Of a DNA stretch of 64,000 bases, positions 1 through 64,000 are shown piece after piece (within the stretch, counting starts at the first letter, position 1; every line of letters starts with the position of its first letter). Where the stretch lies: contig JACRKZ010000031.1 of NCBI GenBank assembly GCA_016235455.1, positions 32,001 through 96,000 on the forward strand. The letters run 5' to 3'. The notes under the pieces are model-generated. The model worked only from the letters and a program-made list of their open reading frames with translations, was not told the DNA's origin and made no database searches. A program made the position numbers and the translations under genes. The stretch comes from Armatimonadota bacterium. Lineage in GTDB: Bacteria; Armatimonadota; UBA10988.

Positions 1-2
1 TG

Positions 3-638
3 CGCTTTGCCGGCTGGATGACGGGCGTGCTGCTGATCTATGCGGCCGGCTTCCGCTGGATCTCCGGCAGCAACGTCGAAGTCGGGGTGTGGCGCATCTT
101 CTGCTGGTGGGCCGGCGCGCTGGTCGTCATGCTGCGGGCCCTGGCCAGCGGTGTGCAGATCGTGGCCGAGGAGCGCGAACAGTGCACCTTGCCCGCGCTG
201 GCCATCACGCCGGTGGGGCTGGCACACGCGCTGAGCGCCAAGGTGCTGGTGGTGCTGGTCCAGGCCGCGCCGTGGCTGGTCCTGCTGCGTCTGGCCGCGG
301 CCGGGCACCGCGAACTGCCCATCGCGCTGGTGGCGGTGCTGACCGCCTCGGCCGCCATGGTCGGGCCGCTGGCCGCGGCGTGGTTCAGCGGCCGGCTGGT
401 GGCTGTCATGGTCGGCGGGCTGGGCGCGGCGGTGCTGGGTCTGAGCCTGATGCGCTTCATCTATCGGCCGGTGGCGAGCGCCTACAGCGCCCTGGAGTTC
501 GCTCTTCCGCTACCGCATGGCGAGTGGCTGCCGACGCTCCTGGTGGTCGGCGCGCTGGCGGCCGCGTGGCACAGGCTGCGCGTCGCGGCGAGCGCCGGTC
601 TGTATCGCGCGGCGGGCGAGCTGGGGCAGGGGACGTAG
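3..638 (+). CDS. ABC-2-type transporter permease-like membrane protein (5' end probably outside window)
   Basis: Frame is open from base 3. Multiple hydrophobic helices and the ABC-2 permease motif EREQxTLxxLxxTP (EEREQCTLPALAITP). Paralogous to the C-terminal half of the next gene. Confidence 0.6.
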   Translation, partial: RFAGWMTGVLLIYAAGFRWISGSNVEVGVWRIFCWWAGALVVMLRALASGVQIVAEEREQCTLPALAITPVGLAHALSAKVLVVLVQAAPWLVLLRLAAAGHRELPIALVAVLTASAAMVGPLAAAWFSGRLVAVMVGGLGAAVLGLSLMRFIYRPVASAYSALEFALPLPHGEWLPTLLVVGALAAAWHRLRVAASAGLYRAAGELGQGT

Positions 639-644
639 CGCACG

Positions 645-2204
645 ATGGCGAGCCCGGTGTGGCGATACCTACTGGCCTGGGAGCTGCGTTACGCGGTGCG
701 GCGCAGCGCGTTCTGGCTGATGCTGCTCGGCGCGGCGCTGCTGCCGGTAGCCTTCGGCTGGGCCATGGCGCGCGCCTACGGCCAGCCCGGTTTCATGCTC
801 TACGCCCCGGCCTGCGGCGCGCAGATGGTGCTGCTGTCGGTGCTGGTCGCCGCGTGGACCGCGCTCAGCGCCAAGCGCCAGGTCAGCTCGGAGCTGAGCG
901 ACGACTGGCTGCTGGTCATCACCTGGCGGCAGTCGCTGCTGGCGCGCTATGCCGCCGCGGCGCTCATGGGCCTGGCCATGGCCCTTGCCAGCACGGTCGC
1001 CATGCGGCTGGCCATCGCCTGGTGCGGCGGCACGGGAGCCATGCTGGCGGTTGCCGCGCAGCGCCACGTGTTCGGCGCGGTGCTGCAGGGCCTGGCTTCG
1101 GCGGCGGTGGTGGTGGGCGCGGCCGACTTCCTGCTGGCCTCGCAGGCCACGGTGCTGTCGGTGCAGTTGGCGGTCACGCTGTTCTGGTCGTTCGTTCCGT
1201 TCCTGGGCTTCTTCTGGCCGGCCTGGGTGCTGACCGACCCCGCCAACCTGGGCACTCCGGACGGCGCGCTGCTGTTCGCGCAGGTGGCCAAGGGGCTGTG
1301 CCTGGTGCTGTTCGGCTTTGGCTGGCTGCGTAGCGAGGACTTCTGGCTGCTGCTTGCCGAGCGCCGCCGCGACGGCTACGATGCGAGCATCGGCGAGATC
1401 CGCAGCGAGATCGCGGGCAGCCAGACGGCCAACAGCGCCGGTAGCCGCCTCGCCCTGGCCGCGTCGCGCGCGCGCTGGCGCCAGCTACGATTGCCGCCCT
1501 GGCTGGTGGCCGATCTGGCGCGCTATCCGGTCATCGCGCTGCCACGCGGCAGCGCCGGCTGGGGCCGGCTGATCAAGTTCGCGTTGCTGCTGGGCACGGT
1601 TTTGCTGGCCTATGTCGGCGCCACCTCGGCTGCCGGCCGAGAGGTCGATCTGGACTGGATCTTCTGGCAGACGTTCGGCTGGTGGGCCGCGCTGGTGATC
1701 GTGCTGCTGCGGGCGCTGGCCAGCGGGGTGCAGATTGTGGCGCAGGAGCGCGAGCAGGGCACGCTGGCCGATCTGGCGACCACCCCCGTAGGGTTGGCGT
1801 ACATGCTCAACGGCAAGGTGCTGGTGGTCGTGTGGCAGGCCGTGCCGTGGCTCGTACTGCTGGTCGCCTGGGCGTGGGACGGCCACACGCTGCCCTTCTC
1901 GAGCCTCGTGCCGCTGATCGTCGCCGCCGCGTTGTTGGCGCCGTGCGCCGCCGCCCTCTTCGGCAGCCGCTTGCTGGCGGTTCTCGCGGCTGGGGGTGGG
2001 GCGTTCCTGCTCATTGCCGTCCTGTGGGCGCAAGCAGCGCGTTTCGCCTGCAACTGGCCCGGCATGTTCCACAAGCACCTGAACCAATGTGGTGAACTCA
2101 TCGCGATGGAGCTGGTCATCCTCGTGCTGCCGTTGGTCTGGTTCGCCGCGCGCGACATAGCGCTCGTCTGGCTCCGCCGCTCGGCCGGCAGCCAGACGGC
2201 CTAG
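645..2204 (+). CDS. ABC-2-type transporter permease-like membrane protein with two permease-like halves
   Basis: 519 aa, polytopic. N-terminal WELRYAVRR and C-half motif QEREQGTLADLATTP...NGK are typical of ABC-2 permeases. Confidence 0.6.
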   Translation: MASPVWRYLLAWELRYAVRRSAFWLMLLGAALLPVAFGWAMARAYGQPGFMLYAPACGAQMVLLSVLVAAWTALSAKRQVSSELSDDWLLVITWRQSLLARYAAAALMGLAMALASTVAMRLAIAWCGGTGAMLAVAAQRHVFGAVLQGLASAAVVVGAADFLLASQATVLSVQLAVTLFWSFVPFLGFFWPAWVLTDPANLGTPDGALLFAQVAKGLCLVLFGFGWLRSEDFWLLLAERRRDGYDASIGEIRSEIAGSQTANSAGSRLALAASRARWRQLRLPPWLVADLARYPVIALPRGSAGWGRLIKFALLLGTVLLAYVGATSAAGREVDLDWIFWQTFGWWAALVIVLLRALASGVQIVAQEREQGTLADLATTPVGLAYMLNGKVLVVVWQAVPWLVLLVAWAWDGHTLPFSSLVPLIVAAALLAPCAAALFGSRLLAVLAAGGGAFLLIAVLWAQAARFACNWPGMFHKHLNQCGELIAMELVILVLPLVWFAARDIALVWLRRSAGSQTA

Positions 2205-2356
2205 GGCCAGACAGGACCAGCCCCGCGCCAGAACGGCCCCAAACTGGCTACGCCACGCCCCAGCGTGGCACGACATGCGGCTCCGCGCGGCCGTGGAGGT
2301 CGGCCTACGGCCGATGCCACGCGGGAGCGGTGTGGTCTGGAACTGCTACAGGCCGC

Positions 2357-3628
2357 TCAGCGCACCAGCCGCTCATCCCCCTCAACCGCCGCCGCCGCCT
2401 CGGGCAACTCATCGAACTCCAGCCGCACCACCAGCACCGTGCCCGCCAACTCGTTGGCCGGCAGCCGCCGCAGGCGCAGGCAGGGCTGCTGCGTCGCGTG
2501 CTCGCTGGGTAGGACGGTCACCTCGCACTCCACCTCGTCGCCCGAGTTGAGCAGCGTGGCGCGGGTCGGCATGACGGCCAGCGGCTTGAGCTTGACCGAG
2601 TCGGTGACCAGTTCGCGGTGGCAGATGACGTACAACGTGGTACCGCGCCGGGTCAGCAGCACGTCGCGGTTGGTGGTCAGGTGCGAGGCGGGCTCAACGT
2701 CGATCAGCGCCTCGCGGGTCTTGTGGTACCAGGCGCCGAGCCGCCGCAGCATGCCCACCTGATGCGGGTCGATGCTGCCGTCGGCGCGCGGGCCGAGGTT
2801 GAGCAGGTAGTTGGCGCCGCGCGCTAAGTACTTGGCCAGACTGCGCTGCAGGTGGCGGTCGGTGTAGTAGTCTTCGCCGAGACGAAAGCCCCAGCTCTCG
2901 ATGCCCACCGACTGGCAGGCCTCGGTCGGCCGACTGAGCGTCATCTGGCCGTCCAGCCCGCCATCCCAGTCGCGTTCGGGCGTGCCGAAGTCGCCCTCGT
3001 CGTAGCCGCGGTTGTTGATCACCGCGCCGGGCTGCAACTCGCGGATGCGCGCGTTGATGCTCGGGTCGACGTGCTCCTCGACGTTCATGTCCCACCAGAA
3101 CCCGCCCAGCGGGCCGTAGTTGGTGCACAACTCCTCAACCTGAGCGCGCAGGAAGTCCAGATACCGCGCGTGGTCGGGCTGATCCCCGGGCAGCGGGCCG
3201 GGCAGCTCGTGGTGGCGGCCCTGGTTGGGGTAGTTGGGGTGGTGCCAGTCGACGCACGAGTAGTAGAGGCACAGCGGGAAGCGTCGGCGGCGGCAGGCCT
3301 CGGCCACCAGATAGACCAGGTCCCGGCCGTCGGGCGTGTGGGTCACGCAGAAGTCGGTCTGCTTCGTGGCCCACAGGCAGAAGCCGTCGTGATGCTTGGT
3401 GGTCAGGCACAGGTAGCCCATCCCGGCCTCTTCGGCCAGATCGAGCCACAGATCGGGGTCGAAGCGGTGCGGCACCCAGTCGCCGGCCAGCTTCTCATAC
3501 TCGCTCCGATCCACGCGGCCGCGCCACTGCAGTTGCTCATGCCAGGCCGGCAGGGCATAGAGTCCCCAATGAATGAACAAGCCGAAGCGCTTCTCAAAGA
3601 ACCAGTCGCGCGCATCGCCAAAGCGCAT
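2357..3628 (-). CDS. alpha-L-fucosidase (GH29)
   Basis: WFxxxRFGLFIHWGLY, TTKHHDGFCLW, LYYS..DW, nucleophile WWD, INNR and NYLLNLGPRADG motifs. ATG at 3628 with GAGGTG RBS. Confidence 0.9.
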   Translation of the reverse strand: MRFGDARDWFFEKRFGLFIHWGLYALPAWHEQLQWRGRVDRSEYEKLAGDWVPHRFDPDLWLDLAEEAGMGYLCLTTKHHDGFCLWATKQTDFCVTHTPDGRDLVYLVAEACRRRRFPLCLYYSCVDWHHPNYPNQGRHHELPGPLPGDQPDHARYLDFLRAQVEELCTNYGPLGGFWWDMNVEEHVDPSINARIRELQPGAVINNRGYDEGDFGTPERDWDGGLDGQMTLSRPTEACQSVGIESWGFRLGEDYYTDRHLQRSLAKYLARGANYLLNLGPRADGSIDPHQVGMLRRLGAWYHKTREALIDVEPASHLTTNRDVLLTRRGTTLYVICHRELVTDSVKLKPLAVMPTRATLLNSGDEVECEVTVLPSEHATQQPCLRLRRLPANELAGTVLVVRLEFDELPEAAAAVEGDERLVR

Positions 3629-3654
3629 GGCAGCCACCTCTCATGCCGCGGGGC

Positions 3655-4425
3655 TCAGCGCTTGCCGCGGTCGTCCTCGTCCACCACCCGCAGGCCCGAG
3701 CGCTCGAAGATGTCGGCCACGCGCTTCTCACGCGACTGCCGCTCGGCCTCGGCGCGCCGGTTGGGCTTGGGCGGCTTGGGCGGCTTGGGCTTGCCGCCGG
3801 TCTTCTGGAAGATCCGGTGCAGGTGGTGGCCAAAGTAGAAGTAGGCCGCCGGCAGGCCGACGCCACCAGCCACGGCGAACAAGCCGAGCACGGGGCCGAA
3901 CCCGTACCACAGCGACAGAATCTCCAGCACCAGCAGCACCCAGCCGTAAGCCGGCACGATGAGCAGCATGATCGGCGTGCGCAGGTTGCGCAGCGACCAG
4001 ATGGTCAACACGGCGCTCAGCGCGATGCCCGCGCCGGCGATGGGCACGGCGGCGCCCAGCGCGCTCGCGCCCAGCGAGATCAGCACGGCCGTCACGGCGC
4101 AGACGGTCAGCACGAAGACGGCGTGGATGGTGGTGCCCCACCAGCGCTCGACATCGGAGCCCGCCCACCACAGCACGAAGCCCATCATCAGCATGAAGAA
4201 GGGCTGCATGCCGACATTCACCAGCGGGTAGGTGAGTAGCGCCCACGGCCGCTGGGCCAGCGCCTCGCTGTGCACCGCCAGGCTGCTGGCCAGCGCGGCC
4301 ACTGGCGGCGCCAGGAAGGCGAAGAACCACAGCGCCACGGAGGCCACGATGAACCAGAAGGTGAACGGCGCGCTGCGCGGCGCGAACCTGGGTCCGAAGC
4401 TGATGGTCGAGGTTTGATAGGCCAT
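3655..4425 (-). CDS. rhomboid-fold membrane protein, probably catalytically inactive
   Basis: RPWALLTYP and LWWAGSDVERWWG match rhomboid L1/TM2. GASG appears as GAGI and the TM6 His is absent. Confidence 0.65.
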   Translation of the reverse strand: MAYQTSTISFGPRFAPRSAPFTFWFIVASVALWFFAFLAPPVAALASSLAVHSEALAQRPWALLTYPLVNVGMQPFFMLMMGFVLWWAGSDVERWWGTTIHAVFVLTVCAVTAVLISLGASALGAAVPIAGAGIALSAVLTIWSLRNLRTPIMLLIVPAYGWVLLVLEILSLWYGFGPVLGLFAVAGGVGLPAAYFYFGHHLHRIFQKTGGKPKPPKPPKPNRRAEAERQSREKRVADIFERSGLRVVDEDDRGKR

Positions 4426-4578
4426 GGTTGTGCTCACCAGCGCCCGCGCGCGCGGCGGGTTCCCTTGAGGCTATTGTACGACGAGTCGGGCCACGCGTGA
4501 CACGACCGCGATAAGCCACCGTAACGCGCGGATGTTGTATAAGGAGTGCGGGGGGCAACGCTCCCGGCAGGTGGCACC

Positions 4579-5616
4579 ATGGACGACACGAAAGCCAGGC
4601 GCAAGCGACGCACCGTGTGGGTGGCGCTCGGCACCACTTTCCTGCTCATCACGCTCGGCGTGGGGCTGATCCGGCTGCTGGCCGGCGCGCTGGGCGGCGA
4701 CGAGACGAACTCGCGCGGCTTCGCTGGCGTCAGCGGCGACCGCATCGCCGTGATCAACGTCAACGGCGTCATCCGCGCCGGGGGCGAGAGCAGCCTGCTG
4801 GGCGGTGTCTCGCCGGGCGCCAGCGCGCTGCTCAAGCAGATCCGCTCTGCCGAGCGCAACCGCGATGTCAAGGCCGTCATCCTGCACATCAACTCGCCCG
4901 GCGGCGCCGCGGCCTCGTCGCAAGAGGTCTACGAGGCGGTCATGGCCGCGCGCCGCAAGAAGAAGTTCGTTGCCTCCATGGCCGATGTGGCCGCGTCCGG
5001 CGGCTACTACATCGCCAGCGCGTGTGACAGGATCGTGGCCAACCGCGCCTCGATGACCGGCAGCATCGGCGTCATCATTGCCAGCTACAACGTCTCGGGC
5101 CTCATGAAGCGCTACGACGTGACGGACACCACCATCACCAGCGGGCCCTTCAAGGCCACCGGCGCGCCCACGCGACCCTTCTCCGACGCCGATCGCACGC
5201 TGCTCCAGGGCCTGGTGAACGACACCTACGAGCAGTTCGTGGCCGACGTGGCCAAGGGTCGCGGCTGCGACGTGGCCAAGATCCGCAAGGTTGCCGACGG
5301 GCGCGTCATGACCGGTCGGCAGGCCAAGGCGGCCGGGCTGGTCGACGAGCTCGGCGGCTTCCAGCGCGCGGTGGAAGTGGCCCGCGATCTGGCCCGCCTG
5401 CCCCGGGGCCGGCAGCCCAACCTCTACTACATGGGCCGCACCTCCTTGGTCGACCAGCTGCTCGATAGCGAGACGCTCCTGCCCGGCCGCGGCGCCGCGC
5501 TGGAGCAGGTTCTGGCGCCGACACCCCTGTGGCTGCTGGCACCCGCGGCCCTGGCGCCCGCGGCTCTGGAGCCGACAGCGGCCACCCCGCCGGCGGCAAC
5601 GCCGCAGGCCCGCTGA
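4579..5616 (+). CDS. sppA: signal peptide peptidase SppA (36K type, S49)
   Basis: N-terminal TM; INSPGG, AASGGYY (catalytic Ser), TGSIGV, SGPFK (catalytic Lys), ADGRVMTGRQA..GLVDELG. Confidence 0.93.
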   Translation: MDDTKARRKRRTVWVALGTTFLLITLGVGLIRLLAGALGGDETNSRGFAGVSGDRIAVINVNGVIRAGGESSLLGGVSPGASALLKQIRSAERNRDVKAVILHINSPGGAAASSQEVYEAVMAARRKKKFVASMADVAASGGYYIASACDRIVANRASMTGSIGVIIASYNVSGLMKRYDVTDTTITSGPFKATGAPTRPFSDADRTLLQGLVNDTYEQFVADVAKGRGCDVAKIRKVADGRVMTGRQAKAAGLVDELGGFQRAVEVARDLARLPRGRQPNLYYMGRTSLVDQLLDSETLLPGRGAALEQVLAPTPLWLLAPAALAPAALEPTAATPPAATPQAR

Positions 5617-7748
5617 TGGCTGGGCGCTGGTTGCTGGTCGATCCCGAGAGCATTCTGCGCTGGGCCTGGCATGCGCTGTCGCCGCGGCGCGCCCGCGATG
5701 GCCAGTCAACCCACGCGGTCCACGGTCTGGCCGCCACACTGTTGCGCGCGCTGGACCAGGAGCGCCCGGCGCGCATCGTCGCTGCCTGGGAGTCGGCGCC
5801 ACCCACCTGGCGCCACGAGCAGTTTCCCGCCTACCAGGCCGAGCGCGAGCCCGACGACGTCGATCTGATCGGTCAACGCGCGCTGGGCGAGGCCTTCGTC
5901 GCGGCGTTGGGCTGGCCCAGCGTACGCGTCGACGGCCATGCCGCGCGGGACGTGCTGGCCACGCTGGCCGCGCAGGCCGGCGACGACGAGGTGCTGCTGC
6001 TCAGCGCCGACCGTGACCTGTGCCAACTGGTCTCGCCCAGCGTGACACTGCTCGCGCCGCGGCCGGGCGATCTGGAGCGCTTCGACGAGCCCGCCGTGGC
6101 CGCGCGCTACGGCGTGCCGCCCGTGCTGTGGGCCGAGCTGCGCGCGCTCGACGGCGACCACGGCAACAGCCTGCCCGGCGTGCCGGGCATCGGCGAAAAG
6201 ACCGCCGCCGGCTGGTTGCTGCGTCACCGCGGGCTGGAGGGCGTGCTGGCCGCCGATCTGGGGGGCAAGCGGGGCGCCGAAACCAAGGCCCGGGCCGACC
6301 AGGTGCGCGCGGTGCTGGCGGTGGTGCGGCTGCGCACCGACTCGCCGGTGGCGGTGCCGGCCGGCGGCTGGCCACGTCCCACTCCGCAGGCCGAGCGACT
6401 GAGCGCGCTGCTGACCGAGTGGGACTTCCACGACCTGCTGCGGCGCCTGACCCCGCGCCTGTTGGCGCCGCCGGGCGAGATTGCCTACCGCCGCGCCGCC
6501 GACGAGGCGACCGTGGCCCTGGTGGTGGACGCGCTGGCCGCCGGCCGAGTGGCTGGTCTGGCGGCGGGTGAGAAGGGCCTGGCGGTGAGTCCGGCGCGGG
6601 CCGATGCCTGGTACGTGCCGGCCGACCTGGCGGCGCCCGTGGTGTCGGCCTTGGCCGAGGGCCGGGCGCGGCTGGTCGCCCATGATCTGACGCGCCTGCC
6701 GGCCTGGCTGGCCCGCGCGCTGCCGGCGGCGGTGGGCGACAGCCACCTGGCCCTGTGGCTGCTGGACCCCGAGCGACCGCCTATGGGCGTGGTCGAGGCC
6801 GGCCGACGCTGGCTGGGTCTGGTGGCCGAGTCGCCCGACGATCTGCCGCGCGAGCCGGCCGCGCTGTGCCTGGAGGCCGACTGGACGCGGCGCCTGGAGC
6901 CCACGCTGCGCGCCGAGCTCGAGGACCGTCACATGGGCCGCCTCTACCGCACCAGCGAGTTGGCCACCGTGCAGGCCGTCGCGGCGCTGGCCGCCCGCGG
7001 CGCGCACACGGCGGCGGGGCGCGAGCCGCTGGCCCTGCGCCGGGCGGCGGGCAGCTCCGGCCGCTGGGAGGTGGCGCGGCCGGCCCGCGAGCACCTGGCC
7101 GCCGAACTGCTGCCCGACGAGGGCGGCGTGCTGCTGAGCGCCGTCTACCGCGACCCGGCCATTTGGCTGGTGGCCGGGCTCAGCGGCGACCGCGAACTGG
7201 CCACGGCCCTGGCGGCGGCGCCCAGCGCGGCGGTGGCCGTGGCGGCGGCGCTGTGGGGCCGGGCGCCCGACAGCGTGACCCCCGAGCAGCGTCAGCGCGC
7301 GGCGGCCCTCAACGGCGCCGCGGCGCGCGGTGGCGACCTGGCCTGGTTGCGCCGCCGGCTGGGAGTCGACGAGGCCGAGGCCCGCGCGCTGGGCCGGGCC
7401 TGGGAGGCCCGGTTCCCGGTCAGCGCGCGCTGGCGAGCCGACATTGCTGCCTCGGCCCGGCGCGAAGGCTGGTTGACGACGCTCGCCGGCCGGCGCTTGC
7501 GGGCCGGCTCGACTGAGCGCGTGGCGCTGGCCCGCCAGGTCGCCGAGGCAGCCCTGGGCGATCTGCTCAACCGCGCTCTGCAGGCCTGTCGCGGCCACGC
7601 CGTGCTGCCCCTGCGCCATGGCTGGCTGGTCGGCGTGGCGGCGGGCGAGGCGGCCGCCGCGGCGGCCGAGATCGAGCGCGCCTGGCCGACGCTGGCGGGG
7701 CTCGATGTGAGCCAGCCGGTGACGGTTTCGGCGCCGGATTCACCCTGA
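5616..7748 (+). CDS. DNA polymerase I-like protein (5'-3' exonuclease fold plus degenerate family-A polymerase domain)
   Basis: SADRDLCQL and PGVPGIGEKTA (H3TH motif); LSGD and EGWLTTLAGRR in the C-terminal region. Catalytic motifs A, B and C are substituted. ATG overlaps the sppA stop (TGATG). Confidence 0.75.
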   Translation: MAGRWLLVDPESILRWAWHALSPRRARDGQSTHAVHGLAATLLRALDQERPARIVAAWESAPPTWRHEQFPAYQAEREPDDVDLIGQRALGEAFVAALGWPSVRVDGHAARDVLATLAAQAGDDEVLLLSADRDLCQLVSPSVTLLAPRPGDLERFDEPAVAARYGVPPVLWAELRALDGDHGNSLPGVPGIGEKTAAGWLLRHRGLEGVLAADLGGKRGAETKARADQVRAVLAVVRLRTDSPVAVPAGGWPRPTPQAERLSALLTEWDFHDLLRRLTPRLLAPPGEIAYRRAADEATVALVVDALAAGRVAGLAAGEKGLAVSPARADAWYVPADLAAPVVSALAEGRARLVAHDLTRLPAWLARALPAAVGDSHLALWLLDPERPPMGVVEAGRRWLGLVAESPDDLPREPAALCLEADWTRRLEPTLRAELEDRHMGRLYRTSELATVQAVAALAARGAHTAAGREPLALRRAAGSSGRWEVARPAREHLAAELLPDEGGVLLSAVYRDPAIWLVAGLSGDRELATALAAAPSAAVAVAAALWGRAPDSVTPEQRQRAAALNGAAARGGDLAWLRRRLGVDEAEARALGRAWEARFPVSARWRADIAASARREGWLTTLAGRRLRAGSTERVALARQVAEAALGDLLNRALQACRGHAVLPLRHGWLVGVAAGEAAAAAAEIERAWPTLAGLDVSQPVTVSAPDSP

Positions 7749-7793
7749 GCGACCGACGCCCGGCGGCGAGTCGCCATGGGCTTGCAGAGATTG

Positions 7794-7822
7794 TTGTCAT
7801 TGCGGCGCGCCTCTGCTATACT
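7794..7822 (+). promoter_or_regulatory. sigma70-type promoter for rpsA
   Basis: TTGTCA (7794-7799), 17 bp spacer, TATACT (7817-7822) with extended -10 TG. Confidence 0.7.
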
Positions 7823-7851
7823 CGGCGCCACGCGGATGGGCCACCAGTGGA

Positions 7852-7948
7852 CTACCAGAACATGCTCGTACGGCGGAAACCCGCCACCCTCGCCTGACAC
7901 CACGCCTCTCAGGGGTTGCTGTCGCTATGAGGGTCACGAGTCTGGTAG
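7852..7948 (+). ncRNA. putative structured rpsA 5' leader
   Basis: Nested complementarity: CTACCAGA/TCTGGTAG, CTCGT/ACGAG, GGCGG-AAAC-CCGCC, ACCCTC/GAGGGT. Confidence 0.45.
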
Positions 7949-7991
7949 AAAGCGGAATCAAGCTGCCGCAACATCGGACAGGTGAGCAGGC

Positions 7992-9635
7992 ATGAGCGAA
8001 GAGCGTGACGATCGCGTCGAGACCGCGCAGAACGGCGATGCGTCGATGGAAGAGGCCATGGAATCCATGCCCAGCATGGATGAGCTGATGGCGAGCTACG
8101 AGGGTCCCGAACTCTCGACCGAGCTGCGTGAAGGTGATCTGGTGACGGGTACCGTCGTCCAGATCAACGACAACGGCGTGATGGTCGACGTGGGTACCAA
8201 GTCGGAAGGCTTGATCCCCAAGGGTGAGTTGGAGGCGATCCGCGACCACATCAAGCTCGGCGACCAGATCAAGGTCGTCGTAGTGCGCATGGACTCCGAA
8301 GACGTGGTGCTGAGCAAGCGCCAGGCGGATGTCGAAGCGGCGTGGGAACACATCGTCGACAAGCAGGACAGCGCCGAGATCCTCGAAGCCAAGGTGATTG
8401 ACGCGGTCAAGGGCGGTCTGCTGGTGGACCTGGGCCTCTACGGCCAAGGGTTCGTGCCCGCCTCGCATGTCAGCATCCGGCGACCTCGCAACCTCAACAA
8501 GTACATCGGCCAGACCCTGCAATTGCAGGTCATCGAGGTTGAGCGCAAGCGCCGCCGCGTGGTGCTCTCGCACCGCTTGGTGATGGAGCGCGAGCGCGAA
8601 GCCGAGCGCGATGTGACTCTGGGCAAGCTGCGCGAGGGCCAGGTCCGGCGCGGCGTGGTGCGTCGCATCACCGATTTTGGCGCCTTTGTCGACATCGGCG
8701 GCGTCGACGGCCTGCTGCACGTCAGCGAGCTGTCGTGGAAGCGTGTTGGCAGCCCGCAGGAAGAGCTGCGCGTCGGCGATCCGCTCGAGGTCATGGTCCT
8801 CAAGCTGAACGTGGACGAGGGGCGCATCTCCCTGGGCCGCCGCCAGTTGCTGGCCGACCCGTGGCGCGAGATTCCCAAGCTGTACCGCGAAGGCCAGACG
8901 GTCCGCGGTTCGGTCATCAAGTTCGTCTCCGGCGGCACCCGAGCCGTCGTCAAGCTGCCCGTCGGCCTCGAGGTCGTCGTGGAGCTGCCCGACGAGCTGC
9001 GGCCGGTGGCCGCCCCGAGCGTCGAAGAGGCGCCCGTGGCCGAGGCCGTCGAGGTCGTGGTGGAGCCGGCGGCAGCCCCTGAGGCTGTCGAAGGCGCCGA
9101 GGCCGTGGCGACGGAAGTCGTCGAACCGGTCGAGGGCGCCGAGGTCGAGGCTGCCGCGGTTGAGGCCGTGGTGGAAGTCGTGGCCGAAGCCGAAGTGGCT
9201 GTCGAAGTCGAGGCCGAACCCGAAGCCAAGGGCTTGGCCGTGGGCAGCGAAGTCGAGTTGCGCATCGAGCGCATCAGCCTCGGCGAGCGCGACCTGCAGG
9301 CCTCCGTGGCTGGTACGCGCGCCATTGGCGAGCGCGGCCCCGGCCGGCTCTCCGAAGGCGAGCGCGGGGCGGCCCGCGGTCCTCTGGCCCGCGGTCGCTA
9401 CAGCGACCGCCGCGAAGAGGAAGGCGACGCCAGCAACGAGCAGCGAGCGCCGCGTGAGCGCCGTGACCGCCGCCGCGAACGCGATGGCGACCGCGACCGC
9501 GAATCGATGCCGCTTGAGCACAGCACCACGGCGCCGGCGCGGCGTACGCTGGGCGACCTCATGGGCGACAAGCTGCGGTCGCTGTTCGACAGTGGCGAGG
9601 AATCGTCGGAAAAGGCGAGCGGCGAGGAGGAGTAA
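7992..9635 (+). CDS. rpsA: 30S ribosomal protein S1 (four S1 domains, fourth with an acidic insertion)
   Basis: VDVGTKSEGLIP, VKGGLLVDLG..GFVPAS, ITDFGAFVDIGGVDGLLHVSELSW; C-terminal TLGDLMGDKL tail typical of short S1 proteins. Confidence 0.9.
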   Translation: MSEERDDRVETAQNGDASMEEAMESMPSMDELMASYEGPELSTELREGDLVTGTVVQINDNGVMVDVGTKSEGLIPKGELEAIRDHIKLGDQIKVVVVRMDSEDVVLSKRQADVEAAWEHIVDKQDSAEILEAKVIDAVKGGLLVDLGLYGQGFVPASHVSIRRPRNLNKYIGQTLQLQVIEVERKRRRVVLSHRLVMEREREAERDVTLGKLREGQVRRGVVRRITDFGAFVDIGGVDGLLHVSELSWKRVGSPQEELRVGDPLEVMVLKLNVDEGRISLGRRQLLADPWREIPKLYREGQTVRGSVIKFVSGGTRAVVKLPVGLEVVVELPDELRPVAAPSVEEAPVAEAVEVVVEPAAAPEAVEGAEAVATEVVEPVEGAEVEAAAVEAVVEVVAEAEVAVEVEAEPEAKGLAVGSEVELRIERISLGERDLQASVAGTRAIGERGPGRLSEGERGAARGPLARGRYSDRREEEGDASNEQRAPRERRDRRRERDGDRDRESMPLEHSTTAPARRTLGDLMGDKLRSLFDSGEESSEKASGEEE

Positions 9636-9754
9636 GACTGCAGCCGCCGAACCCCATACTCCAGCGGGAGTTCGGGGACGGATGGCAATTACCGCAGTCC
9701 CGACCCTTTCTCGTTCGTCGTGTGTCTAACGGTCGGCGGGTGTGCCGGCCTCGG

Positions 9755-9784
9755 CGCCGGAGTCCGGATTTCCGGACACCGGCG
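9755..9784. repeat. GC-rich hairpin / inverted repeat between rpsA and the surface-protein locus
   Basis: CGCCGG-A-GTCCGGA-TT-TCCGGAC-A-CCGGCG with no U-tract. Confidence 0.4.
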
Positions 9785-10022
9785 TCGACCCGTTGAGGGG
9801 CTCGGTGTGAGCTCCTGAGGGAAATTGGCGTTTACGGGGCTCGTGAGTCGGGAATATGCACAATCAGTATAGGTACTCCTCGTTGAGCGCCTGGGGCCTC
9901 TCCGTGGCCCGCGACCGGTCTGCTCCCCCCTGGGCCGTCGCTGCCGCGGGTGTGCATTGTCTTGAGACCAAGACGACCCGACTCGAACACGCCCACAGCC
10001 GGACGGACAAGGGAGATCGGCC

Positions 10023-13000
10023 ATGCGTGTGAGGCGATCGAGCCTGGGTTGGAGCGTTCTGCTCCTGGTGTCGCTGGTGACGGCCGTCGCCGCGAAGACG
10101 TCGCATGAGTTCGTGGGGGCCCAGGGCCCGGCGTTCATGCGGGCGCAACTGCGCCAGGCCGGCTCTCGGCAGGTGGCGCCCACGGCCGACCACAACATCA
10201 CCCAGAGTGCCTCGGACAACATCGATCCCGTGTGGTCGCCCGACGGTACCCGTGTGGCCTTCGCCTCCAACCGCGCCGGCAGTTACGATATCTACATCGC
10301 TCGCTCGGACGGCTCGAATCCCGACACCGGCGCGCTGCTGACCCCCAAGCTGATCTCTGGCGTGGCCGGGGACGAGCGCTATCCCGCCTGGAACCCTGGT
10401 GGCCTGGACTTGGCCTACGTGCGCGGCAATGCCATCTACGTGCGCAACCTGCGCACCATGGCCGAGATCCAGCTGATCGACCAGCTCACCAACATCCAAG
10501 GCCTGACCTACAGCCCGGATGGTTCGCGCCTGGTCTTCTCCGCCCGCCTGGCCGGTGACTCCGATCTCAACCTGTACTGGGTGACCACTGACCCGCAATC
10601 CACCGACCCGGCCACCGGCAAGCCCCAGATGGTGCAGATCACCAATGCGGCGGGCAACGAAGTTCAGCCGAGCTGGTTCCCGAACTCCGACGCCGCGGAC
10701 GGGCGCCAAGTCATCTTCTCGTCGAACGCCAACGGCGACTACGACTTGTACCGCGTGACGCCGCCGACGGTCGGTGGTGCGCCGGTCGCCCTCACCGCGG
10801 CCAACCGCGTGCTGGGCAATGGCGGTGACGGTGACCAGTCGTATCCCTCTTGGGTGCGACCGGGCGGCTCTCGCGACGCCAGCTACGACCAGCCCTACTA
10901 CCTGCTGTATGCGGACAACGGCAACGGCAACTACGATCTGCGGGTCGTCGACGCCGACCTCGTGCCCGCGTCGGCGGTCGTGTACCAGGGCGCCGGCGAC
11001 CAGATTCAGCCGGTCGCATGCCCCATCCAGGACACAACCCACAATGCCTGCGTCTATTCGGGCAAGAAGACCGGCATCACCACGAACCAGCTGTTCGTGA
11101 TCGACATCTTCGACAACTCAGCGCCAATTCTGGGCGACGGCATCACCACCTCGCTGCCGTCGGTGAGCCCGCAACGCGGCTTCCCCGGCTCGACGGTCAC
11201 CATCACGGCCAAGGTCTACGACAAGGGCAGTGGCGTGGCTCCGGCGCCGATCGACTATGACGGCGACACCATCCCGGACTCTGGCGTGTGGGCCATCGTG
11301 CGCGTCGCTGACCGCCCGGTCTTCGCCAGGTGGACGACGGGCAGCACGGAAGTCCAGCCCAACCACATCAGCAACACCGTCTGGGCGCACGTTTCGAACA
11401 ACCAGATCGAGACCGACCAGGAGATTGTGGACATCCCGACCACCAGGCTGTCGGGGAACCTGACCACGGTACAGCCCAACGACCCCACCGAACTCGGGGC
11501 GGCCATCACTGGCCCGGGTGTCGCCTACCGTTTCACCACGCTGGATGCCATGTCCTTTGTGAACCGCGTCGGCCTGCCGTTGCGGGACGACGGTACGCAA
11601 GGCGACGCGGTGGCTGGGGATGGCATCTACACCGGCACCTGGCTGACCCCGGCGGAATCCCACGACTACTATGTGGACGTCGTGCCGGTCGATACCCGGG
11701 GCAACGCACCGGTGGACCCCGATCTGGGCATGGACGGTCTCGGCCGCACGAACCCGCTCGAAACCACATACCGCTACCCCGATGGTATTGCGACCTGCAT
11801 GGGGCCGTGGGCCATCGGCTATGACCACGTGGCGGGTTTCACCACTCGGCAACTGGACATCACGCGCAAGATTCTGCTCGTCAGCGACTACGGCTGCGGC
11901 CAGAAGTTCCAGGCCGCGGACTTCGCCACGACCGCCTCCGCGGCGCTGAGCCGCTACTGGCCGGTCGCGCTGCCAACAGAACACTATTGGTTCACCGATG
12001 ATGACGTGGCCGGCGCTGAGTCGATGACCGCCGCGCCGGTGATCACCTTCGGCAGCGGGGTCTCGGGCGTGCAGCGCACCATCGGCCCGAACCCCACGGT
12101 TTCAGCCGGCACACAAGTGCCAGACGGCCCCTGGTCGTGCGGCCCCTTCGCCCAGCTCAACGGCGGCGGCCAGCCCTTCGGCGGGCCGCAGGACGTTGAC
12201 CAGGTCGCCATCTGGCGGGTGCTCTGCCGCGGCCCGCTGGACGCTGGCACGCTCAACGCCTATACGCCAGCTCCGCTGGCCGCCGTTGAGGGCAGTCCCG
12301 TCCCGGCTCAGAACGGCGACCATATGGTCGTCTTCTCCAGCCCCTACACCGGCGATGTCTACGCGCAGCCAGGGACGCTCCTCGACGCCTCGACGCAAGC
12401 GCTGCTGCGTTCCTTCGTGGCCGCCGGCGGGCGCTTGGTCGTCAGCGGCATGGACATCGCCTGGGCGCTGACCAAGAACGGCACGCAGGCGAGTCCGTTC
12501 CTGCAGGATGTGCTCAAGGCGACGTTCATCTCGGATGCCACCCCGGGCGCGGTCAACTCACCGATCAGCGGCTATGACTCGGGCCGCACCCGCATGACAC
12601 CCCCGGATGCGCAGGGCGGCGTCGAGCCGCAGCTCTTCCAGTTCGGCGGCAGTCCGGTCGCTGCATCCATGACCGGGCGTCCGATGAACGCGGACGGGGG
12701 CGTCCCCGGCAACCTGGCCCTGCTGCGGATCAACGGCGGCGGCGACACACAGGGCGGCTGGCCTTTCTCGGGCGACGGCTGCCCGAACGCGTTCTTCATT
12801 GACAATGTCAGCCCCACTGGTGGCGGCCTGTCCACCTTTGACTACGCCGGCGGAGACGGCTCGGCCGCGGTCCGTTACATCGACCCGACAACCGGCTCGC
12901 GCGTGGTCTACTTCGCCTTCGGCCTGGAGTCGCTGCGGGCGGACTTCATCCTCCACGACCACAACCCCGCCCCCTACGTCGTCCATGGCATGGAGCATCG

Positions 13001-15452
13001 GGTCCGCCTGATGACCAACCTGAGCGACTACCTGCGCACGGGTGGCCTGCGCGGCAAGGTGGTCGACACGGACTCCTTGACCCCCATGGCCGGCATCACG
13101 GTCATCGCGCGCCGCGGCACGGGCACCAACGGCACCATCATGGGCCGGACCACCACGCTGTCCGACGGCACGTACCTCCTGGAAGGCCTGACGGTCGGCG
13201 ACTACGCGCTGTTCGTCCAGTCGGCGGAGTACACCGCCGACCACCGTCCGGTGCAGCGCGTCTACGGCGGCCAGGTCAGCCAGAACTCCGACCTGACCAT
13301 GCGCCTGCTGCGCTTTGAAACCTCCGCGCTGTACGGCACGGTGACCGGCCCGACCGGCACACCGGTGTCCGGCGCCACGGTCATTGCGTCGCTGGCCACG
13401 GCCGGCGCCAACCCGATGCAGGTGAGCACCACCACCGACACGGTCGGACAATACTCGTTGTCCGTGCCCAGCGGCACCTACACGCTGACCGCCAGCGCGG
13501 CGGGCTTCGCCTCGGCCACGCGCACCGACATCATCGTCGTGGCCGGCGCCGACCAGAAGCAGGACCTGCAACTCACGGCTTCACCGGGCGTGCTCACGGG
13601 CACGATCACCGGTAACGGCGCCGGTGTGGGCGGCGCCACCGTGGTGGCGACCAGCGGGGGCGTGACGGTCGGCAGCACCACCACCGCGGCGGATGGCACC
13701 TACACCATGTCCATCGCCGCCGGCACCTATGATCTGGTGGTCACGGCGCCCGGCTATCAGCAGGGCCGTAAGGCGGCCGTTGTGGTCACCAGCAGCGCCA
13801 CGACCACGGCCAATCTGGCCCTGACGGCGGTGGCGCCCGGCAGCATTGCCGGCCTGATCACCGTCCAGGGCTCCAACCAGGCGGTGGGCGGTGTCACGGT
13901 GTCCCTGCTGGCGGGCGGCGCGACGGTGCGCAGCACCACATCGGCTAGCACCACGACCACGCAGGGCGGCGTTACCTACAACTGGAAGATCGACGACGTG
14001 CCGGCCGGTCTATACGACGTGCGGGTGCAGGCGCCGGGCTACAACGCCCAGACCACCACGTCGGTGACGGTGACCAGCAACCAGTTGACGTCGGGCATCG
14101 ACTTCACGCTGCAGCCGCTGCACGTGTTCATCTCGTCGCTGTCCATGGCCTCGACGCCGTTCGACTACAGCACCTCGGCGCCCGACGCGCAGACGCTGAT
14201 CGACGACGACAACAATGCGGCCACCCCGCTCAAGATGGCGGCCTACAACACCGCCACGGCGGCCTACGCGTACTATCCGAACGCACCGGGCAGGACCTTC
14301 ACGCTGGGTCGCGGCTACTTCCTGAAGCTGGCCAACAACGCGGCACTGACCCGCGAAGGCGTCCGCGCGGCGACCACGGGCAGCGGCTACGATGTGCCTC
14401 TGCTCAACGGCTGGAACCTGATCGGCGCCGTCTACGAGTTCCCGGTTGATCTGTTCTCCTGCCAGGTGATCCTGGAGGTGAACGGTGCCGGCTCGACGGT
14501 CTACTCCTTCCAGGAGGCCGTGGCTCGCGGTCTGGTCGGTGGATCCATGTACACGCTGAACTTCGGTGTGTACCAGCAGGTCTACCGCTTCGACCCGTAT
14601 ACGGGCTACTGGCTGCGCGGCTACGTGCCGTCGGCGGCCACGACGCTCAAGCTGCGCGTCCCGCCGACGCCGCTGGGTGGTTCGTCCAACCGCGGCCGGA
14701 GCGCCGCGACGCCCACCGACTGGAAGGCGAGCATCGTCGCCAAGACCACGGACGGCGTGGCCTCACAGGCCACCTTCGGCGTGGGCGGCAACTCGGCTAC
14801 GGTGTACGACGGCGCGGACCGAGCCCAACCGCCGGCGCCGCCCGTGGCTGCTCAGTGGCTGGAGCTGGGCTTCCCGCACGCGGACTGGGGTCGCTACTCG
14901 GGGTCGTACCAGAGCGACATCCGTAGCGCGAGCCGCAGCCTGCGCTGGGAACTGGAGCTCAAGGGCGCCAAGCCGGGCCAGATGGTCAGCCTGAGCTGGC
15001 CGGAGCTGGGCGCCAACATACCGGGCAACCTGAGGGTCATCCTGGAGGACCTGCAGACGGGTGTGCGGCGCTCGCTGCGCCACACCAGCGGCTACACGGT
15101 CCGCGCCGACGGTAGTGCGCGGCGGCTGGCCATCATCGTCGAGCCGGCGGACAACCGCCCGGCGGTGACATCGCTGGCCTACACGGCGAGCCGCGCCGTG
15201 GGCGGCCAGGTGCACTTTACGCTCACCGCGGACCTGACTACCAACGTGGTGGTGCGTGGTCTGAACGGTGCGCTGGTCAAGACGCTGCTGCGCGATGAGG
15301 TGCTGACCGCCGGGCCCCAAGTGGTGGTCTGGGACGGCACCGACGACAGCGGCCGCGTGGCCCCCGACGGCACGTATCGACTCGAAGTGGTCGCCGTGGG
15401 CGACACGGGTGAGCAGGTACGGGCCACGACAACGGTTCGACAGCAGCGCTGA
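10023..15452 (+). CDS. 1809-aa secreted multidomain surface protein: PD40/TolB-like beta-propeller, choice-of-anchor X-like motif, carboxypeptidase-regulatory-like beta-sandwich repeats, C-terminal FlgD-Ig (CTD-like) module
   Basis: Signal peptide; DPVWSPDGTRVAFASNR repeats; LRDDGTQGDAVAGDGIYTG; four GxVxG...TxxDGxY...GxYxLxxxAPGY repeats; terminal WDGTDDSGRVAPDGTY. GGGAGA RBS. Confidence 0.8.
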   Translation: MRVRRSSLGWSVLLLVSLVTAVAAKTSHEFVGAQGPAFMRAQLRQAGSRQVAPTADHNITQSASDNIDPVWSPDGTRVAFASNRAGSYDIYIARSDGSNPDTGALLTPKLISGVAGDERYPAWNPGGLDLAYVRGNAIYVRNLRTMAEIQLIDQLTNIQGLTYSPDGSRLVFSARLAGDSDLNLYWVTTDPQSTDPATGKPQMVQITNAAGNEVQPSWFPNSDAADGRQVIFSSNANGDYDLYRVTPPTVGGAPVALTAANRVLGNGGDGDQSYPSWVRPGGSRDASYDQPYYLLYADNGNGNYDLRVVDADLVPASAVVYQGAGDQIQPVACPIQDTTHNACVYSGKKTGITTNQLFVIDIFDNSAPILGDGITTSLPSVSPQRGFPGSTVTITAKVYDKGSGVAPAPIDYDGDTIPDSGVWAIVRVADRPVFARWTTGSTEVQPNHISNTVWAHVSNNQIETDQEIVDIPTTRLSGNLTTVQPNDPTELGAAITGPGVAYRFTTLDAMSFVNRVGLPLRDDGTQGDAVAGDGIYTGTWLTPAESHDYYVDVVPVDTRGNAPVDPDLGMDGLGRTNPLETTYRYPDGIATCMGPWAIGYDHVAGFTTRQLDITRKILLVSDYGCGQKFQAADFATTASAALSRYWPVALPTEHYWFTDDDVAGAESMTAAPVITFGSGVSGVQRTIGPNPTVSAGTQVPDGPWSCGPFAQLNGGGQPFGGPQDVDQVAIWRVLCRGPLDAGTLNAYTPAPLAAVEGSPVPAQNGDHMVVFSSPYTGDVYAQPGTLLDASTQALLRSFVAAGGRLVVSGMDIAWALTKNGTQASPFLQDVLKATFISDATPGAVNSPISGYDSGRTRMTPPDAQGGVEPQLFQFGGSPVAASMTGRPMNADGGVPGNLALLRINGGGDTQGGWPFSGDGCPNAFFIDNVSPTGGGLSTFDYAGGDGSAAVRYIDPTTGSRVVYFAFGLESLRADFILHDHNPAPYVVHGMEHRVRLMTNLSDYLRTGGLRGKVVDTDSLTPMAGITVIARRGTGTNGTIMGRTTTLSDGTYLLEGLTVGDYALFVQSAEYTADHRPVQRVYGGQVSQNSDLTMRLLRFETSALYGTVTGPTGTPVSGATVIASLATAGANPMQVSTTTDTVGQYSLSVPSGTYTLTASAAGFASATRTDIIVVAGADQKQDLQLTASPGVLTGTITGNGAGVGGATVVATSGGVTVGSTTTAADGTYTMSIAAGTYDLVVTAPGYQQGRKAAVVVTSSATTTANLALTAVAPGSIAGLITVQGSNQAVGGVTVSLLAGGATVRSTTSASTTTTQGGVTYNWKIDDVPAGLYDVRVQAPGYNAQTTTSVTVTSNQLTSGIDFTLQPLHVFISSLSMASTPFDYSTSAPDAQTLIDDDNNAATPLKMAAYNTATAAYAYYPNAPGRTFTLGRGYFLKLANNAALTREGVRAATTGSGYDVPLLNGWNLIGAVYEFPVDLFSCQVILEVNGAGSTVYSFQEAVARGLVGGSMYTLNFGVYQQVYRFDPYTGYWLRGYVPSAATTLKLRVPPTPLGGSSNRGRSAATPTDWKASIVAKTTDGVASQATFGVGGNSATVYDGADRAQPPAPPVAAQWLELGFPHADWGRYSGSYQSDIRSASRSLRWELELKGAKPGQMVSLSWPELGANIPGNLRVILEDLQTGVRRSLRHTSGYTVRADGSARRLAIIVEPADNRPAVTSLAYTASRAVGGQVHFTLTADLTTNVVVRGLNGALVKTLLRDEVLTAGPQVVVWDGTDDSGRVAPDGTYRLEVVAVGDTGEQVRATTTVRQQR

Positions 15453-15542
15453 CGCGCTGCCTGAAGGAAGCGAGCCGGGCCTGCCGAAATGGCTGGCGCG
15501 GGTCGCGGCGGAAGACTGAGCGAAGCTGCGAGGGAGTCTGAC

Positions 15543-17603
15543 ATGAGACTGGTCAAGCGATTGCGGCGGCATCCGCTGACTCGCCCACTGGCGTGGGCGG
15601 TGCAGCTTGCGCTGCTGGCAAGCACCGGCGTGCTGGCGCCGCCGGCGGCGGCACAGGATATCGAGGCGAAGCGCGCGGTAGTGCTGGACTTCGGCAACCT
15701 GGCCACGGCCTCGCCGTTGGCTGGCGACGAGGCGGCCGCAGCCTTGAGCTTGGCTCTGGTGCAGCGTCGCTACGAAGTCACGCCGCGCAGTGAGGTGCAA
15801 ACGCGCCTCAAGGCGATTGGCGTGCGCGCGCCGTTCGAGCCTGACGAGATCAAGCTCATCAAGAACGACCTCGACATTCGCGACCTGTACTCCGGCAGCG
15901 TGATCAGCGTGGACGAGAAGATCGGCGCCAAGTCCTCGGTCGAAGTGCTGCTGCGCGTCGAAGTCTACGACGGCGACACCGGCGACATGGTCAACGGTGG
16001 CTACGGCAAGGGCTTCGAGGTGCTGAACAGCGCCAACATCGCCGACCGTGAAGCTGGTTTGGCCAGCGCCATCGAGCGCGCCGTCGCGCAGGCCTTGACC
16101 CGCATCGATGCCCGCACCCTGATCCACGCCGCGGTCATGTCCTACGCCCCGCCGAACCGCGTGCTGATCAACAAGGGTCGCAAGCAAGGCGTGCTGGAAG
16201 GCATGGAGTTCAACGTCTTCCGCACCAAGGCCGATCCCGAAAACCCGAACCGCTCCCTCACGGTGAAGGTCGGCCGCGTCCGGGTGCATGAGGCGTCGAA
16301 CGACGATGCCACGGCCTCGGTCATCGAGATGACCCAGGGCATCAATACGCACGACGAGTTGCGCGAGGTCTTCCGCCTGCCGTCCATCTCCGCCAGTCAG
16401 GCGCAGTCAGGCAACCTGCCTGACCTGGGTCGGGCTCCGGCGCGCGGTGGCGCGGGCAACGGTGCGTGGCTAGCGCCCGTGGCTGGCGTCGTGGCCGGCA
16501 TCGGCCTGCTCGGCCTGCTAGTCGTGTTGGCCGGCACTTCGACCAGTGACTCGCCGTCGGCGCAGGCCACCGGGGCTTACCTCCGCCAGGCCGCGCCGGG
16601 CCAGAACCCGTCCGTGGAGGTGGCCTGGGGCGATCGCAACTACGCGCCGCCCAAGCGCTTCATTGGCGGCTACCTGCTGTACCGTGGCATCTCGCAGTCG
16701 TTCGCGGCGCTGACCGGCGACGCGGTGGGAGCGGTGCCTGGCGCCAACCAGCGCAAGTGGGCGGACGACCCGACCTGGGTGGACGTGACCACCACGATTC
16801 CGCTGCGCTACGAGCGCATCACCGCCACAGACGTGGAAGTGGTTGAGACGACGCTGGATGTGCGCATCGTGCACCAATCGCCGCAGCCGGGCAAGACCTA
16901 CTACTACAAGGTCCGGCGCCTCGGTCCGCCGATGGCGGCGACGGCACCGACCGTGTTCGCGCGCACCGCGACGGGTGGCAACCTGTCGTCACGGCTGAAC
17001 AGCCGCTCGGCGCAGATGCGCCAGGCCTCCGCCGGTCGCGTGCTGCGCAGTGGTGGCAACGTGCACATCTCGCGCGTTGGCCTGCCCATGATCACCCATC
17101 GCCAGGTGACCAGCATCGATCCGGGCGCGAACTACGACGCGACGCTCGACCCCACCGTCGACAATGACATCGTCATCGACACCGACATGGGTCTGTCCGA
17201 CGCGACGGTGGCCATGGGCCCGGTGACCTACATGGTGCCGCCGGACCTGTTGGCGCCGTCGAACAACAACATGGCCCAGCGCGTGGACGACATCGGCTTC
17301 TCGTGGCAGGGCGTTCTGGGCGCCACGCAGTACGTCGTGCAGATCGCCACGGATGCCGACTTCTCGGCCTTGGCGTTCTCCAGCGCGGCGATCGCGACGA
17401 CCTCCACCGGGCAGTTGTCGTTCCGCTACGACAGCACGGCGGCGGGCTACCGCGCGCTGGCGGCGAACACACAGTACTTCTGGCGAGTAGGCGCGAAGTC
17501 CACCTTCGGCGGTCAGCGGGCGCCCGAGCCCAACGGCTTCGTCTTCAGCCAGGTCTATACGTTCCAGACCGCGGACCAGCCGCCCAGCAACCCGCGCCGC
17601 TGA
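15543..17603 (+). CDS. secreted protein with CsgG/TolB-N-like alpha/beta domain, FlgT-C-like domain, internal hydrophobic helix and Fn3-like domains
   Basis: Signal peptide ending AAA|Q; AVVLDFGN...YEVTPRSEV; VLINKGRKQGVLEGMEFNVFR...KVGRVRV (FlgT C-terminal-like); helix AWLAPVAGVVAGIGLLGLLVVLAG; GYLLYRG, YYYKVR, FSWQGV..YVVQIATD..F, YFWRVGA. AGGGAG RBS. Confidence 0.65.
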   Translation: MRLVKRLRRHPLTRPLAWAVQLALLASTGVLAPPAAAQDIEAKRAVVLDFGNLATASPLAGDEAAAALSLALVQRRYEVTPRSEVQTRLKAIGVRAPFEPDEIKLIKNDLDIRDLYSGSVISVDEKIGAKSSVEVLLRVEVYDGDTGDMVNGGYGKGFEVLNSANIADREAGLASAIERAVAQALTRIDARTLIHAAVMSYAPPNRVLINKGRKQGVLEGMEFNVFRTKADPENPNRSLTVKVGRVRVHEASNDDATASVIEMTQGINTHDELREVFRLPSISASQAQSGNLPDLGRAPARGGAGNGAWLAPVAGVVAGIGLLGLLVVLAGTSTSDSPSAQATGAYLRQAAPGQNPSVEVAWGDRNYAPPKRFIGGYLLYRGISQSFAALTGDAVGAVPGANQRKWADDPTWVDVTTTIPLRYERITATDVEVVETTLDVRIVHQSPQPGKTYYYKVRRLGPPMAATAPTVFARTATGGNLSSRLNSRSAQMRQASAGRVLRSGGNVHISRVGLPMITHRQVTSIDPGANYDATLDPTVDNDIVIDTDMGLSDATVAMGPVTYMVPPDLLAPSNNNMAQRVDDIGFSWQGVLGATQYVVQIATDADFSALAFSSAAIATTSTGQLSFRYDSTAAGYRALAANTQYFWRVGAKSTFGGQRAPEPNGFVFSQVYTFQTADQPPSNPRR

Positions 17604-17635
17604 GGACTGTCTAGGGCTTGGAGAGGAGCGCAGGC

Positions 17636-20600
17636 ATGCGGAAGGCACTGTTCTGGCTGATGGCGGCGACCGTAATGGTCGTCGCCCGGCCAGGGGCCGC
17701 CCAAACGACGGCCGATTGGACCGTGCTGGTCTACCTGAACGGTGACTCCACTGTCCGCTACGAGGACGCATCGATCCGCGTGTTCAACGCGCTGGAGCAG
17801 ATCGGCTCGACGCAGGCGGTGAACGTCGTCGTGCAGTGGGACCGCGGCCCTGGCGACGATGTGCTGACCGCGGCGAACCCCGCCGACGCCACGCAGGCCT
17901 GGGCCACCACGCGCCGGTACTTGGTGGTGGCGGACCCGGCCCAGACCGGCCTGACGCCGGACACGCTGACCGCCGCCGCGACGCGTATCGCCTCACCGGC
18001 CCTGGTCGACCTGGGCGAAGTGGACATGGGCCAGCAGGCGAGCCTGGTGGACTTCTACACCTGGACTGCCGCGCGCTTCCCCGCGCGTCACTATGCGCTG
18101 ATCCTGAGCGGTCCCGGCACCGGCTGGCAGCCGCGCAGCCAGCACCGTGGCATGCTGTTCGACACGACGACCGTGTCGACCGGCCCCACCGACCCGTCGG
18201 CCTTCCTGACCAATGCCGAGTTGACCGGCGCGCTGACCGCGATCAAGTCCCAGCGCAGCGGCCTGAACCTGGACGCCTTGCTGTGTGACACTGGCGGCAG
18301 CGCGACGGTCGAAGTCGCCACTCAGGCTACTGGGCTGGTGGACAGCTACCTGGGCGAGTTCCTCGATCGCAATGGCAACGGCGGCCTGAACTACGACACG
18401 CTGGTGTCCTCCCTGAACACGGCGCTGCCGTTGACGGCGGCCACGGTGCAAACCTGGCTCGGCAGTGTAGCCACGACCTACCTGGGCTCCTATGGCACCG
18501 GCACGGCGCGGCTGGGTGGCGCCCAAAGCGTGACTGCGGGCGTGTACCGCATGGGCAACCTGCCCAGCTTGGTAACCGCCTGCGATGACCTGGCCAAGGC
18601 GCTGGATGCCGACCTGCTGACCACGGCACCGGGATTGTTCCGGGTGCTCAGTACGGTCCAGCGTGGTCGCCCTGCTGACTTCAGCGGAGACTACATTGAC
18701 CTCAAGCACTTCGCTGAGCTGTGCCAGACTGAGTTCGCGGCCACCCAGACCATCGTTGACGCCGCGACGGCGCTGATCTCCGCGGTCACCGCGGTCCAGG
18801 CGGGCGACGTGACCGCCGCTTCCGCCGCCACCGACATCGATGTGTCGAATTTCAACGGTGTGGCCGTGTACTTCCCGGGAGAGCTGGCGGCCTACGACAG
18901 CAACTACCCGACGGGCTGCGACTTCGGGCAGACAGAATGGCCGACCCTGATCCAGGGGCTCTACACGCTCTACTCGGATCGCAACCCGCCGGTGATCACC
19001 CTGATCACCCCGACCAACGGCACCACCATCCTTGAGAATCCGCCGACGATTCAGGTGTCCATCGTGGACCCCGACGCCATCGGCGGTGTCAACGCGGACT
19101 CGGTCTCGTTGACCTTCGACGGGGTCGTCGTGCCCAAGGCCAACTACAGCTTCAGCAGCGAGACGGGCGTTCTGACCTACACGCCGGCCAACGCGCTCGG
19201 CGCCACCAGCCACACGTTCATCGTGGGGGCCAGTGACCTGAGCGGTAATGCCGCGACGCCCACGACAGGCAACTTCCGCATCTCCGTGGCGACCTTGTCG
19301 ACGGGGATCCAGACGTTCTCGTTGCCTCGCCTGCTGACCGCCGCTCAGAACGATCCGGGCCTGGTCTTCGGCGCCAGCAACTTCGCCATGGCACGCTGGG
19401 TGCCTGGGCTCAGCGGGTCGGACAAGTACCGGCTGTACCCCGATAGCTATGCTTCGTTCCTGCCGCCCGACTGCAGCACCAGCGTGTCGAACCCCGTCGT
19501 CACGCGGGCGCCGGCGGGGCTGGGCTACTGGGTCAGGGTGAAGCAGTCCAGGCCGTTGCAGACGTTGCCCGGCACGCCGGTCACGCTCTCGGAGTACGGG
19601 ATTCGGCTGCTCACCGACGGCAGTTCGCCGAACTGGAACATGGTGGCCAACCCCTATGACACGCCGGCCATCTCCTTGGCCAGCGCTTTCATCCAGTTGG
19701 TCGACGGACGGCGCCTGACGTTCCGTCAGGCTATCGACCAGCGGTACACACCGGGTGTGCTGTTCAGCTACGTGCCCAATGAGAGCAACGCCAACGCTCC
19801 GGGGCGCTACGACTTCAGTGACGCGGGCGCCGGCCAACTGATCCGGCTTCAGGCGCACTGGCTCAAGGTCAACACGGCCTGCTCCTTGGTGGTGCAATCC
19901 GGTCTTTCGTCCCGCGCGGCCGTACCGAGCGCTTCGGCCCGGGCCCTGCCGCGCGACGGTTGGAGCCTGGCGCTGTGGGCCACGGCTGACAGCAAGGCCA
20001 ACGCCTATTCGGACGGCCGAGCCTATGAAGCCAAGGACCGTCTGGTGCTGGGCCAGTCCAGCGATGCGCAGAATGGCTACGACCATGCCTTGGACGTGGC
20101 CGGGCCGCCGGCCATGCCGGGCGGTGTCGCGCTGCGTGCCGTCCACGGCGACTGGGGCCTGGAGAGCGGGCGCTACGTGCGGGACTACCGCGCCGCCGGC
20201 ATGAGTACGGAGTGGGACGTCGAGGTCGCGGCGCCGGCCGGCGAAGTGAGCCTGACGTGGCCCGACCTGCGGGCGGTGCCGGGCGACATCGACCTCGTGC
20301 TGACCGACCTGACCAACGGTCAGTCGCGAGCGCTGCGCACAACCGCCAGCTACGGCTTCACGCACAGCGGTGGCCCGCGGGCGTTCCGCGTGACGGCGCA
20401 ACGGCGCAACGGCGCCGGCCTGTTGGTGACCAACGTCACCACGCAGTCCGGTCGCGGCGGCGACTCCGTGGATATCGGCTACACGCTCTCTCGGGCGGCG
20501 AGTGTGCACGTCCAGGTGACGAGCCTGAGTGGCCGTTCGCTGCGCTCGCTCGGCCCGGTTGACTCCGCCACGGGTCGCGGTCGCTTGGCCTGGGACGGGT

Positions 20601-20713
20601 GCGATGCCAACGGTCGACCGGTGCCCAACGGCATCTACGTGTTGCAGGTGGTCGCGACGGGCGCGGACGGGTCCTTGGCTCGAGAGCTTCGCACGGTTCG
20701 CGTGATGCGGTAG
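17636..20713 (+). CDS. secreted clostripain (C11)-like protein, probably inactive, with Ig-like domain and C-terminal FlgD-Ig (CTD-like) module
   Basis: WTVLVYLNGD, GSTQAVNVVVQWDR, GEVDMG..SLVDF..W....FPARHYALIL; catalytic His and Cys positions replaced; terminal WDGCDANGRPVPNGIY. GAGGAG RBS. Confidence 0.75.
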   Translation: MRKALFWLMAATVMVVARPGAAQTTADWTVLVYLNGDSTVRYEDASIRVFNALEQIGSTQAVNVVVQWDRGPGDDVLTAANPADATQAWATTRRYLVVADPAQTGLTPDTLTAAATRIASPALVDLGEVDMGQQASLVDFYTWTAARFPARHYALILSGPGTGWQPRSQHRGMLFDTTTVSTGPTDPSAFLTNAELTGALTAIKSQRSGLNLDALLCDTGGSATVEVATQATGLVDSYLGEFLDRNGNGGLNYDTLVSSLNTALPLTAATVQTWLGSVATTYLGSYGTGTARLGGAQSVTAGVYRMGNLPSLVTACDDLAKALDADLLTTAPGLFRVLSTVQRGRPADFSGDYIDLKHFAELCQTEFAATQTIVDAATALISAVTAVQAGDVTAASAATDIDVSNFNGVAVYFPGELAAYDSNYPTGCDFGQTEWPTLIQGLYTLYSDRNPPVITLITPTNGTTILENPPTIQVSIVDPDAIGGVNADSVSLTFDGVVVPKANYSFSSETGVLTYTPANALGATSHTFIVGASDLSGNAATPTTGNFRISVATLSTGIQTFSLPRLLTAAQNDPGLVFGASNFAMARWVPGLSGSDKYRLYPDSYASFLPPDCSTSVSNPVVTRAPAGLGYWVRVKQSRPLQTLPGTPVTLSEYGIRLLTDGSSPNWNMVANPYDTPAISLASAFIQLVDGRRLTFRQAIDQRYTPGVLFSYVPNESNANAPGRYDFSDAGAGQLIRLQAHWLKVNTACSLVVQSGLSSRAAVPSASARALPRDGWSLALWATADSKANAYSDGRAYEAKDRLVLGQSSDAQNGYDHALDVAGPPAMPGGVALRAVHGDWGLESGRYVRDYRAAGMSTEWDVEVAAPAGEVSLTWPDLRAVPGDIDLVLTDLTNGQSRALRTTASYGFTHSGGPRAFRVTAQRRNGAGLLVTNVTTQSGRGGDSVDIGYTLSRAASVHVQVTSLSGRSLRSLGPVDSATGRGRLAWDGCDANGRPVPNGIYVLQVVATGADGSLARELRTVRVMR

Positions 20714-20723
20714 GATGGTAAGC

Positions 20724-23612
20724 ATGAAACGGCCCAAGCACACAATCCTGGCCCTGTTCGCCTGCCTGGCTGTGGCTGGCTCGGTCTCGGCGCAGACCTA
20801 CCAGACCATCAGCGGGACAGCGACGAACTCGCAGCCCGGGACGTTGTTCTCCACCGTGCGCAACAACTACCTCCAGGTGGACGTGCGCGTGCCGGGCATC
20901 GTGCCCGTGGTCAATCCCGGAGGCACGACGGGTCCCACGCTCGTTGGCTACAGCAACTACCGTGGTGGCCGGGCCTGGATCAGCACCGTGCAAGGCGATC
21001 CGTTCACCGCCAACGACAACGGTGTGCGCATCGCCGGGCCGACCGCCTACTCGACATGGTGCGGGGTGCAGTTGCAGGATCTGCCCACGCCGGCCGATGA
21101 CACGCCGGCGATTGAGTACCATGAGTGCGAGACCAGCTACGAGCCGGTGAACAATCCGAACCAGGACATCTTCTCGCAGTACCCGACGGCGAGCAACGAT
21201 GAGGTCCGGTTTGCCTGGCAGATCCGCAAGGACCTGCCCTCGCTGACAACCATCCACGCCAACCCAAACGTGGCCACCAACGGTGGTCTGGCGGGCGTGA
21301 ACTCCGCTGTGCAGTGCCTCGTGTCGCAGTCCTATCGGCTGGTCGGCGACAAGGTTCGCGTCGAGATGCTGGTCCAGAACGTCAGCAATGCCAGCGTGCG
21401 CATCGGCGGGCACATCTACATCAACCCGACCTTTGGCAGCGGCGTGCGCAACGGTGATCGGTTCCACTTCCAAGGCGTCAAGCAGACCATCGACCACGAA
21501 ATTACATTCCCCTCGACCAATGCCGCGGACGACCCGTCGTTGCGTCGCATCCCCACCTTCTACCGTACCTTCGACGATGAAGCCGCCCCGTCGGTCATTC
21601 TGGGTGGCCTGTTCGACGGCGCCGACATCCGGACGACGGCGTTGAGCGCCGGCCCGCCCACGAGCGCCATGCTGGTCGACCAGAACCTGATCACAGGCAA
21701 CTGGTTCGCCTACACGCCGGCGTCGGGCAGCCTGATCGGCGCCAACTTTGGCATCATGCTGCGCTGGGCTCCGACCTTGGTCGCCCCCAACTCGGGACGT
21801 CGGTTCATCACCTACTACGGCCTGGGCGGCACGGATGCCGACTACGACCAGCCGTACATCTTGTCCGCCGAGGCGCCGTTCAGCCTGTCGCTGGCCAATG
21901 GCGACGACCCCAACACCACCTTGGTGGAGACCAGCGACAATGTGTACCGGGCGCCGAACCCGTTCACCGTTCGCGCCTCCGTCTTCAACACCTCGGATCG
22001 GGCCATCAGCAATGTGGCCGTGGCGCTGTCGCTGCCGGCCGGCATGAGCCTGGCCAGCGCCGGAGACACGCTCAGCAAGTCCATTGGGCTCGTTCCCGCG
22101 AGGTCCGAGCAGGTGGTGAGTTGGCAGGTCAAGACGACATCGACCCTCGAGCCGGGCGTGCGGACAGTGTCCGTGTCGTCTTCCGGCACCAGCCTGACAT
22201 CGAAGATCGTGGACCGCGAGATCGGCATTCCGGCGCTGCCGCAACTGCTCTTCCCGAACGTCGCCAGGCGACTGGACATGATCTCGGTGCCCTACGATTT
22301 TGCCAACCGCGACATCCAGCACGTGCTCAACTCGTTGGGCACGGTCGGAGTGACCGGCGGCGGCAACGCGGCGGTAGCTCGCTACAATGCCGCGGCGCGC
22401 TCGTACGGGTACTTCCCGGATCCCTATATCACCAGTGTGGTCCCGGGCGAAGGCTTCTGGCTCTTCAATGGCGCTCTGACAGACCTGCGGCTGCCCACCG
22501 ACAAGGCCCAGTTGCCGCTGGCGCAGTCGGTGTCGGTGGCGCTGAGTACCGGCTGGAACCAGATCGGCTGCCCATTCACGGTGCCGGCACGGCTGTATGA
22601 CTGCGAAGTGGTGGGCAGCGACGGCATCGTCCGCAGCTTCCTCGATGCGGTCGGCGCGGGCCAGGTCAAGCCTGTCGTCTACGAGTACCAGCCCAACGAC
22701 CTGAACCCCACGGCCCAGGGCAGTTATCTGTTCGCCGGCGATGACGCCACCATGCTCAACCCGTGGCGCGGGTACTGGCTGCGTTCGCTGACGGACGTGA
22801 ACCTGGTCTTCAACGCCAACTCCCTGGTCGGACCGTTCCGCTCCAGCGGTCGCAGCCCATTGGCGCTGCGCGGCGGTTGGGAGTGCGCGCTGTCCGCTGA
22901 CTCGCCCAACACGGGCAAGCGCCCGGTGCGCCTGGGCTGCGATAGCACCTCGCTGGATGGCTACGACAGCCGCGACGTTGAGGCGCCGCCCACGCTGCGC
23001 TCCGAGGGCGACCTGCGCCTCTCGGTGCTGCGTGAGGACTGGGGTCGCGACGCCGGCCGCTACATGCGTGATATCCAGTCGGGCACTCGAGCGCAGACGC
23101 GATGGCGCCTGCTGGCCGAGTGTGACCGGGCCAACGAGGACGTGACGCTGCGGTGGAACCTGCGGACGGTGCCGGCCGATGTGCAGCTCACTTTGGTCGA
23201 CCTGGAGACGGGGGCCCAGCGGCACTTGCGCACGACCTCGGCCTTCAGCTACAACACAGGTGCGACGCCGCGGCCGCGGCTGTTCGAGGTGATTGCCACC
23301 AAGGGCGGCGGCCAGGGGCTCAGCATCCCATTCATGCAGGTGGCTGGCACGCGCGGTCGCGCGGTGACCGTGGCTTTCGGCCTGACCTCGGCCGCGACGG
23401 TCGACGTTGTGATCGAAAGCCCGACCGGGCGACGGGTGAAGCTGGTTGCTGCATCAATGGCTGCCACGGAAGGTCAAAACAGTGTATCCTGGGACGGCCT
23501 TGACGAAGGGGGCCGCCCGGTGCCTGCTGGGATGTACCGTTGCCGGGTGCTGGTTTCGACGCCGGATGGCCAACGGGCCATCGCTGAGCGTCTGGTGCGG
23601 ATTGGCCGGTAA
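20724..23612 (+). CDS. secreted beta-rich protein with NEW3-like Ig domain and C-terminal FlgD-Ig (CTD-like) module
   Basis: Signal peptide ending VSA|Q; FTVRASVFNT...NVAVALSLPAGMSL...VSWQV; terminal WDGLDEGGRPVPAGMY. Alternative start at 20715. Confidence 0.7.
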   Translation: MKRPKHTILALFACLAVAGSVSAQTYQTISGTATNSQPGTLFSTVRNNYLQVDVRVPGIVPVVNPGGTTGPTLVGYSNYRGGRAWISTVQGDPFTANDNGVRIAGPTAYSTWCGVQLQDLPTPADDTPAIEYHECETSYEPVNNPNQDIFSQYPTASNDEVRFAWQIRKDLPSLTTIHANPNVATNGGLAGVNSAVQCLVSQSYRLVGDKVRVEMLVQNVSNASVRIGGHIYINPTFGSGVRNGDRFHFQGVKQTIDHEITFPSTNAADDPSLRRIPTFYRTFDDEAAPSVILGGLFDGADIRTTALSAGPPTSAMLVDQNLITGNWFAYTPASGSLIGANFGIMLRWAPTLVAPNSGRRFITYYGLGGTDADYDQPYILSAEAPFSLSLANGDDPNTTLVETSDNVYRAPNPFTVRASVFNTSDRAISNVAVALSLPAGMSLASAGDTLSKSIGLVPARSEQVVSWQVKTTSTLEPGVRTVSVSSSGTSLTSKIVDREIGIPALPQLLFPNVARRLDMISVPYDFANRDIQHVLNSLGTVGVTGGGNAAVARYNAAARSYGYFPDPYITSVVPGEGFWLFNGALTDLRLPTDKAQLPLAQSVSVALSTGWNQIGCPFTVPARLYDCEVVGSDGIVRSFLDAVGAGQVKPVVYEYQPNDLNPTAQGSYLFAGDDATMLNPWRGYWLRSLTDVNLVFNANSLVGPFRSSGRSPLALRGGWECALSADSPNTGKRPVRLGCDSTSLDGYDSRDVEAPPTLRSEGDLRLSVLREDWGRDAGRYMRDIQSGTRAQTRWRLLAECDRANEDVTLRWNLRTVPADVQLTLVDLETGAQRHLRTTSAFSYNTGATPRPRLFEVIATKGGGQGLSIPFMQVAGTRGRAVTVAFGLTSAATVDVVIESPTGRRVKLVAASMAATEGQNSVSWDGLDEGGRPVPAGMYRCRVLVSTPDGQRAIAERLVRIGR

Positions 23613-23618
23613 TCAAGG

Positions 23619-26600
23619 ATGAAGCGGAAGGACGGTCGCATGATGAAGCGCTTTCTCGAGTCGCCCCTGGCGCGGCGCATCGCCTGGATGACCCTGACGG
23701 CACTGGCGGTCGGGTTGATAGGTCCGGCCGCACAGCGCGCCGACGCGCAAGAGGCGGTTCGCGGCGCCTACTTCGTGCCGTTCACGGCGGCCGAAGGCGT
23801 GGATGCTGAGACCCCCGTGCGCATTGGCAACGGCACCGCCGAACTGCTGCAGCGCATGAGCGGAGACCCGCGAGCGAAGCAGCCTTTGGCTGTGCTGCCG
23901 GTGGTTCCGGCGCTGGATGGCCATGCGTCTCTGAGCCCCAGCAACCCGATCGTCAAGCGCGCTCTGAGTGAGTCGGCGATCACCCAGGAGGAAGTCGACA
24001 GTCCTCCGACCGCCGCCGAGCCGGCAGCCGCTCTGTGCCGCAAACTCGGCCTCGGCTATGTCATTACCGGCAACATCGACCGCTACAAGGAAGGCCCCGG
24101 CGCGGACGGCAAGAGCCAGGTCGCCGAGCTGTCCTACACGGTCAAGCTGACCGAGGTGCTGCCCGAGGGTGCCGTGGCGCAGCCCCGGACCGTGCCGATC
24201 AGCGGCGTCAGCAAGTACACGGCGACCACCGACAAAGACAAGATCATCCTCCGGGCCATCCTGACCGACCGTGTCTCCCGCGAGATCGTCTCTCAGCTCA
24301 TTGAGTTGCCGGAACTGGCGCCTGAGCCCCAGACCGAGGTGCAGGTCAAGCCCAAGCCGGCCAAGGGCAGCAACGCCTGGGCCTATGCGGGCGTCGTGGT
24401 GGCGGGCATCGCCTCCATCTTCCTGATCTCCACCATCGGCGGCGGCAAGACCAAGGCACCGGCCAACCTGGCGGTGACGGGCGTGGCCGCGGTATCCGAA
24501 CAGGACGCGGTACGCATCACCTGGCTCCAGGCGCCGGCGGCGATCGGTTACAACGTGTATCGTCGACAGGTAGGCAGCCAGCCGTTGGTGTCGAGGGCCC
24601 TCCGCGGGCGCACCACGGCTGACGGCTTCACCGTGTTGCCCAATCCGCAGACCAACAGTGTGCCGACCGTGGTTGGCGGCAACCGGACCTCCTTCATCGA
24701 CACCACGGCCGTCAGCGGCGTGGTGTATGAGTACGCCGTGGCGGGCATGAACGCCAGCAACGTGCTTGGTGCTCGCTCCAGCTCCACGACGGCGGCCCGC
24801 ACGGGCGCCAACATCGGCGCCGCGCCGCAGTTGACGGCCTCGGCCGGCAACGGCTTCGTCTCCCTGAACTGGAGCGCCAGCAGCGCCTTTGTGACCGGCT
24901 ACTTCGTGTACCGGCGCCAGGGCGGCGTGCCCGACACCGTGACCGCGGCCGACCGCGTAGCCACGGTGACCGGCCGCACGACGTTCGACGACACGCCGTT
25001 GACCAACGGGGTGGAGTACACCTACGTGGTGCAGCCGTACACGCAGATCGGTACCGGCCAGAAGTTGATCGGCACGGACAGCAACCGCGTGACGATCGCG
25101 CCGATGGCTGGCGCGCCGCCGCAGGCCCCGCGCGGGGTGGCGGCCGTGGCCAGCAACCTCGGTGTGGTGACGGTCTCGTGGCAGTTCAACGCCGAGCCGG
25201 TGGCCTCCTATGAGGTGCTCCGACTGCGTGAAGCCACGACCCGGCAGCGCACGGTGACCGGCAGTTCCTCGTGGCTGCGTGGTCTACCCGTGGACTTGGC
25301 GGCGCGCGCGCAGACCGTACGCGTCGACCCGCGTCGGTCGCGCCAGATCGACCTCACTGGCTACAGTGTGGTGGGCAGTGTGCCCAGCACGCAGAACAGC
25401 TTCGTTGAAGGGCCTCTGCCCGACGGGCTCTACACCTACGCAGTACGCGCGGTGAGCAGCACCGGCGTGCGCGGCCCGGTGGGCGTGAGCACGGCGCTGA
25501 CGGTCTCGTCGCCGCCGGCGGCTCCGGCCGGAGTGACCGCTACTGGTCAGTCCGGGGCGGTGCTGGTAGCCTGGCAGAGCGCTGCCGGCAACGTGAGCGC
25601 CTATCGCGTCTACCGTAGTCTGACGGCCATCACCGCGTCGATGACCGGCCCCGCCACGGCGCCGGGCATCTCCCGCGTGACCGAAGTCAATCCGAGCGTC
25701 ACGTCGTTCAGCGACACCGGCGTCACCAACAATACCGTGTACTACTACGCGGTGACGGCGGTGGGCCAGGGCGGCACGGAGAGCCTGTTCGGCAAGGGCA
25801 CGGCGACCACGACCGGTGCGGTGGGCGTGCCCCACGCGGCGCCGGCCACGATGACGCTGGCCACCGACCGGCCGCTCATCTCGGCCAACGGCATGCACAC
25901 GGCGGCCATCACGGCCACCGTGCAGGACCTGAGCAGTATCGCGGTGCCGGGTGTCGAGGTCATCGTCACGGCGGACCGTGGCAGCTTCAAGGCGCCCCTG
26001 CCGGCCAACGCCAGCTACGTCGACGCCACGAAGCGTCAGGTTCGCTCGCTGACGGACGCCACGGGCAAGGTTGTGCTGAACTTCATGTCGGAAGTCATCA
26101 CGACTGCCGCGACGCAGGTGGTGGCCAATATCCAGGCCCGCGCCGCGGAGCTTCCGGTAGCGCAGCAACTGCAGTCGACCAGCGTGGCGATGCAGTCGTC
26201 CGCGCCGAGTGTGCTGCTCATGAGCCCCGCGCTGGTGTCGCTGACGGCCGACCAAGCTTCCACCCAGACGGTGGCGGCACGGGTCCTGGACAGCCTGAAC
26301 CAGCCGGTGCCTGACGGCACGTTCTCGGTGGACTTCAGCCTCAGCGCCGACAACGGCGAGTTGCGTCAGTCGGGCGACGTGCAGACCTATCCGTTCCAGC
26401 GCTACCCGACCACCATCACGGTGCCGGTGACCACCGGTCGAGCGACCATGGTGTACCGCGCCGGCCCGGCCAGCGGCACGTTGCAGATCAACGCGGCGGT
26501 GGCGGGTCTGCCCGCCGTAGCCTCGTCGGCGACGGTCCGGCTGTCGGCTGGTGAAGCGACGCAGGTGTCGTTCAGCCAGACCGGCACGACGCTGAACCAG

Positions 26601-26858
26601 TTGAACGTGCCGGTCAGCGGCTCGCAGGCCATCACGGTTGACGTGCGCGACGCGCAAGGCAACCGGGTGGGCGCGGGTGTGGCCGTGCAGTTGGCTGTGG
26701 AGCCGACGGGTGTGGTCACGATCCCGGCCTCCGGCGTGACCGACGCCAATGGCCAGGTTGCCCTGAACATCACCGGCGGCGCAGTCGTCGGCGATGCGAT
26801 CATCACGGCAACCGCCGGCACGTCGGCGGAAGGCCAGTTGGCAGTCCATGTGCGCTAG
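23619..26858 (+). CDS. secreted protein with N-terminal alpha/beta domain, internal hydrophobic helix, four fibronectin type III domains and three Big_1 (invasin-like) Ig domains
   Basis: Signal peptide ending ADA|Q; helix AWAYAGVVVAGIASIFLISTIGG; Fn3 signatures GYNVYR..F.DTT..G..YEYAV; Big_1 signatures ISANGMHTAAITATVQD, LTADQASTQTVAARVLD, VRDAQGNRV..TDANGQV. Confidence 0.75.
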   Translation: MKRKDGRMMKRFLESPLARRIAWMTLTALAVGLIGPAAQRADAQEAVRGAYFVPFTAAEGVDAETPVRIGNGTAELLQRMSGDPRAKQPLAVLPVVPALDGHASLSPSNPIVKRALSESAITQEEVDSPPTAAEPAAALCRKLGLGYVITGNIDRYKEGPGADGKSQVAELSYTVKLTEVLPEGAVAQPRTVPISGVSKYTATTDKDKIILRAILTDRVSREIVSQLIELPELAPEPQTEVQVKPKPAKGSNAWAYAGVVVAGIASIFLISTIGGGKTKAPANLAVTGVAAVSEQDAVRITWLQAPAAIGYNVYRRQVGSQPLVSRALRGRTTADGFTVLPNPQTNSVPTVVGGNRTSFIDTTAVSGVVYEYAVAGMNASNVLGARSSSTTAARTGANIGAAPQLTASAGNGFVSLNWSASSAFVTGYFVYRRQGGVPDTVTAADRVATVTGRTTFDDTPLTNGVEYTYVVQPYTQIGTGQKLIGTDSNRVTIAPMAGAPPQAPRGVAAVASNLGVVTVSWQFNAEPVASYEVLRLREATTRQRTVTGSSSWLRGLPVDLAARAQTVRVDPRRSRQIDLTGYSVVGSVPSTQNSFVEGPLPDGLYTYAVRAVSSTGVRGPVGVSTALTVSSPPAAPAGVTATGQSGAVLVAWQSAAGNVSAYRVYRSLTAITASMTGPATAPGISRVTEVNPSVTSFSDTGVTNNTVYYYAVTAVGQGGTESLFGKGTATTTGAVGVPHAAPATMTLATDRPLISANGMHTAAITATVQDLSSIAVPGVEVIVTADRGSFKAPLPANASYVDATKRQVRSLTDATGKVVLNFMSEVITTAATQVVANIQARAAELPVAQQLQSTSVAMQSSAPSVLLMSPALVSLTADQASTQTVAARVLDSLNQPVPDGTFSVDFSLSADNGELRQSGDVQTYPFQRYPTTITVPVTTGRATMVYRAGPASGTLQINAAVAGLPAVASSATVRLSAGEATQVSFSQTGTTLNQLNVPVSGSQAITVDVRDAQGNRVGAGVAVQLAVEPTGVVTIPASGVTDANGQVALNITGGAVVGDAIITATAGTSAEGQLAVHVR

Positions 26859-26880
26859 CCGCGGTGGCTAGCGACCAGAG

Positions 26881-26922
26881 CGCCGGGCCTCGGTTCACCG
26901 AGTCCCGGCGTTCGTGGTTTGT
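26881..26922 (+). terminator. probable intrinsic terminator after the five-gene surface-protein run
   Basis: CGCCGGGCCTCGG-TTCA-CCGAGTCCCGGCG followed by TTCGTGGTTTGT. A TACAAT -10-like box follows at 26973-26978. Confidence 0.5.
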
Positions 26923-27058
26923 GTCGCCGAGTCGAGGGCGCACACCCTCTGGCGCGGAGCGCGGCGGGAAGGTACAATTCGGTGGGCGGCCAAGGTCGCT
27001 CATGCTGCCTGGCCCACCTGATGATGGTGCCGCTGGGCAGGGGTGGAGAGGCGGCTTG

Positions 27059-29056
27059 GTGCGACGCTGGCGCGTCACATATCTGGTAACGTGGCTAGCC
27101 CTGCTGGCGTGTGGCGCGGCAACGGGCGCCACCATTGACCTTATGGCCAGCCCCAGCCGTGTCCCCGCGGATGGCGTGAGTACCATCACGCTTTCGGCCA
27201 CTGTGCGTGAAGGCACCAGCCTGGTGGAGGCGCCGGTGGCCGTGCTGTTCAACACCACGGCCGGCGAGTTGTCGCCTCTGGGCGGGGCCCGCGGCAACGG
27301 CCAGCAATTGCGCGTGATGACCCAGGGCGGTCGCGCGCAGGCGACCCTGCGGGCGACCACTTACGAGACCTCCGCGCTCGTCACAGCGGCGCTGATCGAC
27401 CAGGCCAACGCGACCACGGCTCAGCGCACTGTGACATTCGGGTCGAGCGGCACCAAGCAGGTCTTCTACGACAACATCATCAAGGTGACGGGCGCCTATC
27501 TGGCCTACTACCCGGAAGGCTCGATGATGGTCATGGAGGTGCTTGGCGATGCCGCGGTCTCGTACCAAGGCGTCGAGATCCGGGCCTCGCGGCTGCACTT
27601 GGATGTGCGCGAAGACATCCTGGTCGCGCGCGACTTCCAGGGCCGGGTGAGCATCGGGCATGGTGCGCCGCCGTACAAGAGCGATCGCAAGAACGAAGCC
27701 GCACCTTACTTCGGCGACGCGCTGGTGCTCGACATGCGCACTTTCACCGGCGCCATCTTCAGCACGCAGAGCGGGCAGACCACGCACTTTACGGGACGCG
27801 AACTGAGGAAGACGCCGGCGGTGGAGTTGCCGACGGACGCCTTCGACCTGTACGACGTGAGCGGCGCGAAGTTGCAGATCAGGGCGCGGCGGGCGGTCGT
27901 CTACCCCAATGAGAAGATCCGCTTCGACCAGCCCAAGTTCTACATGGGCGACAAGAAGATTCTGTCCCTGCCGTACTACTTCGAGCCGTTGGGCTATTCG
28001 GCCATGGGCGGCGGCGGCTTTGCGCAGTTCGTCAACTACAGCTCGCAGGACGGCCTGCTGGTCAACTTCCCCTACTACTTCGACATGGGCGATCGCTCGA
28101 CGAACGAAGTGACGCTGTCGCGGGGCGAACGGTCGGGCGTGTTCGCGCGGCAGAATGGTTGGCAGGTGTACTACCGCCACCACGCCGACTTGCCGCAGAA
28201 CAAGGGCGACTGGGACTTCACGATCGACCAGATCGGGACGCAGTTTGGCGTGACCTATCAGCGCAACCAGCGGTTTGGCAGCAATTCATACAGCTCTTTC
28301 TCGCTGACCTGGCCAGAGCACCGCAACCTTTACTCGAATGCGAACCTCTATACCACCATAGGACCGGGTACGCTGAGCGCGACGGGCAATCTGGACAACC
28401 TGCTCGGCCCCGGCGGCGGAATCAGTAACAACCTGAATGTGGTGTGGCAGAGCTTCCCGATGCGCGTCAAAGCCATCGACTCGCGTTTCTCGGTGGCCCT
28501 GGGCACCGGGTTCAGCCATTCGCTGAGCCAGCAGGACCTATGGCGCCAAAGCGTGTCGCTGAGCTGGGACCACGATGCCTGGAACTTCGGGCCCAAGGCG
28601 TCGCTGGTGCCGTATGCGGGTCTGCGCTACCAGAACACCATCAATGGAGGCCAGGAGACCGCATTTACGTTCAACACGACGTACCGGCAGGACCTGGCCG
28701 AGGGCATGACGCTGGGGCTGGGTTACACGTTCGACAAGGCGTGGAACTCGCAGTACAAGGTGCCCGACCGGCATGTGTTCTCGCTGGACTGGCAGATGAC
28801 CAAGACCAAGCTGCGCGGTTACGCGTATGCCAACTACAACCTGGTGGACCAGGCACTATCGGCCTCGGTGTTGTTCGACTACACGCTGTCGCGCAACTGG
28901 GGCCTGCAGGCGCAGACCATCTACCAGAGCAGCTCGCTGGGCTCGTTCAGCGAGACGGAGCTGTGGGCGTACCGCATGTTGGGCGGTCGCGAACTGCGCT
29001 TGCGTTATAATCTGGAACGCGGTAGGATCTTCTTCGAGATCGACAACCAATTCTGA
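27059..29056 (+). CDS. LptD-like outer-membrane beta-barrel protein with N-terminal Big_1 Ig domain
   Basis: GTG start with GGAGAGG RBS; signal peptide; VPADGVSTITLSATV (Big_1); OstA-like YQGVEIRASRL; LQIRARRAVVYPNEKI..KFYMG.KKILSLPYY (LptD-like); alternating aromatic beta-strands; C-terminal Phe. Confidence 0.65.
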   Translation: MRRWRVTYLVTWLALLACGAATGATIDLMASPSRVPADGVSTITLSATVREGTSLVEAPVAVLFNTTAGELSPLGGARGNGQQLRVMTQGGRAQATLRATTYETSALVTAALIDQANATTAQRTVTFGSSGTKQVFYDNIIKVTGAYLAYYPEGSMMVMEVLGDAAVSYQGVEIRASRLHLDVREDILVARDFQGRVSIGHGAPPYKSDRKNEAAPYFGDALVLDMRTFTGAIFSTQSGQTTHFTGRELRKTPAVELPTDAFDLYDVSGAKLQIRARRAVVYPNEKIRFDQPKFYMGDKKILSLPYYFEPLGYSAMGGGGFAQFVNYSSQDGLLVNFPYYFDMGDRSTNEVTLSRGERSGVFARQNGWQVYYRHHADLPQNKGDWDFTIDQIGTQFGVTYQRNQRFGSNSYSSFSLTWPEHRNLYSNANLYTTIGPGTLSATGNLDNLLGPGGGISNNLNVVWQSFPMRVKAIDSRFSVALGTGFSHSLSQQDLWRQSVSLSWDHDAWNFGPKASLVPYAGLRYQNTINGGQETAFTFNTTYRQDLAEGMTLGLGYTFDKAWNSQYKVPDRHVFSLDWQMTKTKLRGYAYANYNLVDQALSASVLFDYTLSRNWGLQAQTIYQSSSLGSFSETELWAYRMLGGRELRLRYNLERGRIFFEIDNQF

Positions 29057-29069
29057 TGGGAGGGCTGTC

Positions 29070-29915
29070 ATGTCCAACCTGCGGCTGAAGCCGTGGCTCG
29101 TAGTATGTGGGTTGCTCGTCATGCCTTGGCGAGCGCAGGCGCAGGATACCTCCGGCGCTGGTTTCTTCCCGTTCCGGGGCAGTGCCCGGACGGCTGGTCT
29201 GGCGGGCGCCTTCACGGCTGTCGCGGACGACGTGGCTGGCCTGCAGTGGAACCCGGCCGGCATGACCCAGGTGGCCACGCGCCAGGCGGGTGTCAACTTC
29301 AAGGTCAACGGCGACGGTGGCGACTACCTCAACGTGTCGTACATCGAGCCGGTTCGCCAGGGCAAGTTCGGCGGCGGCTTCACCTACATCAACGCCACGG
29401 ACGGCGCTGGTCGGCGTGACAACGTCTTCCAGTTCACCTATGGCCAGGCGTTCACCAACGAGCTGTCGTTCGGCGCCAATCTGCGCTATCAGACGGCCGA
29501 CGCTGGCGCGACGACCGACCAGAACTTCTCGTTCGACTTCGGCCTGCTCTTCCGCCCCAAGCGCTACAAGCAGTGGGCTGTGGGCCTGACCGCGTTGGAC
29601 ATCAATGAGCCCAGCTTCACGGGCATCGGCCTGCAGAAGCGCATCTTCAACCTGGGCTTGGCTTACCACCCGGACGAGTACACCACGCTGGCCCTGGACT
29701 GGTACGACATCGGCTCGCTGGCCCATCGTGGCCAGGCGCGCTTCGGTGCCGAGCGCCAGGTGACCCGCAACATCGCGGTGCGCGCCGGTGTGGCGCAGGA
29801 CACCTTCGGCGTGGGTCTCTCGCTCATGTACAAGTACTTCACGTTCGACTACGGCTTCCAGCGCCTGTCTGGCGCGCCGGACATGAACATGATCAGCGTG
29901 ACCGCCAACTTCTGA
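29070..29915 (+). CDS. PorV/PorQ (FadL-like) outer-membrane beta-barrel
   Basis: Signal peptide ending AQA|Q; hatch motif SARTAGLAGAFTAVADDVAGLQWNPAG; amphipathic strands; ends VTANF. GGAGGG RBS. Confidence 0.75.
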   Translation: MSNLRLKPWLVVCGLLVMPWRAQAQDTSGAGFFPFRGSARTAGLAGAFTAVADDVAGLQWNPAGMTQVATRQAGVNFKVNGDGGDYLNVSYIEPVRQGKFGGGFTYINATDGAGRRDNVFQFTYGQAFTNELSFGANLRYQTADAGATTDQNFSFDFGLLFRPKRYKQWAVGLTALDINEPSFTGIGLQKRIFNLGLAYHPDEYTTLALDWYDIGSLAHRGQARFGAERQVTRNIAVRAGVAQDTFGVGLSLMYKYFTFDYGFQRLSGAPDMNMISVTANF

Positions 29916-29938
29916 TCCTCAGATCAGGCGCGTGACGC

Positions 29939-29972
29939 GACCGGCGCGGTGCCCTTGGGCGCCGCGCCGGTC
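29939..29972. terminator. strong hairpin between convergent genes, likely bidirectional terminator
   Basis: GACCGGCGCGGTGCC-CTTG-GGCGCCGCGCCGGTC: 15-bp stem with one G-U pair. Confidence 0.6.
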
Positions 29973-30051
29973 CTGCATTTGGGTGGCTGGCACGCCCCAG
30001 TGAACGAAGCAGCGCGAGTCGCCGGTCGGTCAGACACCTCGGCTCTGAACA

Positions 30052-31758
30052 TCAGGCCAGGGGCAGTTCGCGACGCCGGCCGAGCAGCGGCGCCAGCGCC
30101 AGCACCGCGGCGGTGACGACGACCAGGATGACGCCATAGGCGGCGCCGCGGGCGAAGTAGCTACCGCGGAACTGGTTGGCGATCTCGATGGAGACGGGCC
30201 GGTTGGCTGGCGTGTAGAGCACGATGGAGGCGACGAACTCGCCCATGGCAGCGATGAAGGCCAACAGGCCGCCGACGATGGCGCCGGGCGCGACCAATGG
30301 CAGCACGACCGTGCCGAACACGCGGCCCGGCCGGGCGCCGAGGGTGCCGGCGGCCTCCTCGATGCTGGGATCGACCTGTGCGAAGGACGAACCCACGGCC
30401 CGCACCGTGAGCGGAATGCTCCGTACGAAGTAGGCCAAGGGCAGGATGGTGTAGGTGCTGAGCAGCAGGAACCGGCCGGCCCAGGGCTGGTTGACGCTGA
30501 ACCACTCCGCCAACGCCAGCGCGGTTACGGTGCCGGGAATGGCGTAGGGCAGCACGGCCAGTGCTTCGGCCAGGCCACGTCCCCGGAAGCGCACTCGCGC
30601 GAAGCACCACGCGGCGACGAGCGCGAACAGCACATTGGCCACTGTGGCCTGGGTGGCCATGGCCAGGCTGTTGATCAGTGGGATCTGGCCATCGGGCTGG
30701 GCCGCGATGAAGCGGAACGCGTCGAGTGTGTAGCGCGGCGGCAGGATCTGAGTGGTCCAGGCGGCGTCGTCGGCGAAGCTGAGCAGCAGCAGCATGGCGT
30801 GAGGCAGAAGCAGCACCACCACGGCCACGGCGCCCAGCAGGCCCAGCACCAGCCGCGTGCCACCCGACCGCACCATGCGACGTCGGCCAGCGCCGCCCTT
30901 GCCTCCGCCGTAGTAGTTGCCGCGACTCTCGACCCAGCGCAGCAGGAGCAAGAACAACACGCACACAGCCGCCAGCACCACGGTCTCGGCGCGCATGAGG
31001 GTCAGCGAGCTGCGTTGGCGCGAAGCCAGCAACTGAGTTGTCAGCACGCGCACGCCGCCCAGCACATACGGTGCGGTGAAGCTGGCCATGGACTGCATGA
31101 AGCAGAGCAACGAGGCGCCGAGTAGCGAAGGCGTGAGTAGTGGCAGCGTGACCGTCCAGAAGACGCGTGAACGGCCGGCGCCGAGCGTGCCAGCCGCCTC
31201 CAGCCGTGACTCATCCAACCGCTGCAAGCCGGCGGCGACGAACGTGTAGAAGTAGGCGTAGAAGCTGTAGGCATGGACCGCGAGCACGGCGCCCATGCCG
31301 CGGAAAGTCCACGGTGCGTGGCTGAGCCCCAGCGCCGACTGCACGAGCCGGGTGACGATGCCGCTGGGCGCATAGAGGAAGTAGAAAGCCATGGTGCCGA
31401 CGAGCGGTGGCAGCAGGATGGGCACGACGGCCAGGCCGGCGATGACTCGTCGCCCCGGGAAGTCGTAGCGGGTGACGAGGAAGGCCAGCGGCACGCCGAT
31501 GCCGGCCGACAGCAGGACCGACAGCACGGAGATGAGCAGCGAGTTGCCCAGCGCCTCGAACTCGATGTTGCTCAGCCCGTGGCCGGGTCCGACGAACAGC
31601 TCGTGCCACCCGGCGAGGGTGAAGACTGGACGCGGGCCGGAATCGTCGATGAGGCTGCCCACCGCGAGGCGCAGGTTGGGACCGGCCACCAGCCAGAGCA
31701 GGATGGCGGTGACCAGGACAGGCAGCAGTTGGCGGCTGGTGGGTCGCAGTCTGGGCAT
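30052..31758 (-). CDS. iron(III)/thiamine-type ABC transporter permease (FbpB/ThiP-like, two BPD_transp_1 halves)
   Basis: RYDFPGR, two EAA loops (LEAAGTLGA, IEEAAGTLGA). True start taken as MPRLRP at 31758; the longer ORF extension is antisense to the transposase. Confidence 0.85.
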   Translation of the reverse strand: MPRLRPTSRQLLPVLVTAILLWLVAGPNLRLAVGSLIDDSGPRPVFTLAGWHELFVGPGHGLSNIEFEALGNSLLISVLSVLLSAGIGVPLAFLVTRYDFPGRRVIAGLAVVPILLPPLVGTMAFYFLYAPSGIVTRLVQSALGLSHAPWTFRGMGAVLAVHAYSFYAYFYTFVAAGLQRLDESRLEAAGTLGAGRSRVFWTVTLPLLTPSLLGASLLCFMQSMASFTAPYVLGGVRVLTTQLLASRQRSSLTLMRAETVVLAAVCVLFLLLLRWVESRGNYYGGGKGGAGRRRMVRSGGTRLVLGLLGAVAVVVLLLPHAMLLLLSFADDAAWTTQILPPRYTLDAFRFIAAQPDGQIPLINSLAMATQATVANVLFALVAAWCFARVRFRGRGLAEALAVLPYAIPGTVTALALAEWFSVNQPWAGRFLLLSTYTILPLAYFVRSIPLTVRAVGSSFAQVDPSIEEAAGTLGARPGRVFGTVVLPLVAPGAIVGGLLAFIAAMGEFVASIVLYTPANRPVSIEIANQFRGSYFARGAAYGVILVVVTAAVLALAPLLGRRRELPLA

Positions 31759-31785
31759 GGCGCTATGATAATGCCGGTGAGTGTC

Positions 31786-32382
31786 ATGGGCTACGATCCG
31801 CGCGAGCATCATCGGCGGAGTGTGCGGCTGGCGGGGTATGACTATGCCGCCGCCGCGGCCCACTTCGTCACCGTGTGCACGACCGACCGCGCGCCGGTGT
31901 CGGGCGACGTGGTCGATGGCGTCGTGCGGTTGTCCGAACAGGGCGAGGTGGCGTGGGGCGTGTGGTGCAAGATACCTGAGCACTTCCCGCACGCCGACAT
32001 GGATGCGTTCGTGGTGATGCCCAACCACGTGCATGGGATCATCGTCATTGGCGCCGCGCCGGGATCGGTAGGGGCGACGCCGGAATCGGTAGGGGCGACG
32101 CATGCGTCGCCCCTACCGGCGGCGGACGCGTCGCGGCCATCGGCGGATCCGCGTGGTCCCGCGCCGGGGTCGCTGGGGGCCATTGTCGGGTCCTTCAAGG
32201 CGGCGACCACCCGGCGCATCAACCTGATGCGGCAGACGCCCGGCGCGCTGCTCTGGCAGCGCAGCTACCACGAGCACATCATCCGCGACGAGGACGGGTT
32301 GGCGCGGGTGCGGCGGTACATCGAAGATAACCCGCTACGCTGGGCCACCGACCGCGACAACCCCATGGCGAGGCGCCCCTGA
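31786..32382 (+). mobile_element. REP-associated tyrosine transposase (RAYT, IS200/Y1 family)
   Basis: HRRSVRLAGYDY...FVTVCT, HUH motif VVMPNHVHGII, SLGAIVGSFK, LWQRSYHEHIIRD...YIEDNPLRW. Confidence 0.9.
32064..32118. repeat. GTAG-type REP palindrome plus a partial upstream duplicate, inside the RAYT coding sequence
   Basis: Perfect 32-bp palindrome CGGTAGGGGCGACGCATGCGTCGCCCCTACCG (32087-32118); ATCGGTAGGGGCGACGC also occurs 21 bp upstream. Confidence 0.85.
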
Positions 32383-32393
32383 ACGAGGTCTGC

Positions 32394-33452
32394 CTACCCC
32401 TTCGCGCCCTTCCCCTTCACCGTCTGGTCCCAGCGCTGCATCCACTGGTCACCGTCGGTACGCACCTTGGCCCAGTCAAGCTTCAGCTCGGGCAGGTCGC
32501 GCGGCAGGTCGGCGGGCAGCTTGTCGCGGCCGGCATCGCGCGCGGGCAGACAGTAGAACTTCTCGGCGGCGTAGGCCATCTGTTCGGTCGAGGTGACCCA
32601 CTCGTAGAAGGTCCGAGCGGCCTCGGGCTGCCGGCTGCCCTTGACCAGGGCGAGCCCGTCGAGCACCATCGGGCAGCCCGACTTGGGGATGACGAAGCCC
32701 AGCTTGTAGCCATGGTCGCGGCGCTGGATGAAGACGTCCCGCAGGTTCCAGACGGTGACCACGCCTTCTTGGGCCTGGAACTGGCGGAACAGCATGGCCG
32801 GGTCGGCCGTGTAGGTGGTGGTGTTGGCATCCAGCCGGGTCAGCCAGGCGAATCCGGCGTCCACTGACGGCTGGCGTTGGATCATCGCGGCGATGAAGCT
32901 GCGCATGGTGCCGCTCTTGAGCGGGTCGCGGATGATGATCTTGCCCTTCCAGCGGGCATCGAGCAGGTCGTCCCAGTCCTTGGGCGCATCGGCGGGCTGG
33001 ACGGCATCGGTGTTGTAGACGATGACGCCGGGCGTGAGCCATTGGCCGTACCAGCGGTGCTGCGGGTCGCGGCGGGCGGGGTCCATGGTCTTGGACCAGG
33101 TGGGTTCATAGGGTTCCAGCAGGCCGAGTTCGGCGGCTTGGACGAAGTTGGTGTGTGGAGCGCCCCACCAGATGTCGGCCACAGGGTTGGCCTTCTCGGC
33201 GCGCAGGCGGTCCAGGACCTCCTGGGCGCCCATATCCACGGTCTGCAGGGCGATCTCGGGGTGCGCCGCGGCCCAGCGCTCCTTGTAGGGCTTGAGCATC
33301 TCATCGCCGTTGGGCGAGTAGATGGTCAGCGGGGCCTTGGTGGGGGCGACGGCCGGCTTGCCGGGCGCCTTGGCGTCGGTGGCGGGCCGAGGCGGCGCGC
33401 AGCCGGCCAGGGGCAGCAGCAGGAGGGTAGCCAACAAGGTTCGTCGCGACAT
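32394..33452 (-). CDS. ABC transporter substrate-binding lipoprotein (Fe3+/phosphonate/thiamine cluster)
   Basis: Lipobox LAGC; RLRAEKANPVADIWWG, PKDWDDLLD..WKGKI...DP..SGT. Confidence 0.88.
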   Translation of the reverse strand: MSRRTLLATLLLLPLAGCAPPRPATDAKAPGKPAVAPTKAPLTIYSPNGDEMLKPYKERWAAAHPEIALQTVDMGAQEVLDRLRAEKANPVADIWWGAPHTNFVQAAELGLLEPYEPTWSKTMDPARRDPQHRWYGQWLTPGVIVYNTDAVQPADAPKDWDDLLDARWKGKIIIRDPLKSGTMRSFIAAMIQRQPSVDAGFAWLTRLDANTTTYTADPAMLFRQFQAQEGVVTVWNLRDVFIQRRDHGYKLGFVIPKSGCPMVLDGLALVKGSRQPEAARTFYEWVTSTEQMAYAAEKFYCLPARDAGRDKLPADLPRDLPELKLDWAKVRTDGDQWMQRWDQTVKGKGAKG

Positions 33453-33569
33453 CGGTTGCTCTCCGGTCTGGTCCTTCCCATCAGGTTACTACCATCTATC
33501 GAACCGTGTACAATGAAGGTCCGCGGCGACCGGCGACGCGCGCGGCCAAAGACGAAGCGGGAGGATGGC

Positions 33570-34094
33570 ATGGGCGAGGCCCGGGTCACGGTGCGCCTGA
33601 GTTCTGGCGATCTGAACCGACTGCTGGGCGAGGCCAGCGATATCGACCTGCGCTACCGCGACGGCCGGTTCGAGCTGAGCCACACCGTGGCCAAAGTGAC
33701 GCTGACCGCCAACTTCTACCCCGAGGTGAGCGGCGGCCGCTTGCGCTTCGTCGTGCCGTTCGGCGAGCTGCGCTCCGACCGCGGCACCGGCCCGCTGGTG
33801 CGCGGTGCGCTGTCCATGGCCTGGAACTGGATTGAGACCAAGCTGGAGTCGGTGCTGGCGGAGAAGCTGTCGGCGCGCGGGCTGCCCTGGGACTTGGTGT
33901 GGGTCGACGGCCAACGCGACCAGACTGGCAAGTCGGCCACGGTGAATGTGTCGCTGGCGGTGCTCAACCAGTGGCTGGCCGACAAGAGCAGCGCCGCGGG
34001 CCTGCCCACGCGGCTGGCCGGCATGCGTGTCGAGCCCGAGGCGCTGGAGCTGCACTTGAGCCTGACTCCGGCCTCGGCCCATGTGACCTGGTAG
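33570..34094 (+). CDS. hypothetical protein (possible LmeA/DUF2993-like fold)
   Basis: ATG with GGGAGG RBS; TACAAT upstream at ~33508; coding-like codon usage. Confidence 0.55.
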   Translation: MGEARVTVRLSSGDLNRLLGEASDIDLRYRDGRFELSHTVAKVTLTANFYPEVSGGRLRFVVPFGELRSDRGTGPLVRGALSMAWNWIETKLESVLAEKLSARGLPWDLVWVDGQRDQTGKSATVNVSLAVLNQWLADKSSAAGLPTRLAGMRVEPEALELHLSLTPASAHVTW

Positions 34095-34101
34095 GTGCAA
34101 A

Positions 34102-34311
34102 GTGGATACTCAGCCTAGTCGCGTCCATCTCGACCCCACGGCGCTCAATACGCTGCTGGAGCAGTTCGTCAACAAGCCCGGCGAGCTGGAGGTCAGCTTT
34201 GTCGAGGGCCAGTTGCGCTGCGTGGCCAAAGGCCTGACGGTGACCGTGGCGTCGCTAACGCTGGATGCCGAAGGGCTGGACATCGGCCTGCATTTCGGCC
34301 AGCAGCCATGA
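34102..34311 (+). CDS. small hypothetical protein
   Basis: GTG start with AGGTG RBS; fills the gap; stop overlaps the next ATG (ATGA). Confidence 0.55.
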   Translation: MDTQPSRVHLDPTALNTLLEQFVNKPGELEVSFVEGQLRCVAKGLTVTVASLTLDAEGLDIGLHFGQQP

Positions 34312-35282
34312 CCTCGCGCGAGCGGATGCAGGCTATCCTGGCCGGCGAGCCACCCGACCGCATCGCCGCCTATGAGCACTGGTGGCCCGAGACGTTCGCC
34401 GTCTGGCGTGAGCAGGGCTATCCCGACGGCGTCAGCCCCGAAGATGGGCGCGGCGCCAGCTTGCGTTACTGGCAGGCCAAGTCGGGCACGCCGGAGCATC
34501 TGTCCTTCGACTGCACCAGCCCCGGCGCCTGGCGGCGCTACCGCGAGCCGTTGCTGTCGCTCGATCCCGCGCGCATCGACGCCGACAGCCTGCGACGCAA
34601 CCTCGACGCTGGCCGACAGGGCGAGCGGCTCTTGTTCATGGGCAACATGTTCATCTACGAATTGCTGCGCGCCACGCTGGGCGATGTGGTCATGCTGGAG
34701 AGCTTCCTGCTCGAACCAGCCTGGATCCACGACTTCTGCCGGGTGTACACGGACTTCTACCGGGCCCACTACGCCTGGATCTTCGACCGCATCGGCCGGC
34801 CCGACGCCATGTTCATCTACGAGGATCTGGGCCACTCGCACGGCTCGTTCTGCTCGCCAGCCACGTTCGACGCGCTGCTGGCGCCGTACCACGCGGAACT
34901 GGTCGGCTTCTTTGCCGACTACGGCCTGCCCAGCATCCTGCACACCTGCGGCGACGTGCGCGACCTGTTCCCGAGCATCCAGCGCTGCGGCTGGTCGTGC
35001 CTGCAGCCCATGGGCGCCAAGGCGGGCAACAACATGCTTGACTACGCCGATCAGGCTCGTGCGTCGGGCAGGCGGCTGGGCTTCATGGGCAACATCGACG
35101 TGACGGTACTCAACACGGGCGACCGCGACGCCATCGCGCGCGAGGTGACGACCAAGGTGCGCGGCATGGTCGAGCGGCGTGCGCCGTACTGCTTCCACTC
35201 GGACCACAGCATCCCGCCCGACGTGAGCTATGCGGACTACCGCTTTGCGCTGGAGTTGGCGCGCGAGTGCGGGGTCTACTGA
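34308..35282 (+). CDS. uroporphyrinogen decarboxylase / MtaA-CmuA family protein
   Basis: MTSRER...PDR, YEDLG..G.F.SP, LHTCGD, GNID, HSDHSIPPDVS. Confidence 0.85.
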   Translation: MTSRERMQAILAGEPPDRIAAYEHWWPETFAVWREQGYPDGVSPEDGRGASLRYWQAKSGTPEHLSFDCTSPGAWRRYREPLLSLDPARIDADSLRRNLDAGRQGERLLFMGNMFIYELLRATLGDVVMLESFLLEPAWIHDFCRVYTDFYRAHYAWIFDRIGRPDAMFIYEDLGHSHGSFCSPATFDALLAPYHAELVGFFADYGLPSILHTCGDVRDLFPSIQRCGWSCLQPMGAKAGNNMLDYADQARASGRRLGFMGNIDVTVLNTGDRDAIAREVTTKVRGMVERRAPYCFHSDHSIPPDVSYADYRFALELARECGVY

Positions 35283-35359
35283 CGAACGGCTGATGGCAGG
35301 AACGGCACGCCAGACGCCGAAGCCAGCCACTGCGCCGTTCGCCCGGCAGGGATGATTCC

Positions 35360-38084
35360 ATGCGCTCCTTTCTCGCGCTGCTGATGTTCCTCGCGCTGCT
35401 GCCGGCCTGGTGCCAGGAGCCGACGACGGTCCGCTTCGACACGCCCGAGATGCCGGCTGGCTGGCAGGTGCAGGGCGCTCAGGTCGACCTCGCCCGCTCG
35501 GTGGGCCAGGGCGGCGGATCGCTCAGCGTGCCGCCGGGAGCCAGGGCCACCTGGCGCCTGCGGGCGGCGGATGGTTCGGGCAAGGTCAGCTTCAAGGTCT
35601 ACGAAGACGGCGCCACGCGCGCCGACGAGAAGACGCGCGGCGCGGGCCCGCTCTATGGCATCGTGACCAAGTCCGGGCGCCTTCTGGTGGCGGGCGCCGT
35701 CTATGCGCCGTACCTGGCAGGCAATACGACCTACAGCTTGAGCGAGTATGATCCCACGGCCAAGGAGCAGCCCTACTTCGGGGTCACCTACCTGGGCCAT
35801 CGGCGGACCGTAGGCTGGCACGAATGGGTATTCGACTTCGACGCCGTCAAGGGGCTGCACATCAGCCACAACGGCCAGGATCTGGGCAACCGCTGGAGCT
35901 GGGCGAAGAGTCAGGTGCAGGGCTTCGCCGGGGTCGTGGTGTTGGGCGACACTGGCGGCGACAAGGCACAGACGCTGTGGGTTGACGATGTCGCCGTGAC
36001 GTTGGGACCTGAAGGCACCGTCGATCCCATGACTCAGCTCTGCCCGCCGGCCGATCCGCCAGCCGAGGGGAACGCGCCGAGCATCGTGCCCGCCCTCGAT
36101 GGCAAGCATCCACGGCTGCTGTTCGGGGCCGACGAGGTGGCGGCGCTGCGCGAGTTCGTCAAGACGCCGCGTGGCCGCATCCTGTTTGGCCGGGTGGGCG
36201 AGTACGTCGGCTCGTGCCGCGCGCCGAGCACGCCGGCCTTCCTGACCGACGCCACGGACGGACAGCGCCAGGGCATGTGGCGCATGCCGACCGTCGCACT
36301 GCACTACCTGCTGACCGGTGACAAGGCGTCGCTGGACGCCGCCGTGGGCTACATGAAGCTGCTGCTGGCCTTGGAACAATGGGAGACCGGCGAGCTGGAC
36401 TGCGGCATGAGCTCGGCCAACATCATGATCGGCGCGGCGCTGTGCTATGACTGGCTGTACGACGCCCTGGAGCCCGGCTTCCGCGAGGACTTCAGGCGCA
36501 AGCTGTGGACCATGGCGCGCCGCCAATACTACCTCGGCCACCTGATGCGCTGGGGCGCTGATAACCAGCACTACTGGCAGGGCGACCCGCAGAACAACCA
36601 CCGCTGGCACCGCGATGCCGGCATGTCGTTGGCGCTGTTGGCGGCCTACACCGGCGAACCCGGCCAGAAGTGGATGATGGGCAAACTGGCCGACGAGATG
36701 CGCTACGTGGCCGACTGGTTGCCATCGGACGGCACCAGTCACGAGTCGCCCAGCTACATGGTCTTTGGCGGCGCTCACCTGAGCCTGGCGATGCAGGCCG
36801 TCGACCGTTGCCTGGGCACGACGTACCTGGATCGCCCGTTCTTCGCCAACATCCCCGAGTTCATGCTGCAGACGCTCACGCCGGGCCTGGCGCAATGCTT
36901 CCACTTCGGCGACCAGGGCGGCACGGGCGTCGAGGAGTTCAACTACGACGTGTTCGAGATGCTGGCGGTAGGGCAGCATCGGCGGGGCGCTGGTGGACGA
37001 CCGGCTGGAGCACCGCGGCGTTGGGGCGCAGATCGCCTGGCTGGGTCTGCTGTGGTATCCGCGCGCACTGGCGGCCAAACCCGGCGCCGCGCCGACACAA
37101 GCCTTCTTTGCCGACCTCGGCGTGCAGTTCGTGCGTGACCAGTGGGCGGCCGGCGGGCGAGGCGCCATGTTCAAGTGCGGGCCGCTGGGTGGCTATCTGC
37201 TCAACACCTACCGTGCGCGCCACGGCATGGGCTACGTGAACGTGGCCCATGACGACCCCGACGCCAACAGCTTCATGTTGTTCGGCGGCGGCGAGTTCCT
37301 GGCAGAGAGCGACCGCTACTCGGGTCAGAAGCGTTCGGCCAACCTCAACACGATCCTGGTCAACGGCGTGGGCCAGACTGTGCCGGGCCGCGACGAAGGC
37401 GGCACCTGGAGCCAGCCTGGCGGCGACATGAGCCGCATGGCCGTCGTCTGCGGGCGGGCCGTCAACGGCCGCCATCTGGGCATCGAGGGCGAGGCGTCCG
37501 GCGCCTACGCACCCAACCCGCGCGGGGTCAGGCGGCCGGCGCTCGACCGCTACCGCCGCGCGCTGCTGTGGGCCGAGGGCCGCTACCTGCTGGTGCTCGA
37601 CGACATCCGCGCGCCGTCGGCCGTGGACGTCGACTGGTTGCTACAGAGCGGGCAGGTGCGGGTTGGTGCCGACCAGCGCTACGAGTTGGTCAAGGGCGCG
37701 GCCACCTGCCCGCTGCAGGTGGCAGCAACGGCGCCGTTGGCGGCCAGTGTCGTCGACTCGCCGGCGGACAACAAGACCAAGCCGCTGGGCTGGAAGCAGC
37801 TTCGCCTGCGCGCCAACACGACCGCGCTGCGGTTGGCCAGCGTGTATGACCTGTGGGCGCGCGGCGGTCTGACGGTCACACTCACCGCTGACGGCGCCGA
37901 CCACGCCGTGGTGACCGTCCGGGGCGACGGCGGCATCGCCGACCGCTGGGACTGGGCGGCTGGCGCGGGTCGGCTCGATCCGTCGCGCATCGTCGGCCAG
38001 GACGGGGCAGGCCAGCCGCTGCTGACGATGGGCGAGGCAGAGCCGCAGACGCTCGCCCTGCTCGCTGCTGTCGCCGCGAAGTAG
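35360..38084 (+). pseudogene. frameshifted secreted DUF4962/heparinase II/III-like (alpha/alpha toroid + beta-sandwich) protein, split into ORFs 35360-37138 and 36993-38084
   Basis: Signal peptide; HPRLLF, ALCYDWLY, QNNHRW, DGTSHESPSY, FHFGD in the first frame; MFKCGP, AHDDPDANSF, NTILVNGVGQ, LLVLDDI in the second. The first frame turns non-coding-like after ~36985. Confidence 0.7.
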
Positions 38085-38175
38085 CGCTCGCCCCACGCCA
38101 CAGCCAGCGCAGTTGGCCACGCCCTTCGCCGCGAGTCACGGCGCCGTTGACCCGCTCGCCTCGCCGTGATACAAG

Positions 38176-38322
38176 ACTCCGCACATGGGAAGCTGGTGAG
38201 ACTCCAGCACGGCCCCGCCACCGTAACCGGGGACGGCCGTCGCCCAGCGTGCCACTGACTCAGTCGAGTTGGGAAGGCCGCGGCGGCCGATCGATCCGGG
38301 AGTCGGGATACCAAGCGGCCCA
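38176..38322 (+). ncRNA. cobalamin (B12) riboswitch
   Basis: GGGAAGCTGGTGAGACTCCAGCACGGCCCCGCCACCGTAA, GCCACTG...GGGAAGG and B12-box-like GAGTCGGGATACC, directly upstream of cobU. Confidence 0.88.
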
Positions 38323-38398
38323 CCACGGGGCGCCTTCGAGGGAAGGTACATCACGATGCGCGGTCTTCTTGACCCTACGGTCGAGCGGGTGGCTCGGC

Positions 38399-38947
38399 AT
38401 GGCTGAAGTCATCCTCGTCACCGGCGGCGCGCGCGGCGGCAAGAGTGGCTACGCCCAGCAGTGGGCGGAGTCGCTGCCCGGCGCGCGCGCCATCATCGCC
38501 ACCTGCCCGGTGCTCGACGGCGAGATGGCGGCTCGTGTGGCGCGGCATCAGGCCGACCGCGCCGGCCGTGGCTGGCGGACCGTCGAAGAGCCGTTGGACC
38601 TGGCGCGCGCATTGGCCGAGCTGGCCGACACGCCGGTGGTGCTCATCGACTGCCTCACCCTCTGGGTCAACAACCTGCTGCACCGAGCCGGCGAGGCCGG
38701 CCTCATGTTCGGTGAGGACGAGGTGGTGCCGGAGACCGACCGGCTCACCGCGGCGTTGGCGGCGCATCCCGGCACGGTCATCCTGGTCAGCGGTGAGGTA
38801 GGCTGGGGCATAGTGCCGGCGAACGAGCTGGCGCGGCGCTTCCGCGATGTGGCCGGCCGCGTCAACCAGCGCGTGGCGGCGGCGGCCGACCGCGTCGTGC
38901 TGATGGTCAGCGGGCTTCCCATGGCAGTCAAAGGCGGCTTGCCCTGA
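38399..38947 (+). CDS. cobU: bifunctional adenosylcobinamide kinase / adenosylcobinamide-phosphate guanylyltransferase
   Basis: LVTGGARGGKS, RVARHQ..R...W.TVEEP, LIDCLTLWVNN, EVGWGIVP, FRDVAGRVNQ. Confidence 0.93.
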   Translation: MAEVILVTGGARGGKSGYAQQWAESLPGARAIIATCPVLDGEMAARVARHQADRAGRGWRTVEEPLDLARALAELADTPVVLIDCLTLWVNNLLHRAGEAGLMFGEDEVVPETDRLTAALAAHPGTVILVSGEVGWGIVPANELARRFRDVAGRVNQRVAAAADRVVLMVSGLPMAVKGGLP

Positions 38948-38977
38948 GTGGCGGGCCTCGTGTCGAAAGGACCAACC

Positions 38978-40036
38978 GTGGGGTACGACTCGCTGATCGG
39001 GACCATCGCTCCGCTGCACGCTCCCGCCATGGCCGCGGCGCGCGCGCGCCAGGATACGCTGACCAAGCCGCCGGGCAGCCTCGGACGGCTGGAGGAGCTT
39101 AGCATCCATCTCGCGGGCATGAGCGGCCTATGCCCGCCACCCGTGCCTCAGACACCGTGTGTCATGGTCTTCGCTGGCGACCACGGTGTCTGTGCCCAGG
39201 GCATCAGCGCCTTCCCCGCCGAGGTGACGCCGCAGATGGTGCTCAACTTCCTGGCGGGTGGTGCCGCCATCAATGTACTCGCGCGCCAGGCCGGTGCCAG
39301 GGTCGTGGTCGTCGATGCCGGCGTGGCCAGTGACCTGCCGGCGGCCGAAGGCCTGATCAGCGGCGAGATAGCGCCGGGCACGGCCGACATGAGCCAGGGC
39401 CCGGCCATGACCCGGGAGCAGGCTGTCGCAGCGCTGGAGCTGGGCATTCGTGTGGCCAGCGACCAGATCGCCGCCGGCGCCGACCTGCTGGCCTGCGGCG
39501 ACATGGGCATCGGCAACACAACGCCCTCGGCGGCCATCACGGCGGTGGTCACCGGCCGCTCGCCGGCCGAGGTGACTGGGCCGGGCACCGGCCTGCCCTC
39601 CGACCGTGTGCGCCACAAGACCCAGGTCATCGAGCAGGCCATCGCCCGCAACCAGCCACGGCGCGACGACGCCATCGGGTTGCTCGCGGCGGTGGGCGGC
39701 TTCGAGATCGGCGCCATCGCCGGCGCCATGCTGGCCGCCGCCGCGGCGCGCGTGCCCATGGTGGTCGACGGCTTCATCAGCACCGCCGGCGCGCTCATCG
39801 CCTACGTGCTGGCTCCAGCCGTGCAGCCTTTCCTGATCGCCGGCCATCGCAGCCAGGAGCCGGGTCACGACGCCGCCTTGGCGCATCTGGGCTTGAGCCC
39901 GCTGCTCGACTTGCGCCTGCGGCTGGGCGAGGGCACTGGCGCGGTGCTGGCTTTCCCGCTGGTGCAGGCGGCGGCCCGCATCGCGGATGAGATGGCCACC
40001 TTTGGCGAAGCGGGAGTGTCAGGCGCCGATGCGTGA
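38978..40036 (+). CDS. cobT: nicotinate-nucleotide--dimethylbenzimidazole phosphoribosyltransferase
   Basis: LTKPPGSLGRLE, FAGDHGV, GDMGIGNTT, VDGFI, LRLGEGTGA; GTG start with AAAGGA RBS. Confidence 0.95.
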   Translation: MGYDSLIGTIAPLHAPAMAAARARQDTLTKPPGSLGRLEELSIHLAGMSGLCPPPVPQTPCVMVFAGDHGVCAQGISAFPAEVTPQMVLNFLAGGAAINVLARQAGARVVVVDAGVASDLPAAEGLISGEIAPGTADMSQGPAMTREQAVAALELGIRVASDQIAAGADLLACGDMGIGNTTPSAAITAVVTGRSPAEVTGPGTGLPSDRVRHKTQVIEQAIARNQPRRDDAIGLLAAVGGFEIGAIAGAMLAAAAARVPMVVDGFISTAGALIAYVLAPAVQPFLIAGHRSQEPGHDAALAHLGLSPLLDLRLRLGEGTGAVLAFPLVQAAARIADEMATFGEAGVSGADA

Positions 40037-40745
40037 TCTGCGACGGGCGATAGCGCTGCTGACCATCGTGCCCGCCGACTTCGCGCCGGACGACCCGGCG
40101 CCGGTCGGCCGCGCCATGGCCTGGTACCCACTGGTTGGCCTGGGGCTCGGGCTGTGCCTGGGGGCCGCATGGTGGGCGCTGGGCGCGGCGAGCGAGGTGC
40201 TGCGAGCGGCACTCGTGGTGACGCTGTGGGCCGTACTGACTGGTGGCCTGCACCTCGACGGCTGGAGCGACTGCTGCGATGCGCTACTGGCCACCACGAC
40301 GCGCGAGCGCCGGCTGGAGATTCTGCGCGATCCGCGGCTGGGCGCGTTCGGCGCCACGGGGCTGGGCTTGCTGCTGCTGGTCAAGACCGCCGCGGTGGCC
40401 AGCTTGAGCGGCCCAAGTGCGTTGCTGCTGGCGCCGGCCTTGGCGCGGTGGGTGCTGGTGCTGGTGGCCAGGCGCTGGCCCTCGGCGCGGCCGGGTGGCA
40501 TGGGCGATACGTTCCGGGCCGGGCTGGGCGCGCGAGAGATCGCGCTCGCCAGTGCGACCGTCTGGGTGGCGGTAGCGCTGCTCGGCGGCTTGCCGGCGCT
40601 AGGCGTGGTCTTTGTTGCCGCCGGGGCCCTGGGTTCGTTCGCGGCGAGTCGGCTGGGCGGCGTCACAGGCGACGTCTACGGCGCCGTAGTCGAGTCCGGC
40701 GAGGCCGCGGCGCTGGTCGTCGCGGCGCTGATGGGGCATCTGTGA
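40029..40745 (+). CDS. cobS: adenosylcobinamide-GDP ribazoletransferase (cobalamin synthase)
   Basis: TGGLHLDG..D..D, ILRDPRLGAFG, GGVTGDVYGA..E. Confidence 0.93.
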   Translation: MRDLRRAIALLTIVPADFAPDDPAPVGRAMAWYPLVGLGLGLCLGAAWWALGAASEVLRAALVVTLWAVLTGGLHLDGWSDCCDALLATTTRERRLEILRDPRLGAFGATGLGLLLLVKTAAVASLSGPSALLLAPALARWVLVLVARRWPSARPGGMGDTFRAGLGAREIALASATVWVAVALLGGLPALGVVFVAAGALGSFAASRLGGVTGDVYGAVVESGEAAALVVAALMGHL

Positions 40746-41488
40746 TGCGACTCGGCACCACGTCGTACATCATCCCCGCGGACATACTGCCCAACGTGGA
40801 GTACCTGGCCGATCGGGTGGACGACATCGAGCTCGTGCTGTTTGAGGTCGATAGCGACGGCGGCAATCTGCCCGACGCGGCGACCATCGCGCGGCTGGCC
40901 GAGCTGGCGGCGGAGCACGACCTGACCTACACGGTGCACCTGCCGCTCGATCTGCGCCTGGCCGCCGACGGCAGTGCGGCCTCGCGTTCGCTCGACGCGG
41001 CGCGGCGGGTGTTCGAGGTGGCCGCGCCACTGGACCCATACGCCTGGGTGCTGCACCTGGACGGGCAGGATCTGGACGACGCCGCAGCCTGGCGGCGGCG
41101 CGCGCGGCGGTCGCTGGAACTGGCCGGCGAGCTGTGCGGCGGGCTGGAGCGGCTGGCCGTGGAGAACCTGGAGCGGTGGGACCCGGCCCACTTCGCGCCG
41201 CTGCTCGATGAGCTGCCGGTGAGCCGCTGTGTCGATGTGGGCCACCTCTGGCTCGAAGGCCACGACCCGCTGGCTTACCTGGATGCCTGGCTGCCGCGCG
41301 CGCGGGTGGTGCATGTGCACGGCATCGGCGAACGCGACCACCAGTCGCTGGCGCTCCTGCCGCCCGAACGGCTGCGCCCCGTCGTCGAGCGACTGGCGGC
41401 GTTCGACGGCGTGGTCACGCTGGAGGTCTTTGGCCAGGACGACTTCGAGTCGTCGTTGGCCGCATGGCAAACAGCCGCGCTCGGCTGA
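40745..41488 (+). CDS. cbiR: cobamide remodeling phosphodiesterase CbiR (AP endonuclease 2 / xylose isomerase-like TIM barrel)
   Basis: RLGTTSYI.PA....NV..L...VDDIELVLFE, YTVHLPLD, AVEN, CVDVGHL, HVHG...RDH.SL, VTLEVF; translationally coupled to cobS. Confidence 0.75.
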   Translation: MRLGTTSYIIPADILPNVEYLADRVDDIELVLFEVDSDGGNLPDAATIARLAELAAEHDLTYTVHLPLDLRLAADGSAASRSLDAARRVFEVAAPLDPYAWVLHLDGQDLDDAAAWRRRARRSLELAGELCGGLERLAVENLERWDPAHFAPLLDELPVSRCVDVGHLWLEGHDPLAYLDAWLPRARVVHVHGIGERDHQSLALLPPERLRPVVERLAAFDGVVTLEVFGQDDFESSLAAWQTAALG

Positions 41489-41507
41489 GCCCCATGCTTA
41501 CCTTGCC

Positions 41508-43640
41508 TCAGCACGCCTCGAACACCACCACCTCGGAGCTAATCGGCCGGGCCAGGCGCACGGCAACGCCGTCCGCCACCAGCGCCGCGCCGTCGCGGAC
41601 GAAGCTCTGGCCGCTGTTGTCCAGCGTGACGCGGTAGGCGCGGCTCAGATCGAGCCCGCGTGGCCGTAGCACCCAGGCGTCCTCGGCCGGGCCGCCCAGG
41701 CGGAACAGACCCGCCACCGCCGTGGTGCGGTCGGCTGCCACCATCTCCCACACGGCCCAGCCGCGCGGCTCCTTACCGGCCAGCACGGGCGTGTGGTGAT
41801 AGGTGCGGCAGTCGGGCAGCAGCGGCCGAATGACCCGCTTGTAGAGCGCTACATGGTGCTTCACGCGGGCCAACTGCGCCGCATTGTGCCGTTCGGCGTC
41901 GGGTGCCAGACCGATCAGGCACAGGTGGCCGAAGAAGCAGCCACGGATCGTGGTGTCCAGGTCGCCGCGGATATGCCCGTTCATGCCCACGCCGGCCTTG
42001 AGTTCCAGGCGCTCGGGCGGCAGCGCGATGGACAGGCCATTGAAGATGCGGGCCAGCCGAGGCTGGACGAACCAGTCGCTGACCTGCGTATGATGGAAGG
42101 CGCCGAGCATGGCCAGGTTGGCGCGACTGCCGCCGCCGGCGCAGTTCTCCATGATCATCTGCGGGTAGCGCGCCGCCAGGCGCCGGTACAGGCCGTCGAT
42201 GGCCTGGTAGTAGCGCCAGAGATGGTTTTCGTGGTAGCCCGCGCGCTGGGTCTGGCAGCCTTCGTAGGTCTCCGTGTTGTAGTCCAGGCGGAACAGATCG
42301 AGCTGGTAGCGGTCGATGACGCGACACAGCGTCTCCTCCAGCCAGGCCAGCGCGGCGGGGTTGGTCAGGTCCATATCGCCCCAGTCGGCCGGCCGGCCGA
42401 AGGTGGTGGCCAGCCACTCGGGATGCTCCAGCGCCGCGGCGCTCTCGCGGCCCAGACGCTCGCAGTCGAACCACAGCCCGCACCGCAAGCCGCGGGCTCG
42501 CGCGCGCTCGAAGACCGGCTCAAGCCCGTTAGGCAAGCGATCGCCGCAGCGCCAGTCGCCCACCTTGAGCCACCAGTTGCTGCCCTGGTCGCCGAACCAG
42601 CCGGCGTCCACGATAAGCACCTCGGCACCGACCTCGGCAGCTAGGTCGACATCGTGGAGCAATCCCGACTCGGTCAGTTCGTGCTCGACATACCCCCAGT
42701 GGTTGTAGCTGACCAGCGCCTCACACCCAGGCACCGTCGGTCGCAGCACGCTCCGGCGCAGGTGCGTGTGCCAGGCCTGGATGGCCGCGTCGAAGTCGAG
42801 TTGGAGCAACCCCAGATGCACGGCCGGCGTGTCGACCGTCTCGCCGGGGGCCAGCACGCGCTGCGGCGCCGGAGCCGTGGGGCCGAGGCGCACATGCAGC
42901 CAGGCGTCGGTGGTGGACAGGTATTCGGCGGTCAGCTCGATGGCCCAGTTGCCGCTCCAGGCCAGCCCGGCGACGAAATGCTCGCCGGTGGCCTCGTTCG
43001 CCACGATGAAGAACGGCTGCCCGCAGCCCGACTTGCCGGTACGGCTCTCCAGCCTGACCGGGGTACTGGGCAGCGGCAGCCATTCGAATGCGCCCTCGTT
43101 CAGGTGCACCTTCTCAGCGAAGTAGCCCAGCCGGAACGGCGACTGGCCGGGCTCGAGCAGCGGCCGCCAGTCGCCCTGCTGGCCGAGGCGCAAGGCGATG
43201 CCGGCATAGGGCCACACCGCGCCCAACGCCGCCGGCGCGTCGCTCGTGTTGGTGATGCTCAGCCAGCGTGTCAGGAGACCTGTGCCATCGACTTCGGTGT
43301 GCAGGCTGATGGTGATTGGCCGGAGCGTGCTGCGCAGCTCCACCGTGCCGCGGCCTGGGCCGTCGTCGTGGTACCCGACGAACTCCCAGCCGAAGTGCAG
43401 GGACTGGCCATCGACCTCCAGCCCGAACGCGGCCAGGTCGAGCCCGGCGGTGGTGCGCGGCACATGAGCGGCCTCGGGTATCCAGCCCAGCAGGCGTTCG
43501 GGCTCGACATACCCGGCGCCCTGCCAGTAGCGGCCCACCCAGCGGCCGTCGATCAGCGCCTCGTCGTGCAGGGTCAGCCCGGAGGTGCAGAGCAGGCCAG
43601 GGCTGGGCTCGGTGCGGAACAGGAGCGTGGCGTCGTCCAT
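41508..43640 (-). CDS. alpha-galactosidase (GH36)
   Basis: LAWSGNW, YNHW, IVDAGWFG, GDW, GLWFDCE, RLDYN, ENCAGGGSR, VSD; ATG at 43640. Confidence 0.88.
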   Translation of the reverse strand: MDDATLLFRTEPSPGLLCTSGLTLHDEALIDGRWVGRYWQGAGYVEPERLLGWIPEAAHVPRTTAGLDLAAFGLEVDGQSLHFGWEFVGYHDDGPGRGTVELRSTLRPITISLHTEVDGTGLLTRWLSITNTSDAPAALGAVWPYAGIALRLGQQGDWRPLLEPGQSPFRLGYFAEKVHLNEGAFEWLPLPSTPVRLESRTGKSGCGQPFFIVANEATGEHFVAGLAWSGNWAIELTAEYLSTTDAWLHVRLGPTAPAPQRVLAPGETVDTPAVHLGLLQLDFDAAIQAWHTHLRRSVLRPTVPGCEALVSYNHWGYVEHELTESGLLHDVDLAAEVGAEVLIVDAGWFGDQGSNWWLKVGDWRCGDRLPNGLEPVFERARARGLRCGLWFDCERLGRESAAALEHPEWLATTFGRPADWGDMDLTNPAALAWLEETLCRVIDRYQLDLFRLDYNTETYEGCQTQRAGYHENHLWRYYQAIDGLYRRLAARYPQMIMENCAGGGSRANLAMLGAFHHTQVSDWFVQPRLARIFNGLSIALPPERLELKAGVGMNGHIRGDLDTTIRGCFFGHLCLIGLAPDAERHNAAQLARVKHHVALYKRVIRPLLPDCRTYHHTPVLAGKEPRGWAVWEMVAADRTTAVAGLFRLGGPAEDAWVLRPRGLDLSRAYRVTLDNSGQSFVRDGAALVADGVAVRLARPISSEVVVFEAC

Positions 43641-43644
43641 GGGG

Positions 43645-45477
43645 CTATCCCTCGCGGTAGTCGGGCGGCGTGGCGACGGATTCGTCCACCTTCTCGCGCC
43701 AGTCGCCACGCCAGGTGCGCGTCGTGCCCTGCTGGTCGGCGAAGCGCACCCAGACATCCCGACCTTGCAGGCCTGCCAAGCCAGCCGGCAGTTGCCAGGC
43801 GTCGTGGAAATACGAGCGGCCGTTGCGCAGTTCGACACGGTAGGCGGCGCTACGGCGGCCGCCCTGGTCAAACCACAAGCGCAGCGTGGCCGGCTGGCCA
43901 TCCAGCGCCGGCCAAGCGGCCCACACCTCGATCCACGGCTGGCCGGCGTAGGTGCGCAGCTTGGCGAAGACGAGCGGCTTCTGGTCGTAGCGCTCGCCGT
44001 CGGGCAGGTTGCGGTCGACCAGCGGTAGGCGGAACCAGCACCACTGGAAGTCGCCCTGGTGCAGCGGCTCGAAGGCGCTGTAGCGGTGCGCGGCCTTGAC
44101 CACGGCCTCGACCACGCCGTAGGCGCCATACTTCCAGCACTGGCTCTGGTCGGCGCCCGGCTTGCCCGGCACGACGTTCATGTCCGAGGTCCACACCACC
44201 AGGTCGTCGGTGGTGAACAGGTCGAGCCCGCAGAGCATCTCCAGCTCCCAGAACGGGATGGGCCGGTCGTTCTGCGCGATCTCCTCGAGGCCCTCGTTGG
44301 TGTAGCGCGTCCAGGCGCCGACACGCGTCTTCTCCAAGCCGGGGCGGCGCTGCGTGCTCGAACTCGGGTAATCGCCGGCCCGCCGGTGCTGCATCAGGTA
44401 CATACGTTGGGCCTGAACGTACAGGTCGCGCAAGGTGTGCTCAGCTTCGCCCTTCTCCAGCCGCAAGTCCTGGCCATAGGCTCGGGTGGCGCCCAGTTCA
44501 CTGTAGACCGGCTTGCCGTCGACCAGCACCAGCTTGCCGTCGACCAGCACCAGCTTGCCGTCGGCAACGCGCTGGTAGAAGGGCTCGTTGCCCCAGATCG
44601 CGCGCAGATAGCCGTCGCTGCTGAGCGTGCCCGAGCAGTCATTGACAATGCGCAGCGTCGGGTCGCTGCCGGCCAGGAAGTCCTTCTCGGGCAGCAGGTA
44701 GGCCGGCAGACCGGTCTCCTTCTGGCGTTCCGACTCCCAGTAGGCGCCGACGCTGAACGTCCACTGCCCATAGGTCACGGGCACAATTGGCGCGCCGGCC
44801 TTGGCGGCCGCCTCGGCATAGCCCTGATAGAGCCAGCCGAAGACATTGCGCTGATGCTCCCAGCCTTCGGTGCACTCGATATCGATCATGCAGTACTTGG
44901 CGCCACGGCCATGGCTGTCGAGCGAGTGCGACTCGCCCTCGAAGCAGGCCGCGCCGAGCGCCCTGAAGGCGGCCTCATCGGGCACCATCCGATGGTCGAC
45001 GCCGAACTTGCGCAGCACGGCGACGCGCGGGTCGGCTGGGTCGGCGGCGGCCAGCTTGTCGGCCAGGCGCACGGCATAGCCCCACCACATCGGGTCGCAC
45101 ATGAGCTGCCACTTGCGCTCATAGGGCTGCAACGACAGGCTGACCGGCCCTTCGCGGTAACGTGGCATGGCCATGACCGAGGTGATGCCGTGGCTGAAGT
45201 GGCCGTTGGCGGCGTCGCTGTCGTACCACGGTCCACCCAGGTGGATCCGGCAGCTCTCGAGTCGGAACTCGGGGAAGCGCGAGAACAGCGCCGCCGTTCG
45301 CGCTGTCTGCTCAGCGAACGGGTAGTCCAACCCGCCGGGCCGCGGCGCGGCGCGGCGCTCGAAGCGCAGCACCGGCGCCTGCTGGGTGACGAACGGCCGG
45401 CCCTCGTAGTCGGCGGTCGGCTGCTGGGCCGAGACACCGCCGAGGCTGACGAGCAAGGCTATCCATGTCAGGCGCAT
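43645..45477 (-). CDS. secreted hypothetical protein (possible divergent TIM-barrel glycoside hydrolase)
   Basis: Signal peptide MRLTWIALLVSLGGVSA|Q with GGAGGTGAG RBS. The longer ORF in the track is an off-frame overlap with the DUF4838 gene. Confidence 0.7.
   Translation of the reverse strand: MRLTWIALLVSLGGVSAQQPTADYEGRPFVTQQAPVLRFERRAAPRPGGLDYPFAEQTARTAALFSRFPEFRLESCRIHLGGPWYDSDAANGHFSHGITSVMAMPRYREGPVSLSLQPYERKWQLMCDPMWWGYAVRLADKLAAADPADPRVAVLRKFGVDHRMVPDEAAFRALGAACFEGESHSLDSHGRGAKYCMIDIECTEGWEHQRNVFGWLYQGYAEAAAKAGAPIVPVTYGQWTFSVGAYWESERQKETGLPAYLLPEKDFLAGSDPTLRIVNDCSGTLSSDGYLRAIWGNEPFYQRVADGKLVLVDGKLVLVDGKPVYSELGATRAYGQDLRLEKGEAEHTLRDLYVQAQRMYLMQHRRAGDYPSSSTQRRPGLEKTRVGAWTRYTNEGLEEIAQNDRPIPFWELEMLCGLDLFTTDDLVVWTSDMNVVPGKPGADQSQCWKYGAYGVVEAVVKAAHRYSAFEPLHQGDFQWCWFRLPLVDRNLPDGERYDQKPLVFAKLRTYAGQPWIEVWAAWPALDGQPATLRLWFDQGGRRSAAYRVELRNGRSYFHDAWQLPAGLAGLQGRDVWVRFADQQGTTRTWRGDWREKVDESVATPPDYREG
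44511..44563. repeat. 21-bp tandem repeat (2.5 copies) encoding DGKLVLV
   Basis: GCTTGCCGTCGACCAGCACCA x2 plus GCTTGCCGTCG. Confidence 0.85.
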
Positions 45478-45497
45478 CCCGCTCACCTCCTCCGCGC

Positions 45498-47861
45498 TCA
45501 GCGCGCCAACCGGAACTCGGCCATGCGCGGCAGGTTGTGGTAGCGGCCGGCCTCGAAGGTCGGGCTGAAGGCCAGCGTCTCGCCGCCCTCCTGGCGCACG
45601 CCACGGATGAAGTTCATGTAGACCGCGTCGCCCGGCTTCACCGGCCCGACCGCCGACACGTCGCTCAGCGGCAGCGACCACAGCAACGTCCAGCTCTGGG
45701 GCGCGATGGCCGGCTGGTAGCGCAGGCCCTTGCCCCACTTCTCGTCGGTGCTGCTCCAGTAGTCCACGCGCGGCTGAATGTAGAAGCCCACCTGCCGGTA
45801 CGGCTTGTCGCGCTGGGTCGAGAGGAACCACTCCCAGCGGTCGCCCCAGAACCACTCGCCCGAGTACAGCCCCTTGGTGTCCAGGTGGTCCACCAGCCGG
45901 GCGTACAGTCGCTGGCCGTCGTGCACCAGTTGCAGGTCGGCAGAGCGGTCTTCGATGGGGTAGCCGGCCACGTTGCGGTTGATGCGCAGGATGGGCACCT
46001 GGGTCCAGTCGACCCGGGCCGGATCGCCATCGGCCACCGCCGCGCAGCGGCCCACCTCGGCGCTGGGCGGCGGCTGCGTCTTGGCCAGGTCCACCTCGGT
46101 CTGGTGGTTCTTCTTGCGCGTCCAGAGCTTCTTGCCCTCGGTCATCCACTGCCAGATGGTCGCGCGGAAGTGCGCCACGCGCTGCTTTGCCGTGTCGGTC
46201 GCCGCGGCCGCCTCGGCGTTGGCCAGCACACGGCCCCAGTGGGCCATGCGCGTGTCGGTGCCCAGACGATCCCAGGCCGCCGCCTCGGTGCTCACCGGCC
46301 GGCCGCCCTGGTAGTTGCCGTAGTCGTGGAAAGCCTTCTCGATCTCGTTGTACAGCGTGGTCATCGGCCCGGCGGCGGCTCCGTACCAGCGGGGGAAGAA
46401 CTCGGCCTGCAGCTTGGCCGGATCGAGGGTAGGATCGTCCAGCAGCTTGGTGTAGAGCCAGGCGTCGAAAGCGTGGTCGTAGAGCCCGCAGATCATGAAG
46501 CCGCGCACCCCATCGGCGGCGAACATGCGCATCAATTCGGTCATGCGCCGTGCCTCGAACACTGGGAAGCTGTGGTAGCCCTGCGCCGTGGCGGTCTCGA
46601 TGGGGAAGCAGGGGTAGAGCCACAGCGACTTGAGGCGGCCGGGGCAGCGCCGGGCCCACTCCTTGTAGTAGCGGTACTGGTGCCCGCCATCGCGCGGCCA
46701 GAAGCGCGTGTCGATGGCCGGGCCAACCAGGATGTTGGGCGCCAGATCGAGCCCCTTGGGCGGCTCGGAGTAGTCGAAGTAGGCCAACTGCGCCACGTAC
46801 TTGTCCGGGTGGGTCTTGAGCAGTTCGCGCGCCACCCGGTCGGTGAACGTCCAGACGAGCCGGCTGGCTGAGCCGTTGAAGAAGTCGTCCACATCCTTGG
46901 GCTGCATCAGCGCCTGGCAGTTGGGGCACTTGCAGTCCGTCTCGATATCGCGCGGCACCAGGCCCACCCAGCCATCGCCGGCATTCGAGAACCGGCAGCC
47001 CTTGCCGTCGAAGTAGTCGCGCGCATCCTGCACGACCTGGGCGATGGTGGCCGGGTTTGAAAAGCAGAGCTGTCCGCCGATGGGCTCGCGGCCGACCGCG
47101 AAGTACTCAGGATGGTAGCTCTCGAACTCGGGCGAGTCCTTCTGCAGGAACCGCTTGGGCCAGCGCTCAAAGGAGTGGCTGATGGTCTCGCCGTGGGCAA
47201 GGCGGTTGCGCAGGTGCCACAGGTTGACCTCGTCGCCGGATGGCGCGGGCTCGCCCCAGGCCTTGAAGTTGACGCCGAAGGCCTGCCGCCGGTCCGGGAA
47301 GGCCGGGTGGCGGCGCACCTCGCCGACGGCCAGGCTCAGGTCGGCGGTCTTGGGCGGCAGCCATGTCCCGGCGGCGCCCGGCGCGTACCAGCGCACACCC
47401 AGAGTGTTCTCGAGCAGGTGATAGACGGCCAGCAGGCTGCCCCATTCACCCGCGTCGGGCTGCCAGTCCAGGGCCAGTTGCTCGCGTCTGGGCTGATCGG
47501 GCCGCAGCGCCAGCTGGTCGCGGCCCAGCAACACGACCGTGTCGCTCGTGACGCGCACCAGGTACTCGCCGAGGCCGAACTGGTCGCCGCGCAGGCCCAG
47601 CCGGCGCGTCTCGGCACTGTCGCCGACCAGGACGCGCGTGCCGCGCGCCGCGGCGATCTCGCCGGTCTGATCGTCGGTCAGCACCGGCAGCACGGCGCCG
47701 GTGAGCTGCTCGACATGGCGCCGCAACTCGCCCGCGCCGAACCAGGCAGCCTGACTCGGCTCACGCGGCACGATGATCACTGCCGACGGCTGACCACCTG
47801 TCACGAGCGGCGTGCTGCCAGCCCCCAGCAGCGAAACCATGAGCACAAGCGAGACACACAT
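45498..47861 (-). CDS. DUF4838 domain-containing secreted protein with C-terminal CBM9-like domain
   Basis: Signal peptide; AGELRRHVEQLTGAVLPV, LGVRWY.PG, SHSF, HPEYFA, QLCFSNP, CKCPNC, LAYFDY..PP. Confidence 0.8.
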   Translation of the reverse strand: MCVSLVLMVSLLGAGSTPLVTGGQPSAVIIVPREPSQAAWFGAGELRRHVEQLTGAVLPVLTDDQTGEIAAARGTRVLVGDSAETRRLGLRGDQFGLGEYLVRVTSDTVVLLGRDQLALRPDQPRREQLALDWQPDAGEWGSLLAVYHLLENTLGVRWYAPGAAGTWLPPKTADLSLAVGEVRRHPAFPDRRQAFGVNFKAWGEPAPSGDEVNLWHLRNRLAHGETISHSFERWPKRFLQKDSPEFESYHPEYFAVGREPIGGQLCFSNPATIAQVVQDARDYFDGKGCRFSNAGDGWVGLVPRDIETDCKCPNCQALMQPKDVDDFFNGSASRLVWTFTDRVARELLKTHPDKYVAQLAYFDYSEPPKGLDLAPNILVGPAIDTRFWPRDGGHQYRYYKEWARRCPGRLKSLWLYPCFPIETATAQGYHSFPVFEARRMTELMRMFAADGVRGFMICGLYDHAFDAWLYTKLLDDPTLDPAKLQAEFFPRWYGAAAGPMTTLYNEIEKAFHDYGNYQGGRPVSTEAAAWDRLGTDTRMAHWGRVLANAEAAAATDTAKQRVAHFRATIWQWMTEGKKLWTRKKNHQTEVDLAKTQPPPSAEVGRCAAVADGDPARVDWTQVPILRINRNVAGYPIEDRSADLQLVHDGQRLYARLVDHLDTKGLYSGEWFWGDRWEWFLSTQRDKPYRQVGFYIQPRVDYWSSTDEKWGKGLRYQPAIAPQSWTLLWSLPLSDVSAVGPVKPGDAVYMNFIRGVRQEGGETLAFSPTFEAGRYHNLPRMAEFRLAR

Positions 47862-48004
47862 CGCAACAGACCTCCCAGTGGCACCACACGACGCTTCGGT
47901 CCCGCCGTTCGGTTCCCTCCACGGCCCCGATTACGCGCCAGCCGAGGCCGATTTGCCCGACTCCCCGGTCGGCGGCCCCGGCCTGGCCATTTGCGCATTT
48001 GGTC

Positions 48005-48052
48005 TTGACGACGGTCCTCTGGAAGGCCATAATCAGCTTGCACATTCGAATG
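48005..48052 (+). promoter_or_regulatory. sigma70 promoter with downstream LacI-type operator
   Basis: TTGACG (48005-48010), 17 bp, CATAAT (48028-48033); CG-centred palindrome CATTCGAATG at 48043-48052. Confidence 0.7.
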
Positions 48053-48076
48053 CCCAGACGTTCCGTGGAGACACTG

Positions 48077-50395
48077 ATGCGACGATGGATGCTCGTTCTG
48101 GCGCTGGCGGCCATGGCTACCGCGAACGCCGCGGTGGTGAAGGTGGCCAAGGCCGGTGACCGGTGGCAACTGCTGCGCGATGGTCAGCCGTACGTGGTCA
48201 AGGGTGCCGGTGGCGACGGCCCGAAGGCCGAGTTGGCCAATCTCGGCGCCAACTCGTTCCGCACCTGGGGTGCCGATGGCCTCGAGAAGCAGTTGGACCA
48301 GGCAGAGCGGCTGGGCCTGACGGTGACGGTGGGCATCTGGCTGGGCCACAAGGCGCACGGCTTCGACTGGCACAACGCGGCGGCCGTGGCCGAGCAGAAA
48401 GAGCGCGCCAAGCGCAACGTGCTGGCCTACAAGGATCATCCCGCGCTGCTGATGTGGGGCCTGGGCAACGAGATGGAGCAGGGCCAGGAAGAGGACCCCG
48501 TGATGTGGGGCGCCATCAACGACCTGGCCACGATGGTCAAGGAGCTCGACCCGAACCATCCGACCATGACGGTGGTGGCGGAGTTGGGCGGCCGAAAGGT
48601 TGAGACCATCGAGAAGCTCTGCCCGGCGGTCGACATCCTGGGCATCAACACCTATGCCGGTGCGCAGAGCATCCCCGAACGCTACGCCAAGGCGGGGGGC
48701 ACCAAGCCCTACCTGCTGACCGAGTATGGCCCGCCGGGCACCTGGGAGTTCTGGAAGAAGACGCCGTGGGGCGCCATGGACGAGCCGACCAGCGTCGAGA
48801 AGTCCGAGTGGTATGAGAAGGCCTACACGGCCAACGTGGTGGACAACGCCAAGCAGTGCCTCGGCGCGTACGCATTCACCTGGGGCAACAAGCAGGAGGC
48901 CTCGGCCACATGGTTCGGGCTGCTGCTGCCCGACGGCTGCAAGCTCAACCCCGTCGATGCGCTGTCCAAGCTGTGGACCGGCAAGGCCGTGGAGGATCCG
49001 TGCCCGACCGTGGAGCCGCTGGTGGTCGACGGCCCGCGCGAGGTAGCCCAGGGCGCGACCGTGAAGGTGGCGCTGAAGGCCAGTGACCCGACCAAGGCGA
49101 CGGTCAACGTGAGTTGGATCCTCTCGGGCGAGCCGGCCAACTACAACACCGGCGGCGCCACCGAGGCCGCCCCGCCGACCTATCCCGACGCCATCGTCAA
49201 GTCCGATGTGAACGGCGCCGAGCTGATCATGCCGGGCCCCGGCCGCTACCGCCTGTTCGCCTACGTGCGCAACGGCCGCGGCAGCGCGGCAATGGCCAAC
49301 ATCGCGCTTAACGTCAAGCCGCGCGCGGTGGCCTCCGACCCGACCAAGTCGCTGGTGGTGATGGGCGAAGAGGGCGTCAAGGCGCTGTGGTATCCGTCGG
49401 GCTACATGGGCAACAACGGCCAGGTGACCGTCGATGAGAAGTGCGCCGTGCAGCCGCACAGCGGCAAGACCTGCGTGCTGTCGCGCTACGGCGCCGGCGA
49501 CGGTTGGGCCGGCGTGGTCTGGCAGAACCCGGCCAACGACTGGGGCGACAAGCCCGGCGGTTGGGATCTGACCGGCGCCAGCCGGCTGAGCTTCTGGGCG
49601 CGCGGCGAGAGCGGCGGCGAGGTGGTCAGCTTCAGCTTCGGCCTGCTCAAGGACAGCAAGTTCCGTGACACCGGCCGCGGCGAGCTCAAGGACGTCAAGC
49701 TGACCAAGGACTGGCAGCAGTACACCATCGACCTGGCTGGGAAGGACCTGAGTCAGATCAAGACCGGCTTCTGCTGGGTGGTGGCGGGCCAGGGCAAGCC
49801 GGTGACGTTCTATCTGGACGACGTGAGCTACGACGGCATCGCCGAGGCGGCTTCGCCCGCGCCGCCGCCGGCGACCGCTCAAGCGCCCCGAGGCGAGCTG
49901 CCGCTGGCGGTCTATGACGAGCCCAACGACAAGCTGCCCTGGATCCCCTCGGGCTACATGGGCAACAACGGCGCGGTGACCATGAACGCCGAGTGCGCCG
50001 ACAAGCCGCACGATGGCAAGACCTGCCTGAAAGTCGACTACAAGGCGGCCGACGGCTGGGCCGGGGTGGTCTGGCAGAGCCCGGCCAACGACTGGGATGG
50101 CCTGCAGCCCGGCGGCTGGAACCTGACCGGTGCCAAGGCGTTGACCTTCTGGGCACGCGGCGCCAAGGGCGGCGAGGTGGTCAGCTTCAGCTTCGGCCTG
50201 GTAGGCAAGGCGGCCAAGTACGCCGACAGCGCCAAGGGCGAGTTGAAGGATGCCAAGCTGACCACCGATTGGCAGCAGTTCCGCATCGAGCTCGACGGCA
50301 AGGACTTGAGCCGCATCAAGACCGGCTTCTGCTGGGTCGTGGCAGGTAAGGGCGAGCCGATCACCTTCTACTTGGACGACGTGCGCTGGGAATAG
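48077..50395 (+). CDS. secreted clan GH-A (GH2-like TIM barrel) glycoside hydrolase with two tandem CBM-like beta-sandwich domains
   Basis: Signal peptide; GANSFRTW, YKDHPALLMWGLGNE (acid/base), LLTEYGP (nucleophile); duplicated PSGYMGNNG...WAGVVWQ.PANDW...FWARG...FYLDDV module. Confidence 0.8.
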   Translation: MRRWMLVLALAAMATANAAVVKVAKAGDRWQLLRDGQPYVVKGAGGDGPKAELANLGANSFRTWGADGLEKQLDQAERLGLTVTVGIWLGHKAHGFDWHNAAAVAEQKERAKRNVLAYKDHPALLMWGLGNEMEQGQEEDPVMWGAINDLATMVKELDPNHPTMTVVAELGGRKVETIEKLCPAVDILGINTYAGAQSIPERYAKAGGTKPYLLTEYGPPGTWEFWKKTPWGAMDEPTSVEKSEWYEKAYTANVVDNAKQCLGAYAFTWGNKQEASATWFGLLLPDGCKLNPVDALSKLWTGKAVEDPCPTVEPLVVDGPREVAQGATVKVALKASDPTKATVNVSWILSGEPANYNTGGATEAAPPTYPDAIVKSDVNGAELIMPGPGRYRLFAYVRNGRGSAAMANIALNVKPRAVASDPTKSLVVMGEEGVKALWYPSGYMGNNGQVTVDEKCAVQPHSGKTCVLSRYGAGDGWAGVVWQNPANDWGDKPGGWDLTGASRLSFWARGESGGEVVSFSFGLLKDSKFRDTGRGELKDVKLTKDWQQYTIDLAGKDLSQIKTGFCWVVAGQGKPVTFYLDDVSYDGIAEAASPAPPPATAQAPRGELPLAVYDEPNDKLPWIPSGYMGNNGAVTMNAECADKPHDGKTCLKVDYKAADGWAGVVWQSPANDWDGLQPGGWNLTGAKALTFWARGAKGGEVVSFSFGLVGKAAKYADSAKGELKDAKLTTDWQQFRIELDGKDLSRIKTGFCWVVAGKGEPITFYLDDVRWE

Positions 50396-50402
50396 GCGGC
50401 TC

Positions 50403-51371
50403 ATGGCGGTCACCACACACGATATCGCGGAGCGGCTGGGTCTGTCGCAGTCGACGGTCTCGCGCATCCTCAGCGGCGCGGCGGGCCATCGGGCCGCTGC
50501 CGGTACGCGCGAGCGGGTGCTGGCCACGGCGCGGGAGATGGGCTACCGGCCAAACGCCGTGGCCCGCTCGCTGCGGCGCGGCCGCACCGAGGTGGTCGGG
50601 CTGTATACCGGTCACGACTACGACGCGCGCAACGAGTTCCTGGGCACCGTGCTCGGCGGGCTCCAGCGCGCCTGCGAGCGGCAGCGGCTGGACCTCATGC
50701 TGTTCAGCGCGTATGGCGGCCGCGCGCCGGAAGCGATGATGGGGCGGCTGCATGATGGCCGCATCGATGGTCTGCTGGTGCATACCACCACCGACGACCC
50801 GATCGTGCCGTTGCTGGCCGAGACGGACCTGCCGGTGGTGGCGGTGGCCGACGCCTTGCCGGGTTTGCCGGCGGCCACGGCCGACGACGAGCGGGGCATG
50901 GCGCTGCTCATCGACCACCTGTGGGAACGCGGCTACCGGCGCTACCGCATGGTGGTGCCACGGCAGTCGCTGGTGTCGGTGGCGCGGCGGCAGGCGGCCT
51001 TCCTGGCGGCCATGGCGGCGCACCCCGAGGCCGAAGGCGCGGTACTGACGGTGACCGAGGAGGACGGCCGCATGGTGCTGCCAGTGCTGCCGCCGGACAC
51101 GGTGGCCTGCTGCTGGAACGACCGCACGGCCTACGACCTGCTGCGCGCCTGCCGCGAGGCCGGCCTGCGCGTACCGCAAGAAGTGGCGGTGGCCGGGTTC
51201 GACGGGTTCCTCGACGAGAAGCTGCCGGCACGGCAGTTGCTGACTGTGGCCTGCCCGTGGGATCTCGTGGCCGAAGCCGCGCTCGACCAGCTCAGCCGCA
51301 TCGTGGATGGGCAGAGCGTGGACGTGGAGGTGCGACTACCGGTGCGGCTGGTGGAGGGCGATACGGCGTAG
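50403..51371 (+). CDS. LacI family transcriptional regulator
   Basis: TTHDIAERLGLSQSTVSRIL, MGYRPNAVARSLR, GLRVPQEVAVAGFD. Confidence 0.93.
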   Translation: MAVTTHDIAERLGLSQSTVSRILSGAAGHRAAAGTRERVLATAREMGYRPNAVARSLRRGRTEVVGLYTGHDYDARNEFLGTVLGGLQRACERQRLDLMLFSAYGGRAPEAMMGRLHDGRIDGLLVHTTTDDPIVPLLAETDLPVVAVADALPGLPAATADDERGMALLIDHLWERGYRRYRMVVPRQSLVSVARRQAAFLAAMAAHPEAEGAVLTVTEEDGRMVLPVLPPDTVACCWNDRTAYDLLRACREAGLRVPQEVAVAGFDGFLDEKLPARQLLTVACPWDLVAEAALDQLSRIVDGQSVDVEVRLPVRLVEGDTA

Positions 51372-51434
51372 GCGGCTGCCTGCGGCGCGTCCGGCGCGCG
51401 GCGGAGGCGTCTGTGCCGCGCGCCGACCCTCGCG

Positions 51435-51595
51435 CTGGCCCACGAGCGTCGATTCGTCCCGCTGTGAGGCATCGCATGGACCACGGCCAACTCCGCGAGG
51501 CCTTTGTCGAATGCCACCACCATGCCCGACTCGGCATGGGCGCGAGACAGGATGGCAGATCCGCCTGGGTCTTCGGCCGGGTCACCGGTCCAAAG
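51435..51595 (-). pseudogene. decayed DUF5615 PIN-like protein fragment
   Basis: WTGDPAEDPGGSAILSRAHAESGMVVAFDKGLAELAVVHAMPHSG resembles DUF5615 W.GD...DPGD..IL..A..E.R...T.DKDFGEL.......H.G. N-terminal LLD motif is absent and acidic residues are lost. Confidence 0.55.
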
Positions 51596-51703
51596 AGGCT
51601 CGGACCGACCGTGATCCGCGCTTACGGCACGTCGTCGTCCATGGTCGTTTGCCACCTTCCTACCAAGGCGTAGCCCAACACGCCGATCAGTCCGCCACCT
51701 TGA

Positions 51704-52348
51704 CTACTCGCCATCCTCATCGAGCCACTGGTCAACCACGCCCAGCCCCTCGTCGTGCGAGCGCGCCGCCTCGAACGCGGCGCGCGCTTCGTCGCGGCGG
51801 CCCAGGGCTTGGAGCGCGCGGCCCAGCAGATGATGGGCGACGAGGTTGTCGGGGTCGGTGGCCACGGCTTCGGCGGCGAGTTCACGGGCCTCGTCGGCCT
51901 CACCGGCGCGCATGGCGGCGCGGGCCGCGCGTTCGAGTTCGATGGCGGCGGCCACATGCGGTTCGACGCGCCGCTGTTCGCCGGCCTCGAGTTGCTCGAC
52001 GCGTCGCAGCCAGCCGGCCACCAAGCCGAACGGGTCGCCAGCGGCCTGGGCAGACTCAAAGGCCAGCCGGGCTTCGGTCAACCGGCCCTGGCGCAGGCGC
52101 GCCTGGCCCAGGTAGAAGGCGGCGAACAGGTCGCGCGGGTCGATGGCCAGCGCCTCCTCGGCGGCGAAGGCGGCGCTGTCGGGGTCGTCGTGGGTCATGG
52201 CCGAGCGCGCGGCGGAGACGTGGGCGGCGGCCAGCGCGTTGGGTGCGGTCTGGTCGGGTGTGACGACGAGCCGCGAGGACTGTGGAGCGCGCTTGGGCGG
52301 CTCCAGCGCCTCGCGCATCAACCCTCTGACCATTCGCCACAGACCCAT
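51704..52348 (-). CDS. tetratricopeptide repeat protein (two internal TPR pairs)
   Basis: ALAIDPRDLFAAFYLGQA...GR..EARLAF and AVATDPDNLVAHHLLGRA...GR..EARAAF. Confidence 0.8.
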   Translation of the reverse strand: MGLWRMVRGLMREALEPPKRAPQSSRLVVTPDQTAPNALAAAHVSAARSAMTHDDPDSAAFAAEEALAIDPRDLFAAFYLGQARLRQGRLTEARLAFESAQAAGDPFGLVAGWLRRVEQLEAGEQRRVEPHVAAAIELERAARAAMRAGEADEARELAAEAVATDPDNLVAHHLLGRALQALGRRDEARAAFEAARSHDEGLGVVDQWLDEDGE

Positions 52349-52411
52349 GCCGTCAACTGCTCCGTCACACCGGGGGCGTTCAATGCTACTCTAGCGCTTG
52401 GAGACGCCAGG

Positions 52412-52870
52412 ATGCCGCAAGTTTCGTCTGTCGTAGTCGTGGCCGCGGAGCCGCGTGTGGTCTACCAGGCCGCTCAGGATGTCGAGGGCCTGGCTGTGTT
52501 CGTCGACGCCCTCGACAGCATCAGTGTGGTCGAGCGCATCGAGCGCCCCGAGGGTCCCGAGACGGTCACTTCCTGGGTGGGCAAGATCCCCGAGTTCAAC
52601 CGCCAGATCAAGTGGACTGAGCGCGACTGGTGGAACGACACCGAGCTGACCTGCCGCTTCACGCTGGTCGACGGCGACCTTGACAAATACGAGGGCACCT
52701 GGACCTTCGCACCCGCCGGCGACGGCAGCTGCACCTGCTCTCTCGTCGTCGACTACGAGTATGACGTGCCGCTCATCGGGCCGCTGATCAAGGGCCTCGT
52801 CTTCAAGAAGATGCAGGCCAGCGTCGACGCCACCCAGGCCGGCCTCAAGACGCGGGCCGAGTCAGTCTGA
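52412..52870 (+). CDS. SRPBCC / polyketide cyclase (START-like) family protein
   Basis: VY..AQDVE, IKWTERD.W......F.LVDGD...YEGTW.F, YEYDVPLIG; GGAGA RBS. Confidence 0.8.
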   Translation: MPQVSSVVVVAAEPRVVYQAAQDVEGLAVFVDALDSISVVERIERPEGPETVTSWVGKIPEFNRQIKWTERDWWNDTELTCRFTLVDGDLDKYEGTWTFAPAGDGSCTCSLVVDYEYDVPLIGPLIKGLVFKKMQASVDATQAGLKTRAESV

Positions 52871-52949
52871 GGAGCTACATCCGCAGATAGCGCAGATGGA
52901 CGCAGATAGACTCGTCTGATCATCTGCGTCCATCTGCGGATGTTACTCC
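52871..52949. repeat. inverted repeat built from 9-bp-period CGCAGAT units, between convergent genes
   Basis: ACATCCGCAGATAGCGCAGATGGACGCAGAT...ATCTGCGTCCATCTGCGGATGT. Confidence 0.7.
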
Positions 52950-52958
52950 TCGCCGTAG

Positions 52959-53768
52959 CTACGGGATTTCCATGATCTCGATGTTGCGGAACTCGCAGGG
53001 ATGGCTCTCGGACTGCAGTGAGAAGGTGCCCTTCTCGAGCAGCAGCTTGCCGTCCTTGATGAGCGGCTTGGCGTTGCCGTCGTTGGGGTCGAGCTGCGGC
53101 TGCTCATACTCGAAGACCAGTTCGCCATTCACCCAGTGGCGGACCTTGCCGCTGCCCAGGAACTCCACCTCGGCCTTGACCCACTGGTCGCCGTGGAAGG
53201 TCTTGGACCGCGAGTTCACGCAGTGCGGCGTGAACAGCTTGCCGTCGATGACCACGTTGGTGCCCGGCGTGCACAGGTTCATCGTCGAGCGCTCGTCCTT
53301 GCCGTTGCCGCCGAGCAATTGCACCTCGATGGAGACCGGGAAGTCCTGGTCCTTGGTCATCGACTCGGGCGACTGGCCGTGGCACATGATGCCGCTGTTG
53401 CGGTAGGCCCAGCCGGGGCCGCCGGAGCACTGGTCGCCGGTGAAGCGGTACTCCAGGCGCAGGCGGTAGCGGCCATAGGGCGTCTTGTAGAACAGGTGGC
53501 CGAAACGGTCACCGAACTTACCGCCGTAGTTCTCGTAGCCGACCTTGATCACGCCGTCTTCGACGCGGAAGGTCTTGAGCGGGTCTTCACCGGCGACATA
53601 GCCGCGGATCTTGGGGATCCAGCCGTCCAGGTCCTTGCCGTTGAACAGGTTGACCCATTTGCCGTCGCCGGCCGGCGGCGGCGGGGTCGGGTCGGCCGCC
53701 ATCGCCGCCGCGCTCATCACGAGCAAAGCGAACAGCGCCAGGCCGATGGCCCGAGTGATCTTGTTCAT
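52959..53768 (-). CDS. DUF1080 (3-keto-disaccharide hydrolase-like) secreted protein
   Basis: W..LFNGKDLDGW, LRLEYRF, NSGIM, IEVQLL, DQW, LQSESHP.EFRNI. Confidence 0.9.
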   Translation of the reverse strand: MNKITRAIGLALFALLVMSAAAMAADPTPPPPAGDGKWVNLFNGKDLDGWIPKIRGYVAGEDPLKTFRVEDGVIKVGYENYGGKFGDRFGHLFYKTPYGRYRLRLEYRFTGDQCSGGPGWAYRNSGIMCHGQSPESMTKDQDFPVSIEVQLLGGNGKDERSTMNLCTPGTNVVIDGKLFTPHCVNSRSKTFHGDQWVKAEVEFLGSGKVRHWVNGELVFEYEQPQLDPNDGNAKPLIKDGKLLLEKGTFSLQSESHPCEFRNIEIMEIP

Positions 53769-54847
53769 GGTAGCTCCCTTGTCTCTTGGGGTTGAACGCC
53801 GCTTGGCGCCAGCAGTTCCAGCGCAGCGGCCAACACATCGTCAACGGTGACAGCGGTCATGCAGTCGAAGCGGCCGGCGCAGGTCGGTCGCTTGTGACAC
53901 GGCGCGCAGGGCAGCGCCCGGTATAGCGGCCTGTAGGCCGCGTCGGGTCCGAACAGGCGGGGCGGGGTCGAGCCATAGACCGCCACCGTCGGGCAGCCCA
54001 CGGCCACCGCCATGTGCATGGGCCCCGTATCCACCGTGAGCATGAGCGCCGCCGATTCCAGCAGCGCCCCGGTCTGGGGGATGGTAGTGGCGCAGACGGC
54101 ACTGCTGACCGGGCTGGTCGCGGCGCCCAGAATGGTCTCGGCCATCTCGGTCTCGGTGGGGCCGCCGGCGATGATCGCGGGCAGGCCGGTGGCCGCGTGG
54201 ATGGCGGCCAGGGCTGGCGCCCAGCGCTCGAGGACCCACATCTTCTGAGGCCGCGTGGTGCCCGGCGCGCAGACCACATAGCCGCCCGGCTCCAGCCCAT
54301 GCTCGGCCAGCCAGGCGCGGGCCACGGCGCGATCGTCGTCGCTGATCGGCAGCGTCATGGCGTAGTCTTCGGGCAACGTGGCCTTGGTGCCCAGATGCTC
54401 GGCCAGGCTGACGTAGATGCTGGTGATGTAGTCGGGCAGTTCCCTGCGCTGGGCCTGTTCGTTGTAGACGAACGGCACGCGCTCGGTGGTGTCGGCTGGC
54501 CGGATCTTGCGTGGCGCGCGCACGGCCTTGACCAGCCAGGCGGTCTTGAACAGGCCATGGATGTCGAGTACCACGTCGAAGCGTTCGCCGCGGAGCCGGC
54601 GCCACAGCTCGCGCGCCTCCCGCCACAGGCGTCCGCGGTCGGTGCGGAGCCAGGTGCGCCACTGCTTGCTCGACGGCACGACTAGCACATCGTCGATGCT
54701 GGGGTCGCCCTGCACGCAGGCGGCGCAGCGGTTCTCGATGGCCCAGGTGATGTGGGCGTCGGGGAACGCCTGCTTGATGAGGCGGCTCACGGGCGATGCG
54801 GTGACGACGTCACCCAGCGCGCTCAGGCGGACAATCAGCACTCGCAT
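53765..54847 (-). CDS. glycosyltransferase family 9 (LPS heptosyltransferase-like)
   Basis: VLIVRLSALGDVV, FD.VLD.HG..K, PG....K.W, DTGPMHMA.A.G.P.V..YG, C.PC....C.....CM. Confidence 0.9.
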   Translation of the reverse strand: MRVLIVRLSALGDVVTASPVSRLIKQAFPDAHITWAIENRCAACVQGDPSIDDVLVVPSSKQWRTWLRTDRGRLWREARELWRRLRGERFDVVLDIHGLFKTAWLVKAVRAPRKIRPADTTERVPFVYNEQAQRRELPDYITSIYVSLAEHLGTKATLPEDYAMTLPISDDDRAVARAWLAEHGLEPGGYVVCAPGTTRPQKMWVLERWAPALAAIHAATGLPAIIAGGPTETEMAETILGAATSPVSSAVCATTIPQTGALLESAALMLTVDTGPMHMAVAVGCPTVAVYGSTPPRLFGPDAAYRPLYRALPCAPCHKRPTCAGRFDCMTAVTVDDVLAAALELLAPSGVQPQETRELP

Positions 54848-55389
54848 CGGGCCAGAATCCAGTCGACGGCGGCGGCCAGGTCGTCCACCACCACGGTGGC
54901 GGCGTCGGGGCCCAGTTGCGGCTCGGTGGCGCGTCCCTTGCCGGTGCGCACCAACACGGTCGCGGCGCAGCCGGCGGCCTCAGCGGCCTGCAGGTCGCGC
55001 GCGGCGTCGCCCACCATGATAGCCTCACCCGGCGCAAAGCTCAACTGCCGCGCAGCGGCCAGGATGAGCCCGGGCCGCGGCTTGCGGCAGTCGCAGTCGG
55101 AGCCCGGTCCGTGCGGGCAGCAGACAACCGCGTCCACTCGCGCGCCGGCCTCGGCCAGGAGGTTGACCAAGCGCTGATGGATGGCAGCCAGCCCCTCGAT
55201 GGTCAGCAGGCCGCGGGCGACCGCTGATTGGTTGGTGGCCACGACGACCAGCAGCCCAGCCTGATTGAGGCGCGCGACCGCCGCGGCCGCGCCGGGCAGG
55301 AGCGTCCTCTGGTCGGGCTCGGTGAGCCAGCCCGCCTGCTCGAGGTTGAGCGTGCCGTCGCGGTCGAGGATGACCGCGCGCGGGGTCAC
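54835..55389 (-). CDS. gmhB: D-glycero-D-manno-heptose 1,7-bisphosphate phosphatase (HAD IIIA)
   Basis: LDRDGTLN, TNQS.VARG, CPH....CDCRKPRPG, MVGD...D..A. Confidence 0.88.
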   Translation of the reverse strand: MTPRAVILDRDGTLNLEQAGWLTEPDQRTLLPGAAAAVARLNQAGLLVVVATNQSAVARGLLTIEGLAAIHQRLVNLLAEAGARVDAVVCCPHGPGSDCDCRKPRPGLILAAARQLSFAPGEAIMVGDAARDLQAAEAAGCAATVLVRTGKGRATEPQLGPDAATVVVDDLAAAVDWILARCEC

Positions 55390-55859
55390 GAGCCGTAGGT
55401 GGCCAGCACCCGATCCACCAGGTTGGTGGTCGACCGGCCGTCGTGGATGGGCACCAGCCGCACTTCACCACCCGCGGCCTCGACCACGGCGCGCTCGGGC
55501 AGCGGCTTGTCCAGGTATTCCACCGACTTGACGTAGATGCGCGGTTTGACCGCGGCGGCCAGTTCCAGCGCCGTGGGCTCGTCGAACAGGCACACATAGT
55601 CGACGCAGGATAGCGCGTCGAGCAACTCGCAGCGTTCGTCCTCGGGCACGATGGGCCGGTCGGGCCCCTTGAGTCGACGTACGCCGCCGTCGGAGTTGAC
55701 CCCGACGATGAGGAAGTCGCCCATGGCCCGCGCGGCCTGCAGCGTGCGCAGATGGCCCACATGCAGCAGGTCGAAGCAGCCGTTGCTGAGCACGCCCTTT
55801 TCGCCGGCGGCCTGGCGCCGCGCCACATGGGCGCAGAGATCGTCACGCGATAGGATCAT
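55386..55859 (-). CDS. rfaE2: D-glycero-beta-D-manno-heptose 1-phosphate adenylyltransferase (RfaE domain II / HldC)
   Basis: NGCFDLLHVGH, VGVNSD..VRRLKGPDRPI, VDYVC.FDE.T, GRSTT. Confidence 0.88.
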   Translation of the reverse strand: MILSRDDLCAHVARRQAAGEKGVLSNGCFDLLHVGHLRTLQAARAMGDFLIVGVNSDGGVRRLKGPDRPIVPEDERCELLDALSCVDYVCLFDEPTALELAAAVKPRIYVKSVEYLDKPLPERAVVEAAGGEVRLVPIHDGRSTTNLVDRVLATYGS

Positions 55860-56302
55860 TCGGGTACGTACGTCCTGCTCTCGGAGACCACGGCGTGGAT
55901 AGCCGTCAGGATGGGATACGAGACACCATAGACCAGCAGCATGGCGAGGTGCGGCAGCGGGAAGGCCATGCCGGCCACGCTGTAGGTGGGCACCTTGTCG
56001 CCGTAGTGCCAGACGAGCTTGAGCGGCGCCAGGAACATCTGCGGAATGTAGTTGAGCGGGCCCAGGCGCGCACCGAAACCGGCGGTCTGGCAGACGAACT
56101 GGATGATGATCGACAACATCGCGATGGCGAAGAACCAGTCGAGCAGCTTCTTGGTCGGCGAGTTCTTGATGTGCATCTCGACGGCGCGGTCCTTGCGCGC
56201 CTGCTGCGCCTTGCGCTGCTTGTCAGGCTCCAGCACGCGCTCGCGCAGGTTGCCGGTCTTGCCTCGGCCGTAATCCGGTGGTCGGTAGCCCTTGCTCATC
56301 AT
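55856..56302 (-). CDS. hypothetical membrane protein
   Basis: Basic N-terminus and two hydrophobic segments; stop overlaps the next ATG; AGGGG RBS. Confidence 0.65.
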   Translation of the reverse strand: MMSKGYRPPDYGRGKTGNLRERVLEPDKQRKAQQARKDRAVEMHIKNSPTKKLLDWFFAIAMLSIIIQFVCQTAGFGARLGPLNYIPQMFLAPLKLVWHYGDKVPTYSVAGMAFPLPHLAMLLVYGVSYPILTAIHAVVSESRTYVPE

Positions 56303-56331
56303 GCACCCCTTGCCTGGACCCGGGCCGCGCT

Positions 56332-57507
56332 CTAGAGAGCTTTGGCCAGTCGGTCCATGGCGGTCACCAGAACGTCATCGGGATAGGTCAGCGAGATGCG
56401 GAAGTAGCCCTCGCCATGCGCGCCATAGCCCACACCAGGCGTCACCGCCACGCCGGCGGTCTCCAGCAAGTGGCCGGCGAACTTGATGCTGTCGCCAGCG
56501 AACCCGTCCGGCACCGGGGCCCAGATGTAGAGCGTGCCACGGGGCGGCTCGATGGTCCAGCCCAGCTTGCCCAGCGTCTCGATGACCAGGTCCCGCCGCC
56601 TCTGGTAGATGGCGTTGATCGGCGCGATCAGGCGCTCTGCCTGGTCCAGCGCGGTCACGGCGGCGAGCTGGATGGGCCGCAACTGACCGTTGTCTACATT
56701 CTCCTGCACGGTGCGCAAGCCCGCAACGGCTTCTTTGTTGCCGACCGCGAAGCCCACCCGCCAGCCGGTCATGTTGAACGCCTTGGACAGCGAGAAGAAC
56801 TCGATGGTCGTCTCGGCCGCGCCATCGACAGCCAGCGCGCTGGGCGCGACGAACCCGTCGAAGGTGTTCTCGCTGTAGGCCAGGTCGCTGCACAGCAGGA
56901 TGCCGTTCTCGCGACAGAAAGCCACGGCCCGCTCATAGAAGCTCGCGTCGCACACGGCGGTGGTCGGGTTATTGGGGTAGTTGACCCACAGCAGCTTGGC
57001 CTGCGTGCGCACGTTGCGCGGCAGCTCATCGAAATCGGGCAGGTAGCCCTGGCTTGCGCGCAGCGGCAGGTAGTGCGTCACCGCGCCGGCGAAGGTGGTA
57101 CCGATGTTGTAGGTCGGGTAGCCGGGCTCGGGCGAGATGGCGATGTCGCCGGGGTTGAGGAAGGCCATCGGCAGCTTGGCGATGGCGTCCTTGGAGCCCA
57201 TGGTGACCACGATCTGGTCCAGGTCGAGCGAGACGCCGAAACGCCGCTGATAGAAGTGCTGGATGGCGACCGGCAGGGCCTCGGCCGGCACATCGCAGCC
57301 ATAGCGGTGCCGGTTGGGGTCGGTCTCGTCGCGGATGGTGCGGCACAACTCCGCAATCACGGGATCAGGCGTGGCCGAGTCGGGGTCGCCGATGCCCAGC
57401 GTGATGACATCCATACCGCGCTCGCGAGCCGCGGCCATTTTGCGGCGCAGCTCGGCAAACAGATAAGGGGGCAGCTTCTGAAGGCGATTCGAGCGGTCCA
57501 GATTCAC
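56332..57507 (-). CDS. dapL: LL-diaminopimelate aminotransferase (class I/II PLP enzyme)
   Basis: RL.KLPPYLFA, LGIGDPD, GSKDAI, PGYPTY, NYPNNPT, SDLAYSE, SLSKAFNMTGWRVG, GEGYFRISLT; GTG start with GGAGG RBS. Confidence 0.78.
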   Translation of the reverse strand: MNLDRSNRLQKLPPYLFAELRRKMAAARERGMDVITLGIGDPDSATPDPVIAELCRTIRDETDPNRHRYGCDVPAEALPVAIQHFYQRRFGVSLDLDQIVVTMGSKDAIAKLPMAFLNPGDIAISPEPGYPTYNIGTTFAGAVTHYLPLRASQGYLPDFDELPRNVRTQAKLLWVNYPNNPTTAVCDASFYERAVAFCRENGILLCSDLAYSENTFDGFVAPSALAVDGAAETTIEFFSLSKAFNMTGWRVGFAVGNKEAVAGLRTVQENVDNGQLRPIQLAAVTALDQAERLIAPINAIYQRRRDLVIETLGKLGWTIEPPRGTLYIWAPVPDGFAGDSIKFAGHLLETAGVAVTPGVGYGAHGEGYFRISLTYPDDVLVTAMDRLAKAL

Positions 57508-57598
57508 GACAACCTCCGCGACAAGTCGGTCCCGCGATTATCACCCATGGGGCGCCGCTTGGCAACCGCCACGCCACTGGCGCGTCTGCCCTCCGGCA

Positions 57599-60352
57599 CT
57601 ACATGCTGATGTCGGCCAGCAGGCGCGCCGCGACGCCGGCGTCAGCCGCTTCGACCTGCACGGTCAGCCCGCGCGCCGGCAGGTTGGCGCGCGCGCATGA
57701 TTCGTCGCCCCTTTGGCCGGTGCCCGGCTCGGCCAGGAACTGCCGGCGCATACTGTCGGGCCAGGGGCTGCGCGTCGGCTGAGCCACCCGCAGCGTGGCC
57801 GCGCCGTCAGCCACCCGCAGCTTCAGTCTGAGTTCGGCCGTATCCACTTCGGGCCGGCCGGTGGACAGGTCGTCGGGATGGTGCGGGTAGAGCGCCGCCT
57901 CGTCGAGCGTGGCGCCGGACGGCAGACGCAGGCCCAACTGGGTAAGCAGTTGCCTGGCCGTGGCCGGCTCGAGCGGTAGCCGCGAAGGCGTGCCCGCGCG
58001 ATAGGTGTCCGAGACGGTGTAGCCGGCCAGGTATTTCTCGTGCAGGTGCCGCGGCGTGGTGAACTCGAGCAAGGGCCGCTCATCGGTGTTCAGCGGGGCG
58101 CCCTGACTGAAGGCGGCCAGTTGCTCGCGGTCGAGGACCAGGCCGCCGAACAGCGTCCACAGGCTGTCGATGCCGACCTGTCGGGCATCCTCGGCCACGG
58201 CGCCGGTCAGGCTGCTGGCCACGGTCAGCGGGTCGGGCCGCACGCCGTCGCAGCTGCCGATGACGAGAAAGTCGGTGCGCAGCTTGGGGAAGACCCACAG
58301 CGTGGCGTCGGGGAAGACGCTGGCGAAGGTGGCCAGCGCCGTGCGCATCTCGGCGGTATTGAGGTTGTAGGCGGGCAGCCACTGGCACATGACGCCGCCC
58401 GGCTTGAGCCGCCTGGCGCAGTCGGCGTAGTATTCACGGGTGAACAGGTTGTTGACCCCGGCGATCCACGGGTTGGTCGGTTCCGAGGTGATCAGGCCGA
58501 ACCGCTCGCGGGCCATGAGCACGTAGTTGCGCGCATCGGCTAGCAGCAGGTTCATGCGCCCATCGTCCAGGCAGCGATGGTTCCACTGGTCGAAGAAGCG
58601 GGCCGCCGGCAGCATGGCCGGCTCGATCTCGATGCACTGCACGCGCCGCACCGGGTGCAGCAACACCGAGCCCGTGGAACAGCCGCTGGCCAGGCCGACC
58701 ACCAGCACGTTGTCCGGCTTGGGCCGCAGCAATAGCGGCAGGTGGGCCACGATACGCTGGGTGGACAGGTCGCCTGTGGAAGCGTCGGTCTTGCCGTTGG
58801 CCTGCAGCGTGACATCGCCTGACGACAGCTTGAACACCGAGACCGACGACCCGTAGCCCTCGCGGTAGAACATCACCTTCTTGTCGCGGTAGACCGCGCT
58901 CAGCGGCACGTTCCGCGCTTGCGCGCCCAGGAAGTAGTCGGCATACATGTAGGTGCCGGCGGACATCACCGCGGGGTCGAGGCCGACCAGCGTCAGTCGC
59001 GCGAGCACGACGAGCGACAGCGCGCCCAGCCCGACCAGGGCCGGCCTGGTGACGAGCCGCTCGCTGCTGCGCACGTGGACCCAGCAGGCTACGCCCAGGT
59101 TGACCACCGCCGCCAACGCGATGCTGCGCTCGATGCCCAGCCGCGGCAGCAAGACGAACCCCGCGAGCAGCGAGCCGACCACGGTGCCCAGCGTGTTGGC
59201 GGCATAGGGCAGGCCGGCGCTACGGCCCGCGCCGTCCGACATGTCCGCCGCCATGCGGCTGACCAGCGGGAACAGCGCGCCGAGCGCCAGGGTGGTGGGC
59301 AGCAACAGCAGGCAGCAGGCCGCGAACTGCAGCACCTGCAGCGCAGCGAAGGCGCCTCCGCTGCGGGCGTAGGTCGACAGAAACACCTGCGGCAGGTACT
59401 CGATGAGCGGTGTGGCCGCCGCTGCCCACAGCGCCACCAGCACCTGCAGCAGCGCGAACCCGCTGTAGCGCAGGTTGGCGCGATCGACCACCCGACCGGC
59501 CAGCGCCGCGCCCAGTGCCAGACCTACCAGGAAGGCGGCCAGCATGGTGGTGAAGGCGTACGTCGAGTTGCCGAAGACGAGCACGAACGCGCGCGTCCAG
59601 GCCACTTCGTAGACCATGGCCGCCATGCCCGACAGGCCAAATCCCCAAAGCACCGCGCGGTAGGCCGGCGTCGCTGCGGCGGGCGCGTTGGTCGGCGGAT
59701 CAGGTGGCTCCTGAGTCCAGCCGCTGCGCTGCGGCTGCTCGCCGCGGGCCAGCACCAGCGCCAGCAGCGCCACACTCAGGTTGACAGTCGCGGCCGACCA
59801 CAGCGTGCCCTTGACGCCCAGGTGCTCGATGAGCACGAACCCGGTAACCAGCGTGCCGACCGTGGCGCCGATGGTGTTGACCGCGTAGAGCGCACCGGCG
59901 CCGCGGCCCATGAGGTCGGGCGCCGCAGTGAAGTAGCGCACCAGCACGGGCAGCGTGCCGCCCATCATGAACGTCGGCACGACCAGCGCCGGGAAGCAGA
60001 GCAGCACGCGGGCGGCGCTGAGCAGATGGAAGTCGCCCATCACGTTGGCGAACAGGAGGGTGTGCAGCCAGCGCACGAGCGCGAACAGCAACGGCGTGGC
60101 CGCCGCCGACAGGGCGATGCCGATTTCCAGCCGGGCATAGAGCGCCAACGGCCGCTCGCACCGGTCGGCGCGCCGACCCCAGTAGCGGCTGCCCAGCGCC
60201 AGCCCGGCCATGTAGGACGCCATCACCGTGCCCGCGCCAAGCACGGTTGCGCCGAAGATGAGGGTCAGGTCACGCACCCAGACCACTTCGTACGCCAGGG
60301 CGGTGGCGCCGGACAGCAGGAAACATGAGCAGATGAGCGTTCGGCGAACCAT
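57599..60352 (-). CDS. fused MFS-like membrane domain / spermidine synthase-like methyltransferase-fold protein
   Basis: Two SG...L.YEV.W.R membrane repeats, YAVNTIG/YAANTLG, NGKTDAS, VLVVGLASG, IEIEP, DARNY, SEPTNPW, LFTREYY, LNTDERPLLEF. Confidence 0.85.
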   Translation of the reverse strand: MVRRTLICSCFLLSGATALAYEVVWVRDLTLIFGATVLGAGTVMASYMAGLALGSRYWGRRADRCERPLALYARLEIGIALSAAATPLLFALVRWLHTLLFANVMGDFHLLSAARVLLCFPALVVPTFMMGGTLPVLVRYFTAAPDLMGRGAGALYAVNTIGATVGTLVTGFVLIEHLGVKGTLWSAATVNLSVALLALVLARGEQPQRSGWTQEPPDPPTNAPAAATPAYRAVLWGFGLSGMAAMVYEVAWTRAFVLVFGNSTYAFTTMLAAFLVGLALGAALAGRVVDRANLRYSGFALLQVLVALWAAAATPLIEYLPQVFLSTYARSGGAFAALQVLQFAACCLLLLPTTLALGALFPLVSRMAADMSDGAGRSAGLPYAANTLGTVVGSLLAGFVLLPRLGIERSIALAAVVNLGVACWVHVRSSERLVTRPALVGLGALSLVVLARLTLVGLDPAVMSAGTYMYADYFLGAQARNVPLSAVYRDKKVMFYREGYGSSVSVFKLSSGDVTLQANGKTDASTGDLSTQRIVAHLPLLLRPKPDNVLVVGLASGCSTGSVLLHPVRRVQCIEIEPAMLPAARFFDQWNHRCLDDGRMNLLLADARNYVLMARERFGLITSEPTNPWIAGVNNLFTREYYADCARRLKPGGVMCQWLPAYNLNTAEMRTALATFASVFPDATLWVFPKLRTDFLVIGSCDGVRPDPLTVASSLTGAVAEDARQVGIDSLWTLFGGLVLDREQLAAFSQGAPLNTDERPLLEFTTPRHLHEKYLAGYTVSDTYRAGTPSRLPLEPATARQLLTQLGLRLPSGATLDEAALYPHHPDDLSTGRPEVDTAELRLKLRVADGAATLRVAQPTRSPWPDSMRRQFLAEPGTGQRGDESCARANLPARGLTVQVEAADAGVAARLLADISM

Positions 60353-60469
60353 GTCCCCCAAACCTCCTGGTGTGGCACGAAAGCTACCACAACACGCGGT
60401 CTGGGTTCAAGACGTCGCGGCTGTGCGTCAGGGCCGACCTGAACTCAGAAGCCTGTCCAACCAGCCGGC

Positions 60470-63376
60470 TCACCGGCCGAGCGCGCCGCGCAGGGCGACG
60501 ATGACCTCGTTCAGCTCACCGCGCGCGTCGGTCAGCAGGCGCGGCTCGAGCGTGTAGCTGAAGTTGGGCGAGCCATCGGTGCGCTTGAGCACGCGCTCAT
60601 CGACCATCAGCAGCCGGCGCGCGCGCGCCGTGAGTGTGGGTGCCAGACCGGCCTTCTCGGCCTCATCGGCGAGTTGGCGCAGCATCTTGAAGCACTCATA
60701 GTCCTCGATGCCATCCCGGTTGGCGTTGAGCCGGATCGACGGATAGAAGGCCTCGTCAGGTCCCCAGTAGCACAGCGTGCCGTCGCCGTTCCCCATGTTG
60801 GCCGGTCCCATGGGATAGGCTTCCGTGGGTCCGTCGGTGGTCATCTTCGCGGGATCGCCGAAGTACTCCACGCCCCAGTACAAGAAGCCGGTCTTGTCGT
60901 ACTTCCAGCTCAGCCAGAAGACCATGCGCTGGTCGATGGTGGGGTAGTCCACGAAGAAGTTGGGGTAGGGGTGCTGTGGCCCACAGCAGATGTACCACCA
61001 GCGCTCCGCTCCGCTGTTGGCCCAGCCAGCCAGCGCGGTCTCGCTCGACTTCTCGCCGGGGTGGGCTTCGGGCAGGCCACCGGGCACCCAGATGCTGGAT
61101 TTGCCGAACAGGCGTGGGTCACGAGGCGCGGTCATCAGGCGCTTCAGGCCTGGCGCCTCGCGGTCCAGGAGCGCGGCCAGGCGCAGGTTGGCCTGCACGG
61201 CGTCATCCTGCCAGCCCTCGTCGACCATGTACCAGACGGCGGCGTCGTACCATCCTCTCTCCTTAAGATGTGGGACCAGGGCCCGGAGGTAGGCCTCCAG
61301 GAAGGTCCAGTACGCCTCCTTGGCCGCGGCGCCCGCCAGCGTGCCGCAGCCGGGCGTATTGCCCACGAAGAGCGTGCGCATCCCGGCCCTGTACTGGCGG
61401 CTCCAGATGCGGTCGGCCTGCGTGAAGTCGAAGTGCCAGCCGTCGTCGGCCTTGGTCTCGCCCATGTAGGCCATGAGCGAGCTTGGCTCGGGGTTGCCTT
61501 CCCAGCCAAAGGCTTGCACGCCAACGCGGCGTTTGAGGCAGACGTCCATCATGCGCAGGTAGGTGTCCACCGGCGTGGCCTGCTTGTAGTCGGCGGCGCC
61601 GCGGTAGCGCTGGGTGATCTGCGGCGCGCGAAAGGCGAAGACCTGCCGCAGTCCGTGCTCCTCGGGCAGGCTGAAATCAAGGATGCGCAGTTCAATCGGC
61701 ACGCGCTCCGTCTGACCGGCGGCGGAAACGACCAGACTACCGGTGTAGACGCCGGCTTTGGCGTCGCGCGGGGCCCACAGGTCGATCCATAGCGGCTGGC
61801 AGAGCTGTGTCAACGCGAACGGCTGGTCGGCCGGCAGCAGGGGATCCGGCCACCAGCGCGGCCCAGGGTCGGCGCCGCCGGTGGGTGACTCGGTATGCAC
61901 ATAGCAGACGCGATGCAGTTCGCTGTCCAGCCGCAGCTCTTGGCCGGCGGCGTCGACAAACGGCGCCAGGCTAGCCTGGACGCCGCTCAGATCGCCCTGG
62001 AGCGGCACGATCACGACCTGGGCGCTCTCGCCCTCGCCGCGCGCGGCCGCCACTCGTACCGGTCCCTGCAACGGGCCGGCCGGCGGTTCGTCGCGGAAGA
62101 CCTTGGTCAGTGGCTGGCCGCGAACCACGGCAAACCGCGCCTGCGCCGGGGCCCTAACAGCCACCGCTGCTCGACCGGCCAGGCGCTTGCTCGCGGGTGC
62201 CAGGGCGTCGATCCGCGCGCCCAGCGCCTGCCAGCGCTCGACGGTTGTCAGGCTGCTCTCGCCGGCCGCCAGCGCGGTCGCCTCGGCAGTCAGCCGTTGG
62301 ATCTCCTGCTCGACCTGTTGAGCGCCAGCGTGCAGCGGATGGTCGGCCGGCAGCGGTGCGATGGTGCGTACCGTGGCCGCCAGCTCCGCCTGCACCAGCG
62401 CGGCTCGCCGGGGCAGATCGGCCGGGCTCTCGGTCCAACTGGTCCACCACCGCCGCTGGTCGCCGGCGCGCACCTCCAGGCGGAAGTCGCTGCGACCGGC
62501 CGCGACGGTCAGGGGCAGCACGCTGGCCTGACCGTCGGCGCGCACGGCAAGGGTCTCTGTCTGCCACGGGCCGTCGCCGTGGCGCTGCTCGCAGATCACT
62601 GTGTCGCCGGCGCCCGCGGGCACCGTGACTCGCACCACCTTGTGGCCCACGCCCGCCGAACCGGGCTCGACCGCAGGGCGCGCCGTGGCGGCCATCAGCT
62701 TCGGCCACTGCGCCTGCCACAGCCGGTCGACGGCCTCGGCGGTCGGGTAGCCGGCATCCTCGTAGAGGTTGGTGGCGATGATCGCGCCCCGGCCGATGTC
62801 CGCGCGCAGACAGATGGGCTGGCCATCGGGACACGTGGCCAGGACCTTCCAGCCAGGGCCGACATCGACGAAGTGCGCCCAGGGCACCTTGCAGTCGGCC
62901 GGCGGTACGCCCGGGTCGGCTGGCGCGGCGACCTTGATCGCCCCCTGGTTCTTCATGCCGTCGGGGCACTGCGCGGTGTGAAGCCCCAGGCCCTCGCCGA
63001 GCTGCGACACCCAGCCCTGCATCTGGCCGTAGTTGGCGTCGACCGCGACGATGATGCCGCCACGCGCCAGAAACGCGCGCCAACGCTCGATGTGCTGCTC
63101 GAACGGTTGGGCGTGTTCGTAGTTGTAGAGCGGCGGCGGGATGAACAGGTCGTAGCGGTCCAGGTCGGCCATGAGCGCTGCGATCTCCGTGTTCTCGCGC
63201 CGGTCATAGGGCCAGCCCAGCTGGTCGAAGGTGGCCACGTTCGATTCGCGATAGCGGTGGGCGCCGTTGAGCCACGAGGAGTAGGTGCCGAAGACGCGCG
63301 GCAGGGGCGCGTTGGGTGCCGCCCCCACACCCACGGCGAACAGTAGCGCCAGCCATGGCGCGAGGGTTGTCCTCAT
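60470..63376 (-). CDS. secreted DUF4091 / GH123-like domain protein
   Basis: Signal peptide; ARGEGESAQVV, WPDPLLP, PLWIDL...DA.AG.Y.G, YMVDE, WWYICCGP..PYPN, GFLYW, NGDG.L.Y, SIRL...RDGIEDYE. Confidence 0.8.
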   Translation of the reverse strand: MRTTLAPWLALLFAVGVGAAPNAPLPRVFGTYSSWLNGAHRYRESNVATFDQLGWPYDRRENTEIAALMADLDRYDLFIPPPLYNYEHAQPFEQHIERWRAFLARGGIIVAVDANYGQMQGWVSQLGEGLGLHTAQCPDGMKNQGAIKVAAPADPGVPPADCKVPWAHFVDVGPGWKVLATCPDGQPICLRADIGRGAIIATNLYEDAGYPTAEAVDRLWQAQWPKLMAATARPAVEPGSAGVGHKVVRVTVPAGAGDTVICEQRHGDGPWQTETLAVRADGQASVLPLTVAAGRSDFRLEVRAGDQRRWWTSWTESPADLPRRAALVQAELAATVRTIAPLPADHPLHAGAQQVEQEIQRLTAEATALAAGESSLTTVERWQALGARIDALAPASKRLAGRAAVAVRAPAQARFAVVRGQPLTKVFRDEPPAGPLQGPVRVAAARGEGESAQVVIVPLQGDLSGVQASLAPFVDAAGQELRLDSELHRVCYVHTESPTGGADPGPRWWPDPLLPADQPFALTQLCQPLWIDLWAPRDAKAGVYTGSLVVSAAGQTERVPIELRILDFSLPEEHGLRQVFAFRAPQITQRYRGAADYKQATPVDTYLRMMDVCLKRRVGVQAFGWEGNPEPSSLMAYMGETKADDGWHFDFTQADRIWSRQYRAGMRTLFVGNTPGCGTLAGAAAKEAYWTFLEAYLRALVPHLKERGWYDAAVWYMVDEGWQDDAVQANLRLAALLDREAPGLKRLMTAPRDPRLFGKSSIWVPGGLPEAHPGEKSSETALAGWANSGAERWWYICCGPQHPYPNFFVDYPTIDQRMVFWLSWKYDKTGFLYWGVEYFGDPAKMTTDGPTEAYPMGPANMGNGDGTLCYWGPDEAFYPSIRLNANRDGIEDYECFKMLRQLADEAEKAGLAPTLTARARRLLMVDERVLKRTDGSPNFSYTLEPRLLTDARGELNEVIVALRGALGR

Positions 63377-64000
63377 GACAGCTTCCGCCGACACACCGCG
63401 AACCGCCGCGTCTCGCCAAAGCCGAACCGGCGGTAGACGCGTTCGGCGGCGTCGTCGCTGGTCCACAGCACCCACGCGTTGTGCAGCCCGCGCCGACGCA
63501 TGGCCCCGAGTGTCGTGGCCAGCAGCACGGTACCGAGCCCTTGACCCTGGCGGTCGGCGCGCACGCCGAACGGCCCGAAGTGCTCACCGGCGTACTGGCA
63601 GTAGCCGACCACCGCGCCGGCTTCCATCGCCACGGTGATCTGCTCGCGGCCGTCCGGCTGAGCCAGCAGTGCGCGCGCCGCGCGCAACCAGTCGGGGGGC
63701 TGGCTCTCGGTCAGGAAGGTCAGCAGCGCTGGCGCCTCATCGGGTCGCAGGGCGCGCACATCGATGCCGACGGCGGCCAACTCGGCGCGCTGAGCCACGT
63801 AGGGCGTGAAGTCGAAGGTGACCAGGTTGGCGTCCATGCTCAACGGCCGCGAGACCACCTCGAAGCCGTGCCGCAGCAAGTAGGCCAGGCCGTCGGCGTA
63901 GGCGGCCACATCGACGCCAGGCACGATGTAGTTGGGCACATACGGCGCGATGCCCACAGTCTGGCGGCCGGCGGCGGCGAAGAGGCCCAGCGCGGTATCG
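63373..64000 (-). CDS. GNAT family N-acetyltransferase (5' end outside window)
   Basis: HFGPFGV....QGQGLGTVLL, A.RVY.RFGF; PNY..PGVD...Y from the N-terminal GNAT domain; stop overlaps the next ATG. Confidence 0.8.
   Translation of the reverse strand, partial: DTALGLFAAAGRQTVGIAPYVPNYIVPGVDVAAYADGLAYLLRHGFEVVSRPLSMDANLVTFDFTPYVAQRAELAAVGIDVRALRPDEAPALLTFLTESQPPDWLRAARALLAQPDGREQITVAMEAGAVVGYCQYAGEHFGPFGVRADRQGQGLGTVLLATTLGAMRRRGLHNAWVLWTSDDAAERVYRRFGFGETRRFAVCRRKLS

Follow-up and report, generated by a model that had tools for sequence, protein, structure and literature searches.

The window analysed here, a stretch of 64,000 nucleotides of an Armatimonadota contig, carries a run of forward-strand genes, P0001 to P0006 (Table 1). 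Three adjacent exported proteins of this run, P0001, P0003 and P0004, have a common tail, which makes up their last 447, 472 and 453 residues, respectively.

Table 1. Genes of the run and the cassette domains (D1, D2 and D3 are blocks 1, 2 and 3) in window coordinates
Feature	Coordinates	Strand	Length	Description
P0001	10023..15452	+	1809 aa	Signal peptide, PD40/TolB-like propeller, choice-of-anchor X, four CarboxypepD_reg domains, then module (residues 1363-1809)
P0001 D1	14133..14666	+		Three-way alignment; bounds approximate
P0001 D2	14706..15149	+		Alignment and AlphaFold2 model of P0004; bounds approximate
P0001 D3	15162..15449	+		Ends VRQQR; PF13860 E 4.6e-8 (whole protein), 7.8e-9 (module alone)
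P0002	15489..17603	+	704 aa	Cluster partner without module
P0003	17636..20713	+	1025 aa	Signal peptide, clostripain-like (C11) domain, Ig-like domain, module (residues 554-1025)
P0003 D1	19307..19909	+		Alignment; bounds approximate
P0003 D2	19946..20410	+		Alignment; bounds approximate
P0003 D3	20426..20710	+		Ends VRVMR; PF13860 E 7e-11
P0004	20724..23612	+	962 aa	Signal peptide, family-less passenger (weak NPCBM_assoc match), module (residues 510-962)
P0004 D1	22272..22811	+		AlphaFold2; all-beta, internal duplication
P0004 D2	22863..23315	+		AlphaFold2; beta domain, about ten strands
P0004 D3	23328..23609	+		Seven-strand Ig-like, FlgD_ig, ends VRIGR
P0005	23619..26858	+	1079 aa	P0002-like N-terminus, then fn3 and Big_1/invasin-type Ig domains
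P0006	27176..29056	+		Outer-membrane-type protein, N-terminal Big_1 domain, ends in Phe

A common tail on three unrelated passengers

In pairwise BLASTP comparisons, the tails of P0001 and P0003 aligned with an E value of 5e-26 (28% identity, 415 columns), those of P0001 and P0004 with 1e-32 (29%, 468 columns) and those of P0003 and P0004 with 3e-41 (32%, 370 columns), and the three-way alignment contained 72 invariant columns. Since all remaining segments of the three proteins gave E values of at least 0.28, their N-terminal parts are unrelated. An earlier note, made from the sequence, had proposed exactly this arrangement of a shared tripartite C-terminal module on unrelated N-terminal passengers. 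It was also right to place the start of the module of P0003 at 19295, which is in frame, whereas its starts at 14110 and 22250 lie one base off frame and should read 14109 (P0001) and 22251 (P0004). A profile of the module, searched against every ORF of 80 aa or longer in the six frames of the window (402 in total), recovered only these three copies.

Three separable beta domains make up the tail, D1 (~180 aa), D2 (~150 aa) and D3 (~95 aa). An AlphaFold2 model of the whole P0004 module (pLDDT 88.1, pTM 0.72) placed them at module residues 8-187, 210-351 and 362-451; the bounds in P0001 are approximate, as they were transferred from these by alignment. No relationship among the three blocks was detected by hhalign. 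Signal peptides were present on all three carriers, according to sequence reading and a crude hydrophobicity check. The carriers are Sec-exported envelope proteins, and their tail is a C-terminal cassette of three beta domains that fold separately.

As for the passengers, the choice-of-anchor X domain of P0001 was located at residues 518-553 in an NCBIfam scan. A match of P0001 to the "Kustd1514 S-layer" model lies in the CarboxypepD_reg repeats, outside the module, and reached 68.7 bits against a cut-off of 1400. The passenger of P0003 matched peptidase C11 (PF03415) with 32.6 bits against a cut-off of 25.8. P0003 reads S-G-P-G where two relatives have D-H (P0058 D-H-G, P0052 D-H-W), and no conserved Cys column was seen among the six relatives whose alignment covered this part. 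Judged at the His-Gly and Cys positions that we take to be catalytic in C11 (clostripain), the motif of P0003 looks degenerate in sequence.

The end domain D3 and the unnamed domains D1 and D2

Block 3 had been described as a FlgD-type Ig domain with the endings listed in Table 1, and this description is correct: the FlgD_ig family (PF13860) matched D3 of P0001, P0003 and P0004 with 33.4, 42.4 and 34.1 bits, respectively, all above the gathering cut-off of 27. Seven strands were predicted by AlphaFold2 in D3 of P0004 (module residues 362-451 of 453), and a PDB profile search matched D3 to solved FlgD chains (3c12, E 6.5e-7). However, the carriers have neither the N-terminal part of FlgD nor a flagellar context, and the family name describes the fold only.

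[quoted passage not shown] The three window modules matched only FlgD_ig, with no PF18962 (Por_Secre_tail) match at E <= 10, and the three whole proteins had no TIGR04183 match at E <= 1. In T9SS phyla, the last domain of their relatives scores as PF18962; this family was matched C-terminally in 5 of the 31 scanned locus proteins (L016, L039, L068, L013 and L048) and in P0161, P0163 and P0179. Comparison of 53 Armatimonadota D3 domains with 18 from T9SS phyla by hhalign gave a probability of 98.9% (E 3.3e-17, 67 columns), and the tblastn alignments extended through D3 in loci from T9SS phyla. As judged from these alignments, the D3 of Armatimonadota is homologous to the type A CTDs of its relatives in T9SS phyla. 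Like those, it stands at the extreme C-terminus of signal-peptide proteins, and it may share with them the basic residues of the last strand (motif E); its size (~80-95 aa) and seven-strand Ig-like sandwich also agree with the type A CTD as described in passages of PMC10202324 and PMC12618676. Unlike those, it ends in Arg, often as R-P-x-x-x-x-R, in place of K-x-x-x-x-K, and its host phylum is not known to have a T9SS, as judged from the titles and abstracts consulted.

The terminal Arg is a feature of the module carriers. Of 53 locus proteins from Armatimonadota whose tail has the size of D3, 50 had it as their last residue, often with a second Arg 5-6 residues before it; it also ended 112 of the best 150 cluster representatives matched by a D1+D2 profile, and Lys or Arg ended 16 of 18 D3-tailed proteins from T9SS phyla. 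In type A CTDs, according to passages of the review PMC10202324, secretion requires the lysines within the last 13 residues. The earlier statement that all five genes of the run end in Arg holds in the window (P0001-P0005, with P0006 ending differently), but the residue is conserved only for module carriers; it ended 1 of 14 complete P0002-like orthologues.

D1 and D2 are conserved domains that are unnamed in the domain libraries searched, as had been suggested. The three modules gave no Pfam match in D1 or D2 at E <= 10, the whole proteins gave no NCBIfam match there at E <= 1, and a PDB profile search returned nothing significant, the only rows touching block 1 being at chance level (E 0.12-0.47). 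The motifs noted previously were reproduced by the invariant columns of the three-way alignment, with S.P, Y...P, G.G, WN and WL in block 1, and YD..D...PP, DWG...G.Y..D, W and L.DL..G..R.LR.T in block 2. The conserved positions of D1 and D2 are rich in aromatic residues, which is also compatible with glycan binding. The duplication proposed for block 1 was recovered in part, as its first and second halves aligned in hhalign with a probability of 89.9% and an E value of 1.7e-6, but over only 41 columns. When D1 of P0004 was modelled alone, AlphaFold2 gave a pLDDT of 93.0 and a pTM of 0.88, and this model had no match to PDB folds at E <= 1e-3; its weak matches were jelly-roll, lectin-like and phage receptor-binding domains.

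Ig-like domains preceding a CTD are reportedly essential for cargo stability during secretion. D1-D2 resembles the gingipain-type pre-CTD domain as a conserved beta domain directly before a CTD, but differs in its length of ~340 aa, its own motifs and its lack of a match to any Ig-family model. The choice-of-anchor domains of NCBIfam are defined by adjoining alternative sorting signals. The hallmark of D1-D2 is likewise its neighbourhood to a C-terminal sorting domain, and P0001 itself contains a choice-of-anchor domain; in contrast to that domain, D1 and D2 are matched by no NCBIfam model.

Spread of the cassette and its place in an envelope gene cluster

The cassette is widespread in environmental bacteria. 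The D1+D2 profile matched 7103 cluster representatives at E <= 1e-3, 3563 at <= 1e-10 and 496 at <= 1e-30, and carriers occur both in Armatimonadota and in T9SS phyla. In 144 of the best 150 representatives, D2 is followed by 80-119 residues and then the protein end. Among locus ORFs with a match reaching the end of D2 and a complete 3' end, a D3-sized tail was present in 53 of 56 from Armatimonadota and in 18 of 21 from T9SS phyla. Thus, D1+D2 stands nearly always directly before a C-terminal domain of the sorting type, on diverse passengers. These include enzymes (S8, C11 and M6 peptidases, GH25, PhoD, alkaline phosphatase) as well as VWA, Kelch, LRR, beta-helix, propeller and Ig-array proteins.

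The many hydrolases among the carriers would fit a role of D1, D2 or both as undescribed carbohydrate- or polymer-binding domains serving a catalytic passenger, with the proximity to the CTD being incidental, as would the all-beta character of D1 and D2, their many invariant Trp, Tyr and Gly positions and the jelly-roll, lectin-like and phage receptor-binding folds weakly matched by D1. We consider such a role quite unlikely, as no carbohydrate-binding Pfam family was matched, the cassette is also found on passengers with unrelated or no catalysis (LRR, Kelch, VWA, Ig arrays, propellers), its position directly before the end domain is fixed, and three distinct proteins of a single conserved envelope cluster carry it.

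Partial forms of the cassette were also found. Thirteen locus ORFs have no D3 in any frame, 8 of them ending after block 1 and 5 after block 2, and in the Abditibacteriota locus L028 the cluster proteins end directly after D1; judging from these sequences, D1 works without D3. Blocks 1/2 accompany block 3 wherever it is C-terminal in the 28 Armatimonadota loci (54 of 54 ORFs), in a sample that is biased because the loci were retrieved with blocks 1+2. The absence of D3 without D1/D2 from this biased sample (0 of 54) also fits a cassette that acts as a whole. In loci from T9SS phyla, 11 ORFs have a D3-type end without D1/D2, block 1 of many relatives lacks about 50 profile positions (~112-160), and some relatives have an extra copy of D2.

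According to the earlier note, the module is one signal, much larger than a classical CTD; in such a case the machinery would recognise D1, D2 and D3 jointly, and ~450 residues would be needed in place of ~90. The constant company of D3 and blocks 1/2 in the biased Armatimonadota sample leans towards this, but the claim is upheld only in part because forms without D3, or without D2 and D3, exist. The fixed order D1-D2-D3 and the constant length of the tail after D2 are consistent with a single signal, as is the pTM of the module model, at which the domains may pack as a unit. Passages of PMC10202324 point the same way in reporting that type B CTDs need a region of >200 residues for secretion. 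The same passages describe the type A CTD as a short signal, in which the last 22 residues of HBP35 are enough for secretion and can drive that of GFP; this speaks against a joint signal, as do the 13 ORFs that stop after D1 or D2, the 11 ORFs with a D3-type end alone, and the shortened D1 and additional D2 in T9SS phyla. We therefore regard a single oversized signal as rather improbable.

The partner genes of the carriers are also conserved. P0002 consists of a signal-like N-terminus, a FlgT_C-like domain, a central hydrophobic helix and an fn3-like end; in other loci of Armatimonadota its orthologues are flanked by module genes, and those of its homologues that have a name are all called "hypothetical". 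A counterpart of P0005 was found, among the fetched loci, only in L001, the closest relative. For P0006, the longest ORF starts at 26864 and the database gene call has 626 aa; F or Y was the C-terminal residue in 5 of 8 complete orthologues. Language-model neighbours of P0006 (scores 0.95-0.97) were clusters with some LptD_N, OstA_2, LptC or DUF3769 members. These features make an LptD/OstA-like identity a lead for P0006, which profile searches did not confirm: P0006 had no LptD_N or LptD match in Pfam or NCBIfam, and the PDB profile search found only an intimin-type N-terminal domain and no solved LptD.

The order module protein, P0002-like protein, module protein, module protein recurs in 11 loci (L001, L004, L006, L008, L011, L015, L018, L019, L038, L053 and L056), and a P0006-like gene comes next in L011, L018, L019, L038 and L056. 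The cluster comprises a propeller/CarboxypepD_reg protein, then a P0002-like, a protease-type and a P0004-like protein, and an outer-membrane protein. A maximum-likelihood tree was built from 43 modules (39 Armatimonadota rows and 4 from KSB1, Deferribacteres, Eisenbacteria and Marinimicrobia). In it, the 13 first-position modules formed one side of a branch with support 86/89, recovered in 100% of 200 bootstrap trees, and a quick tree separated the 39 Armatimonadota modules from the 4 others with an SH-aLRT of 100. The three carriers are old paralogues, each with a fixed place in a conserved envelope cluster. In T9SS phyla, the cassette is found mostly on single unrelated enzymes or adhesin-like proteins, without P0002-like or P0006-like neighbours.

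If D1-D2 domains bound each other, either between copies or among the three paralogues, and in this way assembled an S-layer-like coat or a fixed hetero-oligomer at the outer membrane, it would fit that three paralogous carriers stay together, each at its own place, in different orders of Armatimonadota, and that the L028 cluster proteins keep D1 despite the loss of D2 and D3. The T9SS cargo of Tannerella forsythia includes its S-layer proteins, which also counts for such a lattice. It seems unlikely to us, however, given that the cassettes of T9SS phyla sit mostly on solitary proteins and that neither fold nor sequence kinship to known S-layer or pilin domains was found.

Gene clusters of a partly comparable kind are described in passages of PMC12618676 for Flavobacterium johnsoniae, where operons encode a PorE-like protein together with a cargo bearing a type B CTD and the SprF-like outer-membrane shuttle dedicated to it, the products being proposed to form a static anchored complex. 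As in these operons, CTD-bearing proteins stand in the window beside an outer-membrane-type protein (P0006) and a protein with a PD40 propeller and CarboxypepD_reg domains (P0001). The differences are that the end domain is not type B, that no PorP/SprF, OmpA_C or PorE family match was obtained, and that there are three cargo-like proteins instead of one, in another phylum.

Judging by the titles and abstracts consulted, T9SS is confined to Bacteroidota or the FCB superphylum, and none of the titles and abstract openings retrieved for Armatimonadetes/Armatimonadota dealt with T9SS in this phylum. Among the 36 proteins of the 64-kb window scanned against Pfam, no T9SS genes were recognised. We think it very doubtful that Armatimonadota, outside FCB, run a CTD-dependent surface-attachment pathway of their own with this cluster as the attachment complex. 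By analogy, the protease slot (S8 or C11-like), with its own CTD, would then take the role of PorU and the propeller/CarboxypepD_reg protein that of PorZ or PorE, while the terminal outer-membrane protein would be an anchor or a lipopolysaccharide supplier. Complex and cargo would be held together by D1-D2 as docking domains, the fold of D1 would be new, and many T9SS cargo proteins of environmental FCB phyla would contain in D1-D2 a component that had been missing and has no name.

A proposed docking stalk before a putative sorting domain

We tentatively favour a division of labour, in which D3 may be a sorting or attachment domain and D1-D2 a surface docking stalk. The N-terminal signal peptide, as read from the sequence, would direct the carriers to the periplasm. 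D3, by its homology, may serve as the outer-membrane sorting or attachment domain. Domain architecture suggests that D1-D2 would be retained after maturation as a docking stalk close to the membrane, and that this stalk may tie widely differing passengers to one envelope partner. Since the paralogues have fixed places in a conserved envelope cluster, the docking partner of a stalk is probably another stalk or a further member of the cluster. Points against this reading are that D3 of the window proteins matches neither PF18962 nor TIGR04183, that the abstracts consulted confine T9SS to Bacteroidota or the FCB superphylum, and that the 36 window proteins scanned against Pfam included no recognised T9SS component. 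From the 13 D3-less ORFs it follows that either D3 is unneeded for reaching the destination or those proteins remain periplasmic.

The choice of proteins that a bacterium displays or releases is made by C-terminal sorting domains. For type IX secretion, the known signal is one domain of ~90 residues, whereas the cassette described here is much larger and conserved. Pfam and NCBIfam have missed its domains D1 and D2, although thousands of protein clusters contain them, both in Armatimonadota and in many little-studied phyla with type IX secretion. Giving these domains names and models would lead to better annotation of large surface proteins from environmental bacteria. If D1-D2 are docking domains, they would offer a handle on what retains cargo at the cell surface, as well as a candidate scaffold for surface display. 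The conserved gene cluster provides a concrete gene set for knock-outs, and if Armatimonadota export proteins via the end domain, CTD-type sorting would reach beyond the FCB superphylum.

Homology and anatomy of the shared C-terminal module

A tight run of six genes, separated by intergenic gaps of 5-36 bases, lies 3' of an S1 ribosomal-protein gene in the window, which has a G+C content of ~69%. A promoter and terminator scan of 9500-10100 returned no sites.

Features of the window (window coordinates)
Feature	Position	Strand	Length or remark
P0001	10023-15452	+	1809 aa; module carrier
P0002	15489-17603	+	704 aa
P0003	17636-20713	+	1025 aa; module carrier
P0003 clostripain-like (C11) passenger	17636-19294	+	
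P0004	20724-23612	+	962 aa; module carrier
P0005	23619-26858	+	1079 aa
P0006 (longest ORF)	26864-29056	+	730 aa; gene call on record 626 aa
Cobalamin riboswitch (Rfam RF00174)	38186-38313	+	84.2 bits
cobU, cobT and cobS homologues	~38400-40745		directly 3' of the riboswitch
GT9 heptosyltransferase, HAD-type phosphatase and cytidylyltransferase-like genes	53765-55859	-	adjoining one another

In accordance with the earlier note, C-terminal stretches of 447, 472 and 453 residues in P0001, P0003 and P0004, respectively, were found to be homologous (BLASTP E = 5e-26, 1e-32 and 3e-41 for the pairs; 28-32% identity over 370-468 columns), and the N-terminal parts were indeed different, showing no match to one another outside the module at E < 0.28. 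The motifs read previously were recovered in a three-way alignment containing 72 invariant columns; two of the start coordinates assigned to the module required correction, being one base out of frame. A profile search against 402 six-frame ORFs detected exactly three copies in the window. We regard the module as a real, well-delimited feature.

An AlphaFold2 model of the P0004 module, based on 29 aligned sequences (mean pLDDT 88.1, pTM 0.72), comprised three all-beta domains, namely D1 (block 1, residues 8-187), D2 (block 2, 210-351) and D3 (block 3, 362-451), the last of which had seven strands. Comparison by hhalign indicated that D1, D2 and D3 are mutually unrelated. The proposal that block 1 is duplicated was partly supported, since hhalign matched the two halves of D1 (89.9% probability, E = 1.7e-6) over only 41 columns.

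The sole Pfam match in the modules was FlgD_ig (PF13860), which in every case lay within the final ~80 residues; D1 and D2 matched no Pfam family at E ≤ 10 and no NCBIfam family at E ≤ 1. In a sequence profile search of the PDB, only block 3 gave significant matches, to FlgD chains (best E = 6.5e-7), together with a weak one to the end domain of PorU (E = 0.46), and block 1 gave only a few rows at chance level (E = 0.12-0.47). When D1 was folded alone (pLDDT 93.0, pTM 0.88), it matched no PDB fold at E ≤ 1e-3, the best being the phage SPP1 Dit protein (E = 5.6e-3, TM 0.25), and no viral model at the same threshold. The best viral match, an 'uncultured marine phage' protein annotated as a putative hemin binding protein (E = 1.1e-3, TM 0.59), was dropped as a functional lead, since we read it as belonging to the family itself, its contig having been misassigned. 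The PDB fold matches of the whole module, the best of which was the Vpr protease fibril (8jmw_A, E = 8.2e-6), were generic multi-Ig/fn3 proteins with TM-scores on the query of 0.21 or less, and were rejected as not informative. A language-model look-up of D1 returned only unnamed 'hypothetical' clusters.

The end domain and type IX sorting domains

In relatives from phyla that use type IX secretion (T9SS), the end domain scored with PF18962, the model of the T9SS type A sorting domain, and frequently with FlgD_ig as well. Of 31 scanned locus proteins, 5 showed the PF18962 match (from L016, L039, L068, L013 and L048), as did the relatives' proteins P0161, P0163 and P0179. Alignments of 53 end domains from Armatimonadota and 18 from T9SS phyla matched each other with 98.9% probability (E = 3.3e-17). 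The terminal residue was Lys or Arg in 16 of the 18 carriers from T9SS phyla, typically in the form ..RKMLLxK, and Arg in 50 of the 53 carriers from Armatimonadota, typically ..RPxxxxR. The D3 copies of the window fail both the PF18962 and the TIGR04183 models. Judged from the PF18962-scoring relatives, the alignment match and the basic endings, D3 is homologous to T9SS type A sorting domains, as a divergent relative of them. According to a review, type A C-terminal sorting domains (CTDs) are seven-strand Ig-like domains, secretion requires lysines within their last 13 residues, and GFP can be exported by means of the final 22 residues of one CTD (PMC10202324). Published accounts, as far as their text was available, place T9SS in Bacteroidota or the FCB superphylum only.

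The five genes given in the earlier note as ending in Arg do so in the window, but this ending goes with D3 rather than with the gene run. As a signal common to the run it was rejected for P0002, whose orthologues have Pro-rich tails and end in Arg in 1 of 14 complete cases; P0005 offered a single orthologue for this comparison. Among the best 150 of 7103 cluster representatives matching D1 and D2, the last residue was Arg in 112, Pro in 13, Lys in 9 and another residue in 16. The 13 Pro endings (e.g., ..RPFxIxP), and three in His, may represent a lineage-specific variant of the terminal motif.

Distribution, passengers and separability of the blocks

We searched 1.84 billion cluster representatives with a profile restricted to D1 and D2 (alignment A2), which matched 7103 of them at E ≤ 1e-3, 3563 at E ≤ 1e-10 and 496 at E ≤ 1e-30. 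D1 and D2 are unnamed and widespread. In 144 of the best 150 of these 7103 representatives, the stretch following D2 was 80-119 residues long (median 95), the six exceptions having 388, 173, 164, 66, 52 and -3 residues. When passengers were grouped by similarity, using 137 of the best 150 together with the three window proteins, 10 groups resulted. The largest (52, 42 and 29 members) were the P0001-, P0004- and P0003-like families, so that the best-scoring representatives are mostly orthologues of the window genes. A scan of one genome per species yielded at least 604 pattern matches; among the matches listed, tblastn confirmed 199, and we retained 79 loci. The loci came from Armatimonadota (Chthonomonadales, Fimbriimonadales and Abditibacteriota among them), from the FCB group and associated candidate phyla (Ignavibacteria, KSB1, Marinimicrobia, Calditrichota, Eisenbacteria, WOR-3, Latescibacterota, Krumholzibacteriota and several Bacteroidota, one of these last being the cultured strain of L059), and from a few others. 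Named matches to the window's own proteins were Armatimonadetes or Fimbriimonadaceae MAGs. A contig labelled as a Methyloversatilis MAG (L040) and an Armatimonadota MAG (L042) shared the same module gene, P0006-like gene and protein ending, and the former may be misbinned.

Signal peptides were present at the start of all three window carriers, and 97 of 139 representatives were signal-peptide-like in a crude hydrophobicity test. No cytoplasmic carrier was seen in this test, as the other 42 mostly look 5'-truncated or start-miscalled. The passengers included enzymes (S8, C11-like and M6 peptidases, GH25, PhoD, alkaline phosphatase and metallophosphoesterase) as well as VWA, Kelch, LRR, FG-GAP, beta-helix, PQQ and BNR propeller, cohesin/dockerin and many Ig-array proteins. 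That D1 and D2 are substrate-binding modules accompanying such passengers appears rather improbable to us.

We found 120 locus ORFs matching the D1 and D2 profile, 97 of which reached the end of D2 with a complete 3' end. A tail of 75-150 residues followed D2 in 86 of these 97 (53/56 in Armatimonadota, 18/21 in T9SS phyla, 4/5 in other named phyla and 11/15 in the remaining records). Eight ORFs stopped right after D1 (two in L028 of Abditibacteriota, two in L050 and four in L079), and five stopped after D2 (in L024, L027, L035, L057 and L050); a six-frame search detected no D3 adjoining any of these 13. The four ORFs in L079 (4024-14444), on an 8.2-Mb metagenome-assembled chromosome, are tandem genes of ~860 aa that combine a calcineurin-like phosphoesterase with D1 alone. 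In T9SS phyla and other named phyla (37 ORFs), D1 was followed by D2 in 29, while 6 had chiefly D2 and 2 had D1 alone. The second D1 repeat (profile positions ~112-160) was absent from many of the 37, and an additional D2 was present in four. D3-type ends without D1 or D2 occurred in 11 ORFs in loci from T9SS phyla and in 0 of 54 in Armatimonadota loci, a sample biased by the fetching of loci with D1 and D2 and by their reach of only 10 kb each way. Taken together, the module is a separable three-domain C-terminal cassette on signal-peptide proteins. The earlier proposal that D1-D3 together form one oversized signal seems quite unlikely beside these shortened and rearranged forms.

A conserved gene cluster in Armatimonadota and a possible role of the cassette

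Using tblastn and blastp of the window proteins against the fetched loci, we found the order module protein, P0002-like protein, module protein, module protein in eleven loci (L001, L004, L006, L008, L011, L015, L018, L019, L038, L053 and L056), and the cluster is thus conserved in Armatimonadota. The first protein was P0001-like where its 5' part was present, the last module protein was P0004-like where detectable, and a P0006-like gene followed in L011, L018, L019, L038 and L056. The same searches detected P0002- and P0006-like neighbours in no fetched locus from T9SS phyla. The middle carrier was a subtilase in L004, L007, L011, L012 and L028; in the window, L001, L031 and L032 it was instead clostripain-like, so that this protease-type slot looks to be filled by non-orthologous replacement. 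The clostripain-like domain of P0003 has S-G-P-G where its relatives P0058 and P0052 have D-H-G and D-H-W, respectively. Since it is without the His-Gly of two relatives, and no conserved Cys column was evident in the comparison, it may be an inactive pseudo-protease. A maximum-likelihood tree was built from 43 modules, 39 of them from Armatimonadota and 4 from KSB1, Deferribacteres, Eisenbacteria and Marinimicrobia. In this tree, one branch set all 13 first-position modules apart (86/89; recovered in 100% of the 200 bootstrap replicates), and second- and third-position modules were sister groups within lineages. The position labels required 4 changes on the tree, as compared with a mean of 18.8 after shuffling, and we conclude that the paralogues are old and tied to their positions.

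P0002 and P0005 each begin with a signal-like segment and an N-terminal domain, which in P0002 is FlgT_C-like; a mid-protein hydrophobic helix and then fn3- or Ig-type domains follow. This predicted topology is hard to reconcile with that of an inner-membrane protein. Among the fetched loci, a counterpart of P0005 was present only in L001, the closest relative. Homologues of P0002 and P0006 were only unnamed or 'hypothetical' Armatimonadota proteins, and the PDB, searched with P0002, with P0006 and with the passenger of P0003, yielded only an intimin-type Ig domain, in P0006. P0006 is outer-membrane-type, with an N-terminal intimin/invasin-type Big_1 domain and a C-terminal Phe; 5 of 8 complete P0006-like ORFs end in Phe or Tyr. 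LptD_N, OstA_2, LptC or DUF3769 is present in some members of the clusters that were its language-model neighbours (scores 0.95-0.97), and these OstA/LptD-like clusters are typical of Armatimonadota, Cyanobacteriota and diderm Bacillota. This reading of P0006 was confirmed by no family model or PDB profile match. Elsewhere in the window, the adjoining heptosyltransferase, phosphatase and cytidylyltransferase-like genes look like lipopolysaccharide inner-core genes, which we take to be in keeping with a two-membrane envelope. A long ORF from 38147 overlaps the cobalamin riboswitch, and the real cobU start is therefore probably near 38411.

We tentatively prefer a hypothesis, which we regard as quite possible, that D3 would act as an outer-membrane sorting or attachment domain, and that D1 and D2 would stay on as a docking stalk tying varied passengers to a common envelope partner, which in Armatimonadota may be another member of the cluster. 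An alternative explanation, that D1 and D2 form a lattice or hetero-oligomer, we consider unlikely. The closest analogy at the operon level is provided by Flavobacterium, in which operons encode a PorE-like protein together with a type B CTD cargo and an SprF-like outer-membrane shuttle dedicated to that cargo; a static anchored complex has been proposed for them (PMC12618676). D1 and D2 were not described in the available parts of that report or of PMC11611037. In the openly accessible literature found on Armatimonadota T9SS, FlgD-like CTDs and domains upstream of the CTD, D1, D2 and the cluster were likewise undescribed. The cassette is, in our view, a new form of CTD-type sorting architecture, in which D1 and D2 represent two undescribed domain families.
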